Origin: a virus
Taxonomy: Duplodnaviria > Heunggongvirae > Uroviricota > Caudoviricetes
Virus record (IMG/VR): IMGVR_UViG_3300035520_000484
Coordinates: 98,993 to 162,992 of that record
Reading direction: 5' to 3' (one strand)
DNA length: 64,000 nt
Shown: piece after piece, positions 1-64,000 of the stretch
Position numbering within the stretch: the stretch's first letter is position 1
Layout of the letters: each line of letters starts with the position of its first letter
Position numbers and translations under genes: made by a program
The notes under the pieces: generated by a model
What the model was told of the DNA's origin: nothing
What the model saw: the letters and a program-made list of their open reading frames with translations, nothing else
Database searches by the model: none

Positions 1-411
1 TAGTTAATATCATATTCTTTCATTGGTTTTTCTACATATTTATTAAATAAAGTTGCAGCATATCCAATGTTAACTCCAGAAATTCTATTCTCTCCAAAAT
101 CTTTAGAAAGACTTCCTCCTGTGTTAGATATATAATATCTTGTAGTTCTAGGAAGCGAAATTTCTTTAATTTCACCATTTTCAATATACTTAAATTTTGC
201 TTCTGATTTAGAATTAGTCTTTAATCGTAAACAAAAATCAAATATATCTTTATGATTAAGTATAGTATTTTTTATAGGTATATTATTAACGAAATACTCT
301 TTTAATGCAATTGGAACAATTCTCATTGAAGGATCCTTATGATATTCTTTATCAATTTCAAAACATCCTTTCAATTTAGTATTTCCGTCTTCATAAACAG
401 CAATATAATTA
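1..411 (-). CDS. Family B DNA polymerase, putative 3' exon / C-terminal part. Open frame with no start codon; runs past the window start.
   Basis: Minus-strand frame open from about 411 to 1 (...NNYIAVYEDGNTKLKGCFEIDKEYHKDPSMRIVPIALKEYF...ATLFNKYVEKPMKEYDIN...). It lies directly after the intervening GIY-YIG element that follows the polymerase ORF at 1359-2831. Confidence 0.4.
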
Positions 412-1358
412 TTTCAATTTGTCCAATTATTTCTAATTGGATTGGACTATATCTTTAATAGTCTTTCTAATAATTCTGTATTCTTTACAAAAAACATCAT
501 CAGATTTTTTTCTTGAAAATGAACTTAATACACTTGTTAGATTTAGTTCTTTTAACATAGTATAATCTCCATTTTCAGTAATTAAATTTCCATTAGGATC
601 ATAAATAATATATGAATATTTAGTTTTATTTTTTGACATAATTTTGCTTTGTTGCTTTTTTCTTTCATTATTATTTTTCCAATATTCTTTTAATTTATCA
701 GAATGGGTATCTCTTATACCTTCTTCCCATTCTTTTTTAAGTCTATTAGAAATTTTAATAGAAGTTTCTTTAGAACAAAAACATTTTCCCTGTGAATCAT
801 ATCTTAAATTATAACCTTTTTTTCGATCTAGAGAATTTAATTCAATCATCCAATATAGTTCTCTATCATATAAAAGTTTTTCTAAGATTTTAGGATCTTT
901 TTCGTCAAATTTTTCAACAATGTAATATTCAAAGTTATCTTCTCCGTATTTTTTGAAAGCATTTAATAAATGAACATTTTCATTATATTGTCTACTTTCA
1001 ATTCTAATATCTGTTAAATGTTGATGTAATCGTTTATAACAATTTTTTGATTTACCAACATAGATCTTTCCGTTTATAGAATTTTTAATTACATAAATTC
1101 CAGGAAAATTGCAATTTGATTTTTCGATTTTCATATTCAATATCTTTTTTACAAAGATATTAATTCTGAAATTCAAAACCAAATAATTGTTATATAATTA
1201 TTAGTAATAACTATTACCCTCCGTTTCCATCATAATTACATGATGTACTCTACTCAGTTCATACAAAAGTATGCTTTTCGATAGTCTCTGAACCTTCAAA
1301 ATCTATTACATAATAGATTAAGCTTGGCTGCTGATTGTCATACACTTAGTTTCTCAAC
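412..1358 (-). other. Putative group I intron interrupting the DNA polymerase gene. Contains a GIY-YIG homing endonuclease ORF.
   Basis: 176-nt non-coding stretch (1183-1358) plus the endonuclease ORF lie between the polymerase exon 1 stop and an ORF continuation that has no ATG. Two verified RNR introns in the same genome show the same architecture. Confidence 0.35.
433..1182 (-). CDS. GIY-YIG homing endonuclease. Terminates at TAG, then one codon, then TAA.
   Basis: N-terminal motif GIYVIKNSINGKIYVGKSKNCYKRLHQH is a canonical GIY-YIG module. About 249 aa, the typical endonuclease size. Confidence 0.8.
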   Translation of the reverse strand: MVLNFRINIFVKKILNMKIEKSNCNFPGIYVIKNSINGKIYVGKSKNCYKRLHQHLTDIRIESRQYNENVHLLNAFKKYGEDNFEYYIVEKFDEKDPKILEKLLYDRELYWMIELNSLDRKKGYNLRYDSQGKCFCSKETSIKISNRLKKEWEEGIRDTHSDKLKEYWKNNNERKKQQSKIMSKNKTKYSYIIYDPNGNLITENGDYTMLKELNLTSVLSSFSRKKSDDVFCKEYRIIRKTIKDIVQSN

Positions 1359-2831
1359 TTATGCTACAGATTTCCAGCAGTTAAAAGGGTTACGACGCAA
1401 ATAATTTACGTCTCTCAATATAAATTTTGAATATACATTATCTTCAATGTATAGACCTGTAAGTTCAGTCATTTCTTTACCTACTTGTTTAGCCTTATCA
1501 AAATCTTTACGTGGAAGTAAATAAGTAATACCATCTGTGTTATGCTGAATAAATTTAATTTCTGGAATAGCTTTTACTAACTTTTCAGTCCATAATGATA
1601 AAAACATTTGTCCAGATATCGTAGTTTTCATAGTATACAAAGGATCATAGAGAACGGAAGATTCTTCACCGGACTTACCATAGATCCCATTGGCAGCCAA
1701 CTTGAAACCTTCCATAATAACCATATCACGTTCTTTTTTAGGCTTCTTTTTCTCTGCTAATCGTACTGATACAATATCCTTATTATAAATTTCAAGAAAT
1801 GTTTTACCTAAATGTTCAGGATAAATACCTAATTGAATAGCTATACTAGGGTAGAGTGATCCGATGTCTTCGTCTAGTATAGTCCAATAATTATCAGCTT
1901 GATAAATACCTGGTTCAGCAGAACTATGTAGTCCTCCTGTCCCATAATCCATTTTTATTCCATGAAATATAACAGACTCTTCAAAAGATCCTTTAATACT
2001 TTTTATTTTAGTATTAATGAATTTATTTTTAATGTTATTAAATTCTTCTGTTTCAAAATTAGCCCATTTTGGAATACAATCAGCAAGGTTAATAACATCT
2101 CTGTAAGTTCCACCTCTAGCTTTTAATTGTCCAGGATAAGTATTAGTTTTTTCACAATACAAAGAAATAATTAATTGCTCTCCAATTTTAACATCAGGCC
2201 AATTTAAACATGGAATGTGGAATTTATGTTGAAGCTTTTGACGTAGATCTATTTTATTTTTACCTTTATAAACAGGATCATCAGTTTTGCCAAGAGCAAC
2301 TAATAAAAATTTATATGTAGAGAAGACGTCATTCTTGTTATATGCAAGCACTAATTCTTCATCTCCTTGCTTACACCAAGTTGTATGATGAATAGGCATT
2401 TCTTCTACGTTAGGAAGTCTCATTGCTATTTCTAGATCTTTTAATGAACAGGTTCTAGCTTTATTATTATAATGAAATATCCTATATAAATCAATTTGTT
2501 GTATATATTTATTTTTATCAGCAATTACACTAAATTCTTGATTTATAATTTCCTGAGATTTATTATATAAGCATATAGCAACTTCTTGTCCCGATTTATT
2601 TTTATACTTATCATAATGATTTAATATATGATGCTCTAATGGGTAGTCATAGCTCTCATCGTTAAACCCTACTTGAATAATTTTATCTCTAGTAAGATGT
2701 TTATAGAGAGAGTCTAATTCATTACGCCAATTACATATTACAAATTGATAATATTTATTTTCCTTTGGGCAATATCCTGTATATGTAAATAAATTCCTTA
2801 AACATTCTAAATCATATACTTCTAGAATCAT
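1359..2831 (-). CDS. Family B DNA polymerase (exonuclease plus polymerase core); exon 1 if the gene is intron-split.
   Basis: Exo I YDLE, Exo II GFNDESYDYP and Exo III YNKNDVFSTYKF are present. Pol motif A DEDIGSLYPSIAI matches the DxxSLYPS consensus. Motif B KLAANGIYGKSG matches KxxxNSxYG. Motif C reads HNTDGI. Confidence 0.8.
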   Translation of the reverse strand: MILEVYDLECLRNLFTYTGYCPKENKYYQFVICNWRNELDSLYKHLTRDKIIQVGFNDESYDYPLEHHILNHYDKYKNKSGQEVAICLYNKSQEIINQEFSVIADKNKYIQQIDLYRIFHYNNKARTCSLKDLEIAMRLPNVEEMPIHHTTWCKQGDEELVLAYNKNDVFSTYKFLLVALGKTDDPVYKGKNKIDLRQKLQHKFHIPCLNWPDVKIGEQLIISLYCEKTNTYPGQLKARGGTYRDVINLADCIPKWANFETEEFNNIKNKFINTKIKSIKGSFEESVIFHGIKMDYGTGGLHSSAEPGIYQADNYWTILDEDIGSLYPSIAIQLGIYPEHLGKTFLEIYNKDIVSVRLAEKKKPKKERDMVIMEGFKLAANGIYGKSGEESSVLYDPLYTMKTTISGQMFLSLWTEKLVKAIPEIKFIQHNTDGITYLLPRKDFDKAKQVGKEMTELTGLYIEDNVYSKFILRDVNYLRRNPFNCWKSVA

Positions 2832-2836
2832 ATTTA

Positions 2837-3691
2837 TTATAATAACTCTCTTAATTCGTCACCGTATTTAGATTTAATTTTAGCAAGTGCCTCACATTCT
2901 ATTTGTCTAGCTCGCTCATATCCTATTCCAAAACGACTTGCAATTTCTTTAAATTGCATAGAAACCATTCCTATACCAAAAGTCATTCTTAATATGTCTC
3001 GTTCTCTATCAGGTAAACTATCAATCATTATTTCTATTTCTTTAGAAACACTTGATTGAATAACATTTAAATCAGAGTTTTCAGCATTTTCATTAGGTAT
3101 AACATCAAGTAATGTTCCTGCTTCTTCATCTTTAAAAGGAGTATCAAATGAGACAGAGCGACTACCAGAAGATAATGTGGCACTAATTTTACTATTAGGT
3201 AAATCACTTAATTCTTCTATTTCTTCAACAGAAGGATTTCGTAATTCCTGTTGTTCAAACTTCTCAGAAACCTTATTAATCTTATTATATAATGAAATAT
3301 AATTCATTGGCAATCTAACAGTTCTACATTCTGAAGAAATAGATTGCATAATTGCTTGTCTAATCCACCAAACAGCATAAGATATAAATTTAAATCCCCT
3401 AGTTTCATCCCATAGATAAGCAGCTTTCATAGCTCCTTCAACGCCACTTTGAATTAAATCAACTAAAGGAATACCTTTATTCTGATATTGTTTAGCAACA
3501 GAAATTATAAATCGGAGATTCCCTTCTACTAACTTCTTAGCAGCAGAGGAATCTCCGTCTTTTATTTTATGAGACAATTCTATTTCTTCATTAATATCAA
3601 TCATTGGAATCTTAGATACTTCTCTAAACAAAGAAGCTAGAGAAGCATCTTGACGATCCGTTATAGATTGAGATATTTTTAAAGGTCTCAT
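2837..3691 (-). CDS. Sigma-70 family RNA polymerase sigma factor (phage-encoded).
   Basis: Region 2: NLRFIISVAKQY...LVDLIQSGVEGAMKAAYLWD...FKFISYAVWWIRQAIMQSI. Region 4 helix-turn-helix: LPDRERDILRMTFGI...KEIASRFGIGYERARQIECEALAKIK. Confidence 0.8.
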   Translation of the reverse strand: MRPLKISQSITDRQDASLASLFREVSKIPMIDINEEIELSHKIKDGDSSAAKKLVEGNLRFIISVAKQYQNKGIPLVDLIQSGVEGAMKAAYLWDETRGFKFISYAVWWIRQAIMQSISSECRTVRLPMNYISLYNKINKVSEKFEQQELRNPSVEEIEELSDLPNSKISATLSSGSRSVSFDTPFKDEEAGTLLDVIPNENAENSDLNVIQSSVSKEIEIMIDSLPDRERDILRMTFGIGMVSMQFKEIASRFGIGYERARQIECEALAKIKSKYGDELRELL

Positions 3692-4867
3692 TTAAAATGA
3701 TAAAATATTTTTTACTGAAAAAATATAATCAAGTGAACTAATGGATTTAATTGGTTTCTTTTTCATAATATGACTCAATTTCTTTATCAGACATTAGATT
3801 TACATTTATTCCATTTAAACAAAGAGTATCAGTAAACATATTATATTTTAATATAAGGTCTTTTTGACCAGTACTATAAACAATAAATGGTTCAGATTCT
3901 CTAAGTAAATATCCTACTGGCAATAAAGTATTCTCTTTTTCTTTAAGAGATTTTATTACTTCTTTATGTATTCTTTTAAATGCTTGAACTTCTTGAATAA
4001 AACCATTAACTATATTTAGTTTTGCAGTAATAGGATTTCTACACATCCATAAGGCTTTCTTAAAATACTCTGGTTTAAGAGTGTTTCCAAAAAGTCTTAT
4101 ATTACCTTCCCAAGTACCATACATATTAGTTCTTCCTTCAGGATAAGCAAATACATCAGTCTCAATAGTAAGTTTATCTACTTCATATTCATCCCAAAAT
4201 GGTTCATCTGGAATGTAATCCTGAGGTTTAATTAAATGAACGTCTAAAGTAATATACTCTTCATCATGATAAAGGTCTACATTAATTACTTCTCCGTTTA
4301 AATAACTATAATAAGATGGTCTAAAACCTGATTCTTTTAAAATAATCATCCAATCAGTTAAAGTCATATCTCATCTAAAGTCCAATTATTAGACAATACA
4401 GCATCTACATAAAAACTCTTTACTTTATAAGTAAGAAATTCTTTACCTGCAGGAGTGCAAATAATTTCTCCTTTTTCATTAAGTTTATAACTACGTGTAT
4501 GCCCATCTAATGTAAGTGAAACAGTTAATCCTGCTTCAATATATGAAAGTGCTTCTTGAAAATTAAATGTTTCCATCAAATTAAAGTTATTGATCAATAT
4601 ACTTAAGTGTTAACATCCATGTATGGCTTTCATTATCTGCAACTAAATCTAGAAGTTCACAATAATTTAAAGATTCAACAATTCTAGAAATTTGGTTTAA
4701 ATAGAAAACCCAATTAAAGTCTCCCATAATATCACCACCAGTAATAGTGATTATACAATTAGGATATCTATCACAATTAATACTCTGAACAAATACTCTA
4801 TATAAATCTAAGTCAGAGATAGTTTTTAATATTTCTTTTTTTATTACAAGAGGATTAGACATAATTT

Positions 4868-6070
4868 TTATTCTAAATCAAAGCGAAAAACTCTTAATTT
4901 TGGTTGGGTAGGTACTCCATCATCTGATAAGTTAAAGTAAGTACATTCTGCTTTATGTCCTTTGTATTTAGTCTCAAAGTTTTGAACATATTCTTCCTTA
5001 GTTTCTCTATCACCAACAGGCATAGCTTTAAAAGTACGTCCATCTTCTAATTCACATACAAAAGTCATATCCTCTGAACCACGTAAACCTAATTCATAAC
5101 CAATTACCATAAATTCAGAATCCTTATACTTCTTAATTTTAATCATATCATTGGTTCTACCATTAGGCTTATAAGGTTTATTAGGATTACGAATTACAAC
5201 TCCTTCAAATCCTTCTGATACATATTTATCATGTAATGCTTCAATATTTTTCCAACCAGATACTTCTACTTGTTTTAGTAGATAAATAGGATTGATGTGC
5301 ATTTCATCCGGTTCTGTTTCAACTACAAAGAAAGGAAAGTTTTCAGTTAAGAAATCTTGTCGTTCTTTAGCTGTCATTTCTGGATGTGCAGAATCATACA
5401 TATCATATACCCAATATTCTAGCCATTCAGTATCAGAATCCTTTTCCATTCTAGCAGCACCACTAATCTTTTGTAGACTAGTAAATCGTTTAAATAATTC
5501 ACCATCCAAAATTATAGTAGGATTGTTAGTTAGAAATTCTATTAAATACTCATTAGTACGAATATGTTCTGTAGAATAATCAAAATGCTCACCACCTCTG
5601 CTTGCTGTATGTACTTGTTTACCATCAAAATATATTAGACACCTTACACCATCTAATTTTCTTGAAGCTAGCCATACATTATCAAAGATTTTCTGATTGG
5701 TAACTTTTTCAAATTGTTTAGCAAGCATAGGTTTAATAACTCCTTGAGTATTAGTAACAGTATCACCAAAGAGCTGTTTTAATTCAGATTCTGAGTAATC
5801 ATTAGGATGTTGAGGAACTTCAATATATCCTTTATCTTTAAACTTTTTTACTTCCGAATAAAATTGAAGTTTATATTGTTCTTGCCAGGTTCTTTTTTGC
5901 TTAGTTCTATCTACTACAATAGCAGGAGATAAAGTAGTTTTACCATAGACTTGACCATAGCTACGTTGAATAACGTAGCCATGTCTTTCTTCATCCCATT
6001 CTTCAGTACATTCTACTACAGCAAATCTGAATTTACCTGTAGATGCTCGACTTAATAGATATACCCTCAT
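4868..6070 (-). CDS. ATP-dependent DNA (or RNA) ligase, nucleotidyltransferase superfamily.
   Basis: Motif I KLDGVRC (KxDG). Motif III ILDGELF. Motif IV EGVVIRN. Motif V IKIKK. Confidence 0.65.
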   Translation of the reverse strand: MRVYLLSRASTGKFRFAVVECTEEWDEERHGYVIQRSYGQVYGKTTLSPAIVVDRTKQKRTWQEQYKLQFYSEVKKFKDKGYIEVPQHPNDYSESELKQLFGDTVTNTQGVIKPMLAKQFEKVTNQKIFDNVWLASRKLDGVRCLIYFDGKQVHTASRGGEHFDYSTEHIRTNEYLIEFLTNNPTIILDGELFKRFTSLQKISGAARMEKDSDTEWLEYWVYDMYDSAHPEMTAKERQDFLTENFPFFVVETEPDEMHINPIYLLKQVEVSGWKNIEALHDKYVSEGFEGVVIRNPNKPYKPNGRTNDMIKIKKYKDSEFMVIGYELGLRGSEDMTFVCELEDGRTFKAMPVGDRETKEEYVQNFETKYKGHKAECTYFNLSDDGVPTQPKLRVFRFDLE

Positions 6071-7036
6071 TAGTCGTAATCTTCATAATCATAAACATAG
6101 TCTTTATTTACATCTGTACTAAACTTCTGAACTGCTATTTCAGGAAATGATTCTTGTTCAATAAACTTCCCAATTACATGTTCTTTATAAGCATTTGCTT
6201 TTTCTTCGTCTTTATAGATACGAATAATAGACCAATCATTATTAGACAATGGCCCTTTATAGGAAACTGCGTATAGTATCATTATTTTCTATATTTTTCA
6301 ATAAGATCGTAAAGCTCATCTAAAGAATTGACAGTTATTTGATTTCCATTTTCATCATAAGTAGTATGATTTTTATCAAAACGATACCAATCAATCCAAT
6401 CTACTCCTTCTTCTGTAAAATAAGAAGAAATAACTATATCAAACATTTTAAATCCCCAATCTATAATGTCCCATGCCCAAATATATAAACCCACTTTTTC
6501 TGCTGTATTGCATACTCTGTATTGTTTATTATATTCTTGCATAAGTTCTATAAACTCTTTCTTACCAATCATAGCTTTTAAAATTAGATGTTCGTTTTTC
6601 AAATTCTGAACTCATAATAATATTAAGTAAATCATCCATTGTATAAAGAGTATCATCTTTCATAAATATATCTAATACATATTTAAGACAATTTACTTTC
6701 TTACCTAAGTGATGGTATACTCGGTAATTCAATTCTGATAACAGTGGTTTAATTATGTTCTCTGACATATTTATAAGCTTCTTCCCAAGTATTACTGCTC
6801 TTTAGAGCATCTTTAATAAGTTTAAGATCATAACAATTAGTAGCATTAGCTACTTTACGAATATTTCCGATATTGTCTCGAATCATTAGATAAATTTAAA
6901 TTAATTCAACATAATTATTAGGATACATTCCATAAATCTCATCCCATGCTTCTTCTATACTATCTGCATAGACTTTTTCAGTGAAACGATCATTTCCAAC
7001 TGTAATAGCAAACATAAATACTTCCATATTATTCAA

Positions 7037-7579
7037 TTATTTTCCAGCTACATAATGTCCATTTTTATCATAATTAGAGTGTCCGAAGCCGCCTCCACGG
7101 TCTGTACCTGTAAGATCCGTAATACTTTTAACATTTACCCAATTAATATGTTCAATTTTATTCAATACAGCTTGACAAATACGTTCACCATCCTCAATCC
7201 ATACTGAATCTTGACCAAGATTAATTACAGGACAGCCCCATTCATTCTTATATGAACAGTCAATAGTACCAGGAGTATTAACTAAACTCAATCCTTTCTT
7301 AATAGCAAGACCGCTACGAGGACGAAGTTGTACTTCATAACCTTCAGGAATAGCTGTATAAATACCAGTAGGAATAATAGCACGAGTTCCAGGTTCAAGA
7401 CGAAGAAGAGTTTTTTCATGTCCTTCTCCTGAAAAGATTAATTCACCACCGCCATATAATTTAATAGGATTTTCAGGAGATACTCTACTAAAATCAGCAC
7501 GAATATCGGCTCCAGCATCAGTAGGATTAGTGTACTCAGGATTATTGTTATTAGAATTGTTAAAGATTTGTACGTCCAT
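7037..7579 (-). CDS. dUTPase / dCTP deaminase family protein.
   Basis: RPRSGLAIKKG and GTIDCSYKNEWG resemble dUTPase motifs II and III (RSG...K and GxIDxDYRG). Confidence 0.6.
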   Translation of the reverse strand: MDVQIFNNSNNNNPEYTNPTDAGADIRADFSRVSPENPIKLYGGGELIFSGEGHEKTLLRLEPGTRAIIPTGIYTAIPEGYEVQLRPRSGLAIKKGLSLVNTPGTIDCSYKNEWGCPVINLGQDSVWIEDGERICQAVLNKIEHINWVNVKSITDLTGTDRGGGFGHSNYDKNGHYVAGK

Positions 7580-7906
7580 GATTATAATTCTATTAGATAT
7601 TTATAGTTTTTATTATTCTTTGAATCTTCTTCAGTAATTGGAATTAAATCTCCAAAAAACATAAAAGATTGAATTAATTCTGTAAGATTGTTTGCATCTT
7701 TTACTTCATTAGAATACCAATCATTATAGAAAGCTGCTTGAGGATCAAAATATAAATTTAATGTACGTGAATAACAAATTAAGTGGTCAGAAAGTTCTTC
7801 AAGAAAATATTGAAAATCATGAATATCTTCATTACTAAATTCACGTACATTATACTCTTCAAAAGCTTTATTTTTTAATTCTCTAAATTTTTCATTTAAC
7901 TTTACG

Positions 7907-8701
7907 TCACTTATTGAGATCATGTGGAATAAATTTATTATCATTAATTTCCAAATATTGCCCGTTTTCAAGACAATCACATAACCAAATATCAGGCTTA
8001 TCTTGAATATTATGACAAGATCCAGATTCCATAAATAACTTTTTAATATTACTTATTTGCTTTACAGGAGTATGACCTACAACTTGTGTAATATTAAGTG
8101 GGCAATGCCAAAATAAGGAATTAGGTCTTATCCAAGTACATGGTTGAGTTGCCGACTCTCCATTATAATCACTAAATTTACAAGGAGTAAATCCAAATAA
8201 TTCACTAGGTTCTAACTCATTAATCTTTGATATAAGCCACATATTCTTTGTGGTTTCATCCCATTCTTTATCAGGAGAACCTATTACTTCTATTTCTACG
8301 CTTTTAAGAAATTCTTCCGAAATTCCAGCATGAGAACATACTATATTTGTATCTGGAATTATATATACCCATTGTGAAAGAGATAAAAACCAGTCTTTAA
8401 CATCTTTACTAGACATATATTGTTCAGAATATCTATCACGTGGATTACATTCTGCCCAATAATAGCCTAATGACGAGCAATCGTGGTTTCCACGTAATAG
8501 AATTACTTTATCAGGATTTTCTTCTTTAAAAGTAAGGATATCATATAATATTCCACAAACATCAGTTGGATCATCTAAAGTAACTTCTCTAGGAGTTAAA
8601 TAATCTCCTAGAAAAATAACTTTATCATAATCAGATTCTTTTGCAACTATATCTTTCCATGTAGTTCTACAGTGAATATCACCAATTACTAAATATTTCA
8701 T
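7907..8701 (-). CDS. Calcineurin-like metallophosphoesterase (Ser/Thr phosphatase-like).
   Basis: GDIHC, VIFLGDYL and GNHD motifs. Confidence 0.6.
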   Translation of the reverse strand: MKYLVIGDIHCRTTWKDIVAKESDYDKVIFLGDYLTPREVTLDDPTDVCGILYDILTFKEENPDKVILLRGNHDCSSLGYYWAECNPRDRYSEQYMSSKDVKDWFLSLSQWVYIIPDTNIVCSHAGISEEFLKSVEIEVIGSPDKEWDETTKNMWLISKINELEPSELFGFTPCKFSDYNGESATQPCTWIRPNSLFWHCPLNITQVVGHTPVKQISNIKKLFMESGSCHNIQDKPDIWLCDCLENGQYLEINDNKFIPHDLNK

Positions 8702-9563
8702 TCTTCGTATAAATCAATTTCAGTAATATTATAAACTTCATTACTATATAATCTATCTTCCCATTCAAGAGCTTTATCATAAAGTTCTGAATTTATTTTA
8801 TAACCTTTTTGATTAAGTAATTCAATAGCATATTGTTTAGATTGCTCCATTACAGAAGTACGATACTTTTCATATTCTTCAGGAGTTTCAAAATCATATC
8901 TATGCTTAACTAAATCATACTTTTCTTGAGAATCATAAATAGCATCTTCCCAATCATCTACAAAATCGTCAGTAATAAATTCAGGACGAGTATTCATTTC
9001 TTTTATATATTTCTCTGCAGACTCTTTTGTCGTATAAACTCGATCAAAATAATCATAATCATCAGTTGAGCTTTGAATTAGATATACTTTCTTCATTTAA
9101 ATATTGAATTAATTCATTAATAATATCATTTCCTGTTTCAGAATAAAAAGCTTTAATTGGAGTCTCTTTATTCAAACAAACTGCAAAAGGTGTCAGTCTT
9201 GCAGCATAATGAGATTTAACTGAATATGCTTGCTTTTTATTTTTTCTAGACCTTTCGTCTATAAAAGTAAAGAAAGGTGATACTTTTAAAGTATAAGTAC
9301 CACCAATCTTTTTAATTTGTTCATCGTCATTATATACGACAATTACATCTGTAATCATATAATAAAAATGATAAATAAGCTTAAAATTAGAGTTGATAAA
9401 ATATATAAATTAATTATCCAAAATGCTGCCAAAACATCATTTTGACTAAATCCATCATGAGATTTATTTAATAAATAATCAAATATAAACTGAATGTTTA
9501 AAAGTATAGATAATATATATATTATACTTAAAAATAGTGATATATAAGCAATTATAAGCATAG

Positions 9564-10361
9564 TTAATTACATTTAGAATAACCGTTATATTCTGCAACT
9601 TTACAGCACATCTCCTTAAAGTAATCATTTGAATAAGATTGTTTCATCATATTTATATCTTTGTGTACCCATTGCACATTTCCTTCAACATAACCAATAT
9701 CAGAATTAATTCTGTCCAAAGACCAATTTTGTTGAATAGCTGGTTTAGTTATATCTAATTCAAGAGATAATCCTGAAAGAGCACATTTATGATTTTGTTC
9801 TTCATAAAGTTTTTCAAGATATTCTGGAGTAATATTAAATTCTAATTGGCTAACTTTTTTACGCTTATTTACATTATTAATTATATGAGTGTAAAAACTA
9901 TTAATCATTCCATTAATACTAATTTCTCCATTTTCAGTTAAATAAGATTTATTACCACAGCTTTTACATTTAGTAGTGCTACCAGTTCGTAAAGCAGTTA
10001 ATGATTTCCAAGCAGTATTTCCACAACAACACTGACAAAGTTGATAAAGAGCACGATTACTGCCTACTTTTACTTGATCACTTATAATAGTCCATAATCC
10101 AAATTTTGTACCTACAGGATAAGTATTTCTGGTTTCTTGACGTCTTGATGCACTACGCATTTCAACACCGTGATCTTTTAAGTATTTATCAATGCTTGCA
10201 TGATTTACTCCAGTTAAATCTTCTATTTCTTTTGAAGTTTTATTTTCTTCTACATATAATTTAACCGCATCATAGGTATCTAATATTTCTTTTATTACTT
10301 TAGGAGATCTCCGAGTTCTTTTTACAGGTTGATTCAAATTTTCTTCTTTAACAGTGTCCAT
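9564..10361 (-). CDS. HNH endonuclease with an N-terminal Zn-finger/HTH region; free-standing beside the RNR gene.
   Basis: C-terminal HKCALSG...SLDRINSDIGYVEGNVQWVHKDINMMKQ is an HNH motif (His...Asn...His/Asn). A Cys cluster CQCCCGN...CKSCGN is also present. Confidence 0.6.
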   Translation of the reverse strand: MDTVKEENLNQPVKRTRRSPKVIKEILDTYDAVKLYVEENKTSKEIEDLTGVNHASIDKYLKDHGVEMRSASRRQETRNTYPVGTKFGLWTIISDQVKVGSNRALYQLCQCCCGNTAWKSLTALRTGSTTKCKSCGNKSYLTENGEISINGMINSFYTHIINNVNKRKKVSQLEFNITPEYLEKLYEEQNHKCALSGLSLELDITKPAIQQNWSLDRINSDIGYVEGNVQWVHKDINMMKQSYSNDYFKEMCCKVAEYNGYSKCN

Positions 10362-10446
10362 TTTATATTAATTATTAAATTTAATGTACTCAATTATAAT
10401 AATTTTCTATAAAAATGGCAACTGTTATAATGTTAAAATTTGTTAA

Positions 10447-12024
10447 TTATTCACAACGAGTATATGAACAATTAGTACATGAAACACATCCTCCTTGATG
10501 AATTAACGTTGGTTCATGACAATTCGGGCATTCCACTGCTGTAGTAAACTGAACATTACGTTTTTCTTTAGATTCATCATATGAGAGAGCTTTCTTTGGA
10601 AGTATTTCAGGACTTTGATTTAAACTTGAAGTTTCTTCTTCGTGATTACATTTACATACAATATCCTGCATTTCAGCAGCCATACTCTTTAACGCTTCTC
10701 CTACTGCTACAGGACAACAAGATCCTTTTGAAGTATCTTTTTTAGTAGCACTACGAACAGCATATGAAGGACATACACCACAAGATTTAAGCTGATCAAG
10801 AATATTTTCAATTTTAATACCACCTCTTGCAGCAAGACTAATCATACGAGAAAGAGAAATCATAAAGTTATTACATCCTCCTGTACTACCTTTAGAAAGA
10901 TAACATTCTCGTAATTCACCATTAGAAGGATCAAAGTAGGCTGTACAATGTAAACTGCCGCAACCAGTAATCAAGGTTCGCTTAAGACCTATACATTCAT
11001 TACCAGCTTTGATAATTTCTCCTCTTTTTAGTTCATGAGGATTATCTAACTGTAATTTAGCATTATCAGTATTAAGACTAACTTCTTGAGATATTTCTAC
11101 TTCTGGTTTTTCTTTAGATTCTTTCTTAGAATCTGTAGTAAGAATACCTTGTCGTTGACAATTATCTCTCCAAATAGTAACACCCTTTAATCCCTGCTTC
11201 CAAGCTTCTACATAAATATCAAATACTTCTTGTATAGTAGTAGATTCTGGAAGATTAATAGTAGAACTAATTGATGCATCAATATACTTTTGTAAAGCTG
11301 CTTGTACTGCAATTCTCTCAAATGGATTAATATCTTGAGAAGCAACAAAATACTCTGGAAGTTCAGTATTGCCAGTAATTTTTTTGTACTGTTTAACAAT
11401 CTCTGTATCAACCTTATATACAGTTTCTTCTTGATTCAAAGATACTGTACGGCGATTAAATGAGAAGGCAAAGTTAGGTTCTACTCCCGTACTAGCTCCA
11501 ACCATTGTTGCAATAGATCCTGTAGGTGCACAAGTTAGAAGCTGAGAGTTAAATAAACCATACTTTTTAATCTTTTCAAGAAGAGTTTCATCTTTTACAA
11601 TATTTTTAATAAAGCTAGAATTAACTAGTGCTTTATTATTACACATCGGATAACTTCCATGTTCTTTAGCAAGCTTTAATGATTGTTCAATAGCTGCATA
11701 TGCGATAATGCTAAAAACGTCTTTAATTACAGATAGACTTCTTGATGTTCCATAGGTTATTCCCATTTTAATCAACATATCTCCGAGACCAAATGTTCCT
11801 AATCCAATCTGTCGCCATAGGCGTACAGAGTCTCGTTGTATTTGTAATGGATGTAAAGGTAATCCTTCTGTCAAAACTTTATTGAGAGCTTTTACAGCAG
11901 TATAAGTAGCTTCTGTAAGCTCCATTAAATCTATATAAGATTTATCGGAGAATGGATACTTAACAAATTCTGAGAGATTAAGACTGCCCAATAGGCAGGA
12001 ACCTCCTGCTGGGAGCGGCTCTTC
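10447..12024 (-). CDS. Ribonucleotide reductase, exon 3 (C-terminal part). NrdJ-like with a C-terminal CxxC...CxxC zinc ribbon. The ORF track starts at a TTG; the true exon begins at 12024.
   Basis: Exon starts EEPLPAGGSCLLGSLNLSEF, matching the RNR consensus ...(G)E.PL....CNLGSINL.. Later motif TCAPTGSIA matches APTGS. C-terminus CPNCHEPTLIHQGGCVSCTNC. Confidence 0.8.
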   Translation of the reverse strand, partial: EEPLPAGGSCLLGSLNLSEFVKYPFSDKSYIDLMELTEATYTAVKALNKVLTEGLPLHPLQIQRDSVRLWRQIGLGTFGLGDMLIKMGITYGTSRSLSVIKDVFSIIAYAAIEQSLKLAKEHGSYPMCNNKALVNSSFIKNIVKDETLLEKIKKYGLFNSQLLTCAPTGSIATMVGASTGVEPNFAFSFNRRTVSLNQEETVYKVDTEIVKQYKKITGNTELPEYFVASQDINPFERIAVQAALQKYIDASISSTINLPESTTIQEVFDIYVEAWKQGLKGVTIWRDNCQRQGILTTDSKKESKEKPEVEISQEVSLNTDNAKLQLDNPHELKRGEIIKAGNECIGLKRTLITGCGSLHCTAYFDPSNGELRECYLSKGSTGGCNNFMISLSRMISLAARGGIKIENILDQLKSCGVCPSYAVRSATKKDTSKGSCCPVAVGEALKSMAAEMQDIVCKCNHEEETSSLNQSPEILPKKALSYDESKEKRNVQFTTAVECPNCHEPTLIHQGGCVSCTNCSYTRCE

Positions 12025-13162
12025 CTAAAATGTTATCATAAGAGCTTTTTATCTCTTATTTCCGGGAATTTCTTCCATTATACAGATTTATTCATCTGCC
12101 GGATCGGCATATATTTTTATTAATTCTTTTAATTTTATAATTATATCTCTTTTTCCAGATACTCCTAAAACTTTTCCTACAGTCCTAGTATCTTTTACAC
12201 CAATAAATTCTGCTAGATCGTTTAAAAAATTAAGTCTATTCATTTTACAATTTAATACAAGTTCTTTATTATCATGTAACCATTTAAGAATAAGATTATA
12301 TCTCTCATCTTTAAGTTTTGCATAATTTTCCATGTTTACTTGTGTTGCTAACTTAGCTTTTTCAATTACTTCTTCATGTCTAGCTTTTTGAGAACATTCT
12401 TGAGAACAGTAAGTACGATGTTTTGCTTCACAAGGTTTAAGTTTAATAACCTTATGACATACAGGACATTCGAAATCAACAAAATTTTCTAAAGCACGTT
12501 GTTTTATAGTTTCTGTACCTTTTCGGAGACCTTCTCTCATTTTGGCAGCACATTCTTCATTTTGCCATTTTAATTTAGTAGTTTCTCCAATTTTTGCTTT
12601 AGTTTCATCAGTACATTTTCCTCCATTATTTCCACCTGCTTTTAAATTATATCCTTTTTCCTTGTTTTGAGAATCGTATTCTTTAATATACTTAATCTCT
12701 AATTCGTTAAGTATGTTTAAATCATCACATTCTTCTAATATTTCCCAAGTAAAAGAATCAAATCCATATTTTTTTAAAGCATTATGAAAATAATTATCAT
12801 AATATTTAGTCCTGTTACAATCTCTCTGATGTTGACTTTTTCTATGTTCTAAAGAATTAATAGTCTATCCAATATAGACTTTCCCATTGATTTTGTTGGT
12901 TACTTTGTAAATTAACATAATTATAAAAATTTTTAAATTAACATTGGGTACTCGTGGTAACATTATATTTATTCAGTTACTATGCTCTACAGTGATAATT
13001 CGCCTTTTCGTAATCGAATTATTTACCACGGTATTATCAATGCAAATATACATATTCCTTGTAAATTAACAAAATCCACCTACGTTAATTTTTATAAAAT
13101 ATGTATTTTTTGTTTAGACTTCACCGTTTTTACCCAATTTTTAACGTGAGCCGAAGATACCC
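12025..13162 (-). other. Group I-type intron 2 within the RNR gene; carries a GIY-YIG homing endonuclease.
   Basis: Upstream exon ends ...GVNPCA on a U (gct). The intron ends ...ttttag on a G. The downstream exon resumes in frame at EEPLP. The joined protein reproduces the NPC(G/A)E catalytic-loop region. Confidence 0.75.
12088..12918 (-). CDS. GIY-YIG homing endonuclease encoded in RNR intron 2. Has one in-frame TAG codon (plus-strand CTA at 12865-12867) read as Gln.
   Basis: MLIYKVTNKINGKVYIG(TAG)TINSLEHRKSQH...KYGFDSFTWEILEECDD...ELEIKYIKEY...GYNLKAGG is a full GIY-YIG module. The TAG sits at the usual Q/S position after YIG. C-terminal Zn finger CPVCHK...C..EC. Confidence 0.7.
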
Positions 13163-13498
13163 AGCACACGGATTGACTCCTGCATAGCTAAAGTTAGAAT
13201 CCTTGTCTAGCATGTTATAGTTAGTTATATTATCCCAATATAACACTCCAGGTTCAGCCATTTCCCAATTTCGTTTAGCCAGTAACATGAAAATATCGCG
13301 AGCATTAACAGTTTTCTTAATACATTCATGTTCTGTATTAAACGTAAGATCCCAAGGACGGTTATTAATCACTGCATCCATAAAGTTATTACTTACTCGA
13401 ACTGAGATATTAGCCTTAGTACAGATATTTAGGTCAGATTTAAGATTAATAAATTCCTCTAAATCAGGATGAGTACAATCAATAGAAAGCATTGTTGC
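13163..13498 (-). CDS. Ribonucleotide reductase, exon 2 (catalytic-cysteine region).
   Basis: ATMLSIDCTHPDLEEFINLK...NISVRVSNNFMDAV...MAEPGVLYWDNIT...GVNPCA matches the RNR consensus A.M..L...HPDI..FI..K / N.SV.V.D.FM.AV / ..PG..F.D..N / NPC. Confidence 0.8.
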
Positions 13499-14354
13499 CC
13501 TACTTATTAAATATATAAGTAGCAGACTATCTCTTCATAAGGAACTGTGCTTCCTTATGCCATGCGCTTCCACTATAAGAGTTTCACTTATAGTGTACCC
13601 TACTCGGTTATTCACTAATAGCTGTATCAGTTATCCTTTCGGTAGTCGTTACACTTTCATTTGTAAATTCAAAAATATATCCTTTTAATTTTCCCTTAGT
13701 AGGAGTATAAGGACTAGATTTTGCAAGCCAATGTTGTAAGGTAGTAGAATTCTTATATCCATAATATCTAGAGGCATCACTCATATTTGGAAATATGATA
13801 ATATTTCCATTTAATTCAGTGACTTTTACTCTTTTAATATTAGAATATGCACAATTATCAAATCCATGTTGAGTATTATAACTTATACTACACCACTCTA
13901 GATTTTCGACATTATTATTCTTTTTGTCTAAATCTTTATGATTAACTACATTACAACCTTCGATTTCAGGAAGATATTTTAAAGCAACTAATCTATGAAC
14001 TCTAAATGGTTGTCTATTACCATTTGAATCATAAACTAGTGATACATCGTAATATCCGTCTTTATCTTCTCTAAATTTTAAATATCGGCTTGTGTATGGG
14101 CTATATACTTTCCCATCTTTTGAAATTTCATAATGTTCTAAGACATATTTTTCTTTTTCTGTCATAATTTGTAATTTTTATTTTAAAGTTTTTAATTTTT
14201 CGACATTACAAATTTAAACATTATGATTTGAATTTTCAAATGCTTAGCACGGTATTTTATAAAAATTTATTTATAATTCACCGTTAGCAACTTTATGTTA
14301 AAGTTACACCCTATATTTATAGGTTCACATGGTTACGAGGCACATTTTTGGCTT
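13499..14354 (-). other. Group I-type intron 1 within the RNR gene; carries an HNH homing endonuclease.
   Basis: Exon 1 ends ...EGRRG on a U (ggt). The intron ends on a G (agg). Exon 2 resumes ATMLSID. Joining the two reconstructs the conserved GRRGA.M..L...HPD block. Confidence 0.75.
13608..14165 (-). CDS. HNH homing endonuclease encoded in RNR intron 1.
   Basis: HRLVALKYLPEIEGCNVVNHKDLDKKNNNVENLEWCSISYNTQH is an HNH motif with surrounding phage endonuclease features. Confidence 0.7.
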   Translation of the reverse strand: MTEKEKYVLEHYEISKDGKVYSPYTSRYLKFREDKDGYYDVSLVYDSNGNRQPFRVHRLVALKYLPEIEGCNVVNHKDLDKKNNNVENLEWCSISYNTQHGFDNCAYSNIKRVKVTELNGNIIIFPNMSDASRYYGYKNSTTLQHWLAKSSPYTPTKGKLKGYIFEFTNESVTTTERITDTAISE

Positions 14355-14804
14355 ACCTCGACGACCTTCTTGTCCAATTAACCCAGTTACATAACTAAAT
14401 AAGTCCATAAAACTGGTAACACCAGAAGTAGTCTTAGCTGCATTATTAACTTTAGATCCTTTTGGACGTAATTTACTTACATCAACCCCACAGCCTCCAC
14501 CATAACTAAAAGTACGAGCTAATTGAGAGGCACAATTAAAAATAGATTCAAGATTATCATCTGGACTAGGAAGTACATAACAATTTGAGTAAGTTACTCT
14601 TTTACCGTATTTCTCTAATCCTCTATTAGCTAGAATACGACCTCCAAATAAGAACTTCTTATCTATAATTAACTGTCTAACTTTTTTATCACCTCCACTA
14701 ACTCTATCTAACCATTGTTCAAATGATTCATTTTGGTATCTATATTTATTATTCCAAATATCTAATGAAAGTTGATTATCACCAAGCCAGTCTTTTTCGG
14801 TCAT
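14355..14804 (-). CDS. Ribonucleotide reductase, exon 1 (N-terminal part).
   Basis: KYGKRVTYSNCYV...TFSYGGGCGVDVSKLRPKGSKV..TSGVTSFMDLFS...QEGRRG matches the RNR GGG.G...S.LRP.GS and ..G.RRG blocks. The downstream KPKMCLVTM-stop belongs to the intron. Confidence 0.8.
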
Positions 14805-16882
14805 ATATTACATCAATTAAAAATTTTCTTAGGGAATTAATCCCTAAGAAAATGTAGTTATTAAACATCAAGTATCTTAGATACTAAAAGTGTTTTCTCT
14901 GCTTTATTTATAATGTCCTTAGTATCATTAGTAATAACCTGAGTCCAAGCATTATAAATATTAAACATATTAGTAGTCTCTCCTTTCTTTACATAATAAG
15001 GAGATTCTTTCTTTTCATATAGCAACTTATAAGCATCAATAGCTGTAGAAGTTGCTATTTTCACTTTACTATAATCATTAGTAAGTGATTTATTCATAGA
15101 ATTACGAATCCACTCTCCTAAATTTTCATTAATGAGAGATTCGTTATAAGGTACTTCTGTATTGTTCAATCTTTCCAAGGTTGCTTTAATATCAGAAGTC
15201 TGTTCCAGAAGTGGTTTTATGCCTTTATAATCAATAATCATTTCTGGTTCTAAGTATTGTACATTTAGAAAGTTTGGATCAAATACACAAAGATTAGTAC
15301 AAGCACGATTTAGTTCTCCTCGATAAATCTTAACAAGAGGTTTACGAATATCAAGACCATAAACTAAACCAATTACTTCATCATGGTTTTCAAAACATAA
15401 TTCAGAAGGCATTACAGCTTGTATCCATATACGATTATAAACTGCATCTTCAAAATTAATATTATTTTCTTTGGTAAGACTAATTTGATTAGCCATTACT
15501 CCTTGAATACGAAAGTCATGTGTAAATTTAGACATTTTCTCTATAAAAGGAGTAATATAAGCTTCTGTACTTAAATATTCTTTACCCTTAATACTTGTAG
15601 CTTTGCCTTTTAAGGCTTGTTCCAATGTTAATTCCATTTATTAAAATTCATTATCAAACAATGTTGAATATGTAGCAATAGCTGCATTTTCAGCAGATTT
15701 CTTAACTTGGTTAAATCTATAAGAAAATTCTAGAAATTCGGATTCATTAAGATCTACTCTAAGTTCTTGAAGTCCAGGTCCATTCAAAGTTAGATAATAT
15801 TTTGAACTTTCTTGTATTACAAACATACGATAATAATCTTTATCCTTTTCAACTTTATAAAAGAGACTACTTGTTTTACAATTTACAGGTCTTTCGTCAT
15901 AAAAATACCCATAAGCTGAATATTTGATTGGATCTTCTTCAAGTTTAAATAAAATAGTACGTACAGTATTCAAAAGATTTTCCATTTTAGTATAAAATTT
16001 TTTATTAATTATTAGCATCATCTGCAAATTGACAATATTCTTCAAGAGCGATCTTTTTTGCTGTTTCCATAACTTCTTTGATTCTTGCCTTTAACCTTAA
16101 ATATTCTATTTCACTAATAACAAAACTATTATTAGGACGTTGATTACTATTTAAACAAAGATAATGCTCTGTTTTATATTTAGTGGTAGCACATGCAGAA
16201 AGGACATTTATAGTTTGACGAGTTTTATAGTAATTAAAAGTTAATCCACCCGTATAATCCATGCATATATTATACTTAAAAGGATCTTTCTCAAGCTTAT
16301 CTAAGATTCTAAAAGTTACGTCAACAATATTCTTTTCTTCCATTAGTAATTTGTAATTTTATTTGCAAGATTAGAAAAATCTTTTTCTATTTCTTTATTA
16401 ATTTTATTTTTAAGTTGCATCAATGCAAGAGTGATATTTAGATATTCTTCTTTATCCACAGTTGTTTTTAGTTCATTATTACTACCTTCATATCCATAAA
16501 ATACATAAGCTAACTGTTTATTTTTAGAGTATCTTATACGCATCCAATACGTTTTATCACTCATTCTAATCACTATTATGGTATGGTCATCACCTATATC
16601 ATGAGTCTCAACACGTATACCTGTCTTATAATTTTTATCTAAAGCATAGATAATATTTATAATATCATATGCCTTCATTTATTAATTATTTTTAAGATAT
16701 TCATTAAGTTCAGAAATGGTAATACCTTCAAGAACACAAGCTTGTGCTTTAGATTGATATTCAGTACCATTAACTACGCACTTTACAGAATTTTTGCTTG
16801 GGGTATATACATTAAGAGCATATTTAGCTTCTTCTTCATTCCAAGACTTGTACAGATTTTTGATTAATTTCTTCATAATTTA

Positions 16883-18400
16883 TTATTCTTTAATTAAACC
16901 AGTTGTATAATTACCATTAGATTCTACTTCCAAATAAGCACATCCCCATTTAGTATATCCGAAATTGGAAACAATATAAGTTGAACTTCCATAAATACTA
17001 GGGCAATTAATATAATCGAAAGTAGTACAATTATTAATTGAAAATTGATGTAAATCACCTTTAAGTACTACCTTACGCTTATTCAATTTAAGAGGAGTAT
17101 CATAAAAGAAGTTATTAAACCAATTCTCTGTTTTAATATCTAGATTAAGTGGGAATCCTTTGTATTGACTCTTATCTGCCGACGCTTTACCATGTAGGAA
17201 AATGAAGGATACTCCACTTACTTCAAATGTATCAATAGAATCATTACTTACATAAGTATCAATGTTATATTCTTTAAGATGCTGACTAAGAACGAGGTCA
17301 TTTAACCAACCAGCAGCTCCAGAATGATTACCATCACCAATAGAATAATATGCTACAGTATTAACATACTTCTTTAATTGAGTAAAGAAACGAAGCATAA
17401 CTCGTAAATACATCATAGCAATCTCTTTATCAGTCATAGTTCCAGGGAGAGTATGAGTCATACTTGTAGTAAGTTTCTGATAAGAATCAATATTATCACC
17501 AAGATTAAGTACGATTACTCTAGACCATCCCTTATTAGCAATAGACTTAATTACAAAATCAAGTCTGCGATTAACTTCTTCTTCAGTATATTCAGGAAGA
17601 GGAATATAGCCACCTGTTACATTAAATGCTCCGATATGTAAATCACTAAGACAAATAATACCAGTTTTATGATGAACAGAATTATCAATTACAGGAAGTC
17701 CAGTTACTTCAAATTTAGTATCAATAAGTTCCTTAGCAATATCTTTATAAGAAGTTAGCTTATTAATTTCAGAAGCCATCTTCTTAATTTGATTAGTAAA
17801 GTCACGTTCAGATTGTGCATCAGCATATTTAAATGCTGCACGTTCTTTAAGTGACATTCTGTATTGTGCTAACTGTTCTTCATCCATTTCTTCCATAAGA
17901 TGAGGAGGACACCAAATACTATCTTTAGTAATTCCAAAACAACGGAACATCATCTTAACTTCTGCAAGAGTATACATAGGAAATTCATTAGCCACATTAC
18001 GAGCTGTTGCATTTCCACCATAGTAAGTATAAAGTCCGTAAAGAGTTTCTACATCACGTCTTGTGAGAGTAGTATCAAAATCAATCTCATCTTTTCTAGG
18101 ATAATGTACATGATAAGAAGAAATAATACCATCATCATTTCTATCAAACCACATTCTCATTCCAAGTTCTTCATATCCAGAAACAAAAGATTTAACACCC
18201 GTTATTGAATCATATAATTCCAAGAAATCTAAACAATCTTCATTGCCATTTTCTGCTCCTTTTCTAATACCTTTAAGAAGTGCATAAAATGCGCTAGGTT
18301 TAGTTTTATGTTCTTTATAATATTGACCGACTGTAATACCACGTTTAATTATTTCATTCAAAATATTAGTATAACGAGCAATAGTTTCTGTTTTTACCAT
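16883..18400 (-). CDS. Mre11/SbcD-like metallophosphoesterase nuclease with a large N-terminal extension.
   Basis: Phosphoesterase motifs ICLSDLHIG (motif I), VIVLNLGDNIDSY (motif II, GD..D) and SIGDGNHSG (motif III, GNH). Confidence 0.45.
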   Translation of the reverse strand: MVKTETIARYTNILNEIIKRGITVGQYYKEHKTKPSAFYALLKGIRKGAENGNEDCLDFLELYDSITGVKSFVSGYEELGMRMWFDRNDDGIISSYHVHYPRKDEIDFDTTLTRRDVETLYGLYTYYGGNATARNVANEFPMYTLAEVKMMFRCFGITKDSIWCPPHLMEEMDEEQLAQYRMSLKERAAFKYADAQSERDFTNQIKKMASEINKLTSYKDIAKELIDTKFEVTGLPVIDNSVHHKTGIICLSDLHIGAFNVTGGYIPLPEYTEEEVNRRLDFVIKSIANKGWSRVIVLNLGDNIDSYQKLTTSMTHTLPGTMTDKEIAMMYLRVMLRFFTQLKKYVNTVAYYSIGDGNHSGAAGWLNDLVLSQHLKEYNIDTYVSNDSIDTFEVSGVSFIFLHGKASADKSQYKGFPLNLDIKTENWFNNFFYDTPLKLNKRKVVLKGDLHQFSINNCTTFDYINCPSIYGSSTYIVSNFGYTKWGCAYLEVESNGNYTTGLIKE

Positions 18401-18436
18401 AGATATTTTTAATTGTTTTATTCAATTTTTAAGTTA

Positions 18437-18480
18437 AAGTTGTTACACAGATAAAAAAAGGTGGCTATCTAAAAAAGATA
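18437..18480 (-). terminator. Rho-independent terminator after gene 18514-19065.
   Basis: Minus strand AGGTGACTATCT-TTTT-AGATAGCCACCT followed by TTTTTTTATC. Confidence 0.7.
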
Positions 18481-18513
18481 GTCACCTCTGATTTAGTTTT
18501 ATATGTCTAAATA

Positions 18514-19065
18514 TTAAGCGTTTTCGATACCAAATACAAGATAAGTACCAACACGAGAACTCTTAGAAGGAGTATACTTAGCAGTAGCAACTACAGCCTG
18601 GCCTTCAACACACTTCTTATCCATTACCAAGTGAGCATTGCCACGATAAGAACCTTCAGTATAAAGAGTCTTAATAGCTGCCTTTGCATCAGCCTTAGTT
18701 GAATCAGTTTCAGAAATAACCTTACCAGTTTCATCATCAACCCAACGATAAACAGTCTTATACTTACGAGCGCCCTGTTCATTCTTGAGGTCGCCAATTA
18801 CATAGGGACGTTCACGAGTGTCAGCAACAGCAGATTCAATAGTAATTGAGAAGCCAACGCCAGGAAGATTCTTAGATTTCTTAGCAAGATAATTCAGCAT
18901 AAATTCCTTAGTATCAGAATCAGTCCAAGCACCTGTATGTGCCTTACGAGCATTACGATATGCTTGAGTTGCATCACCCTGAATACCAAACGGTGCAGAT
19001 TCAAGAGCTTCTTCCTTAGTTGCACCAGTTACTTCCATACGCTTAAAATTCATAATTTTTTCCAT
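18514..19065 (-). CDS. Hypothetical protein. Compositionally distinct (GC-richer codons), with its own promoter and terminator; likely a highly expressed early protein.
   Basis: Intact 183-aa ORF. Flanked by 217 nt of upstream non-coding DNA carrying a Bacteroides-type promoter, and by a strong terminator. Confidence 0.5.
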   Translation of the reverse strand: MEKIMNFKRMEVTGATKEEALESAPFGIQGDATQAYRNARKAHTGAWTDSDTKEFMLNYLAKKSKNLPGVGFSITIESAVADTRERPYVIGDLKNEQGARKYKTVYRWVDDETGKVISETDSTKADAKAAIKTLYTEGSYRGNAHLVMDKKCVEGQAVVATAKYTPSKSSRVGTYLVFGIENA

Positions 19066-19124
19066 AATTCAATAAAATTTAAAAATAAAACATTAATTCA
19101 TATAACATCTTCATTAACCTCATT

Positions 19125-19157
19125 GCAAATATACCACTTTAACTAAGTATTTACAAG
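19125..19157 (-). promoter_or_regulatory. Bacteroidota-type promoter (TTG at -33, TATATTTG at -7) for gene 18514-19065.
   Basis: Minus strand cTTGtaaatacttagttaaagtggTATATTTGcaatg with 21-nt spacing. Lies about 60 nt upstream of the ATG. Confidence 0.45.
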
Positions 19158-20862
19158 TGACATATTGTTAACACATCTTAAATTTCTATTGAATCATCTC
19201 TAAATTCTTTTTCTAATTTGGTAATGCAAATATAGAAAAATTTTATAAGTAATGCTACTCTTTAAATGTTAAAAAGAGTTAATTAGAAAGGAATATATGA
19301 TTTTAGAATTTCCTTTATTTTATTTGGAATATCTTTAGTCTCTAGTCCAAAATTAGGAAATTCTCTACAACCATATGCCCAATCTTCGCATACTATAGCA
19401 AGACCTTTTATAAATTCTTCAGGGATTGAAACATCAGAAAGTTTACGAATAACTTGATAATAAGTTATATCAGGTTTCTTAGCTTTTAGTTGTTCTACTA
19501 AATAATCTATCAAACCTACTAATGCAGCTTTAGTTGTAAAATCTGTGTCAAGATATTTTAAACTAAAATTTTGGCGATAGATTTCCTGAAGTTCTTCAAA
19601 TTTTAGAGCCATATTGCAAAATCTTTATGATTAGTTGCTACTTCCTTAGCTACAAGAGTAAGAAGGTATTTAAATTCCTTAAATCCTTCTATAAACATCT
19701 TTTTAGTCATGGGAACTACTTTAGTATAATAATTTGGAATAGTAGAAACAACTAAATAATTACCTTTAATAACAGGATTATCTATATTATAATGTTTCTT
19801 AGCTATTAATGCCAATAAGTATGAATACATAGCTAACTCCCTATTGTAATGATACTTCTGAATATTAATATCCATTTCACTTACAATTCTTCCTAAAGTC
19901 TTAATATCATTACAAGTTACAATATTAGAAATAGGATCTATTGTAAAATTATCCACTTTCGATTTTAATTTTAGGATAAATGGAGAAGTATCAGGTAGTT
20001 CTATTTTAATATCCAATAAAATAGCTAATTCATTTTCTGAAATAATCCCTCCAAATTCTGAAGTTGGGTGGAGTAAATTTTGTATAGACTTACTATTTTC
20101 GATAGCTGAGATGCACGCATATGCAACAGAACGTGATTTATAATCAAGATATAAATCAGACCTTGGATCGTCTCCACGACTCTCTAAATAGTCTTTTTTG
20201 GCTTGCCAATAATATTCACATTTATACTTGACTTCCGCAATTCGTTTTGGACTCAACTCTCCTTTATAATAATCTATTTTCTTAGCTGCATTAATTATAT
20301 CCTCATCGGACATTTTCCCAGATTTCCAGCATTCAAATAATTCATCAGCCATAGCACCCATCTTTCCAGTAGGCTTATCAACTGAATCTACAATATTAAA
20401 AAGATCTTTTTGTAGTATTTTACTATGTACTGCTGTACCTATATCAAGAGAAGAACTATAGATAGGTTTAAATCCATTAAAAAAAGCTTCAGGAGAACCT
20501 CCTTGTTCAGGATTAATTAAACCTAATCTAGAATTAGAAATATAATTACTATATTTTTTACTAAAATAAGTAGCATCATCAATCTTCTCAAGATATAGAG
20601 TATCTAGCAAGGGAGTTATTTTAATATCATTCAAGACTTAATCTAGATTTAAAATTATTTAAAACTTCTAGAAGTTCTTCAGGTTCATTAATACTCCATC
20701 CTGCTTCTCCTGTATGAATTCTAATGAACTTTCCACCACCTCCATCATCAGTTTCAAGAATTAGTTTTTGTATACCTCCATCAGGTCTAAAATCACTTTC
20801 ATCCTGACAGCAATCTACTTCTTGAACATATTCACAAGTCATTTTCTCTAATTCTACATGTT

Positions 20863-21384
20863 CTAACATAATTTTTTAAAATAAGGAAATAAAGTATTTT
20901 TAAATAAATGATAAACATCTTCAATTTCTTCTTTATCCAAAGTATAAACACGACCTATTGGACCCCAGTCTTTATTATTAGGAGAATCTAATAGTAAGCA
21001 AGGTATTCCTTTTAAATTAAGGTCTTTAAATACTTGTAAAGAATCATCAACATGAACATCAGCTCCAGATCGTTTAAGTTGAGAATATTTACTAAGACTT
21101 ACCCCAAATACTTGATATATAGGTGCTTTAGGTAAATTATTAACAGCTAATTGTTCTTTAATCCAATTTTTACTAATTAATCGAGAAGTACAATAGCAAT
21201 GGGGCATAAAATTAGGCATATTAATAAGAGGTTGAGTCATCCAAAACTCTTTATCCTCTCTTAATATGCCTCGCACATTTTTAGTAATCTCTAAATCAGA
21301 TTTAGGATTACCAAATTTTTTAATATAATGTTGATAAAAGTCAACAATTGTTCCGTCAAGGTCCAATGACACATTTAGGATCAT
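20863..21384 (-). CDS. HAD-superfamily phosphatase, 5'(3')-deoxyribonucleotidase-like.
   Basis: N-terminal LDLDGTIVDF is HAD motif I (DxDGT). Confidence 0.45.
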   Translation of the reverse strand: MILNVSLDLDGTIVDFYQHYIKKFGNPKSDLEITKNVRGILREDKEFWMTQPLINMPNFMPHCYCTSRLISKNWIKEQLAVNNLPKAPIYQVFGVSLSKYSQLKRSGADVHVDDSLQVFKDLNLKGIPCLLLDSPNNKDWGPIGRVYTLDKEEIEDVYHLFKNTLFPYFKKLC

Positions 21385-21819
21385 AATTCTTCTACGTCAA
21401 TAATATCACTTAATAATACTTCAGCTTCTTCCCACAGATTCTTTTTTGTTTCTTGAAAGTTAAGACCTTCAGTAAAATCATAAGTAATACTAAGATAGTC
21501 TGTTATTTTATCCTCACAATCAGATAAGGATTTTGCACTAAAAGAAACAATAAAATTCTCTTCAGCAGGATAATCACAAATTGAAATTACATATTTATTC
21601 ATTTACTCAAATTTATAATTTCATTAGTACAGCCGACGTATTTAAGTTGTGACCAGTTTTCAAAGACTATATTAAAGTCACTAATTTCTGGAAATTCTAC
21701 ATATGGTGAAATTGTATCCAATACAATTCTATCAGCATCTTCCTCAGATTTTGCATTTACTGAGAAAGTTTTGCATTTATTTGTATCCAGATCTTCTAAT
21801 ACATATAAAAAAGTATTCA

Positions 21820-22377
21820 TTTTTTAGTTGCTTGTAAAAAATAATAAAGTAATTCTACTGGTATGATTGCTAAAGTTCCTTTACTTATAGAATTTTCTTC
21901 AGCAGTTTTTTTCCATATCATTATTAAATCTCTAGGATCTGAACAATTTTCTCTAATAGTATAATAATTAGGAAGGTTTTGAGTAGCTTTACATTGAATA
22001 GCGTAAGGAAGTTCATTATTAACATCAGCAATATCTATTTTATTATTATCTAATTTTTTGCTTTCAGCTGCAGAACGACATACTCCTGTATATCCAATTT
22101 CTTTAAGTTTATTTACTACTTCTGTTTCTAAAGCTCCTCCTTTATTTCTACTTTTTTTAGCTTGATAAGATCTAAAAGTAGTATCATTAATCCATCTACA
22201 ATGAATCTTATCTTTTTTATTTGCAGAACCATTTCGAGATTTATTACAACGAATCTTAATAGCAGCTTCAGATAATTCCGAAGCTAAAGATGCATCTTCT
22301 AAAGATACATATGTTTCTTTTCTACCATTAGGATAAGTTATTTCAACTGATGTGTCTAGATTTTTCTACTTAGCCAT
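21820..22377 (-). CDS. Hypothetical protein (possible PD-(D/E)XK nuclease) with an in-frame TAG at codon 4. Start overlaps the 3' end of the primase gene.
   Basis: Minus strand ATG GCT AAG TAG AAA AAT... gives MAK(TAG)KNLDTSVEITYPNGRKETYVSLEDASLASELSEAAIKIRC...DIADVNNELPYAIQCKAT... (185 codons, ends TGA). No alternative start codon downstream of the TAG. Confidence 0.45.
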
Positions 22378-23369
22378 AGTAAAAATTGTTTAATTAAATT
22401 AATTGTTTTAGTTTTATTATTTAATTTATAATAATCACTAATATCTTTAGCATTTAATTTTCTAGGAATCCAAGTATATATTAATTCAGGGTGTTTTTTC
22501 TTAATGCGATTCATGAAAGATATTCCAGTTAAATCATTATCAAATAATACAACAATATGCTTAAATCTCTTTTTAAGACTTTCTAAAACAGTTTCACTGA
22601 TAAATTGAGTTTCTGAATTAGGTGCACAAGCTGGAATCCCTAATGAGTATAAAACCATTGTGTCTTTCATAGATTTTGTTATTACCAATAAGTTACCTTT
22701 TTTAGGTAAATGTTCTATACCTTGAATTTTTTGGGTAGGCCAATTACCAATAAAACGATATTCTTTACGTTTAGGAAAATAACATCTCCACAATTCCTCT
22801 CCGTGATACTTATTTCCATAATATCCAAAAATAGGACAATGTTGCTGAGATGAGGCAATTACATTTCCATTTAAGAATACGTGTTTACATGAATATACAT
22901 TAAATTTTTTTAGAATTTCAGGAGTTATACCATATCTTGACCACCACTTTAATTCTAAAGATGTAAAATCTTGAATTTCAACTTGAATCTTAGAAAATTC
23001 TTTTTCTTCTACTTTTATATCTTTTGATATAATTTTACCTTTATTCCTAACTAAAGTATCATCTTTATAAATGTTAAAGTCATTAGCAATTATTCGTAAA
23101 GATTCGGAATATGTACAATGAAACAATTCACATACATATCCAAAACAATTTAAAGATTGTCCAGTAGCAAAATCCTTATAAATTAAAGTACCACGATTGT
23201 TTCTATATAAAGAACAAGTTGGGTTGTTATCACGCCGTAGTTTACTTCTGAAGAGTTTCTTAGACTTAAACTCATCACCTAAGTAAAAGCCAAAGATTTG
23301 CTCTTCAGAAATTTTAGATAAAATTAAATCCTTATTTAATTTGGGCTTACTTATTAAACTAAATTTCAT
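22356..23369 (-). CDS. Putative DNA primase (TOPRIM domain). Terminates at TAG, followed six codons later by TAA.
   Basis: C-terminal HIVVLFDNDLTGISFMNRIKKK is a TOPRIM DxD motif. Sits at the start of the replication module. Confidence 0.45.
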   Translation of the reverse strand: MKFSLISKPKLNKDLILSKISEEQIFGFYLGDEFKSKKLFRSKLRRDNNPTCSLYRNNRGTLIYKDFATGQSLNCFGYVCELFHCTYSESLRIIANDFNIYKDDTLVRNKGKIISKDIKVEEKEFSKIQVEIQDFTSLELKWWSRYGITPEILKKFNVYSCKHVFLNGNVIASSQQHCPIFGYYGNKYHGEELWRCYFPKRKEYRFIGNWPTQKIQGIEHLPKKGNLLVITKSMKDTMVLYSLGIPACAPNSETQFISETVLESLKKRFKHIVVLFDNDLTGISFMNRIKKKHPELIYTWIPRKLNAKDISDYYKLNNKTKTINLIKQFLLWLSRKI

Positions 23370-23423
23370 TGCAATATAGAATTTACTGCAAATATACTTA
23401 ATTTAGTTTAATTTGCAAATAGA

Positions 23424-24191
23424 TTAGAGTGTTGCCAAAAGGTCGTCAAAGTTCACATCTTCTGTATTAGAAGCAGGTGCATCAAAGTTATTGACTGCAT
23501 CTGTTTCAGCCTTAGAAGTACTTACAGGAGTAGGCTTAGCATTTTTCAAAGAATTAGCTTGTTTCTCTTCATATGCAGTAAATGCAAGTTTAGTTAAATC
23601 ATCGCTAAATGGAGAAACCATCCAAGTATACCATTCGCCTACTTCAACTTCATTACGAGCTGCTACTTCTTCACTATGAGCTTGTGCAATACCAGTACAA
23701 TTAGGCAATGTAGCATATACACGACCATCTGAATTACGACCTACAAGTTTCATGTTAGTTGTTACTTTATCCACAACACTATCAAGAATTTTCTTGAAAG
23801 TTAGTGCAATGTCATCAAATGATTTTGCTTTACTAGAAACTTGCTGCAATTTCTCAAATGCAGTAGGAGCGAAGGCAAAACCAATTGCAGCCATTGTATC
23901 ACGAGTACGTTCCCATTGGCTAGGAAGCTCACGCTTTCCACCATTAGCCATATCAGTAGTAGTACGTTCAAAATCTTTATCCGAAGTAATCCAGAAAATA
24001 CTATGGTTATAAATACCATTATCATTACCAAAAGTAATTACTAAACTCTTCCAAGGGTTACCGTTTGCAGAAGTGCCTTCCTTAATTTCAGTACCCTTAA
24101 TAGCTACATTTTGATGAATTTCATAAGGTTTAAGATAGCTAGATGAAGTTGAAGGTTTAGTTTTTGCGAGTGATCCAAAATTAAAAGCCAT
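23424..24191 (-). CDS. Putative single-stranded DNA-binding protein (acidic C-terminal tail).
   Basis: C-terminus ...NTEDVNFDDLLATL is acidic. Position in the replication module. Weak evidence. Confidence 0.25.
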   Translation of the reverse strand: MAFNFGSLAKTKPSTSSSYLKPYEIHQNVAIKGTEIKEGTSANGNPWKSLVITFGNDNGIYNHSIFWITSDKDFERTTTDMANGGKRELPSQWERTRDTMAAIGFAFAPTAFEKLQQVSSKAKSFDDIALTFKKILDSVVDKVTTNMKLVGRNSDGRVYATLPNCTGIAQAHSEEVAARNEVEVGEWYTWMVSPFSDDLTKLAFTAYEEKQANSLKNAKPTPVSTSKAETDAVNNFDAPASNTEDVNFDDLLATL

Positions 24192-24838
24192 TTTCGTATA
24201 AATTTAAATTAATTATTAAAGTTGAAACATAGAAGCAGTTACTTCTGTAATATCAGCATCTTTATCGTCTATTAAATCTTGTAAATCTACATCAATTGGA
24301 AGATCTAATTCTTCTTCTACAGAAGGAAGATCTTCTAATTCTACATCTTCTGTCTCTACAGCACTATTCTTATCCACAAGAATAAAAAGTCCAGGTTTTG
24401 TATTATGTGCAATAATCTTAAATTCTACACCAAATTTAGATAGCTCATCATGCTTACTCCCTCTGCAAGCAAGAGACATATTTTTATTTAATTTATTACC
24501 ATTATGTGTACCCCAGACTTCATCATCTCCAATTACAGGAATAGTGTTTTTTCCTTGTTTTTCATATTTAATATCCAGTTTACATCCTGGCTGTATTTCC
24601 ATTAAATCAAGAGCAGCTTTATTGAAAATACATTTATTCTCCTCTAATACTAAAGTAGGTTCAGAACTTTCTTCTTTTTTAACCTTAGAAGTTTTCTTAG
24701 AAGGTTTATCTTCACTAACTTCAAAGTTAGATTTATCTACTTTACGAGAAATACATGTAGTTTTCATCTCTCCAGTTTCAGGATCAACTGTTACCTTATA
24801 CTTAAGAGTAAGTGTGAATTCTTCAGTAATTAAGTCCA

Positions 24839-25531
24839 TTATTTGTCTTCAGAGTAAGCTTTAATACTTTTAATTACATAATCTAGATCATTATCAATTA
24901 ATAGATCTGAAAACAATCCCATAGGAGACTTTGCAGTGCATGTACCATTAGAATTAGTAATAAACTTATACTCTACTTCATTATTTGCATTAGTAGAAAC
25001 CTTTGTAAATAATACATATGTAAATAAACCCTCAAGGGTAATTACGGTATCCAACATTTTCCCAACCGTTTTTATCTTAAAATAAGGATTAATGTTGTCT
25101 CCAGTATTTTCACTATGTGTAAGTACACATATATATAAATCATCACGCATATCCATCCCGGACTTTAGTGCTTCATAAGCATGTTTAGCCATATCAGTAA
25201 ATTTTGCATATCCTTTCTCATCTGCACGAGACATTGCTTCAAAAGCTTGCAAATATTGAAAATCATCAATTATGAGAATTTTCACATTAGTTAATTTACT
25301 ATTGATAATTCCCATCATCTTTTTAATATTATCAATATTTGCAGTTGTGTAGAAGTTACCTGAAATTTTACCATTTTCTACCTTAAAATCTGGATATTTC
25401 TTTTTTGCTCCTTTAATACCTGGGCGCTTTCCAGTAGTTGAGATAATAAAAGTTTCAGAAGGGTTTAGGTTTCTAATAGAAGTTGTCTTTCCTGATCCAC
25501 TTTCGCCTACAATTGCTATGAGTTCTGACAT
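24839..25531 (-). CDS. P-loop NTPase (replication-associated ATPase).
   Basis: Walker A VGESGSGKTTS. Walker B-like ILIIDD. Confidence 0.5.
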   Translation of the reverse strand: MSELIAIVGESGSGKTTSIRNLNPSETFIISTTGKRPGIKGAKKKYPDFKVENGKISGNFYTTANIDNIKKMMGIINSKLTNVKILIIDDFQYLQAFEAMSRADEKGYAKFTDMAKHAYEALKSGMDMRDDLYICVLTHSENTGDNINPYFKIKTVGKMLDTVITLEGLFTYVLFTKVSTNANNEVEYKFITNSNGTCTAKSPMGLFSDLLIDNDLDYVIKSIKAYSEDK

Positions 25532-26619
25532 TATAAAGTAAATTTAAGATTATTTTTAGGTGTATCTTCTGTATATTCTATTCCTTTCATATTATCTATA
25601 TACCATTTTGGATTATCAAAAATACTATAATCATATATATCAGAAGCTCTAGGAAGTTCAGTCCATTTATTACATTTCCCATCATAATAAATGAAATCTT
25701 CTACATCTGCTTCACCATATCTTGATTTTAATACAATTATACTTCTAAATCTATCACCTAATTCTTTAATATCATACCCTCTATGTGAAGATAATTTCAA
25801 TCTATTAGGACTAAATATTGCTAATACAATCTCTGCGTCCTCAATTGTAGAATTAGAATCTTTATAGTCAGACGTCATTGGAATAACCATAGCTTCCTTT
25901 CGTCTATCCATAGATTGAATACCTCTATTTAATTGTTGAATTACAATTGGAGTAATTCCACATCTATTCTTTAGAGAATATAAATATTTAGACGTTAAAT
26001 CCATCTCTTGTTTTAATGTATTACCGCCAGATGGAAAAATTCTAGCTAAATGATCAATTACAACAAGATGAATTAAATCCGGATCATCAGGTGTATAGAT
26101 TTTACGTTTTTCTAGTTCGGTAAAGGTTCCTCGTGCCTCTAATTCTTTATTAAGACACGAATAAATCGAGTTGGCAGATGCATTCTTATCATATATTGTA
26201 AGAACTTCTTCTACTTTATGTAGCCAAGGAATACATTCTTTTACAATTTCATAATTCTTATCATCAAGAATAAATCCTCTTTGTGCAGATAATAATTGCT
26301 TTAAACTTAATCTTTTATTATATTTTTCAAATATATAAGTAGAAAGTAATTTAGCCATAATCATTTCTGCATTCATCTCAAGAGAGAACAAGCTAATTCT
26401 AAATTTTCCATCATCTAGATGATCCATTAATGGTCTGTAAATGAAAGAATAAAGCATAAAACTTGATTTACCTACTCCAGATTCTGCTCCGATCAAATAG
26501 TAAGCACCCTTACACACACCATCTATCACTTGTTCTAGTTTAGGTAATCCAATACTATAACCTTGTGCTTTACCTTGTCTACCTCTATCAATTGCTTCAA
26601 GTAGTGCTTCAGTAATCAT
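25531..26619 (-). CDS. DnaB-like replicative helicase (RecA-fold C-terminal domain).
   Basis: YYLIGAESGVGKSSFMLYSF (Walker A). LVVIDHLARI (Walker B). Gene size and neighbouring genes fit. Confidence 0.5.
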   Translation of the reverse strand: MITEALLEAIDRGRQGKAQGYSIGLPKLEQVIDGVCKGAYYLIGAESGVGKSSFMLYSFIYRPLMDHLDDGKFRISLFSLEMNAEMIMAKLLSTYIFEKYNKRLSLKQLLSAQRGFILDDKNYEIVKECIPWLHKVEEVLTIYDKNASANSIYSCLNKELEARGTFTELEKRKIYTPDDPDLIHLVVIDHLARIFPSGGNTLKQEMDLTSKYLYSLKNRCGITPIVIQQLNRGIQSMDRRKEAMVIPMTSDYKDSNSTIEDAEIVLAIFSPNRLKLSSHRGYDIKELGDRFRSIIVLKSRYGEADVEDFIYYDGKCNKWTELPRASDIYDYSIFDNPKWYIDNMKGIEYTEDTPKNNLKFTL

Positions 26620-27571
26620 AGTTCTCGAATAGCATTATAGTTAATATTATTGGTGCCTTCTTTCATTGCTTTAAGATCATGCCAAGCGTTGTTAATTATA
26701 AAACTACTAAGTGACTGGCATATTAAATTATTATCTTTAGCCCATTTAACTAAATTAATAATCTCAGAATGTAATTCTGGATTCCATTTAATATATTTAC
26801 CATACTTAGCATATGCATCTTCTAATGAATCAAAATGTTTACTTACTCCTCTAAGAGATACAACACTTCCATTACTTAATGTTGTAAATTGAGGATAAGT
26901 ATCAAATAGTTCCTTCCCTAACTCGAATGAGCATTTATAAATATTTTTAATAAAGTTTTTATTAATTGCTATCTCGTATGGATTAAATTCTTCACCATCA
27001 TTTGGAATTTTATATGACTTAAGAATAATTCCTTTAGTTTGAAGAGAATCCAATAAGTCACGTAATTTAATTCCTGCAGGTTTTAAAGTTGCAATATAAT
27101 CAGAAAATAACTGTTCATTATTTTCATCTTGTAATATAAGTAATACTCTAAGTAAAAACAGTTCAGATGATGTAAGTGAATATCTATTAAGAATAGCAAT
27201 TTCTTCTTCAAGTGTAAGTGTTAGTTTCAAAATCAGTTTAGAAATTATGTAAACAAAGTACATATCTAAACTGTAAAATTTTATACTGATTTCTCAGTTG
27301 TAGTAATTACATAGAAATATTCTTAAAGTTTATCTTTAGTATACTTTTCAATATAATCCTCTAAAAGTTCTTTTTGAAGTTCTGTTATTCTATTTTTTAG
27401 CTTTTTAAGATTTAGCACAATATCTTGGTCAAGATTATCTTTACATGAATTATTAGCAAACCAAAATTCACAATATGTAGGGCTGCCTTTTGCAGTATAT
27501 TGAGAATAAATATAATTATCTAATATAGATTCTAATGCTAAATACTCTAAATAATGTTCAACAGTCATATT

Positions 27572-28846
27572 TTAATATCTAAAAGTGAAATCCTTTACTT
27601 TTTTAGAATAAGGTTTAGGAGTTCTTCCTGCTAATACATCTTCTAAACCCTCTTCATCAATAGTAATAAAAGGAGAATTTTTATGAGATTTTTTAAGCCA
27701 TTCTAGCTCTACAGTATTATTAATAATAAGATTAAATATTTCTGCATGTTTTCCTTCCTTAAAACGAATAGCTCTACCTCTAGCTTGAGTAGCTCGGGTT
27801 TCTGAAGAATCAATTCCTAACATAATTGCAGTATCCAAACCTGCTATATCAGCTCCTTCAATAAGCTTTTTTACTGAATTAATAACTCCAGTACTTTGTA
27901 AATTAAATTCTTCAATATTAGCACGTGCTTTCTTCTTACTATCTTTACCTGTATAAACTTCTCCAATACCAATAGCTTCTGCCATTTTAATATTATTAGA
28001 GAAAGTAATAATTTTAGAGAAAGGACGCATTTCAATAATGTGACGAGCTATTTCTATCTTTTTAGGATGGTTATTTATAAAAGCTTTTCTTTTTTGTAAA
28101 GCTCTCATAAATCCAGTTGCATGATAAGTTATATTAGTAAATACTTTTTTACGTTCTTCTTCACTTCCATGTGGGCACATTTCATCACGAAGTTTAGCAC
28201 GTTCAATAAAACCTTTAGGACCAATACAAGCCATTACTTTTGACCAATCAAAAGAGAAAAATTCAAAATGCTGTATAAATTCCTTATTATATTTACTATA
28301 TTCACTAATATCATCAACATCAAGAAGAACTTGATATTCTGTATATTGAGATACCCAATTATTACATAAAGCTTCTTGTAATGTTATAATATCCACTACA
28401 GGACAATATTTTTCCATTACTTCTTTATGCAAATTATCAAGTCTTTCAAAAGTTGCAGTTAATCCTAACACATATTTATATTTAATAGTATTAAAGATAT
28501 CTCTAAATGTAGAAGAATTAACTCTATGACACTCATCAATTACTAATATATCAGTTTGATAATTATTCTTGATAGCAGTATTAACAATTACAACTTCTCC
28601 ATTTAAAGAAAATCCCCAAGCATCTATTTGTTGTTCCCACTGAATCTTTAAATTATCAGTTGGAACAACTACAATAAATCTTGTGGTAGGATATTTACTT
28701 ATAAAAACATTTAGAGCCTTTAATGCAGTTACAGTTTTACCTGTGCCGGTCGGTTGAACTAAGCTCCCGATACCTTTAGCTTGCAACCACTTCTTAACGC
28801 ATAGTTCTTGCCTAATATCTCTAGATGATTTATTAGTTTCAGACAT
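27572..28846 (-). CDS. Superfamily 2 (DEAD/DEAH-box, UvsW-like) helicase.
   Basis: Motif I QPTGTGKT. Motif II VIDECHR (DExH). Confidence 0.7.
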   Translation of the reverse strand: MSETNKSSRDIRQELCVKKWLQAKGIGSLVQPTGTGKTVTALKALNVFISKYPTTRFIVVVPTDNLKIQWEQQIDAWGFSLNGEVVIVNTAIKNNYQTDILVIDECHRVNSSTFRDIFNTIKYKYVLGLTATFERLDNLHKEVMEKYCPVVDIITLQEALCNNWVSQYTEYQVLLDVDDISEYSKYNKEFIQHFEFFSFDWSKVMACIGPKGFIERAKLRDEMCPHGSEEERKKVFTNITYHATGFMRALQKRKAFINNHPKKIEIARHIIEMRPFSKIITFSNNIKMAEAIGIGEVYTGKDSKKKARANIEEFNLQSTGVINSVKKLIEGADIAGLDTAIMLGIDSSETRATQARGRAIRFKEGKHAEIFNLIINNTVELEWLKKSHKNSPFITIDEEGLEDVLAGRTPKPYSKKVKDFTFRY

Positions 28847-31800
28847 TGCTTAAAACATAAATTAGAGCAGACCAATTATCTACTCCTAATATTATTAATT
28901 TATGACAATTTAGAACAATGTCACAAATTATCTTTAACATTGTTCTTCCAAAGTAACCCCTAAATACTTAGCTACCTTCTTAATTTGATCCATTCGTTCT
29001 TCCCAACTTTCAATATGATACATAACCTCATTTTCAAGTCGGAATAATACCTTATTGCGAAGAACTGTAAGTTGGTCTGTTGTAAGTTCAGAATATTTCT
29101 TAGGTTTCAAAGTTACCATTGCACGAAGCTCATTATAATTAAGTCCAGAAGGCTTAACAATAAGACGTACAGAAGGTTTAATTCCCAAACGTTCTTTTAC
29201 AACTTCAAGTTTACTACGAGTCTTACCCTCTTTATCCTTTTCATCAAATTCCTTAATTTCAGAAGGAGTTAGATAGATACCCATATTAAGAATAAAACTA
29301 AAAGTAATATGCTTTGTGTCAATACTACCAAGTTGGTCTAGACATCCATCCAATACATTTTCAATAGAGATGCGTTCAAATTCTCGAGGAAGCCCACCAG
29401 TACAAGCAGCAATAGAAATATTCTTAAGTTCCTTAGAAGGAAATTCTTCTTTATGAGCATTCATATATGTACGAATATCCTGTACATAAAGATGACGAGG
29501 ATAAGGTTTTGCGTCTGCACAAATTGCTCCTGATTCTAATTTACGAAGGAATAGTTCAGTATTACATTTACTACGTTGATCTTTAATAATATCAAGTAGA
29601 ACATATCTACCAGGATTTAGCCTATCATTACTATAAAGCATAGAATAACAATGATTATAAAATCTATTAAGTTGTTCAGGCGTGGCATCTACAAGTCGTA
29701 GTTCATCTTGTGAACCATCAGATTTACGTGCAAATTTCCATACAAAAGATTTTACATCATTGCTTTTTGCATTAATAGCTTCAGTAAGCTTTTCTTTCAT
29801 CATTGTCATAACTTATATTTTTCATAATTATAAAAATTTTAATCTACATTACATACTTTTGGTCTGTTTCTTCTGGCTTTTTAATAAACTTATTAAATTG
29901 TACTCCATCATATTGATAAGGAACCATTTTCTCGCCATCAAACCATTTATCTATTCCTGCTAAAATCTCTTTATAATCTAAATAACCTATTTCTCCAATT
30001 TCTAGATTTCTATGTTCCCAATTTGGATATCTTGTACACATGATATATTTAGAATAGCTAATAGCTTCCTTTTCTAAACATTGAAATACATATGTAGTAT
30101 ATCCTCCTAAACTAGTTTCTTTTACTAGAAGTTTTGCAAGTACGGTCATTGTACAAAATACATCCATATTTAGCCATATCACAACGACATTTTTCAATAC
30201 CCTCAAAACATGGATATTTTGCACATGATTTACAAGACCTTTCTGGATATTTTAGTTTTACTCCATCCTCATCTCTAATTACTTTACTCATTTTAACAAT
30301 AAAAATACTAACAGTCCAACACTGACAGTTAATCCACCTACTTGCCAGTATTTTAACGTATTACTTTTACTTGATAATTGTTGATTAAGATTTTCTATCT
30401 TATCAAGATATTCTTGATTTAATACTTTATATTCACCAAGTTGTACTTTTCTCAAAGAATCAACTTGAACTAACTGATTATTTACTTGAATATAGTTATT
30501 AAGTTGTTCATTAAGTAAATTATTCTCTGTTAGTAATTTTTTATGTTCTACAAAAATGAGATTAGCATATTTAATATCAGAAACTGTTACTGATACTGTC
30601 GAGTCGTTCTCTATTGGCTGTGATATATTCGAGGAAAAAGCTATAATCCTCGTTAACATCATTACTAATAATATGCTTAAAATCCTCTTCATATTGTTTA
30701 TTATTACTATCAATTTTCTTATAAACAGTATCTATTCTTTCAACTAAACTATCTCGGACAATATAAATACTGTCTATAGTTTGATCAGTTGTATCATTAA
30801 TATTAGTTTGTTTATAAGAAGATTTATATAAGAAATATGCCTGAACAATAAATAGAATACAAAGTATAGCTATAATTATATAATACTTTTTCATCTTTTC
30901 TTTTTTAGTAACTCAAATTCAGGTAAATTATTTTCTTTTATAAAACTTTTAGGTGCCCCTAATAAAGTAATAAAGCGGAATAAGCTAAAATTCTTAAACC
31001 GCTTTATTACTTTACATTCTTTCACATTAAGTAATTTTCCCGATGTATAATATCTACATACAATAGTATTTACTCGATTAGGTTCTACTCTTTCAATACT
31101 TACTTCATATAGAAATTTAGGAGTCTGCTCAATTTGAAGATCTTGGTATCTATACGTTATAGGTTTTACCATTATAACAGTATTTAGATACAAGTGACTT
31201 CACACCAGCTTTAGTTTTAATTGTATAATTTTCTAGAACATCATTTACCTTTGTGTTCAAAACATTCTTAGAGTATGTACTATGAGGAAACTTATTATTG
31301 TTTACTAGATAAACAATTAATTTAGCTTCATAAGTAGCTCTAGATTCAGGAATAGAATGAAAATGTCCATCACGTTCCTTATAACGTAGCTTTTCATTAC
31401 GTAGGATTCTTTTTTCATTCTTAGTCTTACTCCAAACTGAAGGATCACGAGGTGCTAATACTCCATATCGAATCAAACCATGTTGAAGCATTACCTTATC
31501 ATCATGAACATTAATCCAACGATTTTCTTTCTTTTCCATAATTAAATTTTTGATTTTTTAATAGACTTGAATTTATGAAGAACTTCATACATTTTAAAGA
31601 AGCTATTCAGTATTCTAGTAATTTTTATATTATGATGAATATTATATGTTTCATTCCAATCACCTGTTTTATAAATCCATCGAATCTGATCAGATGTTAC
31701 ATTTGGTAATGTATACTGATAATATTCTAGGAAGTGACCAGAACAATTTATAGTTCCAATATCGGCTATATGAAGATAATAATGATTAGCTGTATTTAAT

Positions 31801-32300
31801 CCACATACAGAATTAGAGTCTTCCCATTCATTTATTGTTTGTGATTGAACTTCCTCTCTAATAGCAGATTCATTCTTTTCTTCATCACTTGCAATACATA
31901 AATCAAACGGAACTTCTAATTGTTGTAAATGTTGTGCTATTTCAGCAGTTAACCAACAACAGCCTCCAAAATTAACATCATATTCCTCATTAAGCTCTTT
32001 ACATAATTTATTTAATTTCTTAATTAATCTTTTGAGGATAATTTTCCGCATAATAAATTATTAAATGATTCTTTCATCTTAGCTCGTTCTGCTGCCCAAT
32101 TATTGAAAGGAAGTTTATCATATTTACAATGTAAACGATAATTAACTATCCTATCAACAGCATTTTCTATAGTTAGCCCATATGCAACGCATTTGAACTC
32201 TTGACGAGGTTCTTTACCTCTAGGTTTAATAGTATAGAGTAGTTCCAAATCATAAAATGGACTGAACTCAGATACAGGAGTTAATCTAAAATCTTTTTCT

Positions 32301-32783
32301 TCAATTACCATGTTTTAATTGATTTACAATTCGCATTAGTTTGACATCATAATCTCTTGCTTCTGCGTAACGTATTCGCTTGAGAAAATGATAATAATTT
32401 TCTCCTTCTTTATATCTGTCTTGTATTTTAGTTTTATAAGCTAAAACACTTTCAGACCAATGATTGTATCTACAATACTTCCCATTCTTAGTTATTCCAA
32501 ATAAATTATGTCCTTTAATACATAATTTTGATTTGAAATTTCCAGTTTCAAGAATAGCTTGAGCATACACAATTTCCTTATGATGTATTTCATAATATTC
32601 AAGTGCTTCCCACAATCCTTCTTCAGGAGGTAAATATAGAAAACTAGGAGGAGCATGTGTAACTTCATACGTTTCTTGAGCTGCAGTGTAATGCCCTTTA
32701 CTATCATGTAAGAATATTAATATTGATGCACATATAGCAAAAGGAATTACAATTTTCAAAAAGTCAATAAATCTTTGTTTCAT
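32301..32783 (-). CDS. Peptidoglycan hydrolase (mannosyl-glycoprotein endo-beta-N-acetylglucosaminidase-like) with an N-terminal membrane anchor.
   Basis: AQAILETGNFKS...GHNLFGITKNG matches the glucosaminidase (FlgJ / GH73-like) signature. N-terminal hydrophobic segment IVIPFAICASILIFL. Confidence 0.55.
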   Translation of the reverse strand: MKQRFIDFLKIVIPFAICASILIFLHDSKGHYTAAQETYEVTHAPPSFLYLPPEEGLWEALEYYEIHHKEIVYAQAILETGNFKSKLCIKGHNLFGITKNGKYCRYNHWSESVLAYKTKIQDRYKEGENYYHFLKRIRYAEARDYDVKLMRIVNQLKHGN

Positions 32784-33688
32784 ATTAATTCCACCAATTT
32801 TTGAGCTTATATTTCATAATATTATGAAATAAGTTCCATAGTTTTTCACTATATAATTCAATTTTTACATTCGGATCATCGACATATTCTCGATAACGAA
32901 TAAATCTTGCATAATTTGATGAATTAACATAAGGCAAAGTATAAGTCCAATCTTCAATCGGGCCATCAGTTCCATTTAGAGTATACCAGTTTTCTTCTAG
33001 ATACATATCTAGAATTTTACAAGCTAGAGATAACCAATAAACATCTACCTCCCAATTTAAATAGTGATGATTAGTTTTAATATCATTTAAGAGACGTCTA
33101 AGTTGATGTAATTGAGCATAGAGAACTCCTGTATAATCAAAATCATACATTTTTTTAGTAGCTTTCCAATATGATAGAAATATTTTAACTCTATCTTTAA
33201 AACGCAACCAATTCTCTTCAATATTTAAATATTTATAATATAAATTCTGTAAGCTTAATTTAACCATAATTTTTATTTTACTAACTTAGATATATAATTT
33301 TCTATAAATTGATTAGCATTAAAATCAGAATCTATATTAATAAAAATAATTTCATCTTTTATACTCTTTAAGGAAGGAGGATCAGTGACAGTACATTCCT
33401 TGTCTTTAAGTTGTTCTAAAGTTGATGTTTGATTGAAATGATTCCAACAACAACTACCAGATAATTTCCTTATTTGTGTAGCTACCTTACCAAGTTGAGT
33501 TTCTAATTGATTTATTTGTTTCTCTATTTGATAAGTCTCTTGAATAAGATCCTTACATTTAAGATAATTCTCGCTAGGAGTATATGATTTTAAAAACTTT
33601 TCTTTCTTATCATTTAATATCTCCTTAAGTTTTGATTGAACCCTAGCAGCAAGTACATTTATCTCTTCTTTAGTTAACTTTCCCATTT

Positions 33689-34105
33689 TTATATCAATTG
33701 TGATGCTTTACGTGCTAAATTATCCACATATTCATTCCAATATGTACCTTGATGCCCTTTAACATGAGTAAATTGAATATTAGAACATAATTCATTTACT
33801 CTGTTAATCTGTTTATCATACTCTTGCCATAATTTCTTATTCTTCTTTTTAGACCAACCAAGAGTAGCACATCCAATTACATATTGAGAATCCGTATAAA
33901 TAGTAATACTATCATACTGTTCTTTAATCAAACGAAGAGCAATAATCACTGCTCCTAATTCCATTTGATTATTAGAAGTACGTTTGTACATATTTGAGTA
34001 TTCTAGTATTTTTTTATCGTCTTGTAATATAACTAAACCTACACCACCTTGATCTCTTAATGGTGAATAAGCTCCATCAGTCCATATTATCAGGTTCTTT
34101 TTCAT
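33689..34105 (-). CDS. Ribonuclease H (RNase HI-like).
   Basis: IWTDGAY...NQMELGAVIIAL...IYTDSQYVI...VKGHQGTYWNEYVDNLARKA carries the DEDD catalytic residues in RNase HI order. Confidence 0.75.
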   Translation of the reverse strand: MKKNLIIWTDGAYSPLRDQGGVGLVILQDDKKILEYSNMYKRTSNNQMELGAVIIALRLIKEQYDSITIYTDSQYVIGCATLGWSKKKNKKLWQEYDKQINRVNELCSNIQFTHVKGHQGTYWNEYVDNLARKASQLI

Positions 34106-45416: not shown

Positions 45417-45652
45417 ATTATTTAATTAAATATTAATTTAATACTTATTTAGAGTTTGAATTACTACCAGCTTTTTACGTAAGTTTCTAATGACATTCCC
45501 AATCTTTTAAAGCTTGTTTATTCATATATTTAATAAGAAGATTTTTAATCTCCTTATTTTGCTCTTTAATATTATCTAATTTTAATAATATATAAGCAAG
45601 TATTAATCCTAATAATATTCCAATTATTATCATTGTTATTTATTTTAATTAG

Positions 45653-45729
45653 CCTCGGATGATGGATTCGAACCACCGACCTCTAGTATCAAATCTAATA
45701 CTAGCGAGCTGACCTCTCTCCTATCCGAA
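45653..45729 (-). tRNA. Aberrant tRNA or tRNA-like gene (77 nt): good acceptor, D-arm and T-arm, but a 7-bp anticodon stem with an 8-nt loop TAGATTTG. Anticodon undetermined.
   Basis: Acceptor TTCGGAT / ATCCGAG (U1.G72). T-arm GGTGG-TTCGAAT-CCATC. Anticodon stem CTAGTAT / ATACTAG. Variable loop AGGTC. Discriminator G. Confidence 0.4.
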
Positions 45730-45990
45730 TTTAAGATTATCTCTCTTTTTCTGACTTTGATACACTTAAAAGCCCATCATTATAGAGAAATTCAGAATTT
45801 TAATCCAAACCAACAGTGTTTTTTCTAATTATAATAATTAGCGAAAGGACAAACCATTTGAGTGTTTCACTGTAGATAATCACCAATATTAACCCTTAAA
45901 AACTAGAACTCCTCGCCGGAGTTAAACCGGCACCACCTAAGGAGGTCCCAAATCGCTTGAGGAGTTAATTTTATAACCAACAAAAAACAG

Positions 45991-46063
45991 TGTTCTAGCT
46001 AGGGCTTGAACCTAGAACCTCCTGTGTATAAGACAGCTGCGCTAACCATTGCGCCACTAGAAC
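45991..46063 (-). tRNA. tRNA-Ile (anticodon UAU).
   Basis: Acceptor GTTCTAG / CTAGAAC. D-arm GCGC-AATGGTTA-GCGC. Anticodon stem GCTGT / ACAGG with loop CTTATAC. T-arm CTAGG-TTCAAGC-CCTAG. Confidence 0.75.
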
Positions 46064-46114
46064 AAATTTAGCTTTGTTTTAAAGTAGTAAAGCTATAAAA
46101 CTACTATCTTTAGA

Positions 46115-46282
46115 TTAGTCTAGACAAATTGTGTCAGTGACTACCTCAGTTACCGTATCAGAGGATACTGTATCAACCATTACAGAATCAGTAGTTTCTT
46201 CACTCGTTGCTGTTTCAGAAGGACGACAAGCAACAAAAGCTGTACTAAAGATAAGCGCACAAAACAAAATTAACTTTTTCAT
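46115..46282 (-). CDS. Small secreted or lipoprotein-like peptide (55 aa).
   Basis: MKKLILFCALIFSTAFVACRPSETATSEETTDS... has a signal peptide with lipobox-like AFVAC. Below the ORF-track size cutoff. Confidence 0.3.
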   Translation of the reverse strand: MKKLILFCALIFSTAFVACRPSETATSEETTDSVMVDTVSSDTVTEVVTDTICLD

Positions 46283-46316
46283 ATCCATTTAAATTTAAGT
46301 TAAACAATAAAGTTAG

Positions 46317-46388
46317 TTGTCTCATCAGGATTTGAACCTGAAATAGCAGAACCAAAATCTGCTGTGTTGCCGATTACACCATGAGACA
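46317..46388 (-). tRNA. tRNA-Gln (anticodon UUG).
   Basis: Acceptor TGTCTCA / TGAGACA. D-arm GTGT-AATCGGCA-ACAC. Anticodon stem GCAGA / TCTGC with loop TTTTGGT. T-arm TCAGG-TTCAAAT-CCTGA. Confidence 0.75.
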
Positions 46389-49300
46389 AAAATGATAAGC
46401 TATATATAATAAATATTCATTACAAACAATAACTAAAACTAAATCAAAAACCTTCTCATCCGTCAAAAACTAAAACACTCTCCAGTTATCAGCCTTCTCC
46501 GAGTCATTGAAATGTGGATTTGAAGCAAGTTTTTTCTATACCAAGAAAAAATTATATAAATTCAGATGTTATTTCAGTATAAGAATATTTATTATATATA
46601 CTCATCTTAGTTTTGGTACAATAACCTCAGTCTAAGATTTACTTATCCTTACCCAAACTGTTGATTTGGGTGTAAATGTTCTTTAGATCATCAGGAATTA
46701 CAATCTTAAGTGATTGAATATATTCTTTACGACCTTGAACATATGAATTATAGCTACAGTTAATCTCGTTAACCTTCGCTCTAAATTCTTCATTGTACTT
46801 AGAGTTGTTAGCAAGAGCTTTTGCTCTCACATCTTGAATAGCTTTCTCACACTCAAACTTCATGACATTAAGTTGAGCTTGATACTCGCGATGCTTTTTC
46901 TGCAATTCAAAATATTGCTTTTCAACATCATCAATAGATACAGAAGGAACATAATGATATACTAGTGTATCACGTCCATTCTCCTGTACCTTACAAGGAG
47001 TAATTACTGCATCTTGCAGTTCTTCACGAGCTTCAGCATATTTACCATCAGGATGAATATACTGACCAAGAACAGCAGCTTGAGTCTGAAGATAGTAATA
47101 CTTGTTTCTATCTTTAATAGATAGAGAATCAAAATATTCTTCTTCTGTAAGAAGAGACTCATCCAACTTAGGTTCAGGATATTCTAAGCCAACTTGCTTA
47201 CAATATTCTTTAACAGTCAGACGATCTAAGTCTTGAACCATCTTATTACGATACTTAATTGCTTCTCGCAACCAAGCAATCAACGACTTAGCTTCTGCGA
47301 TGTCAGCAATAATTTTAGGTATCTTATCAAGAGAATTGACACCTTTATTAATTACTGTTTCATCAGAACTACCAATCAAAGAGATTGTAGTTGTGACAAA
47401 ATTTAGTTTATCAAGAGCAGCCATACGATTACGTACATACTCTTTTGCAAGGTCAGCAATATGATTAGCTGATGTTGAGGTGAGGCCTTTCTCACCAAAG
47501 AAATTTGGATTCATTGAATTACGTTTTTAATTGTTAAACCTACACCTAAAAATGGTGCAGTTGTTTCTATCTCATTTAATAACTCTTTAGTTACAGAATT
47601 AAATAGAAGAGCATTTTCTATTCTGTTTGTAAAGCTGACAAACTCTTCATCATTCCTTGAAAGGAATAATCCGAATTTATTTTGTATTACTAGCATTTCT
47701 GATTAACGTATTGCAAATATACATATTCTAACATCTAAGTCAAAAGAAATAAATGTTAAAATATGTATATTTTATTAGAAAGGAGATTAATTTACTCTCT
47801 TGTAATAGTTAGCGTAAATCCGCTCCAAACCTTCAGGTTTCATCCATTCAGTAAATGGAGCGAATTTCCAAGTTGACCTAGATGTTCTTACAATCCAAGT
47901 TGACTTTCTGAACTCTGCCAGAAAATGATTGTTAGTTGGAAGACCACAGCATCTTAGAATATACTGTAATTCTTCCTTATCTAGATTGTCATCCTTATAG
48001 AATAACTTGAAGTTATTCAAGGATTTGATATGCTTTGTGGCTTGAAACCTATAAGGTTTCTTCACATTCTTGAAATTATAGACTTGCGTCAACATCTCGT
48101 TTTATGGCATTTAGATTACTAATAAGATGATTTCGATATTGTTCTATGATACAGGGTTCTACACCATTCTTCTCCCATGTAGGAATATTAAATGTCCAAA
48201 GACCGTTAATATTTCCAAGATACACTTCTTCAGGTTTCATATGAAGTATATCTTTAGTACGGAACATTCCATACTCATTAGGTCCAATGTTAGCATTACG
48301 AATCCCTGTAGCCCATATATCAAGATGAGCTTTATAAATACCTCTTAAAGTCTTTAACTCTTTTAAGGTATTTATATAGTTATCAATCTTATTAATAAGG
48401 TAATACTTACGATTTACCTTAAGAGCTGCTTCACGTTTTTGGTCTATAAAAGCACCAACTCCCATTACTATCATTACGAGTAATAACAGGATACAAATGA
48501 TTTCCATTGTCATTTATTCAAATGTATGCCATTTACCATCTCTATACCAATAACACCTTTCTGTAGTAAGGATTCCTCCAAACTTATTTACAGTAATAGA
48601 TATACTTGGTGGTAGATCTGGAAATTGATTTTTAAGTTGAGTAAGTAGTTCATCTTTATGTGATTCCACATAAGATGCTAACCCTTTGTAAGCATCACAA
48701 AGGCGAGATTGAAGAAGTTCAACTTCTTCTTTATTTACTTTGTTTAACATGTTTACGACTTCTTAGTTCATGTTCAAACAATCGAAGATATTCAGGCCTC
48801 CAAGTACCATTAGATTTATAGATTTTATGAATACAGTTTTTAATGTAATCAGTATCCATATCTTTAATGGCATGAAGATTACCTTCTATATCTTCCCACA
48901 GACAATTTTCTAACTGGAATTGGTAGGATTCTTCAGCATCAAGTGCTAAATCTTCCATACCAAACCAGTCTTGTTCTTCAGCCCAACTCATTCAAAGACA
49001 TATCTAACGTTAGCTGTATCAACGAGTCGGAATATGTAATTACTATGTGTATCTTCTTCAATACGAAGTTCACACATTGTGCTGAACTTAATTGCAGTAC
49101 GGAATGCATCCATATATGCAAAGAAACGTTCAATACTATTACGCTTGAAGGATTCATATTTAAAACCATTGCCTATTGTTGCGAGAATTTCGTCAACTAA
49201 GGCAATTCCAATTAAGCCAGGATTCTCTGCTAAATCCTGCATTGGAACTTTCCAGCTTTCTATTTCAGCTGGGATTTTCTTTAGATTTTTCATTTTTATA

Positions 49301-50812
49301 AGGGTTTTATAATGCTAAAATTGCAACAAATGCAAATGCTATGTATAAAGCAAAGCATATCTTAGCAGATTTAACTTTCAGTTCTTGATTATCACCTACT
49401 AAATCTTCGATGATAGAATCAATGACGGAATGTATTGTACTTACTATTAAACCAAGAAATAGTAAGACAATACACACCTTCATTATATAGAATATTACCA
49501 CAGCCATAATAATGTGAAGAACATCACTCCTGCCAATATAGCAGGAGCAATGTAATATACATTACGAGATTTCCAATGTTTCATTTCAGTTGAGAATTTA
49601 CATAATCTGCATACGCTTTAAGAAATTCATCAATTCCTAGATAATATGCAACACCATACTTCTTAGCACGTTGTACAAAACATTTCCATGTTAAGTACTC
49701 GCCGATAATCGCTTCCTTGTTTTCAGGACAAGCGAAGTAACGGGAAAAGTTACAGTGCAACTGATCCCAGAGAGATGAGTGAATACCAAAGGCTTCACAT
49801 AAACCTTCATATTCTCTATGTAGTATTTCTTTATTCATAATTAATTTGGGTTTGTGTTTTACACCTAAAACTCTCATGCACATCGGCAAAGTTAGTAATA
49901 TCATGAATACTTTATCACTAACATGAGAGAAACTGGTGCCCTCAACATCTTGGGAAGTTATTGAGTTTTTTAATTTGCTCGTCTTTCCGAGCTGCTAACT
50001 ATCACATTGTATCATTAATACAGGAAAACCTATTCACATACGGTTTATTACTAAGGAATGTGGTACCCCAACCTGTTTTAAACACTAATGACCCCAATAC
50101 GCAGAAATAGTATAGCCAGTTCTTACTACTGCGAGAGTGGTATTGAGACCTTAGATTGATTTAACTTGGATTTCAAAAATATACCAATCATCTCCACCTT
50201 TATGAAAAGCTATATGTTCTTTAGCTTCTTCAAGAGTATTGTAAATACGAACGAGGTTGTCATTGTGGCATACCATATATCCAGATTTGAGTTCTGATGT
50301 TTTCATTGTTTTGTTGTTTTTTGGGTTATACTTCTGTTTCGTCGCAATTTTCAGCGACTCATCAGGTGTCTAATGACACGACAGAACTTAACTACTTTCA
50401 CAAGCAATTAAGTGTATAATTATTCCAAATCATGACCTCCTTAATAAAGGAGGTTTCGTCCTAGTCTCATCAGATGATATTTTAAGGTCTCCTAGGCTGA
50501 CCATAGAAATTTTCTATAATAAGAAAATTTTTAACTTATACGAATAAGTGAATAAATGTGCATACCTATATAGTCCTCGAATGACTGAGGAATTTTATAG
50601 AATGTACATTTGGGAATTAAAGGTGGGTGGTGGGTATAGACCCCCTTAATCGAAGATCCAGCCTATCACCAACCACCTTTTACCAACAATACGAAGCAAC
50701 CAATACCCAACTTTGCCTAACCAGCTATCAGGCAATACTTGAGTATGGTAAAGATTCCCATCATCATCACGAAGAAGGGAATCTTTAATCATAGTTGCTC
50801 TACAACACCGCA

Positions 50813-51340
50813 TTAGCGGCGTCTGTTATTACTCGGAGTCTCCTCTACAATATCCAAAGTGAGAATATTGTAGACTTTTGTCTCATCGACCTTACCAAAG
50901 GCAAAACCTTTGACAGGTGTCACCCTGGACACCTTGATAGTCTTACCCTTAAGACGGCTCATACCCTTCTCAACGGTACCTTCCTTACGGAACTCCTCAG
51001 TGGCTGAACCAGAGGTAACCACACGATTACCTGTAAGCTCCAACAGACCATTAACTTCACGAACCTCAGATGTAGACTTCGTGAAAGTTGACGGGAAGAA
51101 CTTCTTCACAGCTCCAAGAGAGGTGTTGACGAAGATGTATTCTGCCGAGTTTACTCGATCTCCAGACTTGATGTGCGTCTCATACACATCATACTCAGAC
51201 GGGATCTCGAAGGTCTCACCTTCAACGAAGCCAGGATTGTCGAGACTACGAATGGCCTTAGAGAAGCCAGCTACCTTGGTATCACCACCTTTGGTTGCAC
51301 GTTCTACTTCGATTGCCATAGCTGTTGCCATTTCCGACAT
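50813..51340 (-). CDS. Hypothetical protein (GC-rich island).
   Basis: 175-aa ORF. Its protein-like composition is favoured over the S/T/P/R-rich antisense ORF 50910-51356. Confidence 0.45.
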   Translation of the reverse strand: MSEMATAMAIEVERATKGGDTKVAGFSKAIRSLDNPGFVEGETFEIPSEYDVYETHIKSGDRVNSAEYIFVNTSLGAVKKFFPSTFTKSTSEVREVNGLLELTGNRVVTSGSATEEFRKEGTVEKGMSRLKGKTIKVSRVTPVKGFAFGKVDETKVYNILTLDIVEETPSNNRRR

Positions 51341-51585
51341 GATATTGTACGGTTAACCTATACACCATAAGGTTGTAAAATGAGTGCTATACACTCAACA
51401 ATAATCCGCGAAATTAACTAATATGTATACCTCGCTCGCGGAAATACGAAGTATACATATGGAGAATCTGAACATATGTCAGACCACCATTCGAATCTAT
51501 GGCTATACACATGGCTGGGTTTACTCCCGAAGGGAGTTTTTAATATTTGTTAACGTTCCGTTAACATTCAATTCCTATAGCCACA

Positions 51586-51632
51586 CAAAAAAAATATCCA
51601 ATTATCGCAACTTGGAATTACGATAATTGGAT
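51586..51632 (-). terminator. Strong rho-independent terminator after gene 51642-51929.
   Basis: 12-bp perfect stem ATCCAATTATCG / CGATAATTGGAT followed on the minus strand by TTTTTTTT. Confidence 0.75.
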
Positions 51633-51641
51633 AGATTTGTT

Positions 51642-51929
51642 TTATTGAGGGTAAATAGCGTTACCTTCTCCGTCTGTCATAAATGGAGAAAACACGTTTG
51701 AAGTTTCTTCGGGGTGAAGTGCTAACTTACTAATGAAGTCCCACGTTTTACGCAAGACTTCATCAGTTACTTTCTGTCGGTCAAAATAACCGACACTCTT
51801 TCCGTTTTTGTAGGTGAGTAGTTTCTCGATTGGCTTTAATAGCTCGTTGGTGAGTGCTATGCGGTCGATTGTAGAAAGTTCTACATTTAAGCCACAAATA
51901 GCTTCGCGGGTGATTTCGGTTGCTTTCAT
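51642..51929 (-). CDS. Hypothetical protein (GC-rich island).
   Basis: 95-aa ORF with an 8-bp inverted repeat (cccacgat...atcgtggg) upstream and a terminator downstream. Confidence 0.45.
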   Translation of the reverse strand: MKATEITREAICGLNVELSTIDRIALTNELLKPIEKLLTYKNGKSVGYFDRQKVTDEVLRKTWDFISKLALHPEETSNVFSPFMTDGEGNAIYPQ

Positions 51930-52116
51930 TTCTGTTTTGTTTTGTTGGGGTTAATGGATACGAGAAAAACTGCTCCCACGATATTAAATAATAAATCGTG
52001 GGGCAGTGGTGGGGTGCTAACTACTTAGAAAGTACCCAATCTTGAAATTGTTCAACGGTTAACACTGTACCGTTGATTTCTATTAATTCTTTCATAATAG
52101 ATTATTTAAGGGTGAA

Positions 52117-52167
52117 ACATTTAGTTTTTTAAAAACGCTAACAACACAATATAATAAATATAAAGTG
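52117..52167 (-). terminator. Rho-independent terminator after gene 52186-52887.
   Basis: 9-bp stem ACGCTAACA / TGTTAGCGT followed by a T-run on the minus strand. Confidence 0.6.
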
Positions 52168-52185
52168 CTGTTAGCGTATTTCCTA

Positions 52186-52887
52186 TTAGATTAATTCATA
52201 ATCTGAATAGGTAGACGGGTAGAACGTTAATCCCTTTGTGTCGGTGTCGTACTTTGTGCTTAGACAAGAGTGCGTTACCACCTTGATAGTCCTACACTCG
52301 CTGTAGAGCTTTTCAAACAATTTGTCAAGCTCGAATTGCTTAACAAATTCGTTTTTTCCGTTGATGCATTCTGCTGCAAGTTCGCGTACTTTGGCAACAA
52401 AACTGCCTTCTAACTGGGTAGTCTTGCTTTCGCTGAGCCATATGCGCTTTGTAACAAGTGATTTAAGGCTCATTGAATGTATGCTCCCGTTGGCACGTTG
52501 CCAATGTATGGCAATGTATTCGTGCCCTTTGTAGGAGTCATGGCGTTCGTTTGACGGCTTTTCAACGATTGTAAGTATTTCACCGTCGTTTAAACCTTGA
52601 TTACCGCTAAAAGCGTTGGCGCGAAGATTAGTATCGCGGTCGTTTGCGGCGTTGGTTACAGTTGCACTTTCGGCAACATTAGCCGTTTTTGTGGGTTCGG
52701 CTTTAACCCTGTTGTTTCTGGAATTTCCCATAAAGCAAAAAGATTTGGAATAATGCCTAAAATCCGTAGGCGCGGTATCGGAAATAAGCGGAGCCGATGC
52801 GCAACTACACCCAACAGGGTACAGTCGATAGACTGTATCACTCTTGCCTTGGCTGAGTTTACCTTTAAGACCCCAGGGGGGTCGCAA
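52186..52887 (-). CDS. Hypothetical protein (GC-rich island). The true start may be the internal Met (MGNSRNN...).
   Basis: 233-aa ORF with GC-rich codons. Confidence 0.4.
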   Translation of the reverse strand: MRPPWGLKGKLSQGKSDTVYRLYPVGCSCASAPLISDTAPTDFRHYSKSFCFMGNSRNNRVKAEPTKTANVAESATVTNAANDRDTNLRANAFSGNQGLNDGEILTIVEKPSNERHDSYKGHEYIAIHWQRANGSIHSMSLKSLVTKRIWLSESKTTQLEGSFVAKVRELAAECINGKNEFVKQFELDKLFEKLYSECRTIKVVTHSCLSTKYDTDTKGLTFYPSTYSDYELI

Positions 52888-53049
52888 AAGGTACCTGTAC
52901 CCTCCCCCTCCTAACTCACAAAATTTTTTTCATCTAGAAAATTTTTCAATTTGAAATTGATTTCCAATTACTATGGGGAGGGGGTTAATTATATTAGATA
53001 GGAATTTACTATAACTCCTTGAAAATCAGACACTTATAAAGATTTTTAT

Positions 53050-53115
53050 TTTCTACAGCGCAATAATATTTTCTGTAGGACAATAATATTTTTTGTAGAG
53101 CAATACTATTTTGCT
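53050..53115 (+). repeat. Three tandem roughly 22-bp iterons upstream of the RepL-like gene (putative replication origin).
   Basis: ttctacagcgcaataatatttt / ctgtaggacaataatatttttt / gtagagcaatactattttgc. Followed by an AT-rich 12-bp inverted repeat (aaatattttattt...aaataaaatatt). Confidence 0.6.
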
Positions 53116-53130
53116 CCAGAAATATTTTAT

Positions 53131-53161
53131 TTTGAATATTGGAAATAAAATATTATATTTG
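53131..53161 (+). promoter_or_regulatory. Bacteroidota-type promoter (TTTG at -33, TATATTTG at -7) for the RepL-like gene.
   Basis: TTTGaatattggaaataaaatatTATATTTG with 19-nt spacing, about 20 nt upstream of ATG 53181. Confidence 0.5.
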
Positions 53162-53180
53162 ATAAAAATTAATAAATACT

Positions 53181-53618
53181 ATGTATCAGCAAACTAATAC
53201 TCGTGAAATTGTAGATTGTGAAACAGGTGAAGTTAAAATAGTTGAGACTTCTAAAGTATTCACTGCAAAAGTAAGTTCAGATTCCTTTTATATGACATTT
53301 GTAGATTATCTAAGTCCTATCTTTCAATTGAAATCGGATGCTGCTAAAACTTTATTAGTATGGTTATGCAAACACGCTGACTTTAATACTGGAGTTGTAT
53401 CTATTTCTCCTGCCGATAGAAAACAGATATGCATAGAATTGAATATTACTAATTCAACTATCAGTAACAACTTAAAAAAGCTGGTAGAATTAAAACTCAT
53501 TTCCGGAAATGGAGGAAGATATTTAATTAATCCCCAAGTCTTCTGGAAGGGGGATCTTAAAGAAAGAACTAAACTACTTAAAGATAAAGAGATTCAAATA
53601 ACATTCTCTATAGATTAA
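53181..53618 (+). CDS. repL: RepL-like plasmid/phage replication initiation protein.
   Basis: Architecture and motifs resemble firmicute RepL: VDCETGEVKIVE..., central LLVWLCKHADFNTGVVSIS, wHTH ICIELNITNSTISNNLKKLVELKLISG, and the ending GGRYLINPQVFWKGD. Iterons lie immediately upstream. Confidence 0.6.
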   Translation: MYQQTNTREIVDCETGEVKIVETSKVFTAKVSSDSFYMTFVDYLSPIFQLKSDAAKTLLVWLCKHADFNTGVVSISPADRKQICIELNITNSTISNNLKKLVELKLISGNGGRYLINPQVFWKGDLKERTKLLKDKEIQITFSID

Positions 53619-53699
53619 TAACACTTTTTAACACATATCTTATTGCATATTCAACTTAGAGATAGTATATTTGCAATGTAATTAAAAATTAAATTTAAA

Positions 53700-54089
53700 A
53701 TGAATATTGAAAGACTTTTTGAACTTGCGCTAAAAAATCCTGAACATATAGAAATTGAATATTCTAATGTAAATGGTAAAGAGAAACTAATAGTAAATGG
53801 TGAAGATGTGACTGAAGGTGAAGTATTCGATGATACTAAAACTAAAGAACTTGTAAAAACATATAAAGATAATATTGAAGAACTTGATGATGATACTTTT
53901 GTAGAAGCAGTTGAAAAAATGGATGAACACATGAATATGTATGATTTTGACCAACTTCTTAATAAAGAATCATATACCTTTTATGAAGATGTTCAAATTA
54001 CAGAAATGATTGATGTTGCTAATAGTATTATTAAGCGAGTTATTTCTGATAAAATAAATGATCTTTTTAACCTTAGAGCCAGATTCTAA
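53700..54089 (+). CDS. Acidic hypothetical protein.
   Basis: Intact 129-aa ORF in the plus-strand module. Confidence 0.4.
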   Translation: MNIERLFELALKNPEHIEIEYSNVNGKEKLIVNGEDVTEGEVFDDTKTKELVKTYKDNIEELDDDTFVEAVEKMDEHMNMYDFDQLLNKESYTFYEDVQITEMIDVANSIIKRVISDKINDLFNLRARF

Positions 54090-54117
54090 ACATAGTGGGA
54101 ATCTTTCCCACTAATAC

Positions 54118-54191
54118 TGCCCAATAGTATAAAGGTTTAATTACGACGCACTCTAAATGCGAAAATAACAGTTCGAGTCTGTTTTGGGCGA
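54118..54191 (+). tRNA. Amber suppressor tRNA (anticodon CUA), reading UAG.
   Basis: Acceptor TGCCCAA / TTGGGCG. D-arm GTA-TAAAGGTTTAAT-TAC. Anticodon stem ACGCA / TGCGA with loop CTCTAAA (C32 U33 C34 U35 A36 A37 A38). T-arm AACAG-TTCGAGT-CTGTT. Discriminator A. Preceded by the hairpin AGTGGGA-atct-TTCCCACT. Confidence 0.8.
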
Positions 54192-54193
54192 CT

Positions 54194-54475
54194 ATGAACA
54201 TATCTTTTATTTATAATAGAAAACTTTATCAACCTAAGAATCCAGAAAAGAAATTAAAGCAATTAGGAATTACTTGGGATGATGTAAAAATTATTAATAA
54301 CAAATCTAATGAAATTAAAGAAGAATATGAAGATCCAAACAGATTATACTATTTTATAAATCCGAAAACTGGATGGTCTATAACTTCTATAAATCCAGTA
54401 TGTAAATATGATGATTATGAACAATGTACTAAAGAAACTTTAGAAACTTACTGGTCTCAAAACAGGAAAGTTTGA
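54194..54475 (+). CDS. Hypothetical protein.
   Basis: Intact 93-aa ORF immediately after the suppressor tRNA. Confidence 0.35.
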   Translation: MNISFIYNRKLYQPKNPEKKLKQLGITWDDVKIINNKSNEIKEEYEDPNRLYYFINPKTGWSITSINPVCKYDDYEQCTKETLETYWSQNRKV

Positions 54476-54649
54476 TAATGATAAGAATAGAGTTTATAAT
54501 ATGTGTCAAATGTCTATTCTAATGTTAGAAGGAATCTGGAATGAAATAGAAGAGCTAGGACTTAAAGATGAACAAATGGTACTCGATTGGCTTGACCATA
54601 TAAATGAAATATCTGTAAGAAATTAAATTTTTATTATGTTATATAGCAA

Positions 54650-54690
54650 GAAACCCGACATGGAAATGATTCCGTGCCGGGTTTTATTAT
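54650..54690. terminator. Bidirectional hairpin terminator at the convergence of the plus-strand module and the minus-strand late operon.
   Basis: aaaCCCGaCAtggaaatgattccgTGcCGGGtttt. T-runs on both strands. Confidence 0.55.
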
Positions 54691-55449
54691 TTAATAATGT
54701 TTAGCAGGTACTGGAGCACCTTGATATTGAGTAAACTAAAATCTTGAAGGACCATATGAAAGATTACCAGTGTCTGATAAAGGAGCTAAAGTAGCAGCTG
54801 CCGCATCAGAAGCTCTTTCATCAATACTCTTACTTAAACTACTAGCTTGAGAAGTAGCGTAGCTAAAAGGTGCAGTAGGAAATCCTGCATATCTCTAATA
54901 AGCTCCAAATGTAGGACTAGTTGAATATCCGTAATGTCCTGAAAGACTAGGAGTTTGAATAGTTCTATATGAACTAAGACTAGGTGTAGTTATTTCAGGA
55001 AGTGTTGAATTATCAAAAGCAGGTTCAGAAACATCTGAAGTTGTTACTTCATTAGGAGTAGATGATTTAACAGTAGATGACGTAACAGATTTACTAGTAG
55101 AGATACGCTATCTAGGCTTTAATCTAGTATTAGCAGTAACATCATGAGTTTTTAAATATGTGTCATTTGCAATTTTATTATCTAGTTCTTCATCTGCTGC
55201 TGTATATGTATAATCATCAAACTATTCATCACCTTTAATAACATCTCCTGCTTTAGGAGTTCCTTTAAATAATTTAGTACTTTTAGGAGTTACCCATTCA
55301 TCAGGAACTTCAATTACTTGTCCTATTTTTAATTTAACACTAGGTGTATGGTTAAGCTCTACTAATTTATTGTATTGCCCCCCCCTACCTGTTAATGCTT
55401 TGGCAATACCCCAATAGGTATCGCCTTTTTTAATTATGTACTTTGCCAT
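54691..55449 (-). CDS. LysM-domain protein with a Ser/Thr-rich C-terminal region. Four in-frame TAG codons.
   Basis: N-terminal AKYIIKKGDTYWGIAKAL...YNKLVELN...LKIGQVIEVP is a LysM domain. Reading continues through TAG at 55222 to TAA at 54691. Confidence 0.6.
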
Positions 55450-55562
55450 TTTGTTTTAATTTATTTTAATTTATTTAATTTATTTTACCACCATATTTCT
55501 TCATGTGTATAAAAGGACATAGCCTAATTGTTAATCCTCTTATTTTATTTGTTCTTAAAGTT

Positions 55563-55935
55563 TCAATAGCCTAAAGTATATCTTATATTAGGTATTCTTT
55601 CGGTTATTGGTTCAATGTTAAAATAATCCACAATAGAAGTTCCGTTCTCAGGAGATTCAAATATCATATGAGACGCATCTCTACCATATGCATGAGGCAC
55701 CTTAAGTTTTTCAAGATAGCTATTAGTATTAAATAAAGACACGGAGTTTAAATTTTTAAACATGCCGTCATTCCCTGTATGCATGCCATTAGCATTTATT
55801 GTAATATTTGACGAAAATCTAGGAAATCTCTAACTCCACCATGTTTCTATAGGGCCTTTAGGATTTATGGTCTTGGGAGTATACAAAGCGGTTTTGTTTC
55901 CATACTTCTTAGACCATATTGGATTAAATACAACA
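55563..55935 (-). CDS. Hypothetical late protein (one in-frame TAG). Start overlaps the upstream stop (ATGA).
   Basis: Open with TAG as sense: MNVGNPDVVFNPIWSKKYGNKTALYTPK...W(TAG)RFPRF...MHTGNDGMFKNLNS.... Ends TGA. Confidence 0.5.
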
Positions 55936-57016
55936 TCTGGATTACCTACATTCATATAATACATTCCGTTTTTCCTTCGAAAGTTTTTCCTTGGATAACA
56001 GAAAACGCATTTATTAAATCTTCTTTTGATATATTATTGGGAAGGTTCATCCTTCTTAAGAATGTGTTAGATTGTTTCATTAAGTCTTTAACATAATCTT
56101 CAAGATTTATTATATTCCCATTTCTATAATCATTTGCTATTTGCTGTAAGTACTACGGGGATTCTTTAGCTATATTATACAATACTTTATTATCTTTAAT
56201 AGTCTAAAGGTCTTGAAGATATTGATCGGATGCATTTCTACCCTATTCTAATCCGTCTTTTATATTTTGTAAAGTTGATTCGTCATTAAAATAAAAATCT
56301 CCTTTAGGAGTAATTCTATACTCATTTTCTAAAGCCTATAATTGAGGATTAAGTTCTCTTATTTGGTTTAATGATATATTAACAGGTTCTCCATTTCTAT
56401 TATATTTTTGAGAAAATTGGCGCACTAAAGAAGGATCTTTTATATATTTAAGAAACCTGCCTCTAATATAAGGATTTCTTAATCCTCTCCTTCCTTGTTT
56501 GTTCATATTTTTAGCTAACCACCATACATCTTTAAAATTACGAGAAGTTCTAGCAAGAGCACTTACTCCTTTACCTAAATACTACATACCTTTAGTTGTA
56601 ACATAATCTTCTAAACCTGTGTATGGGGCAACTAAATAGAATAAATCATTACTCTATTCTAAAGGAGCCTCTGATAAGAACGCTCTTTTTCTTGTATTAT
56701 TACCCCATATATCTGTATAGTTAAATCCATTAGCATCCTAAGTAAGTAATGTAGGTAATTGCCAAGGAACAGTGTTAGGATTAACTCCTGTTGTTACTGT
56801 TCCTGCATTTCTTGATTCTGGCTAAGTAATATGAACTATATTTCCATTTACATCTGTATAAATCTCATAATCAGGATTACTATCAAGAACTTCCTATACT
56901 GTTTTTACATTACCATTTGTATCTACAATTTCAGTTATATTTCCCCAATCAGATATATCTTTGACTTTTCTTCTAAAAAGACCGACATTTTTAGTATCAG
57001 CATTATCAAGTGTCAT
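55932..57016 (-). CDS. Hypothetical late/structural protein (about 12 in-frame TAG codons).
   Basis: Open with TAG as sense for about 361 codons: MTLDNADTKNVGLFRRKVKDISDWGN...ECII-stop. Start overlaps the end of the upstream gene. Confidence 0.55.
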
Positions 57017-57758
57017 ATTGTCTAGAATTTTTAAATCGTTGTATTACAGAACCTTGTTTCGCCATAGGAAGAATGTCAGAGGAATCATTCTAAGCTACTT
57101 CATTAAACAATTTTATTAAATCTTTATCTTCAAACATATCTAATTTAAATAGGTTGATTGCATCTCTATGAGAATCTAGAAATTTCTAATCAACAATTTG
57201 TTCTGGTTTCATTTTAGTTGCGTACCTAAATTCCATCATTCGAGAATATATTTCATTAGGATCTAACAAATATTCTGCATTATCACTACTCCATCCATCT
57301 TTTGCTTTAGCTGTCTATTCGATTTCACCAATAGCATATATTTGAGGATTAGCTCTCATAGCATGGGTATATTCATGAAGTTCTGGATACGTATACTTCT
57401 CTTCTTTAAATATAGGAGGTCTTATATGAACTTCATGCTTACTAGGACTGTAATATCCTAAAGCTAATCCACCATCCCAATCGTGGAGTGTATCATTATA
57501 AAGTTTAGCAGATGCAGCATTTTCTATTTGACTATAGAAATTCTTATTTACATAAGTTCTTCTATTAAAAGAATTTGCTCTAGCCCATTCTTTCTACGGA
57601 ATGTTATAAGTATCACGAGAAGTAAAATGAAATATTCCTCCTAAATTGTTATATAACTAAGCTCTTCTGTGATTTAACCAATTAGCTAGCCATTCAATAG
57701 TTTGACTATCACTTTTAGGAGGTTTATAATTAGAAATAGGTGTAGTATAATCTGACAT
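57006..57758 (-). CDS. Putative zincin-like metallopeptidase (HExxH), late gene with six in-frame TAG codons.
   Basis: MSDYTTPISNYKPP...YTYPELHEYTHAMRANPQ... contains HEYTH. Ends TGA. Start overlaps the TAA of the upstream gene (TAATG). Confidence 0.5.
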
Positions 57759-59274
57759 TATTGTTTTTGTTGATTATTTAATAAATACATTCCTCCTGAA
57801 AATATTCCTACTTTCATCATAGCTTCTTTTGCTTTAGAAACTATTTCATTTAATTTAGGATACTTTTTAGCTAACTCTGTTAATTCTTCAGAAGATGCGA
57901 ATAATAAGTTATCAGTATCTATTCCTGTAATATTAGAAATTTCTTTAATTATAGATGAAGTATAAGGCTAGTCTATTTCCATTTTTAAAATTTCTCCTGA
58001 AGGAGTATTTTTGATAACTTCATCTAGTTCTTTTCCAAAAATCAGATTTAGGGATTCCTGCTTTTCCGCTTCAGTAAGATTAGAAGGTCTTTGATAGAAA
58101 GAATAGTTAGCTTTAGGAGTATTAGATACTACTCTTCTAAATCCATAATTAGGTTCCCATATATAAGCAGAAGTATTTTCAAGATTTAGCTAATCTTCAG
58201 AGAATGGGATCCTTCTTCCTGACATATCTCTCTTAGCTACCCGTGCATTTTTTGTAGCAAATTGTAAAGGTTCTCTAGTTACTAAAAGTCCTGGATGACT
58301 AGCATCAATTCCATTAACTATATCACCATCATACCATAAACCTCCCTATTTAAACATTGGATTGTCAAAGGTTTTACCAAAATCGAAAGTTCCAACATTC
58401 GTTTCTACTAAATTAACATTTTCAGTATTAGGATAATCTACTCTAACCTTCCTAGAATTTAAAAAATCTTTAACTATATTTGTAGAACCCTATCTATAAT
58501 TTAAATTCGGGTCATTTATTTCCACATCACCTGAACGATATCTCATCTTAGGAGCTAAGTCTGGAGTTTCTACCTCTCCTAATGGCATTCTACTAAGTTT
58601 ATATCCAAGTATAGATGGCTTGACAGCATTGTAAGAAATCTGTCCAACTCTATTTAGAAATGGAAGACTACTACCTCCAACTACAGAACCTATAAGCTAT
58701 CCTAAATATGGAGAATCATACTATTCCCCAATGTATCTACCACCTTCTCCTCCAATCCATGATCCTATTAATGGTTTTACTCCAATATTTCCAAATAACC
58801 CCAGCAGTCCAAGATCAATAACACCAGATATAGCAGCATTATTAAGTACCTACTAATATCCAGGTATATTATAAGCTCTCATTAATTGCCCCTGTCCACC
58901 TCTAAATAAACTACCAATGAAAGGTACATAGTCTGTAGAATGTGACATAATTTTATCTCCATTTTCTATATTATTTTTTATCTATTCCTTTTCTCTCATA
59001 TATTCTCCAGCCTATTCTTGAGATTGCTTCTAAGCATCTGTTCTATTATCCTAAATTACTTTTCCAGTAGACTACAACTATTTTTTAGGAACCTCTACAT
59101 ATCCATTTTCATATGGAACTCGAGTTACAGATGCATTATGTTTAGCTTCTGATTCTTTAGCTATGTTATATGCAAGTAATCTCTACTCAATATTTATAGG
59201 AGCGGTAGTATTATCAGATAATTCTTTTTGTACGAAAGAGTTTTTAATAATTGGTTTTCCCATATATATTATTT
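57758..59274 (-). CDS. Hypothetical late/structural protein, about 505 aa, Gly-rich hydrophobic segment. About 17 in-frame TAG codons.
   Basis: Open with TAG as sense: MGKPIIKNSFVQKELSDNT...GVIDLGLLGLFGNIGVKPLIGSWIGGEGGRYIG...LLNNQQKQ-stop. The ORF track shows only tiny fragments here. Confidence 0.55.
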
Positions 59275-59279
59275 GCTAT

Positions 59280-60045
59280 ATCTTTTTCTAAAATTTTCAA
59301 TAACATTAATTATTCTACCGCCATATTTATAAGACATATTATTTGCGTACTGATGGATAGTTTCTACATATCCTTTTTCTCCAGAATTAATTTGATTTAA
59401 AGGGATTTTGAACATGTTGATAAGAATATCTTCATCTATATTAGTATCCCATTTATTATAATCAGATTGATGCTTTTTATATTGATATTTAGCATCTTCT
59501 GTTACCCTATCAACATCCCATCCAGATTTTTCCCAACCTTTTAATAATGCAATATAAGGACTATCATCAAAGTATCTCCAATTACTGGTTATAAGAGAAG
59601 GCCCGATACTATCTGGCGAATCCGCATAAATCCAATGGCGAGGAGTACTCTTTCCTAAATAATATCTATTAGATCTGCCAGGATCTGTAGCTCCCGAAGA
59701 CTCTTTAATAGCTATAGCTAATCCCTATTTAGGAGATATTCCAGTAGCTTGTGAAGCCTGTACAATTTTATCAAATACCTCTATAGGTATGTTATAAGTT
59801 CCTCTGCCTTTAACAGTAACAGGTTTAGTTTTACCAGAAAGTTGAATAAGCTGTTTTTCTTCATTATTTATTCTATGAACATATGTAGTAACCGCTTTAT
59901 CAAAAGTTTTTTTAAATTCTGGAGAAGATTTATATTTCTAATATGTGGAAAATTTTATAAAAGGAAATAAAATATACTTTTTTAATCCACCTCCTGAAAG
60001 CCATATTTCATCATTTGATTCATTATGAATATATACTTGTTCCAT
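59280..60045 (-). CDS. Late protein, possibly lysozyme-like (ES motif). One in-frame TAG.
   Basis: MEQVYIHNESNDEIWLSGG...IVQASQATGISPK(TAG)GLAIAIKESSGATDPGRSNRYYLG... Start overlaps the upstream TAA (TAATG). Confidence 0.45.
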
Positions 60046-62030
60046 TATTTAAGTTTTCCTCCTAATTTAAATATTTTTTCAGAGCTTGCGTATCTTTCAG
60101 GAACGTTTACTTCATACCAAGTATTACCCTTTGGATCAGTTACTATAGAAGGTTCTGTTCCAAATAATTTCTTAAACTATTTAGGAAAATCACTATACTT
60201 TTTCAATATAGTTTTGTGAGCATCAGTATAATCTTCTATTTTTGGAACTTCATCCATCATTTGTCGACTACGCATTGTATAGTGATCAAAGATATTCTCC
60301 ATAACATCAGCAGTTCTTTGATCTCTTACATAATTTAGCATGTACTTATCTAAGAGTGTTGTTAAGTCCCCGTCAGTATATGGATCTTTTAATAACGATC
60401 TATAATAATTAACTCGATCTTTGTTTGTAGGATTAGTCTATAAAAATTCTATAAATTTTGTTATCCTAGGATCATTTGCGTATTTAGGATTCTCTTTGAC
60501 TAGATTTAATAAATCAGAAAGGTATCCATGATTATTTACCACATCTTTAAATTTACTTGCTCTCTCATTTAAAAATTCGTACTATTTTTTCTATCCAGGT
60601 GCCCATTGTGGAATTTCCTGAGGTTCATATCCTTCTACAGTAATAGCAGTTTCACGAGTAGGGTAGCGCATTGTTTTATACCCACGTGTGGAAGCGAAAT
60701 CAAGATTTTCTTGTAAGTGTCTGTCCAAATAATTTTTAGCCATATACTCACTAATAATATTTTTTTCTTGATCTTTAGGAGTATTTTTATTAAACCATTG
60801 TGCCCAATCACTTTGTGTTTCTGGAACATATAATACACCAGGCTCATCATATGTAGTAAAGAATCTAGAATGACCAATAGGAGCGCTGTTAAAATGATTA
60901 GTACTACCTCCAACAGAGGGATTATTAAAAGTAAGACTGTATATTTCTTTTACACTTGGATCAGTAGGAAGTTTACCATTTTTTGATGCATCATACCCTC
61001 CTCCATATCGTGTTTTGTGAATTATTTCTTGTCGTGATGGTGCCTTATATCCTAATTCTTTCATTCCATATGCAGCCCATGTATCTTCAAGACCAATATC
61101 TTCATACGAAGGAATTAATTCTGATACTTCCTTTCGTAAATCATTATAATCTATAAACTTATCAGCAGTATGATTTGCTAAAACTTGAGAAATCAATTCT
61201 TTATCTACTTTTGAAACTTCTGGCTTATTTAAATACTATTGTAACTATTTAATAGAAATAGTCCCTTGTTTAGATAATTGTTTTTCTAACTAAGATCCTC
61301 TTGCTAATGATTTAGGCATATAAGCTCCAGGAATTTCCTATATTTTATAAGGTTCTGGAGTAAAATACGGATTAGTTTGACCTTTTGTAAATAATGTTGT
61401 GGGTGTAAAACCATTTGCAACATATTCACCAGTCAAAGGAGTATTATGTAAAACATTACCCATATAACCATAGCCAGTATATTTACCTCCTGATACTCCA
61501 CGTAATGCTTTAGCAAACCAATTAGTATAGTCACTACTTGAACGTGTCATAGGAATTGCTGATAACGCAGTCATTACACCATTATACAAAGAGGGATCTT
61601 TTACAAACTCTTTACCATTATCATATAAGAAATATCCAGAAGTTCCAAGATTAGCAGTTGTGCCTAACCAAGCAGGGGCACCTATCAAATCTAAATAAGT
61701 AGAAGGAGTCATTAATGCTCCGACATAAGGAGCTGTAACAGCACCTAATCCAGCAGCAGCTGCACCTAATGCTTGAGTACCAAAGAAGTTCATCCAACTG
61801 TTTTGATTAAACTAGTTATGCACTCTTTCATCAGCTGCGGCTTTCTCTGTTATTCTAGCGTCAGATTTTTCTAATTGATTGGAAGAGTTTGGAGTAACAT
61901 CAGAACTCGCATATTCTATTCCTCCTGTCTATTCACCAGTATTAGGATTGTGTAAAACATAAGGCTCAACAGGCCTACCTGACAATTTTCCAACAAAAGA
62001 GCCAAGTCCTACTTTTTCTTCTTCACCCAT
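60045..62030 (-). CDS. Large late protein (about 660 aa, 9 in-frame TAG codons). N-terminal Gly/Ala-rich hydrophobic domain paralogous to gene 36613-38577.
   Basis: Continuous frame from ATG 62030 through track ORFs 61338-61793 and 60591-61196 once TAG is read as sense. [64 protein letters not shown] aligns to the paralogue. Confidence 0.7.
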
Positions 62031-62230
62031 TATTCAGTCTTTATATTTTTAAATATACCAGTAACAGAATCTATTCCAAGTAATAAACAGATTGCATAAA
62101 TAAAAGTGTCAATCATTTCAGGAGCTTGTATTCCATTAATGGTACAAAAGATTAATACACCAATAATTACTAAAAATCCAATGACACCACACACTCTTTT
62201 AGAAGATATTCCTGAGTGTGAGGTGACCAT
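62030..62230 (-). CDS. Small membrane protein (2 TM), holin-like.
   Basis: 66 aa: GVIGFLVIIGVLIFCTINGI and FIYAICLLLGIDSVTGIF. Its TAA overlaps the ATG of the downstream gene. Confidence 0.45.
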   Translation of the reverse strand: MVTSHSGISSKRVCGVIGFLVIIGVLIFCTINGIQAPEMIDTFIYAICLLLGIDSVTGIFKNIKTE

Positions 62231-62247
62231 TTTCTTTATAAATTCAA

Positions 62248-62805
62248 TTAATTTCTACATTGTATAAAATCTAACAATAATAGTTCTTTATCAGTAGTTG
62301 CTTCAGAATTATGTTTCTTAGCAAACCACCAAGGCCAAAAACAATATTTAGAGTTCATAGATGAAATATACTAATCATAAAAAGATTCATCATAAGGAGA
62401 TTCATATAATCTTTTCCAATCAAACTTTCTAGTAAATTGCCAGAAAGTAATATTAGGAAAGGTTTCAATTATATATTTAATAAAATCAACAAATAAATTT
62501 TCTTGTCGACTATCTTCTTTAGATGTTTCTAGAATTAATCTAATAGTACATCCACCCATATCATTTAAATATTTAAAATAATCAACTACATTACCTTTAT
62601 ATTTAGCTATCCCATGACAGAAATAAGGATTCATATGTTTATCAAATCTGATTCTAAAATCAAAATCCCTAATTCCATATTGTTCATATTGTTGTGCTAT
62701 AGTTTTAGATTGACATTTAGCTATCCAATTAAATGGATAAATCCACCAATTTTTTAAAGGTAGATATGTAGCTGAATTATGAGTTCCTATTCTCATTAGA
62801 TACAA
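62248..62805 (-). CDS. PLC-like phosphodiesterase (PI-PLC X-domain-like). One in-frame TAG.
   Basis: MRIGTHNSATY resembles the PI-PLC active-site motif PGTHDS. A second His sits in FCHGIAKY. Reading continues through TAG at 62371 to TAA at 62248. Confidence 0.4.
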
Positions 62806-63053
62806 AGAGCTGACCAGCCAACTTGAGAACCAACTAAAGCTAAAACTGCATCAACTAATAGCATCTTCCATGTAGGAACTGAATCAAAATCTGAGGATTT
62901 AACTTTATGGAAATATCCTACTAACATAGAAAGAATAAATCCAACTATCATAGCAACTGCTACTACTCCTGTATTAGCAAGAATACCTGCTGAAACAAGT
63001 GCTGTTGCTAATGTAAAAATCATATTATTCTGTACTTTTGTATTTTTAAACAT
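62796..63053 (-). CDS. Small membrane protein (2-3 TM), holin candidate.
   Basis: 85 aa, hydrophobic segments IFTLATALVSAGILANTGVVAVAMIVGFILSMLVGYF and LLVDAVLALVGSQVGW. Sits between muralytic and phosphodiesterase genes. Confidence 0.45.
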   Translation of the reverse strand: MFKNTKVQNNMIFTLATALVSAGILANTGVVAVAMIVGFILSMLVGYFHKVKSSDFDSVPTWKMLLVDAVLALVGSQVGWSALCI

Positions 63054-63059
63054 AGTTTT

Positions 63060-64000
63060 TTATTTATTATAATTTAAAGAATTTTGTAAAATCTTTGCTC
63101 TTTTTGATACATTCATAACTCTATCATAATACCCATTTGCATTATTCCATCCTGATACTGCTTTTTGTATATTCATACCTCTATCTAGATAATTTCTAGA
63201 TAATATAAACATAGTAGCAATTGCAGCTTTTACAGGATCAAATAAAGAGTCTTTAGTAATCCCATATCTTCTAAATAATTCTTTAGTGGTTTTGTCTAGG
63301 TTAGATAATCTAATTTGTGTTAAACCTATAGAATTATTATCTCCATTAATTCCATATGTTTTATATTTAGAATATACATCAGGAGAACTTGCACTTCCCA
63401 TTCCAAAAACTTTGTGCGCTACTTTATTTCCAAACCTTGCTAAATTATCAATAGCAGTATGTTGTTTACCATAATTAGACTCAACGCCTAATATACCTAA
63501 GGCTGCCTAAGCTAATTGAATATAGGTATCATTATTAATACCTAATTCTTTCTAAATCATAGTTTTATATCTAATTAATCCTTTAGAAAAATCAGTATAT
63601 ACTTTCTTTTGATGATCATCAAGTCCTTTTGTACTAAAATGAATAGTTTTAATAGGAGTGTAATCTTTTTCATGATGACTTGGAGTTAAATTAAGATCAT
63701 GAGATTTAAAAGAAAGTTTTCCATTTCTAACAGCAAATTTATTATCTGAATTTACAGGTAGAATATATGTAGGCACATTCTCGTATCCTTTCAATAAATT
63801 ATTTAGTGTTTGTAGATCTTCTTTTGATAACCCTGTGCATCCATTAGTATTAGCACCTACAACACCAACATCACCAACATCACGTGCATGTATAGAAGAA
63901 GGTATACCTTTTGGATTATTTTTGTCTACCATAGCTTGAGTCCTTCTTATAAATGAAGGTGCCCCGCCATAAGAACCACTACGAGTAGTAAAATAAACAC
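63060..64000 (-). CDS. Muralytic protein with a C-terminal soluble lytic transglycosylase (SLT)-like domain. Partial; continues past the window end. Three or more in-frame TAG codons.
   Basis: ...LGVESNYGKQHTA...GSASSPDVYSKYKTYGINGDNNSIGLTQIRLSN... has the ES catalytic motif and GLTQI (compare GLMQI). The frame is open upstream to position 64000. Confidence 0.55.

What the first reader, a model, noticed from the sequence alone, without database searches (positions are those of the whole stretch)
53050..53618. RepL-like initiator with three 22-bp iterons and an AT-rich inverted repeat: a plasmid-type origin inside the phage.
Three tandem iterons (consensus about tNtaGNGcaataNtatttt) and a 12-bp AT-rich inverted repeat overlap a Bacteroides-type promoter directly upstream of a protein whose sequence and layout match the firmicute RepL family. 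Together with the suppressor tRNA immediately downstream, this plus-strand module looks like an autonomous replication and decoding cassette.
Basis: partly seen in the sequence, partly recalled or inferred. Interest (0 to 1): 0.6.

Follow-up and report, generated by a model that had tools for sequence, protein, structure and literature searches.

The report
RepL-type plasmid-like origin in phage
A large gut phage related to crAssphage carries a small plasmid-type replication starter gene (RepL) preceded by the same set of DNA repeats found in front of RepL genes on tiny bacterial plasmids, so this is most likely a replication origin; it is real and conserved, but of a kind already known.

Summary
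There are 3.3 tandem repeats of 20 bp (not 22) at 53047-53112. A perfect 12-bp AT-rich inverted repeat lies at 53121-53154 and overlaps a TTTG-N19-TATATTTG promoter-like site. A 145-aa ORF at 53181-53618 scores above the Pfam RepL threshold (30.5 bits against 20.3).

Of 50 non-redundant homologous loci, 32 have 20-21-bp tandem repeats about 100-150 nt upstream of the gene. The repeat sequence differs between lineages.

Five small RepL plasmids (1.2-5 kb) have the same box, repeats and gene order. The experimentally dissected pHW126/pIGRK/pIGMS31 origins are described as a conserved region plus iteron-like repeats.

Best reading: a RepL-type origin plus autoregulated initiator at the head of the replication module of a TAG-recoded crAss-like phage. 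Origin activity is inferred, not shown.

The 'autonomous replication and decoding cassette' idea is not supported. A suppressor tRNA does recur downstream in about a quarter of loci.

Verdict: new member of a known kind, moderate interest.

The parts
52735..52989 (.). G+C-rich, strongly self-complementary non-coding stretch. It contains the palindrome GACCCCAGGGGGGTC at about 52868-52882 and the pairing CCCTCCCCCTCC (52900-52912) with GGGGAGGGGG (52974-52985). Possible accessory single-strand-initiation-like or terminator region; it belongs to the element only by inference.
   Evidence: Folded as ssDNA, z = -5.1 on the + strand and -4.9 on the - strand, with 0 of 200 shuffles as stable. CCCC(N)GGGG palindromes occur at a similar distance upstream in L004, L011, L012, L013 and L025. 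pHW126-type plasmids are described as carrying an accessory ssi-like palindrome as part of their replication module (bioRxiv 10.1101/2022.12.05.519187).
52990..53002 (+). Conserved TAGATA box (TATATTAGATAGG), 5' part of a 'conserved region'.
   Evidence: WAGATA lies 50-59 nt 5' of the repeat array in 13 of 32 non-redundant loci; 6.8% expected per locus, binomial p 6e-8. A similar box (AATATAATAGATAAC, AATATAATAGATATAC and others) lies 27-45 nt 5' of the first repeat in four of five RepL plasmids.
53010..53038 (.). Conserved 29-bp palindrome TATAACTCC-TTGAAAATCAG-ACACTTATA. Family consensus is GTAACT-N3-TGAWWATCA-N3-AGTTAC.
   Evidence: Aligned in 17 non-redundant loci. 77% of cells are complementary in register, against 22-45% when slid. 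There is no compensatory covariation beyond shuffles, so it looks like a dyad protein site rather than a selected hairpin. The composite box plus centre occurs once in the 64-kb window (expected 0.05).
53047..53112 (+). Three full 20-bp iteron-like direct repeats and one partial (53047-53066, 53067-53086, 53087-53106, 53107-53112).
   Evidence: Conserved in position, with three copies sharing the CT(AC/GT)AG core, in the closest relatives L023 and L025-L027. Equivalent 20-21-bp arrays with other sequences occur in 32 of 50 non-redundant loci.
53121..53161 (+). 92% A+T stretch holding the 12-bp inverted repeat (53121-53132 and 53143-53154) and the Bacteroidetes-type promoter-like site TTTG (53131-53134)-N19-TATATTTG (53154-53161). 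Candidate operator and/or unwinding region.
   Evidence: GC is 8.3% for 53120-53179. The block is conserved in L023 and L025-L027. The arms share AATATTTT with the 3' part of the iterons (pairs I16 and I17).
53181..53618 (+). repL-like gene: 145 aa, single winged helix-turn-helix, TAA stop, no in-frame TAG.
   Evidence: PF05732 above threshold. 116 homologues of about 148 aa, nearly all PF05732. 24-34% identity over 83-96% of its length to RepL proteins of 1.2-6 kb plasmids. AlphaFold model has pLDDT 77, with the wHTH core at 85-93.
53642..53673 (+). Second promoter-like site, ATTG-N20-TATATTTG, in front of the next ORF.
   Evidence: Read directly from the sequence. It has the same -7 box as the sites listed. 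Not tested further.
53700..54089 (+). 129-aa acidic ORF of unknown function, co-oriented with repL.
   Evidence: No Pfam, PHROG or NCBIfam family. 48% identical homologue in the same position in L025 and L026.
54118..54192 (+). Suppressor tRNA, anticodon CTA (reads UAG).
   Evidence: ARAGORN. Rfam tRNA 52.8 bits. TAG is in-frame in the late genes at 54691-64000 and 36613-38586. A CTA tRNA lies 0.5-1.9 kb downstream of repL on the same strand in 9 of 40 non-redundant loci.
54194..54475 (+). 93-aa ORF, last gene of the plus-strand islet.
   Evidence: 62% identical homologue directly after the tRNA in L025 and L026. No family hit.

Best explanation
Positions 52990-53618 form a RepL-type replicon: a cis-acting origin followed by the gene for its initiator. 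It sits at the head of the replication-gene module of a large, AT-rich, TAG-recoded crAss-like phage.

Proposed mechanism, by analogy with the pHW126/pIGRK/pIGMS31 relatives of RepL:
1. Dimers of the 145-aa winged-helix RepL protein bind the three quasi-palindromic 20-bp repeats. The repeats are spaced two helical turns apart, so the dimers sit on one face of the DNA.
2. RepL probably also binds the conserved box and palindrome to the left.
3. This nucleoprotein complex opens, or nicks, the DNA nearby. The 92% A+T stretch to the right is the obvious unwinding candidate.
4. The phage's own DnaB-like helicase, primase and PolA, all encoded in the same window, are then loaded.
5. The inverted repeat over the -33/-7 promoter shares AATATTTT with the iterons. 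It would let RepL repress its own transcription.

Shown here: family membership, the repeats, their conservation of position and period across lineages with divergent sequence, and the shared layout with RepL plasmids.

Inferred: binding, opening or nicking, autoregulation, and whether the origin serves lytic replication or plasmid-like carriage.
For: (1) PF05732 is above its gathering score. 116 homologues have the same length and domain.

(2) There is full-length similarity to RepL of very small plasmids, including a 1,241-bp Staphylococcus plasmid whose only annotated gene is repL. Members of this family are therefore sufficient replication proteins.

(3) Tandem repeats of period 18-23 are about 15 times more frequent in the 450 nt upstream of the gene than elsewhere in 28 sequences (27 fetched loci, some near-duplicates, plus the window): 1.76 against 0.117 per kb. 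In the non-redundant set, 32 of 50 loci have them. Periods are 21 (22 loci) or 20 (8 loci), with a median of 2.6 copies at a median position of -150 to -100.

(4) Repeat sequence changes between lineages and tracks the helix-2/helix-3 motif of the protein. This is as expected for cognate sites, although shared descent also predicts it.

(5) L001-L003 carry two tandem RepL paralogues. Each is preceded by its own 20-21-bp array.

(6) All five RepL plasmids examined have 22-bp repeats, 2.1-3.5 copies, 67-171 nt upstream of repL, and four of the five have a TAGATA box 5' of the repeats.

(7) In pIGRK the origin was mapped to a conserved region plus four iteron-like repeats. The Rep protein binds both and autoregulates. 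These Reps are described as distant relatives of pSN2 RepL (PMC6854812; bioRxiv 10.1101/2022.12.05.519187).

(8) In most relatives the gene is the first gene of a co-oriented block, after a non-coding gap of at least about 250 nt. In about half of them this is a strand-switch point. In the prototypic crAssphage, one repL is likewise the first gene of the replication strand, with an Ori-Finder origin directly upstream (PMC10983915).

(9) No other recognisable origin-binding initiator was found among 20 ORFs of the window's replication region.
Against: No experiment or coverage data show that replication starts here.

The Pfam score is modest, and NCBIfam gives no hit.

GC skew in the window follows gene orientation and shows no independent origin signal.

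There are no DnaA boxes nearby.

18 of 50 loci lack a TRF-detectable array. At least one of these (L023) has degenerate copies visible by alignment.

The replication mode of RepL plasmids themselves, rolling-circle or theta, is unsettled in the literature.
Confidence: 0.68

Rival explanations
1. The RepL-like protein is only a transcription factor, for example an autorepressor or early-gene switch. The 20-bp repeats, the palindrome and the inverted repeat are its operators, controlling the divergent early promoters and possibly the suppressor-tRNA operon. There is no origin function.
For: The fold search is dominated by wHTH repressors. Profile-to-PDB matches are only weak hits to MarR/ArsR regulators (E 0.04-0.8). 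Each repeat is a quasi-palindrome, as in repressor operators. The region is a divergent promoter region. A RepL-family wHTH protein acting in gene expression is indicated by the title of PMC10655114, seen only in the listing and not read. The pHW126-type Reps also act as regulators of several promoters (bioRxiv 10.1101/2022.12.05.519187).
Against: The closest characterised relatives are the sole replication proteins of 1.2-5 kb plasmids, and they share the same cis layout. The position at the head of the replication module matches the predicted crAssphage origin (PMC10983915). Regulation and initiation are not exclusive: iteron initiators normally do both.
Confidence: 0.17
2. The element is a working RepL origin, but it serves plasmid-like persistence (a phage-plasmid or carrier state) rather than lytic replication. 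A second, unseen origin outside the window would drive the lytic cycle.
For: This lifestyle has been proposed for the prototypic crAssphage on the basis of two repL genes and two predicted origins (PMC10983915). Some relatives carry two RepL paralogues, each with its own repeats. A phage-encoded DnaJ (35780-36619) recalls chaperone activation of iteron-plasmid initiators; that link rests on general knowledge of P1 RepA and F RepE.
Against: No partition, toxin-antitoxin or resolution genes were seen next to the locus. Only one RepL lies in this 64-kb window. Homologues are almost absent from bacterial genome assemblies: 4 loci in 185,579 species genomes, three of which encode a near-full-length relative on MAG contigs of phage-like size.
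Confidence: 0.12
3. The repeats are chance low-complexity structure in AT-rich intergenic DNA, and the RepL match is a spurious wHTH hit.
For: The region is 22-28% GC. The AT-rich inverted repeat alone has about a 5% chance expectation.
Against: Position, period and copy number of the repeats are conserved across 32 of 50 lineages with unrelated sequences. Box-to-repeat spacing is conserved with p 6e-8. The same layout is found in plasmids. The Pfam match is full-length and above threshold in nearly all 116 homologues.
Confidence: 0.01

Closest known systems
pHW126-family plasmid replication modules (pHW126, pIGRK, pIGMS31; Enterobacteriaceae)
   Same: Both have a small wHTH Rep protein distantly related to RepL. 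The origin is a conserved region followed by about 20-bp iteron-like direct repeats immediately upstream of the rep promoter. Inverted repeats lie at the promoter for autoregulation, and an accessory palindromic region is part of the module (PMC6854812; bioRxiv 10.1101/2022.12.05.519187). The window has the same order: structured palindromic stretch, box and palindrome, three 20-bp repeats, inverted repeat over the promoter, rep gene. The best plasmid hit (34% identity, E 1e-7) is a 2,334-bp Klebsiella plasmid with 22-bp repeats in 3.5 copies. Its family was not checked.
   Different: Three repeats here rather than four. The host is probably Bacteroidota, with a Bacteroidetes-type promoter. 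The replicon is a phage genome of more than 64 kb (relatives reach 155-205 kb) with its own helicase, primase and polymerase, not a 2-3 kb plasmid. The 29-bp palindrome GTAACT-N3-TGAWWATCA-N3-AGTTAC was seen only in the phage loci. No nicking or binding data exist for the phage protein.
RepL (PF05732) plasmids of the pSN2 family and related small plasmids of Firmicutes and Gammaproteobacteria
   Same: Same Pfam family and similar protein size (145 against about 157-170 aa). Tandem repeats, 2.1-3.5 copies, lie 67-171 nt upstream of repL. A TAGATA-type box lies 5' of the repeats in four of the five plasmids examined.
   Different: The repeat period is 22 bp in all five plasmids and 20-21 bp in the phage clade. 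Identity is only 24-34%. The plasmids are classed as rolling-circle replicons with a dso and ssoA (PMC5703833); this has not been examined for the phage.
RepL genes of the prototypic crAssphage (Carjivirus communis) and other Crassvirales
   Same: A RepL-family gene is the first gene of the replication-strand block, with a predicted origin directly upstream (PMC10983915). The window's phage is crAss-related by its primase: 36-39% identity to Crassvirales primases.
   Different: That work predicted origins with Ori-Finder, GC skew and coverage, and does not use the word iteron (0 occurrences). The present clade is not close to catalogued crAss-like genomes (no blastn match in 50,697 phage records; only 4 weak tblastn hits for the protein). 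Here the conserved cis elements are defined by comparison of 50 loci.
Classical iteron theta plasmids (Rep_3 family: pPS10 RepA, F RepE, R6K pi; P1 plasmid RepA)
   Same: Logic only: tandem 17-22-bp initiator sites next to an AT-rich stretch and the rep gene, with an inverted repeat at the rep promoter for autorepression.
   Different: Those initiators have two winged-helix domains (WH1 and WH2). Here there is one wHTH, with no Rep_3 Pfam hit. No DnaA boxes lie nearby. The iterons here are themselves quasi-palindromes.

Membership tests
RepL protein family (Pfam PF05732) | Sequence match to the family profile above the curated gathering score, over most of the domain | tested here: met
   30.5 bits against a cut-off of 20.3, E 3e-7, residues 5-134 on profile positions 10-133 of 164. 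PF05732 is precomputed for nearly all 116 homologues.
RepL protein family (Pfam PF05732) | Small (about 18 kDa) single helix-turn-helix protein | tested here: met
   145 aa. The AlphaFold model shows an N-terminal beta-hairpin, a wHTH core (pLDDT 85-93) and a C-terminal helix and strand. The pSN2-family description is in PMC5703833.
RepL protein family (Pfam PF05732) | Direct similarity to RepL proteins that are the replication gene of small plasmids | tested here: met
   tblastn against PLSDB: 18 plasmids, 24-34% identity over 83-96% of the query, most annotated 'replication/maintenance protein RepL'. One is a 1,241-bp plasmid with repL as its only gene.
RepL protein family (Pfam PF05732) | Required in trans for replication of the cognate origin | not testable with these tools
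   Needs a replication assay.
RepL/pHW126-type replicon (cis architecture) | Two to four iteron-like direct repeats of about 20-22 bp directly upstream of the rep promoter | tested here: met
   3.3 copies of 20 bp at 53047-53112, 69-134 nt before the ATG. Five reference plasmids have 22-bp repeats, 2.1-3.5 copies, at -171 to -67.
RepL/pHW126-type replicon (cis architecture) | A conserved, non-repeated region 5' of the repeats that is part of the minimal origin | tested here: inconclusive
   A conserved box and palindrome exists at 52990-53038 and is shared across phage lineages. A TAGATA box also occurs in four of five plasmids. The published CR sequences of pHW126 and pIGRK were not available for alignment, so homology of the two 'conserved regions' was not established.
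RepL/pHW126-type replicon (cis architecture) | Rep binds the repeats and its own promoter (autoregulation, incompatibility) | not testable with these tools
   Only indirect evidence: an inverted repeat over the promoter shares AATATTTT with the iterons, and inverted repeats of at least 12 nt occur in 20% of loci against 5% of shuffles.
Rolling-circle replicons (HUH or Rep_trans initiators with a nick site in a hairpin loop) | Initiator with a nuclease domain (HUH and catalytic Tyr motifs) | tested here: not met
   No Rep_1, Rep_2 or Rep_trans Pfam hit; only wHTH families besides RepL. The 145-aa model has no room for a nuclease domain. The literature notes the same for pSN2 and pHW126 Reps, although nicking in vitro is reported for pIGMS31 RepM (bioRxiv 10.1101/2022.12.05.519187).
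Rolling-circle replicons (HUH or Rep_trans initiators with a nick site in a hairpin loop) | Conserved hairpin maintained by compensatory changes at the origin | tested here: not met
   The 29-bp palindrome shows no covariation beyond shuffled controls: 77.4% paired against 78.6% in shuffles.
Rep_3 / classical iteron theta initiators | Two tandem winged-helix domains (PF01051) | tested here: not met
Crassvirales-related phage (context of the window) | Replication proteins most similar to those of crAss-like phages; TAG reassignment in late genes with a CTA suppressor tRNA | tested here: met
   The best annotated hits of the primase are Crassvirales (36-39% identity), together with Bacteroides, Flavobacterium and Cellulophaga crAss-like phages. 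There are 2-17 in-frame TAG per late ORF and a tRNA(CTA). Hallmark capsid, terminase and RNAP genes are not in the window, and late proteins have no PHROG hits. Assignment to a particular family, such as the Zeta group, is therefore not established.

The most novel reading that the evidence does not exclude
The suppressor tRNA that switches the phage to reading TAG as an amino acid lies in the same plus-strand unit as repL in 9 of 40 non-redundant loci. If it is expressed from the RepL-controlled promoter, replication itself could time the genetic-code switch. As the genome copies accumulate, the growing number of iteron arrays would titrate RepL off its operator. This would de-repress the repL-tRNA unit and license translation of the TAG-laden late genes only after DNA replication is under way.
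Probability: 0.08. Interest if true: 0.8.

Novelty: new member of a known kind. Interest (0 to 1): 0.42.

Why it matters
Replication origins of crAss-like and other abundant gut phages have so far been predicted mainly from skew and coverage.

Here the candidate origin has a defined anatomy: box, palindrome, lineage-specific 20-21-bp iterons, promoter and repL. This anatomy is shared by about 50 distinct phage lineages from human gut and rumen metagenomes and by small RepL plasmids of Firmicutes and Proteobacteria.

That gives three things:
- a concrete fragment of about 200 bp plus one 145-aa protein to test;
- a possible basis for Bacteroidota shuttle vectors or phage engineering;
- a link between the poorly understood RepL/pHW126 plasmid replicons and large phages.

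It also bears on the debated phage-plasmid lifestyle of crAssphage. It does not reveal a new principle.

Tried and rejected
- blastn of 52000-56000 against 50,697 phage records found no match.
- A single-protein scan of IMG/VR found nothing; the alignment-based scan worked.
The pattern was too loose, so the scan was uninformative.
- PHROGs on six TAG-to-Q translated late proteins, and tblastn of one of them, gave no hits. The phage could be placed only through its primase.
- GC skew: cumulative skew falls monotonically with the minus-strand genes and rises only over the plus-strand islet. It reflects gene orientation, not an origin.
- DnaA boxes: 25 matches at up to 1 mismatch against 23 expected, none between 46 and 55.5 kb. 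Rejected as part of the element.
- Hairpin hypothesis for the palindrome (RCR-type nick hairpin, N4-type hairpin promoter or small RNA): no compensatory covariation. The composite motif is single-copy in the window, so it is not a general promoter.
- IHF-site idea: the palindrome's right half fits WATCARNNNNTTR in the window, L011, L023 and L025. This is a by-eye match to a low-information E. coli consensus and was not pursued.
- Fold search could not discriminate initiator from regulator.
- The sigma-70 promoter and terminator scan was at chance level.
Full report
WHAT IS THERE

The window is AT-rich (about 29% GC) and almost all long ORFs are on the minus strand. To the left of the finding lie replication genes: PolA-type polymerase, ligase, ribonucleotide reductase, primase, DnaB-like and SF helicases.

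To the right (54691-64000), and at 36613-38586, ORFs are long only if TAG is read as sense, with 2-17 in-frame TAG each. The primase is most similar to those of Crassvirales and other Bacteroidota crAss-like phages, at 36-39% identity. The late proteins match nothing catalogued. The context is therefore a TAG-recoded, crAss-related phage whose exact family I could not establish.

A short plus-strand islet (53181-54475) sits between the two minus-strand blocks. It contains the 145-aa ORF, a 129-aa ORF, a tRNA with anticodon CTA and a 93-aa ORF.

THE OBSERVATION

TRF reports one array at 53047-53112: period 20, 3.3 copies, 82% matches. The three full copies are in register at 53047, 53067 and 53087.

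Each unit is a quasi-palindrome. The central hexamer is CTACAG in copy 1 and its reverse complement CTGTAG in copies 2 and 3.

The 12-bp inverted repeat is exact (53121-53132 and 53143-53154). It overlaps TTTG-N19-TATATTTG (53131-53161), which fits the Bacteroidetes -33/-7 consensus. Its TATATTTG box recurs in four of the other seven exact pattern matches in the window.

Taken alone, the inverted repeat is only marginally unusual for such AT-rich DNA: 5% of shuffles reach 12 nt. The 60 nt before the gene are 92% A+T.

The ORF scores 30.5 bits on Pfam RepL, against a gathering score of 20.3, over nearly the whole domain.

COMPARATIVE TEST OF THE REPEATS

The protein has 116 homologues in the large protein collection. 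All are about 148 aa, nearly all carry PF05732, and some lie on contigs of 90-178 kb.

I fetched 27 loci from IMG/VR, ENA and Logan, 77 from metagenomes and 4 from genome assemblies. In the first 27 loci plus the window (28 sequences, some near-duplicates), tandem repeats of period 18-23 occur at 1.76 per kb in the 450 nt upstream of the gene. Elsewhere the rate is 0.117 per kb.

After dereplication to 50 upstream regions:
- 32 have such an array.
- The period is 21 in 22 loci and 20 in 8 loci.
- The median copy number is 2.6.
- The median position is -150 to -100.

The repeat sequences are unrelated between lineages. Examples are CTRYAGRRCAATA here and in L023 and L025, TTCACGTACACGTGAAG in the L011 group, AGCACATATAATATGT in L150 and L152, and TCCCTCTAAAGAGGGA in L010. 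They follow the sequence of helices 2-3 of the protein.

Many are internally palindromic, which suggests dimer binding. L001-L003 have two tandem RepL paralogues, each with its own array.

It is clearly not met.

Aligning the upstream regions shows two lineage-independent motifs 5' of the variable repeats:
- A TAGATA(AGATA) box, at window positions 52990-53002.
- About 10-15 nt further on, a 29-bp palindrome with consensus GTAACT-N3-TGAWWATCA-N3-AGTTAC, at window positions 53010-53038.

The box lies 50-59 nt before the first repeat in 13 of 32 loci, where 6.8% per locus is expected (p 6e-8). The composite occurs once in the 64-kb window, so it is not a general promoter.

The palindrome is complementary in register (77%, against 22-45% when slid). 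It shows no compensatory covariation beyond shuffles. I therefore read it as a dyad protein-binding site rather than a selected hairpin.

Further left, 52735-52989 is G+C-rich and folds far better than shuffles as single-stranded DNA (z about -5 on both strands). Similar CCCC(N)GGGG palindromes occur in several relatives.

LINK TO PLASMIDS

tblastn against PLSDB finds 18 plasmids with 24-34% identity over 83-96% of the protein. Most are annotated RepL. I examined five:
- Staphylococcus, 1,241 bp, with repL as its only gene
- Klebsiella, 2,334 bp
- Aeromonas, 3,484 bp
- Bacillus, 3,562 bp
- Arsenophonus, 5,003 bp

All five have 22-bp tandem repeats, 2.1-3.5 copies, 67-171 nt upstream of repL. 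Four have a TAGATA-type box 27-45 nt before the first repeat.

The literature on the pHW126 family describes the same anatomy experimentally. Its Reps are described there as distant relatives of pSN2 RepL. The minimal origin is a conserved region plus four iteron-like repeats. The Rep protein binds both and represses its own promoter through inverted repeats. An accessory ssi-like palindrome is also part of the module. For pIGMS31, nicking in vitro and both rolling-circle and theta intermediates were reported (PMC6854812; bioRxiv 10.1101/2022.12.05.519187). The review PMC5703833 lists RepL (pfam05732) as the initiator of the pSN2 plasmid family and notes how little is known about it.

LINK TO crAssphage

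A 2024 preprint points out two RepL genes in the prototypic crAssphage. One is the first gene of the replication strand, with an Ori-Finder origin directly upstream. The authors argue for a phage-plasmid lifestyle. The paper does not use the word iteron (PMC10983915).

The 2025 paper on Zeta crAss-like phages does not mention RepL at all. Full-text searches for crAss plus iteron, and for RepL plus iterons plus phage, returned nothing relevant.

In the relatives fetched here, the RepL gene is usually the first gene of a long co-oriented block, after a non-coding gap of at least about 250 nt. In about half of them this is a strand-switch point.

MECHANISM

The best-supported reading is a RepL-type origin plus initiator. 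RepL dimers would sit on the three 20-bp sites, spaced two helical turns apart and so on one face of the DNA. RepL probably also contacts the conserved box and palindrome. The DNA would be opened or nicked nearby, with the 92% A+T stretch as the unwinding candidate. The phage's own helicase and primase would then be recruited. The promoter inverted repeat shares AATATTTT with the iterons (pairs I16 and I17) and would serve as the autoregulatory operator.

Only homology, anatomy and conservation are shown. Every biochemical step is inferred.

Whether the origin serves lytic growth or plasmid-like carriage cannot be decided here. Homologues are nearly absent from bacterial genome assemblies, and no partition or addiction genes flank the locus.

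THE 'CASSETTE' IDEA

Nothing marks the plus-strand islet as an autonomous or mobile unit. The order 129-aa ORF, tRNA(CTA), 93-aa ORF is conserved in the closest relatives. A CTA tRNA lies 0.5-1.9 kb downstream of repL on the same strand in 9 of 40 non-redundant loci from several lineages. This is a real but partial association.

A second promoter-like site (ATTG-N20-TATATTTG, 53642-53673) precedes the 129-aa ORF, so co-transcription with repL is not required. The speculative reading that RepL titration by replicated iterons times the code switch is recorded as the novel case, at low probability.

VERDICT

The finding is a real, conserved feature, correctly interpreted in its core. It extends a known replicon type (RepL/pHW126-like) to a large clade of crAss-related gut and rumen phages, and it defines that clade's cis elements. 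It is a new member of a known kind, of moderate interest.

Noticed in passing
window 50331-50387 (-) and 50429-50503 (-): Two hammerhead ribozymes about 40 nt apart. Both score above Rfam gathering thresholds: Hammerhead_3 at 49.8 bits (GA 48.5) and RAGATH-1-hammerhead at 76.7 bits (GA 56.3). They sit at the left edge of the GC-rich block.
   Followed up: no
window about 50500-52900: A block of 41% GC in a 29% GC genome. It carries three minus-strand ORFs (50813-51340, 51642-51929, 52186-52887) with no Pfam or NCBIfam family and only one weak PHROG hit of unknown function. The 175-aa ORF has 30-32% identical homologues upstream of repL in L026 and L011, so the block is not a unique insertion. 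The reason for its composition is unexplained.
   Followed up: partly
window 54118-54192; loci L005, L011, L025, L164, L172, L175, L179, L182: A suppressor tRNA(CTA) recurs 0.5-1.9 kb downstream of the RepL-like gene on the same strand in 9 of 40 non-redundant loci. L005 also has a TCA-anticodon tRNA there.
   Followed up: partly
window 35780-36619 (-): Phage-encoded full-length DnaJ: J domain at 103.8 bits, plus the CXXCXGXG and C-terminal domains. DnaJ/DnaK activate several plasmid and phage initiators (general knowledge), so a link to RepL is conceivable but untested.
   Followed up: no
window 36613-38586 (-) and 60045-62033 (-): Two TAG-rich ORFs, with 15 and 10 in-frame TAG. They share an N-terminal segment (…TPNS(G/S)NQLEK(A/S)DA…ADERVH(K/N)QF(D/N)QNSW…[12 protein letters not shown]…) and so look like paralogues. 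One lies isolated inside the standard-code replication region.
   Followed up: no
L001-L003, about 3058-3720 and 3908-4357: Two tandem RepL-like paralogues, each preceded by its own 20-21-bp repeat array. The upstream copy is split by an in-frame stop (possible recoding or decay). A further 21-bp array of 4.3 copies lies at 2072-2162.
   Followed up: partly
window 39306-40292 (-) and 10447-12972 (-): An HNH endonuclease gene, and a ribonucleotide-reductase large subunit that appears split into two ORFs (10447-12024 and 12088-12972). This could reflect mobile-element or intron insertion, as reported for Zeta crAss-like phages (PMC7886860).
   Followed up: no
window 54090-54117: A hairpin AGTGGGA-atctt-TCCCACT lies directly between the stop of the 129-aa ORF and the 5' end of the tRNA(CTA), with no T-run after it. 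It could be a processing signal or a weak terminator (read).
   Followed up: no
L004, about 360 nt upstream of its RepL gene: A perfect DnaA box (TTATCCACA) lies in the RepL upstream region of this one relative. None lies near the RepL gene in the window.
   Followed up: partly

What the first reader, a model, noticed from the sequence alone, without database searches (positions are those of the whole stretch)
54118..54191. Phage-encoded amber suppressor tRNA(CUA) next to the RepL/iteron module, on the opposite strand from the recoded genes.
A clean 74-nt cloverleaf with anticodon loop CUCUAAA (anticodon CUA) explains how the in-frame TAGs are read. It lies between the RepL-like gene and the bidirectional terminator, outside the main minus-strand tRNA cluster. 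This suggests separate, possibly early or replication-coupled expression of the suppressor, which would then license translation of TAG-containing late genes.
Basis: seen in the sequence. Interest (0 to 1): 0.85.

Follow-up and report, generated by a model that had tools for sequence, protein, structure and literature searches.

The report
Phage amber suppressor tRNA, TAG read as glutamine
A large crAss-like gut phage carries its own tRNA that reads the stop codon TAG as glutamine, which it needs to translate a block of cell-wall-degrading and unknown genes; the tRNA is real, but this kind of code switch is already well described for these phages.

Summary
ARAGORN and Rfam both call a tRNA with anticodon CUA at 54118-54191/2 on the + strand.

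The window is about 30% GC. Its primase is most like those of large crAss-like phages.

In-frame TAGs are real and confined to some genes. Nine minus-strand ORFs carry 63 of them: 54.7-64 kb plus 36.6-38.6 kb. Twenty-seven replication-module and island ORFs carry none.

TAG aligns with genuine CAA/CAG glutamine codons in an in-window paralog and in relatives' orthologs.

Seven related contigs have a tRNA(CUA) in the same place. It sits in a short island, tail-to-tail with the TAG-rich block of cell-wall hydrolase genes and apart from the main tRNA array. Stem pairs covary.

RepL (Pfam), three 20-nt iterons and a strong bidirectional terminator are all present. However, RepL adjacency is lineage-specific. 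The conserved neighbours are two small unknown proteins, orf129 and orf41.

Early expression that licenses late genes is the published model (Yutin 2021, Borges 2021). It is plausible here but untested. In three relatives orf129 itself contains TAG, so the island is not always standard-code.

Verdict: a new member of a known kind, of modest interest.

The parts
54118..54192 (+). Amber suppressor tRNA, anticodon CUA. Rfam ends it at 54191, which is the discriminator A73. No CCA is encoded.
   Evidence: ARAGORN; Rfam RF00005 at 52.8 bits. Homologous tRNA(CUA) genes in L036 and L038-L042 keep the cloverleaf, with both-side changes in 17 of 22 pairs.
54093..54113 (+). Stem-loop of 9 base pairs that ends 4 nt before the tRNA 5' end. 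It has no U-tract.
   Evidence: dG -12 kcal/mol, z -4.0 to -4.8. A hairpin lies at the same place, with different stem sequences, in L038, L039, L040 and L042, and only weakly in L041. It is absent in L036 and L037, where no co-oriented gene precedes the tRNA.
53700..54089 (+). orf129, a conserved acidic protein of unknown function directly upstream of the tRNA. It has no in-frame TAG here.
   Evidence: Homologs lie directly upstream of tRNA(CUA) in L038-L042. 163 family representatives at E <= 1e-3. AF2 model pLDDT 91. No informative fold match. No Pfam or PHROG hit.
53181..53618 (+). RepL-like replication initiator with a winged helix-turn-helix.
   Evidence: PF05732 RepL at 30.5 bits against a cutoff of 20.3; weaker HTH_36 and DnaD-like loader hits.
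53047..53106 (.). Three tandem 20-nt direct repeats (iteron-like), 75-134 nt upstream of repL.
   Evidence: the repeat finder family D1. The pattern occurs 3 times in the window against 0.4 expected.
53154..53161 (+). TATATTTG, a match to the Bacteroidetes -7 promoter motif TAnnTTTG, 20 nt upstream of the repL ATG. A second copy lies at 53666-53673, upstream of orf129.
   Evidence: Motif scan. This is a consensus match only: there are 36 such matches on the + strand of the window.
54194..54475 (+). orf93. Its ATG starts 2 nt after the tRNA discriminator (A-CU-AUG).
   Evidence: ORF list. Homologs follow the tRNA in L036/L037 and L038. The same ACTATG junction is present in L036, L037 and L038.
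54501..54626 (+). orf41, a small acidic protein and the last gene of the island.
   Evidence: 61-66% identical homologs lie just downstream of tRNA(CUA) in L039, L041 and L042; weaker ones in L037 and L038.
54650..54685 (.). Bidirectional terminator hairpin between the convergent island and the TAG-rich block.
   Evidence: dG -20.5 and -20.3 kcal/mol, z -4.8 and -5.0 on the two strands. A U-rich tail follows on the + strand.
54691..55455 (-). LysM-domain protein with 4 in-frame TAGs. It is the last gene of the TAG-rich block.
   Evidence: PF01476 LysM at 37.7 bits; PHROG endolysin family; TAG positions.
55952..62033 (-). Five TAG-rich genes: 55952-57043 (9 TAG), 57006-57773 (5, with an HExxH motif), 57758-59296 (17), 59269-60048 (2) and 60045-62033 (10).
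   Evidence: ORFs are continuous only if TAG is sense. Homologs of 57758-59296 were found, and TAG aligns with CAA/CAG in L038 and L037.
63060..63998 (-). SLT (lytic transglycosylase) domain protein with 2 in-frame TAGs.
   Evidence: PF01464 at 24.7 bits against a cutoff of 21.3; TAG positions.
36613..38586 (-). Isolated TAG-rich gene (15 TAG) inside the TAG-free replication block. Its N-terminal domain is a paralog of 60045-62033.
   Evidence: BLASTP gives 56% identity over 140 aa, E = 3e-37. Three of its TAGs align with Gln and one with TAG.
46316..46388 (-). The phage's ordinary tRNA-Gln(UUG). It shares U1, G2-C71 and A73 with the suppressor.
   Evidence: ARAGORN and Rfam; alignments.

Best explanation
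The feature is a functional, phage-encoded amber suppressor tRNA. The phage is most like the large (zeta-type) crAss-like phages.

The tRNA is probably transcribed as part of a short plus-strand unit: repL, orf129, hairpin, tRNA, orf93, orf41, terminator. RNase P and a 3' endonuclease would cut it out, and CCA would be added afterwards because none is encoded. A host enzyme, most likely GlnRS, would charge it with glutamine.

The tRNA then competes with release factor 1 at UAG. This lets ribosomes read through the 63 in-frame TAGs counted in nine ORFs. These are the minus-strand block that ends 500 nt away (LysM, SLT, HExxH and unknown proteins) and one stray gene at 36.6-38.6 kb. The replication genes have no internal TAG. 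The six of them that stop at TAG have a backup TAA or TGA 1-26 codons later, so suppression costs them little.

Shown here:
- the tRNA and its conservation with covarying stems;
- the partial recoding of the window;
- TAG aligning with Gln codons;
- the conserved position next to the recoded block.

Inferred:
- co-transcription with the island genes;
- charging by GlnRS;
- the idea that accumulation of the tRNA times the synthesis of the TAG-containing, presumably late or lysis, proteins.
For: The tRNA is called by two programs.

Seven relatives have a tRNA(CUA) in the same syntenic spot:
- L036, and L038-L042.
- L037, where the gene is split by an insertion.
- The anticodon loop CUCUAA is invariant and 17 of 22 stem pairs show compensatory changes.
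- Position 1 is always U, and the 1:72 pair is always weak: U.G, U-A or U.U. A weak U1:72 pair is a known trait of bacterial tRNA-Gln; that is established knowledge, not tested here.

Recoding:
- ORFs of 250-660 aa exist only if TAG is sense.
- There are 63 TAG against 89 CAA+CAG in the nine TAG-rich ORFs, and 0 TAG in 27 other ORFs.

TAG = Gln:
- In the paralog pair, 3 TAGs align with Gln and 1 with TAG.
- Three nearly invariant Gln columns coincide with window TAGs.
- The underlying codons at those positions are CAA three times in L038 and CAG once in L037.
- In real TAG-rich genes, 5 of 6 aligned non-TAG residues are Gln, against a 2.8% background.
- Metaproteomics has shown TAG read as Gln in other crAss-like phages (PMC9523058).

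Transcription unit:
- The four island ORFs have no in-frame TAG and end in TAA or TGA.
- No terminator-like site lies inside the island, and a strong terminator lies at its end.
- Bacteroidetes-type -7 motifs lie upstream of repL and orf129, but none lies between orf129 and the tRNA.

Backup stops follow the six TAG-terminated ORFs of the non-recoded part.
Against: - Overall sequence similarity does not place the window's tRNA with tRNA-Gln. Its best matches are Glu, Asp and Gly tRNAs at 0.61-0.64 identity.
- It has C3-G70 and A73 where E. coli tRNA-Gln has G3-C70 and G73, although the phage's own tRNA-Gln(UUG) also has A73.
- Its stems carry A:A and U:U mismatches.
- No expression data exist, so timing is untested.
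- In L038, L040 and L042 the gene directly upstream of the tRNA contains TAG. This argues against a strictly pre-suppression island.
- One TAG in gene 57006-57773 aligned with Asp.
- Many database homologs were translated with TAG = Q, so part of the Gln signal is circular.
- How RF1 is outcompeted is unknown. No release-factor or aaRS hit appeared among the roughly 40 window ORFs scanned, and that scan was not exhaustive.
Confidence: 0.8

Rival explanations
1. The tRNA(CUA) acts mainly against the host or competing phages. Mass read-through of host TAG stops would weaken host defence or physiology, and decoding of phage genes would be secondary.
For: PMC12386605 (read) reports zeta crAss-like clades that keep a tRNA(CUA) without any recoded genes, and proposes this role. 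The window's TAG-terminated early genes carry backup stops, as expected if suppression is general and strong.
Against: In this window 63 in-frame TAGs sit in conserved ORFs that cannot be made without suppression. Decoding is therefore at least an essential function here. The two roles do not exclude each other.
Confidence: 0.15
2. The suppressor inserts an amino acid other than glutamine, for example Glu, Lys or Tyr. Alternatively it is mischarged by several synthetases.
For: By overall identity the window's tRNA is closest to Glu, Asp and Gly tRNAs. It lacks G3-C70 and G73. One TAG aligned with Asp. Relatives L039, L041 and L042 carry an extra arm like that of type II tRNAs.
Against: 8 of 9 informative TAG positions align with genuine CAA/CAG. 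The trio of U1, a weak 1:72 pair and U35 is Gln-like. TAG read as Gln has been shown by proteomics in other crAss-like phages (PMC9523058).
Confidence: 0.07
3. Recoding here is not a timer. The tRNA is made throughout infection. The in-frame TAGs accumulated by drift after TAG became rare in an AT-rich genome (codon capture), or they serve to keep these toxic hydrolase genes silent outside a productive infection.
For: Borges et al. propose such an evolutionary route. Island genes in relatives contain TAG themselves. A TAG-rich gene sits inside the replication block. Only 6 of 67 ORFs in the non-recoded part end in TAG.
Against: The sharp split between TAG-free replication genes and TAG-rich hydrolase-type genes is conserved across distant relatives. 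That is easier to explain by selection on expression than by drift alone.
Confidence: 0.3
4. The tRNA gene is a decaying copy, and a host-encoded suppressor or some other mechanism reads TAG.
For: The stems carry mismatches (A:A, U:U, U1.G72). Published surveys find recoded phages with no detectable suppressor.
Against: The Rfam score is well above threshold. The gene is conserved with compensatory changes across seven loci, and the anticodon loop is invariant.
Confidence: 0.03

Closest known systems
Suppressor tRNA(CUA) of TAG-recoded crAss-like phages, especially the zeta group (Yutin et al. 2021, PMC7886860; zeta phage survey 2025, PMC12386605; code 15 proteomics, PMC9523058)
   Same: - A low-GC phage whose primase relatives lie on contigs of up to about 180 kb.
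- A replication block rich in homing endonucleases.
- tRNA(CUA) present.
- TAG read as Gln in only part of the genome.
- Rare TAG stops followed by backup stops.
   Different: Nothing fundamental differs. The papers read here do not describe three details:
- the conserved orf129-hairpin-tRNA-orf41 cassette;
- its fixed position tail-to-tail with the hydrolase block;
- the RepL and iteron neighbourhood of this particular genome.
Only parts of those papers were read, so this absence is not proof.
[quoted passage not shown]
   Same: A suppressor tRNA lies in a standard-code unit directly beside recoded lysis-type genes. It fits the same model: make the code-switch machinery first, then translate the recoded genes.
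   Different: Jade phages recode TGA to Trp, and their module includes TrpRS and RF1. Here TAG is read as Gln, and no synthetase or release factor was found among the ORFs scanned. The partners are two small proteins of unknown function, and the unit is convergent with the recoded block rather than upstream of it.
E. coli supE (glnV44), the classical glutamine-inserting amber suppressor tRNA-Gln(CUA). This comparison rests on established knowledge, not on a test here.
   Same: CUA anticodon with C34, U35 and A37. U at position 1 with a weak 1:72 pair. G2-C71 and G10. GlnRS would have to accept A36.
   Different: The phage tRNA has C3-G70, A38 and A73 where the E. coli tRNA has G3-C70, U38 and G73. 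It is phage-encoded and required for normal phage genes, rather than a mutant allele that rescues nonsense mutations.
tRNA-Pyl (pylT), which is the label ARAGORN printed
   Same: Only the CUA anticodon.
   Different: The phage tRNA has a normal-sized D loop (10 nt), two bases between the acceptor and D stems, and a 4-5 nt variable loop. The compact pylT architecture is absent. No pylS or pylBCD was seen among the ORFs scanned.

Membership tests
tRNA (Rfam RF00005) | Cloverleaf scoring above the curated threshold | tested here: met
   52.8 bits against a gathering score of 29, covering the full model 1-71. ARAGORN cloverleaf.
Amber suppressor tRNA | Anticodon CUA centred in a 7-nt loop, with U33 and a purine at position 37 | tested here: met
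   The loop reads C32 U33 C34 U35 A36 A37 A38. The first six bases, CUCUAA, are invariant in seven homologous genes.
Amber suppressor tRNA | Actually reads UAG in vivo (is aminoacylated and used by ribosomes) | not testable with these tools
   Only indirect support: 63 in-frame TAGs in conserved ORFs of the same genome.
Glutamine-accepting tRNA (GlnRS identity set as defined in E. coli; established knowledge) | U1 with a weak 1:72 pair, G2-C71, G3-C70, G10, U35, A37 and G73 | tested here: inconclusive
   Present: U1.G72, G2-C71, G10, U35 and A37. Absent: G3-C70 (it is C3-G70) and G73 (it is A73). The phage's own tRNA-Gln(UUG) also has A73 and U3-A70. The host's rules are unknown. Overall similarity is not Gln-specific.
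Genetic code 15 usage (TAG = Gln) in part of a phage genome | In-frame TAG in conserved genes, aligned with Gln in homologs | tested here: met
   Codon-level checks avoid the circular Q = TAG translations present in database proteins.
Genetic code 15 usage (TAG = Gln) in part of a phage genome | Recoded genes are late, structural or lysis genes, and early genes are in standard code | tested here: inconclusive
   Replication genes are TAG-free. The TAG-rich set includes LysM and SLT proteins, and relatives have lysozyme, NlpC/P60 and M15 peptidase genes in the same block. Most TAG-rich proteins have no assigned function, and timing was not measured.
Crassvirales (crAss-like phages) | Signature genes (MCP, TerL, portal, crAss-type RNAP) and phylogenetic placement | not tested
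   The signature structural genes were not identified in this window. Support is indirect. The DnaG-type primase matches crAss-like phages at 35-38% identity, and IMG/VR contigs (up to about 180 kb long) at 47-81%.
RepL (PF05732) replication initiator with iterons | Match above the Pfam threshold, with tandem direct repeats nearby | tested here: met
   30.5 bits against 20.3. Three 20-nt repeats lie 75-134 nt upstream. Origin function and binding are untested.
tRNA-Pyl | Compact pylT architecture (short D loop, 3-nt variable loop, 6-bp anticodon stem) with pylS | tested here: not met
   10-nt D loop, 4-5 nt variable loop, and an anticodon stem of 4 Watson-Crick pairs plus mismatches. No pylS among the ORFs scanned.

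The most novel reading that the evidence does not exclude
The conserved unit orf129 - hairpin - tRNA(CUA) - (orf93) - orf41 could be a dedicated code-switch cassette. It always sits tail-to-tail with the TAG-rich hydrolase block. In this reading the two small, acidic, strongly conserved proteins are not bystanders. They would act on suppression itself, for instance by blocking release factor 1, by promoting charging of the tRNA by GlnRS, or by processing the tRNA. The hairpin and the tRNA-ATG junction would couple tRNA maturation to expression of the downstream ORF.
Probability: 0.12. Interest if true: 0.7.

Novelty: new member of a known kind. Interest (0 to 1): 0.3.

Why it matters
The window must be translated with TAG = Gln for the 54.7-64 kb block and for 36.6-38.6 kb. 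Otherwise those genes break into fragments. That is the practical consequence.

Biologically the window is one more well-resolved case of partial stop-codon reassignment in a gut phage. It gives a tidy test system: a single tRNA, a defined transcription unit and a defined set of dependent genes next to it. The conserved small neighbours, orf129 and orf41, are the only part that could lead somewhere new. How such phages beat RF1 and get the tRNA charged is still an open question in the published work.

Tried and rejected
- DNA search of 50.5-58 kb against GenBank phages found no match.
- RepL and the 55952-57043 protein, used as queries for related viral loci, gave no confirmed relatives.
- A pattern built on the acceptor stem found nothing. 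A pattern on the anticodon and T arms found L035, which is unrelated, and L036, which is related.
- The ±10 kb regions around the primase of 34 relatives contain no tRNA, so relatives had to be reached through the TAG-rich protein instead.
- Isotype assignment by nearest tRNA sequence was inconclusive for the window's tRNA.
- A naive tally of residues aligned to TAG was contaminated by TAGs lying upstream of real starts in early genes. Only bona fide TAG-rich genes were used.
- Database homologs turned out to have been translated with TAG = Q, so their Q residues were not taken at face value.
- The Pyl reading was rejected on structure.
- The word-indexed search found only the query itself, on a 163-kb JGI contig, and that contig could not be fetched.
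- Rfam found no intron family in the insertion that splits the L037 tRNA.
- The sigma-70 promoter scan gave no more sites than in shuffled sequence (24 found, mean 26.3).

Full report
**1. The observation**

ARAGORN reports six tRNAs in the window. Five lie on the minus strand between 40.4 and 46.4 kb. One lies on the plus strand at 54118-54192 and has anticodon CTA. Rfam's tRNA model matches 54118-54191 at 52.8 bits, against a threshold of 29, E = 1.7e-8.

The cloverleaf drawn by ARAGORN has these features:
- A 7-bp acceptor stem that begins with a U1.G72 wobble, followed by discriminator A73. No CCA is encoded.
- A D stem of 3 pairs plus U:U, with a 10-nt D loop.
- An anticodon stem of 4 Watson-Crick pairs plus A:A.
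- The loop CUCUAAA, a short variable loop, and a 5-bp T stem.

A thermodynamic fold of the isolated sequence is unremarkable (z = -0.96). That is normal for AT-rich tRNAs and does not count against the call. The 'Pyl' label is only ARAGORN's name for the CUA anticodon.

**2. What the window is**

The window has 30% GC, and nearly all coding is on the minus strand. PHROG scans identify a replication block: family A DNA polymerase, ATP-dependent ligase, exonuclease, DnaB-type helicase, a second helicase, DnaG-type primase and ribonucleotide reductase. HNH and GIY-YIG homing endonucleases are interspersed.

The primase matches named crAss-like phages at 35-38% identity. It matches IMG/VR contigs, whose lengths run up to about 180 kb, at 47-81%. 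orf129 is recorded on a 162,992-bp JGI contig. This profile fits the large zeta group of crAss-like phages described by Yutin et al. (PMC7886860) and in PMC12386605. The signature structural genes are not in this window, so that placement is indirect.

**3. Is TAG really recoded?**

Treating TAG as sense lengthens ORFs markedly. The in-frame TAGs are concentrated in a few minus-strand ORFs:

| ORF (minus strand) | In-frame TAGs | Note |
|---|---|---|
| 54691-55455 | 4 | LysM |
| 55952-57043 | 9 | |
| 57006-57773 | 5 | |
| 57758-59296 | 17 | |
| 59269-60048 | 2 | |
| 60045-62033 | 10 | |
| 63060-63998 | 2 | SLT |
| 36613-38586 | 15 | Isolated inside the replication block |

Counted from the presumed start codons, nine TAG-rich ORFs hold 63 TAG against 79 CAA and 10 CAG. 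The ninth is 62248-62850, with one TAG. In contrast, 27 replication-block and island ORFs (7,684 codons) have none.

Of 67 standard-code ORFs of at least 90 aa in the non-recoded part, only 6 end in TAG. Each of these has an in-frame TAA or TGA 1-26 codons further on. PMC12386605 describes the same pattern for zeta phages.

**4. Which amino acid?**

- The N-terminal domains of 36613-38586 and 60045-62033 are paralogs: 56% identity over 140 aa, E = 3e-37. In that stretch three TAGs of one align with Gln of the other, and one TAG aligns with TAG.
- The 57758-59296 protein has homologs. In the conserved core, three of its TAGs fall in nearly invariant Gln columns: NYR-Q-G, MFK-Q-G and ED-Q-L.
- One caution applies. 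The related contigs are themselves TAG-recoded, and their database proteins had been translated with TAG = Q. I therefore checked the codons directly. L038 has CAA at all three sites. L037 has CAG at one site and TAG at two.
- Across real TAG-rich genes, 5 of 6 aligned non-TAG residues are Gln, against a background of 2.8%.

With the paralog data, that makes 8 of 9 informative positions. Metaproteomics has shown TAG read as Gln in other crAss-like phages (PMC9523058).

The tRNA itself gives only partial support. It has U1 with a weak 1:72 pair, G2-C71, G10, U35 and A37. But it has C3-G70 and A73, and its overall similarity is not Gln-specific. The homologous suppressors in relatives look more Gln-like: their D arm is UGGUGUAAUGG..AGCAC, and L039, L041 and L042 have U1-A72.

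**5. Surroundings in the window**

The tRNA sits in a 1.5-kb plus-strand island, in this order:

| Element | Coordinates |
|---|---|
| Three 20-nt tandem repeats | 53047-53106 |
| repL | 53181-53618 |
| orf129 | 53700-54089 |
| 9-bp hairpin | 54093-54113 |
| tRNA(CUA) | 54118-54192 |
| orf93 | 54194-54475 |
| orf41 | 54501-54626 |
| GC-rich hairpin | 54650-54685 |

- repL matches PF05732 at 30.5 bits against a threshold of 20.3. The repeats lie just upstream of it.
- The terminal hairpin folds equally well on both strands, at about -20 kcal/mol and z about -4.9. The LysM gene of the TAG-rich block ends immediately beyond it, at 54691.
- So the RepL/iteron module and the bidirectional terminator are both real. 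The tRNA is separated from each by small ORFs.
- The four island ORFs have no in-frame TAG and stop at TAA or TGA.
- Matches to the Bacteroidetes -7 motif TAnnTTTG lie 20 nt upstream of repL and 27 nt upstream of orf129. None lies between orf129 and the tRNA.
- No terminator-like site lies inside the island.

I therefore infer one transcription unit from which the tRNA is cut out. This is weak evidence, because such motifs are common in AT-rich DNA.

**6. Relatives**

I reached seven related loci in two ways: through a tRNA sequence pattern (L036), and through homologs of the 57758-59296 protein (L037-L042). All seven are TAG-recoded where this could be judged.

In every one, a tRNA(CUA) lies in a short island on the strand opposite to the homologous block and convergent with it. 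In those loci the block also contains Peptidase_M15, PG_binding, Phage_lysozyme, NlpC/P60-glucosaminidase or Phage_lysozyme2 genes. The main tRNA arrays lie elsewhere, on the other strand.

An alignment of the seven intact genes keeps the cloverleaf. Both sides have changed in 17 of 22 pairs, and the anticodon loop CUCUAA is invariant. That argues for a functional gene under selection.

The conserved neighbours are these:
- orf129 lies directly upstream of the tRNA in L038-L042.
- orf41 lies directly downstream. It is 61-66% identical in L039, L041 and L042, and weaker in L037 and L038.
- orf93 is present in L036/L037 and L038.

RepL was not found in any relative by BLASTP. L038 has a 239-aa HTH_36/DnaD_N protein at the equivalent place. 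L036 and L037 have no co-oriented gene upstream of the tRNA at all. The link to a replication initiator is therefore a feature of some lineages. The link to the TAG-rich hydrolase block holds in all of them.

Two smaller features track the cassette:
- A hairpin ending 4-6 nt before the tRNA 5' end is present wherever orf129 precedes the tRNA. Its stem sequence differs between loci. It is absent in L036 and L037. It has no U-tract. My reading is that it is the 3' end structure left on the orf129 mRNA after RNase P cuts, or an attenuator. This is inference.
- In the window, L036, L037 and L038 the next ORF starts exactly two bases after the discriminator, as ACTATG. Cleavage at the tRNA 3' end would therefore leave an almost leaderless mRNA.

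**7. How it most likely works**

The island is transcribed, and the tRNA is released, given CCA and charged with Gln. The tRNA then competes with RF1 at UAG, which allows full-length synthesis of the TAG-rich proteins. The TAG-free replication genes do not depend on it, and backup stops limit the damage to them.

The suggestion that this delays synthesis of cell-wall hydrolases and other late proteins until the tRNA has accumulated is the model of Yutin et al. and Borges et al.. The gene layout in this window fits it well.

Two observations temper the model:
- The orf129 homologs of L038, L040 and L042 contain in-frame TAG. In L038 the TAG is followed by the family's conserved C-terminal motif. 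A further island gene in L039 and L041 has 3-8 TAGs.
- A heavily recoded gene sits inside the replication block of the window.

How RF1 is overcome remains unknown. No release factor or synthetase was seen among the roughly 40 ORFs scanned.

**8. Comparison and novelty**

The closest known systems are:
- the suppressor tRNAs of recoded crAss-like phages, which are the same phenomenon;
- the Jade phage code-change module next to a lysis cassette, which follows the same logic with a different codon and different partners;
- E. coli supE, which has the same anticodon and the same amino acid.

tRNA-Pyl is excluded on structure.

The finding is a new member of a known kind. The modest additions are the conserved orf129-hairpin-tRNA-orf41 cassette and its fixed position beside the recoded block.

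orf129 belongs to a family of at least 163 sequence clusters. It folds confidently in prediction (pLDDT 91). It has no informative structural match, so its role is open.

**9. Verdict**

Interest is 0.3.

Noticed in passing
window 50331-50387 (-) and 50429-50503 (-): Two self-cleaving ribozymes lie side by side: a type III hammerhead (49.8 bits) and a RAGATH-1 hammerhead (76.7 bits). They sit in the most GC-rich part of the window (0.40 GC at 50-52 kb), just downstream of a 175-aa ORF of unknown function. A RAGATH-1 hammerhead is also present in the relatives, at L036 9447-9521 and L037 11242-11316.
   Followed up: partly
L037 7293-8361 (-): In this relative the tRNA(CUA) gene is split. Its 34-nt and 40-nt exons are identical to the intact L036 tRNA. 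They are separated exactly between U35 and A36 of the anticodon by 995 nt, which encode an HNH/I-HmuI-like endonuclease. The 5' exon ends in U and the insert ends in G, as in group I introns. Rfam finds no intron family there.
   Followed up: partly
L039 12996-13086, L041 13160-13247, L042 12828-12916 (all -): The suppressor tRNAs of these relatives are 88-91 nt long. They carry an extra stem-loop of about 17 nt after the anticodon stem, yet keep the Gln-like U1-A72 and D arm. The effect on charging is unknown.
   Followed up: no
window 44338-44423 (-): This tRNA has anticodon UCU (Arg) but is 86 nt long, with a long variable arm and A73. Its T arm is identical to that of tRNA-Leu(UAA) at 40404-40489. 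Long-arm tRNAs in bacteria are normally Leu, Ser or Tyr, so its amino-acid identity is unclear.
   Followed up: no
window 45652-45729 (-): A weak tRNA call (Rfam 31.8 bits) labelled Ser(AGA). It is 78 nt, has an irregular anticodon stem and has A at position 34. It may be a degenerate or unusual tRNA.
   Followed up: no
window 36613-38586 (-): A gene with 15 in-frame TAGs and an HExxH motif sits alone inside the otherwise TAG-free replication block, next to a DnaJ-like gene (35780-36622). Its N-terminal domain is a paralog of the 60045-62033 protein.
   Followed up: partly
window 54192-54196, and the same junction in L036, L037 and L038: The ATG of the ORF after the tRNA starts exactly 2 nt after the discriminator base (A-CU-AUG) in four genomes. 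Processing of the tRNA 3' end would therefore create a nearly leaderless mRNA.
   Followed up: partly
window 433-1134, 20863-21384, 22356-23369, 29844-30167, 31150-31539, 34857-35147 (all -): These are the only six ORFs of at least 90 aa in the non-recoded part that stop at TAG. Each has an in-frame TAA or TGA 1-26 codons downstream, which looks like insurance against the phage's own suppressor.
   Followed up: yes
window 44604-45425 (-) and 35780-36622 (-): The phage encodes an SPFH/Band 7 protein within the tRNA cluster region, and a full-length DnaJ-type co-chaperone with J domain, zinc finger and C-terminal domain.
   Followed up: no

Follow-up and report, generated by a model that had tools for sequence, protein, structure and literature searches.

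Near its end, the window analysed here (the whole stretch of 64,000 nucleotides of phage DNA) carries what we tentatively read as the middle of a late envelope-attack island, gated by TAG codons decoded as glutamine, in a crAss-like phage of ~163 kb that resembles the Zeta group. In the same joint reading, which we hold with slightly less than even confidence, the island would serve as a lysis cassette, a small membrane protein (D) would act as its holin, and a PI-PLC-like phosphodiesterase (hereafter, the PLC) would be an accessory. The host likely belongs to the Bacteroidota. Among viruses of the human gut, crAss-like phages rank first in abundance; to our knowledge, no lysis gene has been characterised in the crAss-like order, and the ways in which these phages enter and leave Bacteroidales are mostly obscure.

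A TAG-recoded late operon

When TAG is read as sense, the minus strand carries the four genes that a sequence-only reading had described, namely, A, B, the PLC gene, and D. Three results support the glutamine decoding on which that description relied: a suppressor tRNA with anticodon CTA was detected by ARAGORN (54118..54192, plus strand), homologs of the PLC carry Q in the column occupied by its TAG codon, and ORF lengths rise sharply once TAG is treated as sense. Late gating of translation by TAG codons is supported, and the CTA suppressor tRNA would let late genes that bear TAG, A, the PLC, and D among them, be translated at full length. Chance ORFs were ruled out because homologs and conserved residues were found, with 39 database homologs and ~2,700 cluster representatives by profile search for the PLC, and 671 homologs for D.

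The four genes had been presented as a candidate cassette whose members are all coupled by overlapping stop and start codons. Such overlaps do link B to the PLC gene (TAATG) and the PLC gene to D (13 nt), but A and B are separated by 6 nt, and rather than standing alone the four genes form the central part of an operon that spans at least 13 kb. Contig L010, which matches the window with 0 mismatches over 2,180 bp, carries this operon further upstream and adds two more peptidoglycan hydrolases and a protein bearing the crAss cargo protein C1 motif. The joined operon runs from the C1-motif protein through an NlpC/P60+glucosaminidase protein, a glucosaminidase fused to a 2-TM module, A, B, the PLC, and D to E and further genes. 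Gene E (60045..62030, minus strand), delineated from gene structure, encodes 661 aa with 10 TAG codons, is translationally coupled to D by a second TAATG overlap, and may specify a cargo-like protein. Its Gly/Ala-rich N-terminal module also occurs in the gene at 36613-38586 (58% identity over 139 aa); E had no match in Pfam or PHROG, and none by tblastn in phage records. The rest of the TAG-rich late operon (54691..60045, minus strand) encodes F (258 aa), G (501 aa), H (250 aa, with a HEYTH motif), and proteins of 354, 133, and 252 aa, the last being a LysM protein (37.7 bits). Megablast of the 54-64 kb region against 50,697 phage records returned no match.

Gene A (63060..64000, minus strand, TAA stop) runs off the window and contains in-frame TAGs at 63552-63554 and 63507-63509. 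The large protein with a C-terminal SLT domain that had been proposed is borne out in its domain, but the window holds only the C-terminal 313 codons (59%) of a 532-aa protein. Read at full length from L010, A comprises a weak PG_binding_1 domain (17.4 bits, under its cut-off), a YkuD domain (24.2 bits) with an inserted LysM (59.3 bits), and a C-terminal SLT lytic transglycosylase domain (PF01464; 22.8 bits at full length and 24.3 bits for the window part, both above the Pfam cut-off of 21.3). The catalytic Glu-Ser and GLxQ motifs are both seen, as 'GVESNYG' and 'GLTQI'; they are separated by ~50 residues, a long spacing for SLT domains. A tblastn search with A in phage records gave no match.

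The two small membrane proteins were delineated by hydropathy. Gene B (62796..63053, minus strand, no TAG) encodes 85 aa with ~3 TM segments, as foreseen, in the form of a 39-residue hydrophobic block with room for two helices and a third segment; the C-terminus falls within the last hydrophobic segment. B is known from two loci only, its homolog in L006 (41% identity) lying downstream of the PLC. Gene D (62030..62260, minus strand) encodes two TM segments, as proposed, but its earlier length of 66 aa applies only from the second ATG; with the TAG at codon 2 (62255-62257) read as sense, D is 76 aa long and ends in KNIKTE, with a net C-terminal charge of +1. Searches of Pfam, NCBIfam, and PHROGs returned no holin family for either protein: B matched only phrog_26616 'lipoprotein' (E 0.038) and D weakly matched phrog_1322 'membrane protein' (E 5.6e-4). 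B had no match by tblastn in phage records.

A conserved island core and its relation to cargo proteins

The island, consisting of a C1 motif, a hydrolase, and D, was found in 59 of 74 related contigs of 95-190 kb, with the C1 motif upstream of D in all 59. D lies at or near the island end in the 74 related loci; a recognised peptidoglycan hydrolase occurs within four genes upstream in 43 of them and directly upstream in 25, and a strand switch follows within three genes downstream in 50. The conserved core in relatives is the C1 motif, a peptidoglycan hydrolase, and D; A, B, and the PLC turn up sporadically, as accessories. Furthermore, the hydrolase type varies among relatives (SLT, NlpC/P60+lysozyme, glucosaminidase, or GH24+SLT) and D stays constant, a swapping typical of lysis cassettes.

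The location also agrees with published annotation. In the Zeta crAss-like phage Lera, genes listed as 'cargo protein 1, endolysin, holin, hyp, SLT' are divergent from exonuclease V, and an 87-aa 'holin' directly follows the endolysin, which is the commonest position of D (PMC12386605, Table S1). Compared by gene order and annotation, and with functions in Lera that are themselves computational annotations, the two islands share the spot divergent from PDDEXK/exonuclease V (an arrangement also found in L004, L006, and L007), the opening C1-motif gene, a membrane protein of only ~80 aa encoded after a peptidoglycan hydrolase, an SLT protein, and recoded stops in the lysin and holin genes, in keeping with the lysis-type location first suggested. 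Lera differs in recoding TGA and has no PLC-like gene listed, whereas the window phage has three hydrolase genes in its island, the extra gene B, and 7 kb more of TAG-rich genes in the same operon.

From its recurrence in the island (59/74) and the synteny with the endolysin/holin/SLT genes of Lera, D emerges as the island's conserved small membrane protein and best holin candidate. Both D and B are small, have at least one TM segment, and are encoded close to peptidoglycan hydrolase genes. The description of both as holin-like holds for their size and TM segments and, in the case of D, for its position after a peptidoglycan hydrolase in relatives; it is weakened by the lack of a known holin family and by the sporadic occurrence of B. 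The homologs of D are 67-100% identical across the top 120 clusters, an unusual conservation for a holin that counts against this assignment. A partnership of D with the large protein downstream, considered in view of L099 and the D/E overlap, was rejected because D usually ends the island in the 74-locus survey.

The first gene of the operon points in another direction. Residues 41-93 of its product, g121 (121 aa), are 66% identical to residues 371-423 of crAss001 gp45 (cargo protein C1), and g121 shows 73% identity with the corresponding gp45 ortholog in bajarodcaudo virus, which is annotated as a 'tail lysozyme'. By eye, this ortholog also contains an SLT-like 'ES...GLLQW' stretch. Comparable known proteins are gp45 itself and ejected transglycosylases of the T7 gp16 type; elsewhere among crAss-like phages, SLT or lysozyme domains are found fused to this motif. 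Ejection ahead of the DNA has been proposed for crAss001 gp45/gp46 and is known for T7 gp14-16; the island could similarly be an ejectosome, in which virion cargo made up of the hydrolases, proteins of the E/G type, and perhaps the PLC would cut peptidoglycan and breach membranes at entry, the PLC then being an injected enzyme that attacks the membrane. We consider this unlikely, though it deserves weighing. The motif itself favors it, as do the matches of the NlpC/P60 domain in PHROGs, which are mostly tail or virion proteins, and a PLC gene in L031 that is flanked by a portal-like gene on one side and, on the other, by the gene for an SLT protein ending in the C1 motif. Judged by eye and not by statistics, a basic N-terminus and hydrophobic stretches rich in Gly/Ala, as in gp45, recur in L006_463, L181_644, E, and G, and the island's commonest hydrolase has the same basic start and Gly/Ala-rich stretch, a build that would suit an ejected protein and an endolysin equally. 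Moreover, cargo proteins require no signal peptide, and gp45 is expected to form a transmembrane channel (PMC10172136). However, BLASTP of the island proteins against gp45/gp46 found nothing beyond the ~55-residue motif of g121, and neither the gp45 portal-binding domain nor full-length C1 homology was found in the island. The island is also located away from the structural block and has its own transcription, on the opposite strand in Lera. As integral membrane proteins of strong hydrophobicity, D, B, and the 2-TM module were judged unlikely to be stored in a capsid. This envelope-attacking island may serve lysis, entry, or both: entry, named alongside lysis in the sequence-only reading, draws some support from the C1 motif and the C1-like build.

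A minimal PI-PLC-type enzyme and its genomic contexts

The PLC gene (62248..62796, minus strand) encodes 182 aa from an ATG at 62796, the start used by homologs, and has an in-frame TAG at 62371-62373 (codon 142), upstream of D176. The active-site motif noted earlier proved to be part of an intact catalytic set, H6, R48, H61, and D176, plus D46. Across 184 family members, H6 is conserved in 96%, D46 and R48 in 100%, and H61 and D176 in 99%. The D-x-R...HG block was aligned with FDIRGR...HHG of Staphylococcus aureus PI-PLC, and D176 was equated, by position and not by superposition, with the Asp that pairs with the first His. A TIM-barrel PLC-like fold was found for the protein, the structure model being that of P0002, a sequence 74% identical to the window PLC. 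We predict a catalytically competent PI-PLC-type phosphodiesterase that is metal-independent and acts via a cyclic phosphate, since an Arg replaces Ca2+ ligands at the phosphate site.

Homology was revealed by a single route, a search of the family profile against PDB sequences (E~1e-8). The window PLC had no Pfam match at E<=1, ten relatives scored 13-22 bits or nothing against PF00388 (gathering threshold 23.1 bits), and PHROGs and NCBIfam contained no family for it. A literature search on crAss-like phages and phospholipase found nothing relevant. The PLC resembles bacterial PI-PLCs (Listeria PlcA, 2plc; Bacillus and S. aureus PI-PLC; PI-PLC-X) in 'GTHNS' (versus 'GTHDS'), 'FDxR', 'HG', the C-terminal Asp, the phosphate-site Arg, and an aromatic segment, NWWIYPFNW, aligned to helix B (W17 84% and F22 61% conserved). 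Unlike these enzymes, it is phage-encoded, scores below the Pfam gathering threshold, and carries Asn where they have Asp beside the first His. Bacterial PI-PLCs are ~300 aa long and secreted with a signal, so the 182-aa PLC lacks ~100 residues that form loops and helices; nearly all family members measure 170-210 aa. With its catalytic His at residue 6 and a maximum 17-residue hydropathy of 0.9, the PLC has no signal peptide or TM segment.

Members of the PLC family occur in crAss-like phages of the Suoliviridae and others, and a scan of viral contigs with the single PLC protein found nothing; pattern scanning worked with a 16-sequence subset of the 39-sequence alignment, which was too divergent as a whole. 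Only 3 of the 74 homologous islands contain a PLC. Proteins 31-44% identical to that of the window lie inside or beside the island, at differing positions, in L103/L104, L123, and L007 (islands of 4-6 kb, genomes of ~170 kb), and the PLC genes of this clade have 1-5 in-frame TAGs. In IMGVR_UViG_3300045988_073177, the D island sits at one end and the PLC gene ~80 kb off. Elsewhere the contexts are unrelated and often concern nucleotide metabolism, many copies adjoining dUTPase, DUF3310, polymerase, or glycosyltransferase genes: that of cr130_1 is TAG-free and adjoins a dUTPase gene, those of L014/L015/L016 have polymerase, primase-type, and DUF3310-like (by eye) genes around them, and in L009 a GT2-like glycosyltransferase gene follows. 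A survey of 44 PLC lineages found no neighbouring family common to more than five and no conserved lysis neighbour, and small TM neighbours occurred at 11%, the background frequency; a family-wide link to lysis genes or small TM proteins was rejected on these grounds. Bacterial or prophage copies that might name the host were also sought, yielding only MAG contigs, the majority of which are probably mis-binned phage; one homolog, in L011, has an apparently bacterial Bacteroidales MAG context.

The PLC could be a passenger with no part in lysis or entry: a phosphodiesterase of the cytoplasm whose target would be a precursor of host lipids, some soluble phosphodiester, or a signalling molecule (host takeover or counter-defence), with its position reflecting the island's tolerance of insertions. 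The heterogeneous family context, the absence of shared neighbours, the lack of a signal peptide or TM segment, and the L011 homolog all fit, and the island does gather further accessories, A, B, and HNH-like genes for instance. The recurrence of divergent PLCs in or beside the same island argues against this possibility, to which we give no more than modest weight, as does the aromatic-rich, partly conserved region aligned to helix B.

Proposed envelope disruption and probable host

In the lysis cassette that we favor, D would permeabilise the inner membrane late in infection as a holin, and its holes would let the hydrolases that lack a signal, including A, reach the peptidoglycan. Accessory or regulatory roles in the membrane would fall to B and the 2-TM module; from their hydropathy, the small D and B appear built for the membrane of the infected cell. 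The PLC would be made in the cytoplasm, at full length only with TAG suppression, and would use a His/His acid-base pair, a phosphate-stabilising Arg, and an Asp partner. Most likely, its aromatic segment resembling helix B would serve for docking on membranes, and it would cleave a phospholipid whose head group bears a vicinal hydroxyl, Bacteroidales inositol lipids being obvious candidates; both the lipid substrate and the membrane binding are read only from the homology of this segment to helix B in bacterial PI-PLCs. Its contribution would be to speed envelope breakdown as an optional accessory, not as an obligatory spanin equivalent.

The adjacency of these genes had suggested a putative outer-membrane disruptor in place of spanins. 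A simple lipobox pattern scan of all frames in the window and L010 revealed no spanin-like lipoprotein in the island. The one exception involves an internal Met of the 2-TM module, and its Cys is missing in relatives; two lipoprotein genes lie far off, in a TAG-free region. Mycobacteriophage LysB, spanins, and disruptin embody the same concept, a dedicated factor for the outer lipid layer beside an endolysin and a holin. LysB is a cutinase-like esterase that acts on mycolyl-arabinogalactan, and spanins are membrane-anchored fusogens; the PLC differs from both in fold and chemistry, has nothing to anchor it in a membrane, and is a component that most related islands do without. A phage enzyme of the same PLC-like phosphodiesterase superfamily that is used against the cell envelope is the C-terminal domain of phage K gp155 (9f49), a GDPD virion protein.

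GDPD domains of this kind are found in staphylococcal and lactococcal phages, and the PLC would be an accessory wall degrader cleaving glycerol-phosphate teichoic or lipoteichoic acid if the host were Gram-positive. Some Zeta crAss-like phages have been computationally assigned to Lachnospira, Holdemanella, and Faecalibacillus, and NlpC/P60+glucosaminidase, LysM, and YkuD architectures are common in Gram-positive lysins. We nevertheless regard such a host as very improbable: predictions for the group are mostly Bacteroidales, the PLC family occurs in Suoliviridae and other crAss-like phages, and relatives with the C1 motif infect Bacteroides. In addition, the PLC is nearer to PI-PLC than to GDPD, with no obvious GDPD metal-ligand set in the alignment.

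Bacteroidetes make both PI and inositol phosphoceramide (PMC9246714). A bolder proposal, which we consider improbable, is that the minimal signal-less PI-PLC family of gut Bacteroidales phages, with its ~2,700 representatives, cleaves these host lipids and has been repeatedly recruited to this island for envelope disruption, either as a last lysis step replacing spanins or as an injected membrane-breaching enzyme.

A conserved island of C1 motif, hydrolase, and D is now defined in large Zeta-type crAss-like phages, with a concrete holin candidate, and a large uncharacterised family of half-size PI-PLC enzymes is flagged in gut phages. Should the PLC be a passenger, the island would be an ordinary, though gene-rich, lysis or entry cassette. 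Few bacteria make inositol lipids, and the likely hosts of PLC-bearing phages belong to these few; if the PLC cleaves such lipids, it would represent a new kind of phage envelope effector and also a compact tool enzyme for the study of bacterial inositol lipids.

A recoded operon of at least 13 kb

With TAG read as a sense codon, all four genes proposed in the sequence-only reading were present on the minus strand, namely, A (63060-64000, continuing past the window end), B (62796-63053, 85 aa), the PI-PLC-like phosphodiesterase gene, called PLC here (62248-62796, 182 aa from the ATG used by homologs, TAG as codon 142), and D (62030-62260, 76 aa, TAG as codon 2). The true stop codon was TAA in every case. 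An upstream TTG was set aside as the PLC start, since homologs start at the ATG. The proposed coupling through overlapping stop and start codons was found at B/PLC and D/E (TAATG) and in a 13-nt overlap of PLC with D, whereas A and B lie 6 nt apart. The window part of A exceeded the Pfam SLT threshold (24.3 bits), in agreement with the domain previously assigned to it, and hydropathy profiles revealed a 39-residue hydrophobic block plus a third segment in B, two hydrophobic segments in D, and none in PLC.

A public 5.7-kb contig (L010), identical to the window across the shared 2,180 bp, added 3.5 kb upstream. Read from this contig, A is 532 aa long, and its domains are PG_binding_1 (weak), YkuD split by a LysM, and the C-terminal SLT. 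Three genes precede it, encoding, in transcription order, a 121-aa basic protein (g121), a 366-aa protein with NlpC/P60 and glucosaminidase domains, and a 256-aa protein with a glucosaminidase-like domain and a C-terminal 2-TM module; ahead of these, a PDDEXK nuclease gene lies on the opposite strand. Past D, in the downstream direction, the operon runs unbroken through E, F, G, H, and further genes as far as that of a LysM protein at 54691. A-B-PLC-D thus forms the central part of an operon spanning at least 13 kb rather than a four-gene unit. The 2-TM module (phrog_38535) exists in relatives as a free-standing gene of 73-80 aa, which adjoins PLC in the related contig L006 and in cr130_1, where it is labelled 'putative lipoprotein'; its fusion to the glucosaminidase-like domain (L010 2148-2918) may yield a membrane-tethered hydrolase or a hydrolase-holin-like fusion.

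Among the downstream genes, H (57006-57773, minus strand) carries a zinc-peptidase-like HEYTH motif, and F (59269-60045, minus strand) contains a stretch, 'AIKESSGATDP', that looks similar by eye to the lysozyme-like 'LHESGGDPKA' in the gp45 ortholog of bajarodcaudo virus; H and F both had no match in Pfam or PHROGs. The N-terminal module of E (60045-62030) shares 58% identity over 139 aa with that of an isolated minus-strand gene at 36613-38586, which holds 15 in-frame TAGs amid TAG-free genes and whose C-terminus, unlike that of E, carries a metalloprotease-like HEFGH motif. Both look like polymorphic proteins with a common N-terminal module and variable C-terminal effector domains.

The window has a G+C content of 30% and is coded almost entirely on the minus strand. 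Between 54.7 and 64 kb, ORFs are short under the standard code and become long once TAG is read through. In-frame TAGs are concentrated in this region and in the 36613-38586 gene, while the replication, nucleotide, and tRNA genes of the first 54 kb are nearly devoid of them. Together with a suppressor tRNA of anticodon CTA (54118-54192, plus strand) and the presence of Gln at the PLC TAG column in homologs, the read-through ORFs make the assignment of TAG to Gln well supported. This pattern fits the published description of recoding as a gate on late genes in crAss-like phages (PMC12386605). The tRNA(CTA) is the only clear plus-strand gene of the window and marks the exact border where the TAG-rich late operon meets the TAG-free block; it aligned poorly with the phage's own tRNA-Gln(TTG) (46316-46388) and is thus not obviously derived from it. 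Codon 63507-63509 of A is TAG in the window and TAT (Tyr) in the near-identical contig L003, a natural TAG/sense polymorphism in a recoded gene, with a Gly/Cys difference four codons downstream. The replication genes include one (2837-3691, minus strand) for a complete sigma-70 family protein, in which regions 1.2, 2, 3, and 4 all exceed their Pfam thresholds.

A conserved island and its possible role in lysis or entry

Homologs of D numbered 671, the top 120 being 67-100% identical. We surveyed 80 IMG/VR loci with D homologs on contigs of 95-190 kb and counted the 74 with at least four upstream genes. A gene bearing the C1 motif, common with cargo protein C1 (gp45) of crAss001, lay upstream in 59/74, a divergent PDDEXK gene was present in 54/74, and a strand switch followed within three genes downstream in 50/74. 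Recognised peptidoglycan hydrolases were encoded within four genes upstream in 43/74 and directly upstream in 25/74, both lower bounds because few query proteins were used to recognise them; another island encodes a 653-aa protein with SLT and GH24 lysozyme domains. An adjacent second small TM protein was seen in 30/74, and PLC within the island in only 3/74. The core of the island is thus the C1 motif, a hydrolase of variable type, and D, with A, B, and PLC as accessories. Endolysin-holin pairs typically show this combination of a changing hydrolase with an unchanging small membrane protein, and the holin-like label once given to both small proteins fits D better than B, although neither matched a curated holin family.

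The C1 motif (about 55 residues, IKKxNxGKFT...RAxFAxNAxKW) repeatedly accompanies peptidoglycan hydrolases, whether as a small stand-alone protein heading the island (L010 689-1054), inside crAss001 gp45 (residues 371-423), or as a C-terminal fusion to an SLT protein (L031 6575-7345).

The window phage resembles the Zeta group of crAss-like phages in size, recoding, and synteny. In the Zeta phage Lera, Table S1 lists cargo protein 1 (102 aa), an endolysin (695 aa), a holin (87 aa), a hypothetical protein, and an SLT protein, the genes being divergent from exonuclease V and followed, on the other strand, by a ferredoxin-thioredoxin-reductase gene (PMC12386605). Contig L006 has the same flank, and its island comprises a C1-motif gene, an HNH-like gene, a 221-aa gene, a 463-aa glucosaminidase, D, a 2-TM 73-aa gene, PLC, and B before the strand switch. 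L004 carries a C1-motif gene, a Zn-finger gene, an NlpC/P60 and lysozyme protein, a 258-aa gene, a 2-TM 89-aa gene, PLC, and D, while in L007 PLC is convergent to the hydrolase operon. The gene order in these relatives and the shared flank indicate that the window phage holds an island homologous to that of Lera.

The earlier proposal of a lysis cassette is reasonable and in line with the published annotation of Lera, and we tentatively rank it first. That the island encodes virion proteins ejected at entry ranks second and appears rather unlikely. Over its residues 41-93, g121 shares 66% identity with residues 371-423 of crAss001 gp45, a virion cargo protein proposed to leave the particle first and to contribute to a transmembrane channel (PMC10172136), yet the similarity is confined to this one motif. 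The gp45 ortholog of bajarodcaudo virus 1 is annotated 'tail lysozyme' and shows, by eye, an ES...GLLQW stretch after the motif, and a reading of sequences by eye, not statistical, found N-termini that are basic and hydrophobic segments rich in Gly/Ala, both recalling gp45, in E, G, and two island proteins of related loci, L006_463 (the commonest island hydrolase) and L181_644. However, a capsid is not expected to contain membrane proteins as strongly hydrophobic as D, B, and the 2-TM module, and the Lera island lies on the strand opposite the structural block. A mixed island serving lysis and entry is possible.

A compact PI-PLC family and its surroundings

Neither Pfam nor PHROGs gave a recognised match for the PLC-like protein. 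An index of 5.8 billion proteins contained 39 homologs, and a profile search of 1.84 billion representatives returned 2,697 matches at E<=1e-3 (430 at E<=1e-30), almost all stand-alone proteins of 170-210 aa. Against the PDB, the family profile matched the PI-PLCs of S. aureus, Listeria, and Bacillus at about 1e-8, pairing 'AKCQSK...FDxRxR...HG' with 'AKTQDK...FDIRGR...HHG'. Residues conserved among 184 members (H6 96%, N7 91%, Q29 100%, D46 100%, R48 100%, H61 99%, E90 95%, P155 99%, D176 99%) match in alignment the catalytic inventory of metal-independent bacterial PI-PLC, including an Arg where eukaryotic PLCs bind Ca2+. Since TAG142 precedes P155 and D176, a standard-code product would be without part of the active site. 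The AlphaFold2 model of a 74%-identical homolog (P0002) reached a pLDDT of 91. In BFVD, the sole close match was an uncharacterised protein of crAss-like phage cr128_1. The PLC-like protein falls about 100 residues short of the bacterial PI-PLCs and, unlike them, lacks a signal peptide. Helix B is the interfacial membrane-binding element of the Bacillus enzyme, and the stretch aligned to it is aromatic-rich (NWWIYPFNW) and partly conserved in the family (W17 84%). We regard the PLC-like enzyme as genuine and probably active. Its domain assignment is not new, as a 46%-identical homolog is already named 'PI-PLCc protein' in one GenBank record.

Zeta crAss-like phages are for the most part predicted to infect Bacteroidales, with Firmicutes predicted for some, and phages sharing the C1 motif have Bacteroides hosts. 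Bacteroidetes differ from most bacteria in that they make phosphatidylinositol and inositol phosphoceramide (PMC9246714), from which we infer an inositol lipid as a natural candidate substrate. A simple lipobox scan found no spanin-like lipoprotein in the island, which permits but does not demonstrate a role of PLC as spanin substitute; outer-membrane disruption is of modest probability, one possibility among several. Two genes in the TAG-free region close to tRNA genes (44604-45416, 270 aa, and 46115-46288, 57 aa, both minus strand) encode predicted lipoproteins, each with a signal sequence and a lipobox Cys, which could act in superinfection exclusion or be spanin-like proteins whose genes lie at a distance from the island.

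PLC recurs in the same island, with shuffled partners, in contigs of 146-171 kb. Across 92 PLC-centred loci, representing 44 lineages at 70% identity, no neighbour family was present in more than 5 of the 44, and small TM proteins occurred at -1 in 5/44 and at +1 in 5/41, equal to the 11% background. Many copies sit among early or nucleotide-metabolism genes, such as dUTPase (cr130_1 group), DUF3310-like (by eye), polymerase, and primase-type genes, and one contig has PLC about 80 kb from the D island. Genes 31-44% identical to the window's PLC nevertheless recur inside or beside the island at differing positions (L103/L104, L123, and L007), which counts against pure chance, and in L031 PLC adjoins the SLT protein bearing the C1 motif. 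PLC genes contain one to five in-frame TAGs in the window's clade and none in cr130-type copies.

In an 84-kb non-crAss-like phage (L009, 9808-12009), PLC lies between tail-fibre genes and a 490-aa GT2-like glycosyltransferase, hinting at a role in cell-surface modification in that lineage. A family member about 42% identical to the window's was found at 3156-3809 of CAAEXK010000323.1, an apparently bacterial Bacteroidales MAG contig, among ordinary-looking bacterial genes by eye (Crp-like, DUF488-like, CAT-like, and AraC-like); host chromosomes may carry members of the family as well.

The island belongs to a known type of gene group, and the phage PI-PLCs, half-size and lacking a signal peptide, form an uncharacterised variant within a known type of enzyme. 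In our reading, the biochemical activity of this family is general, and its pairing with envelope-attack genes is specific to some lineages.
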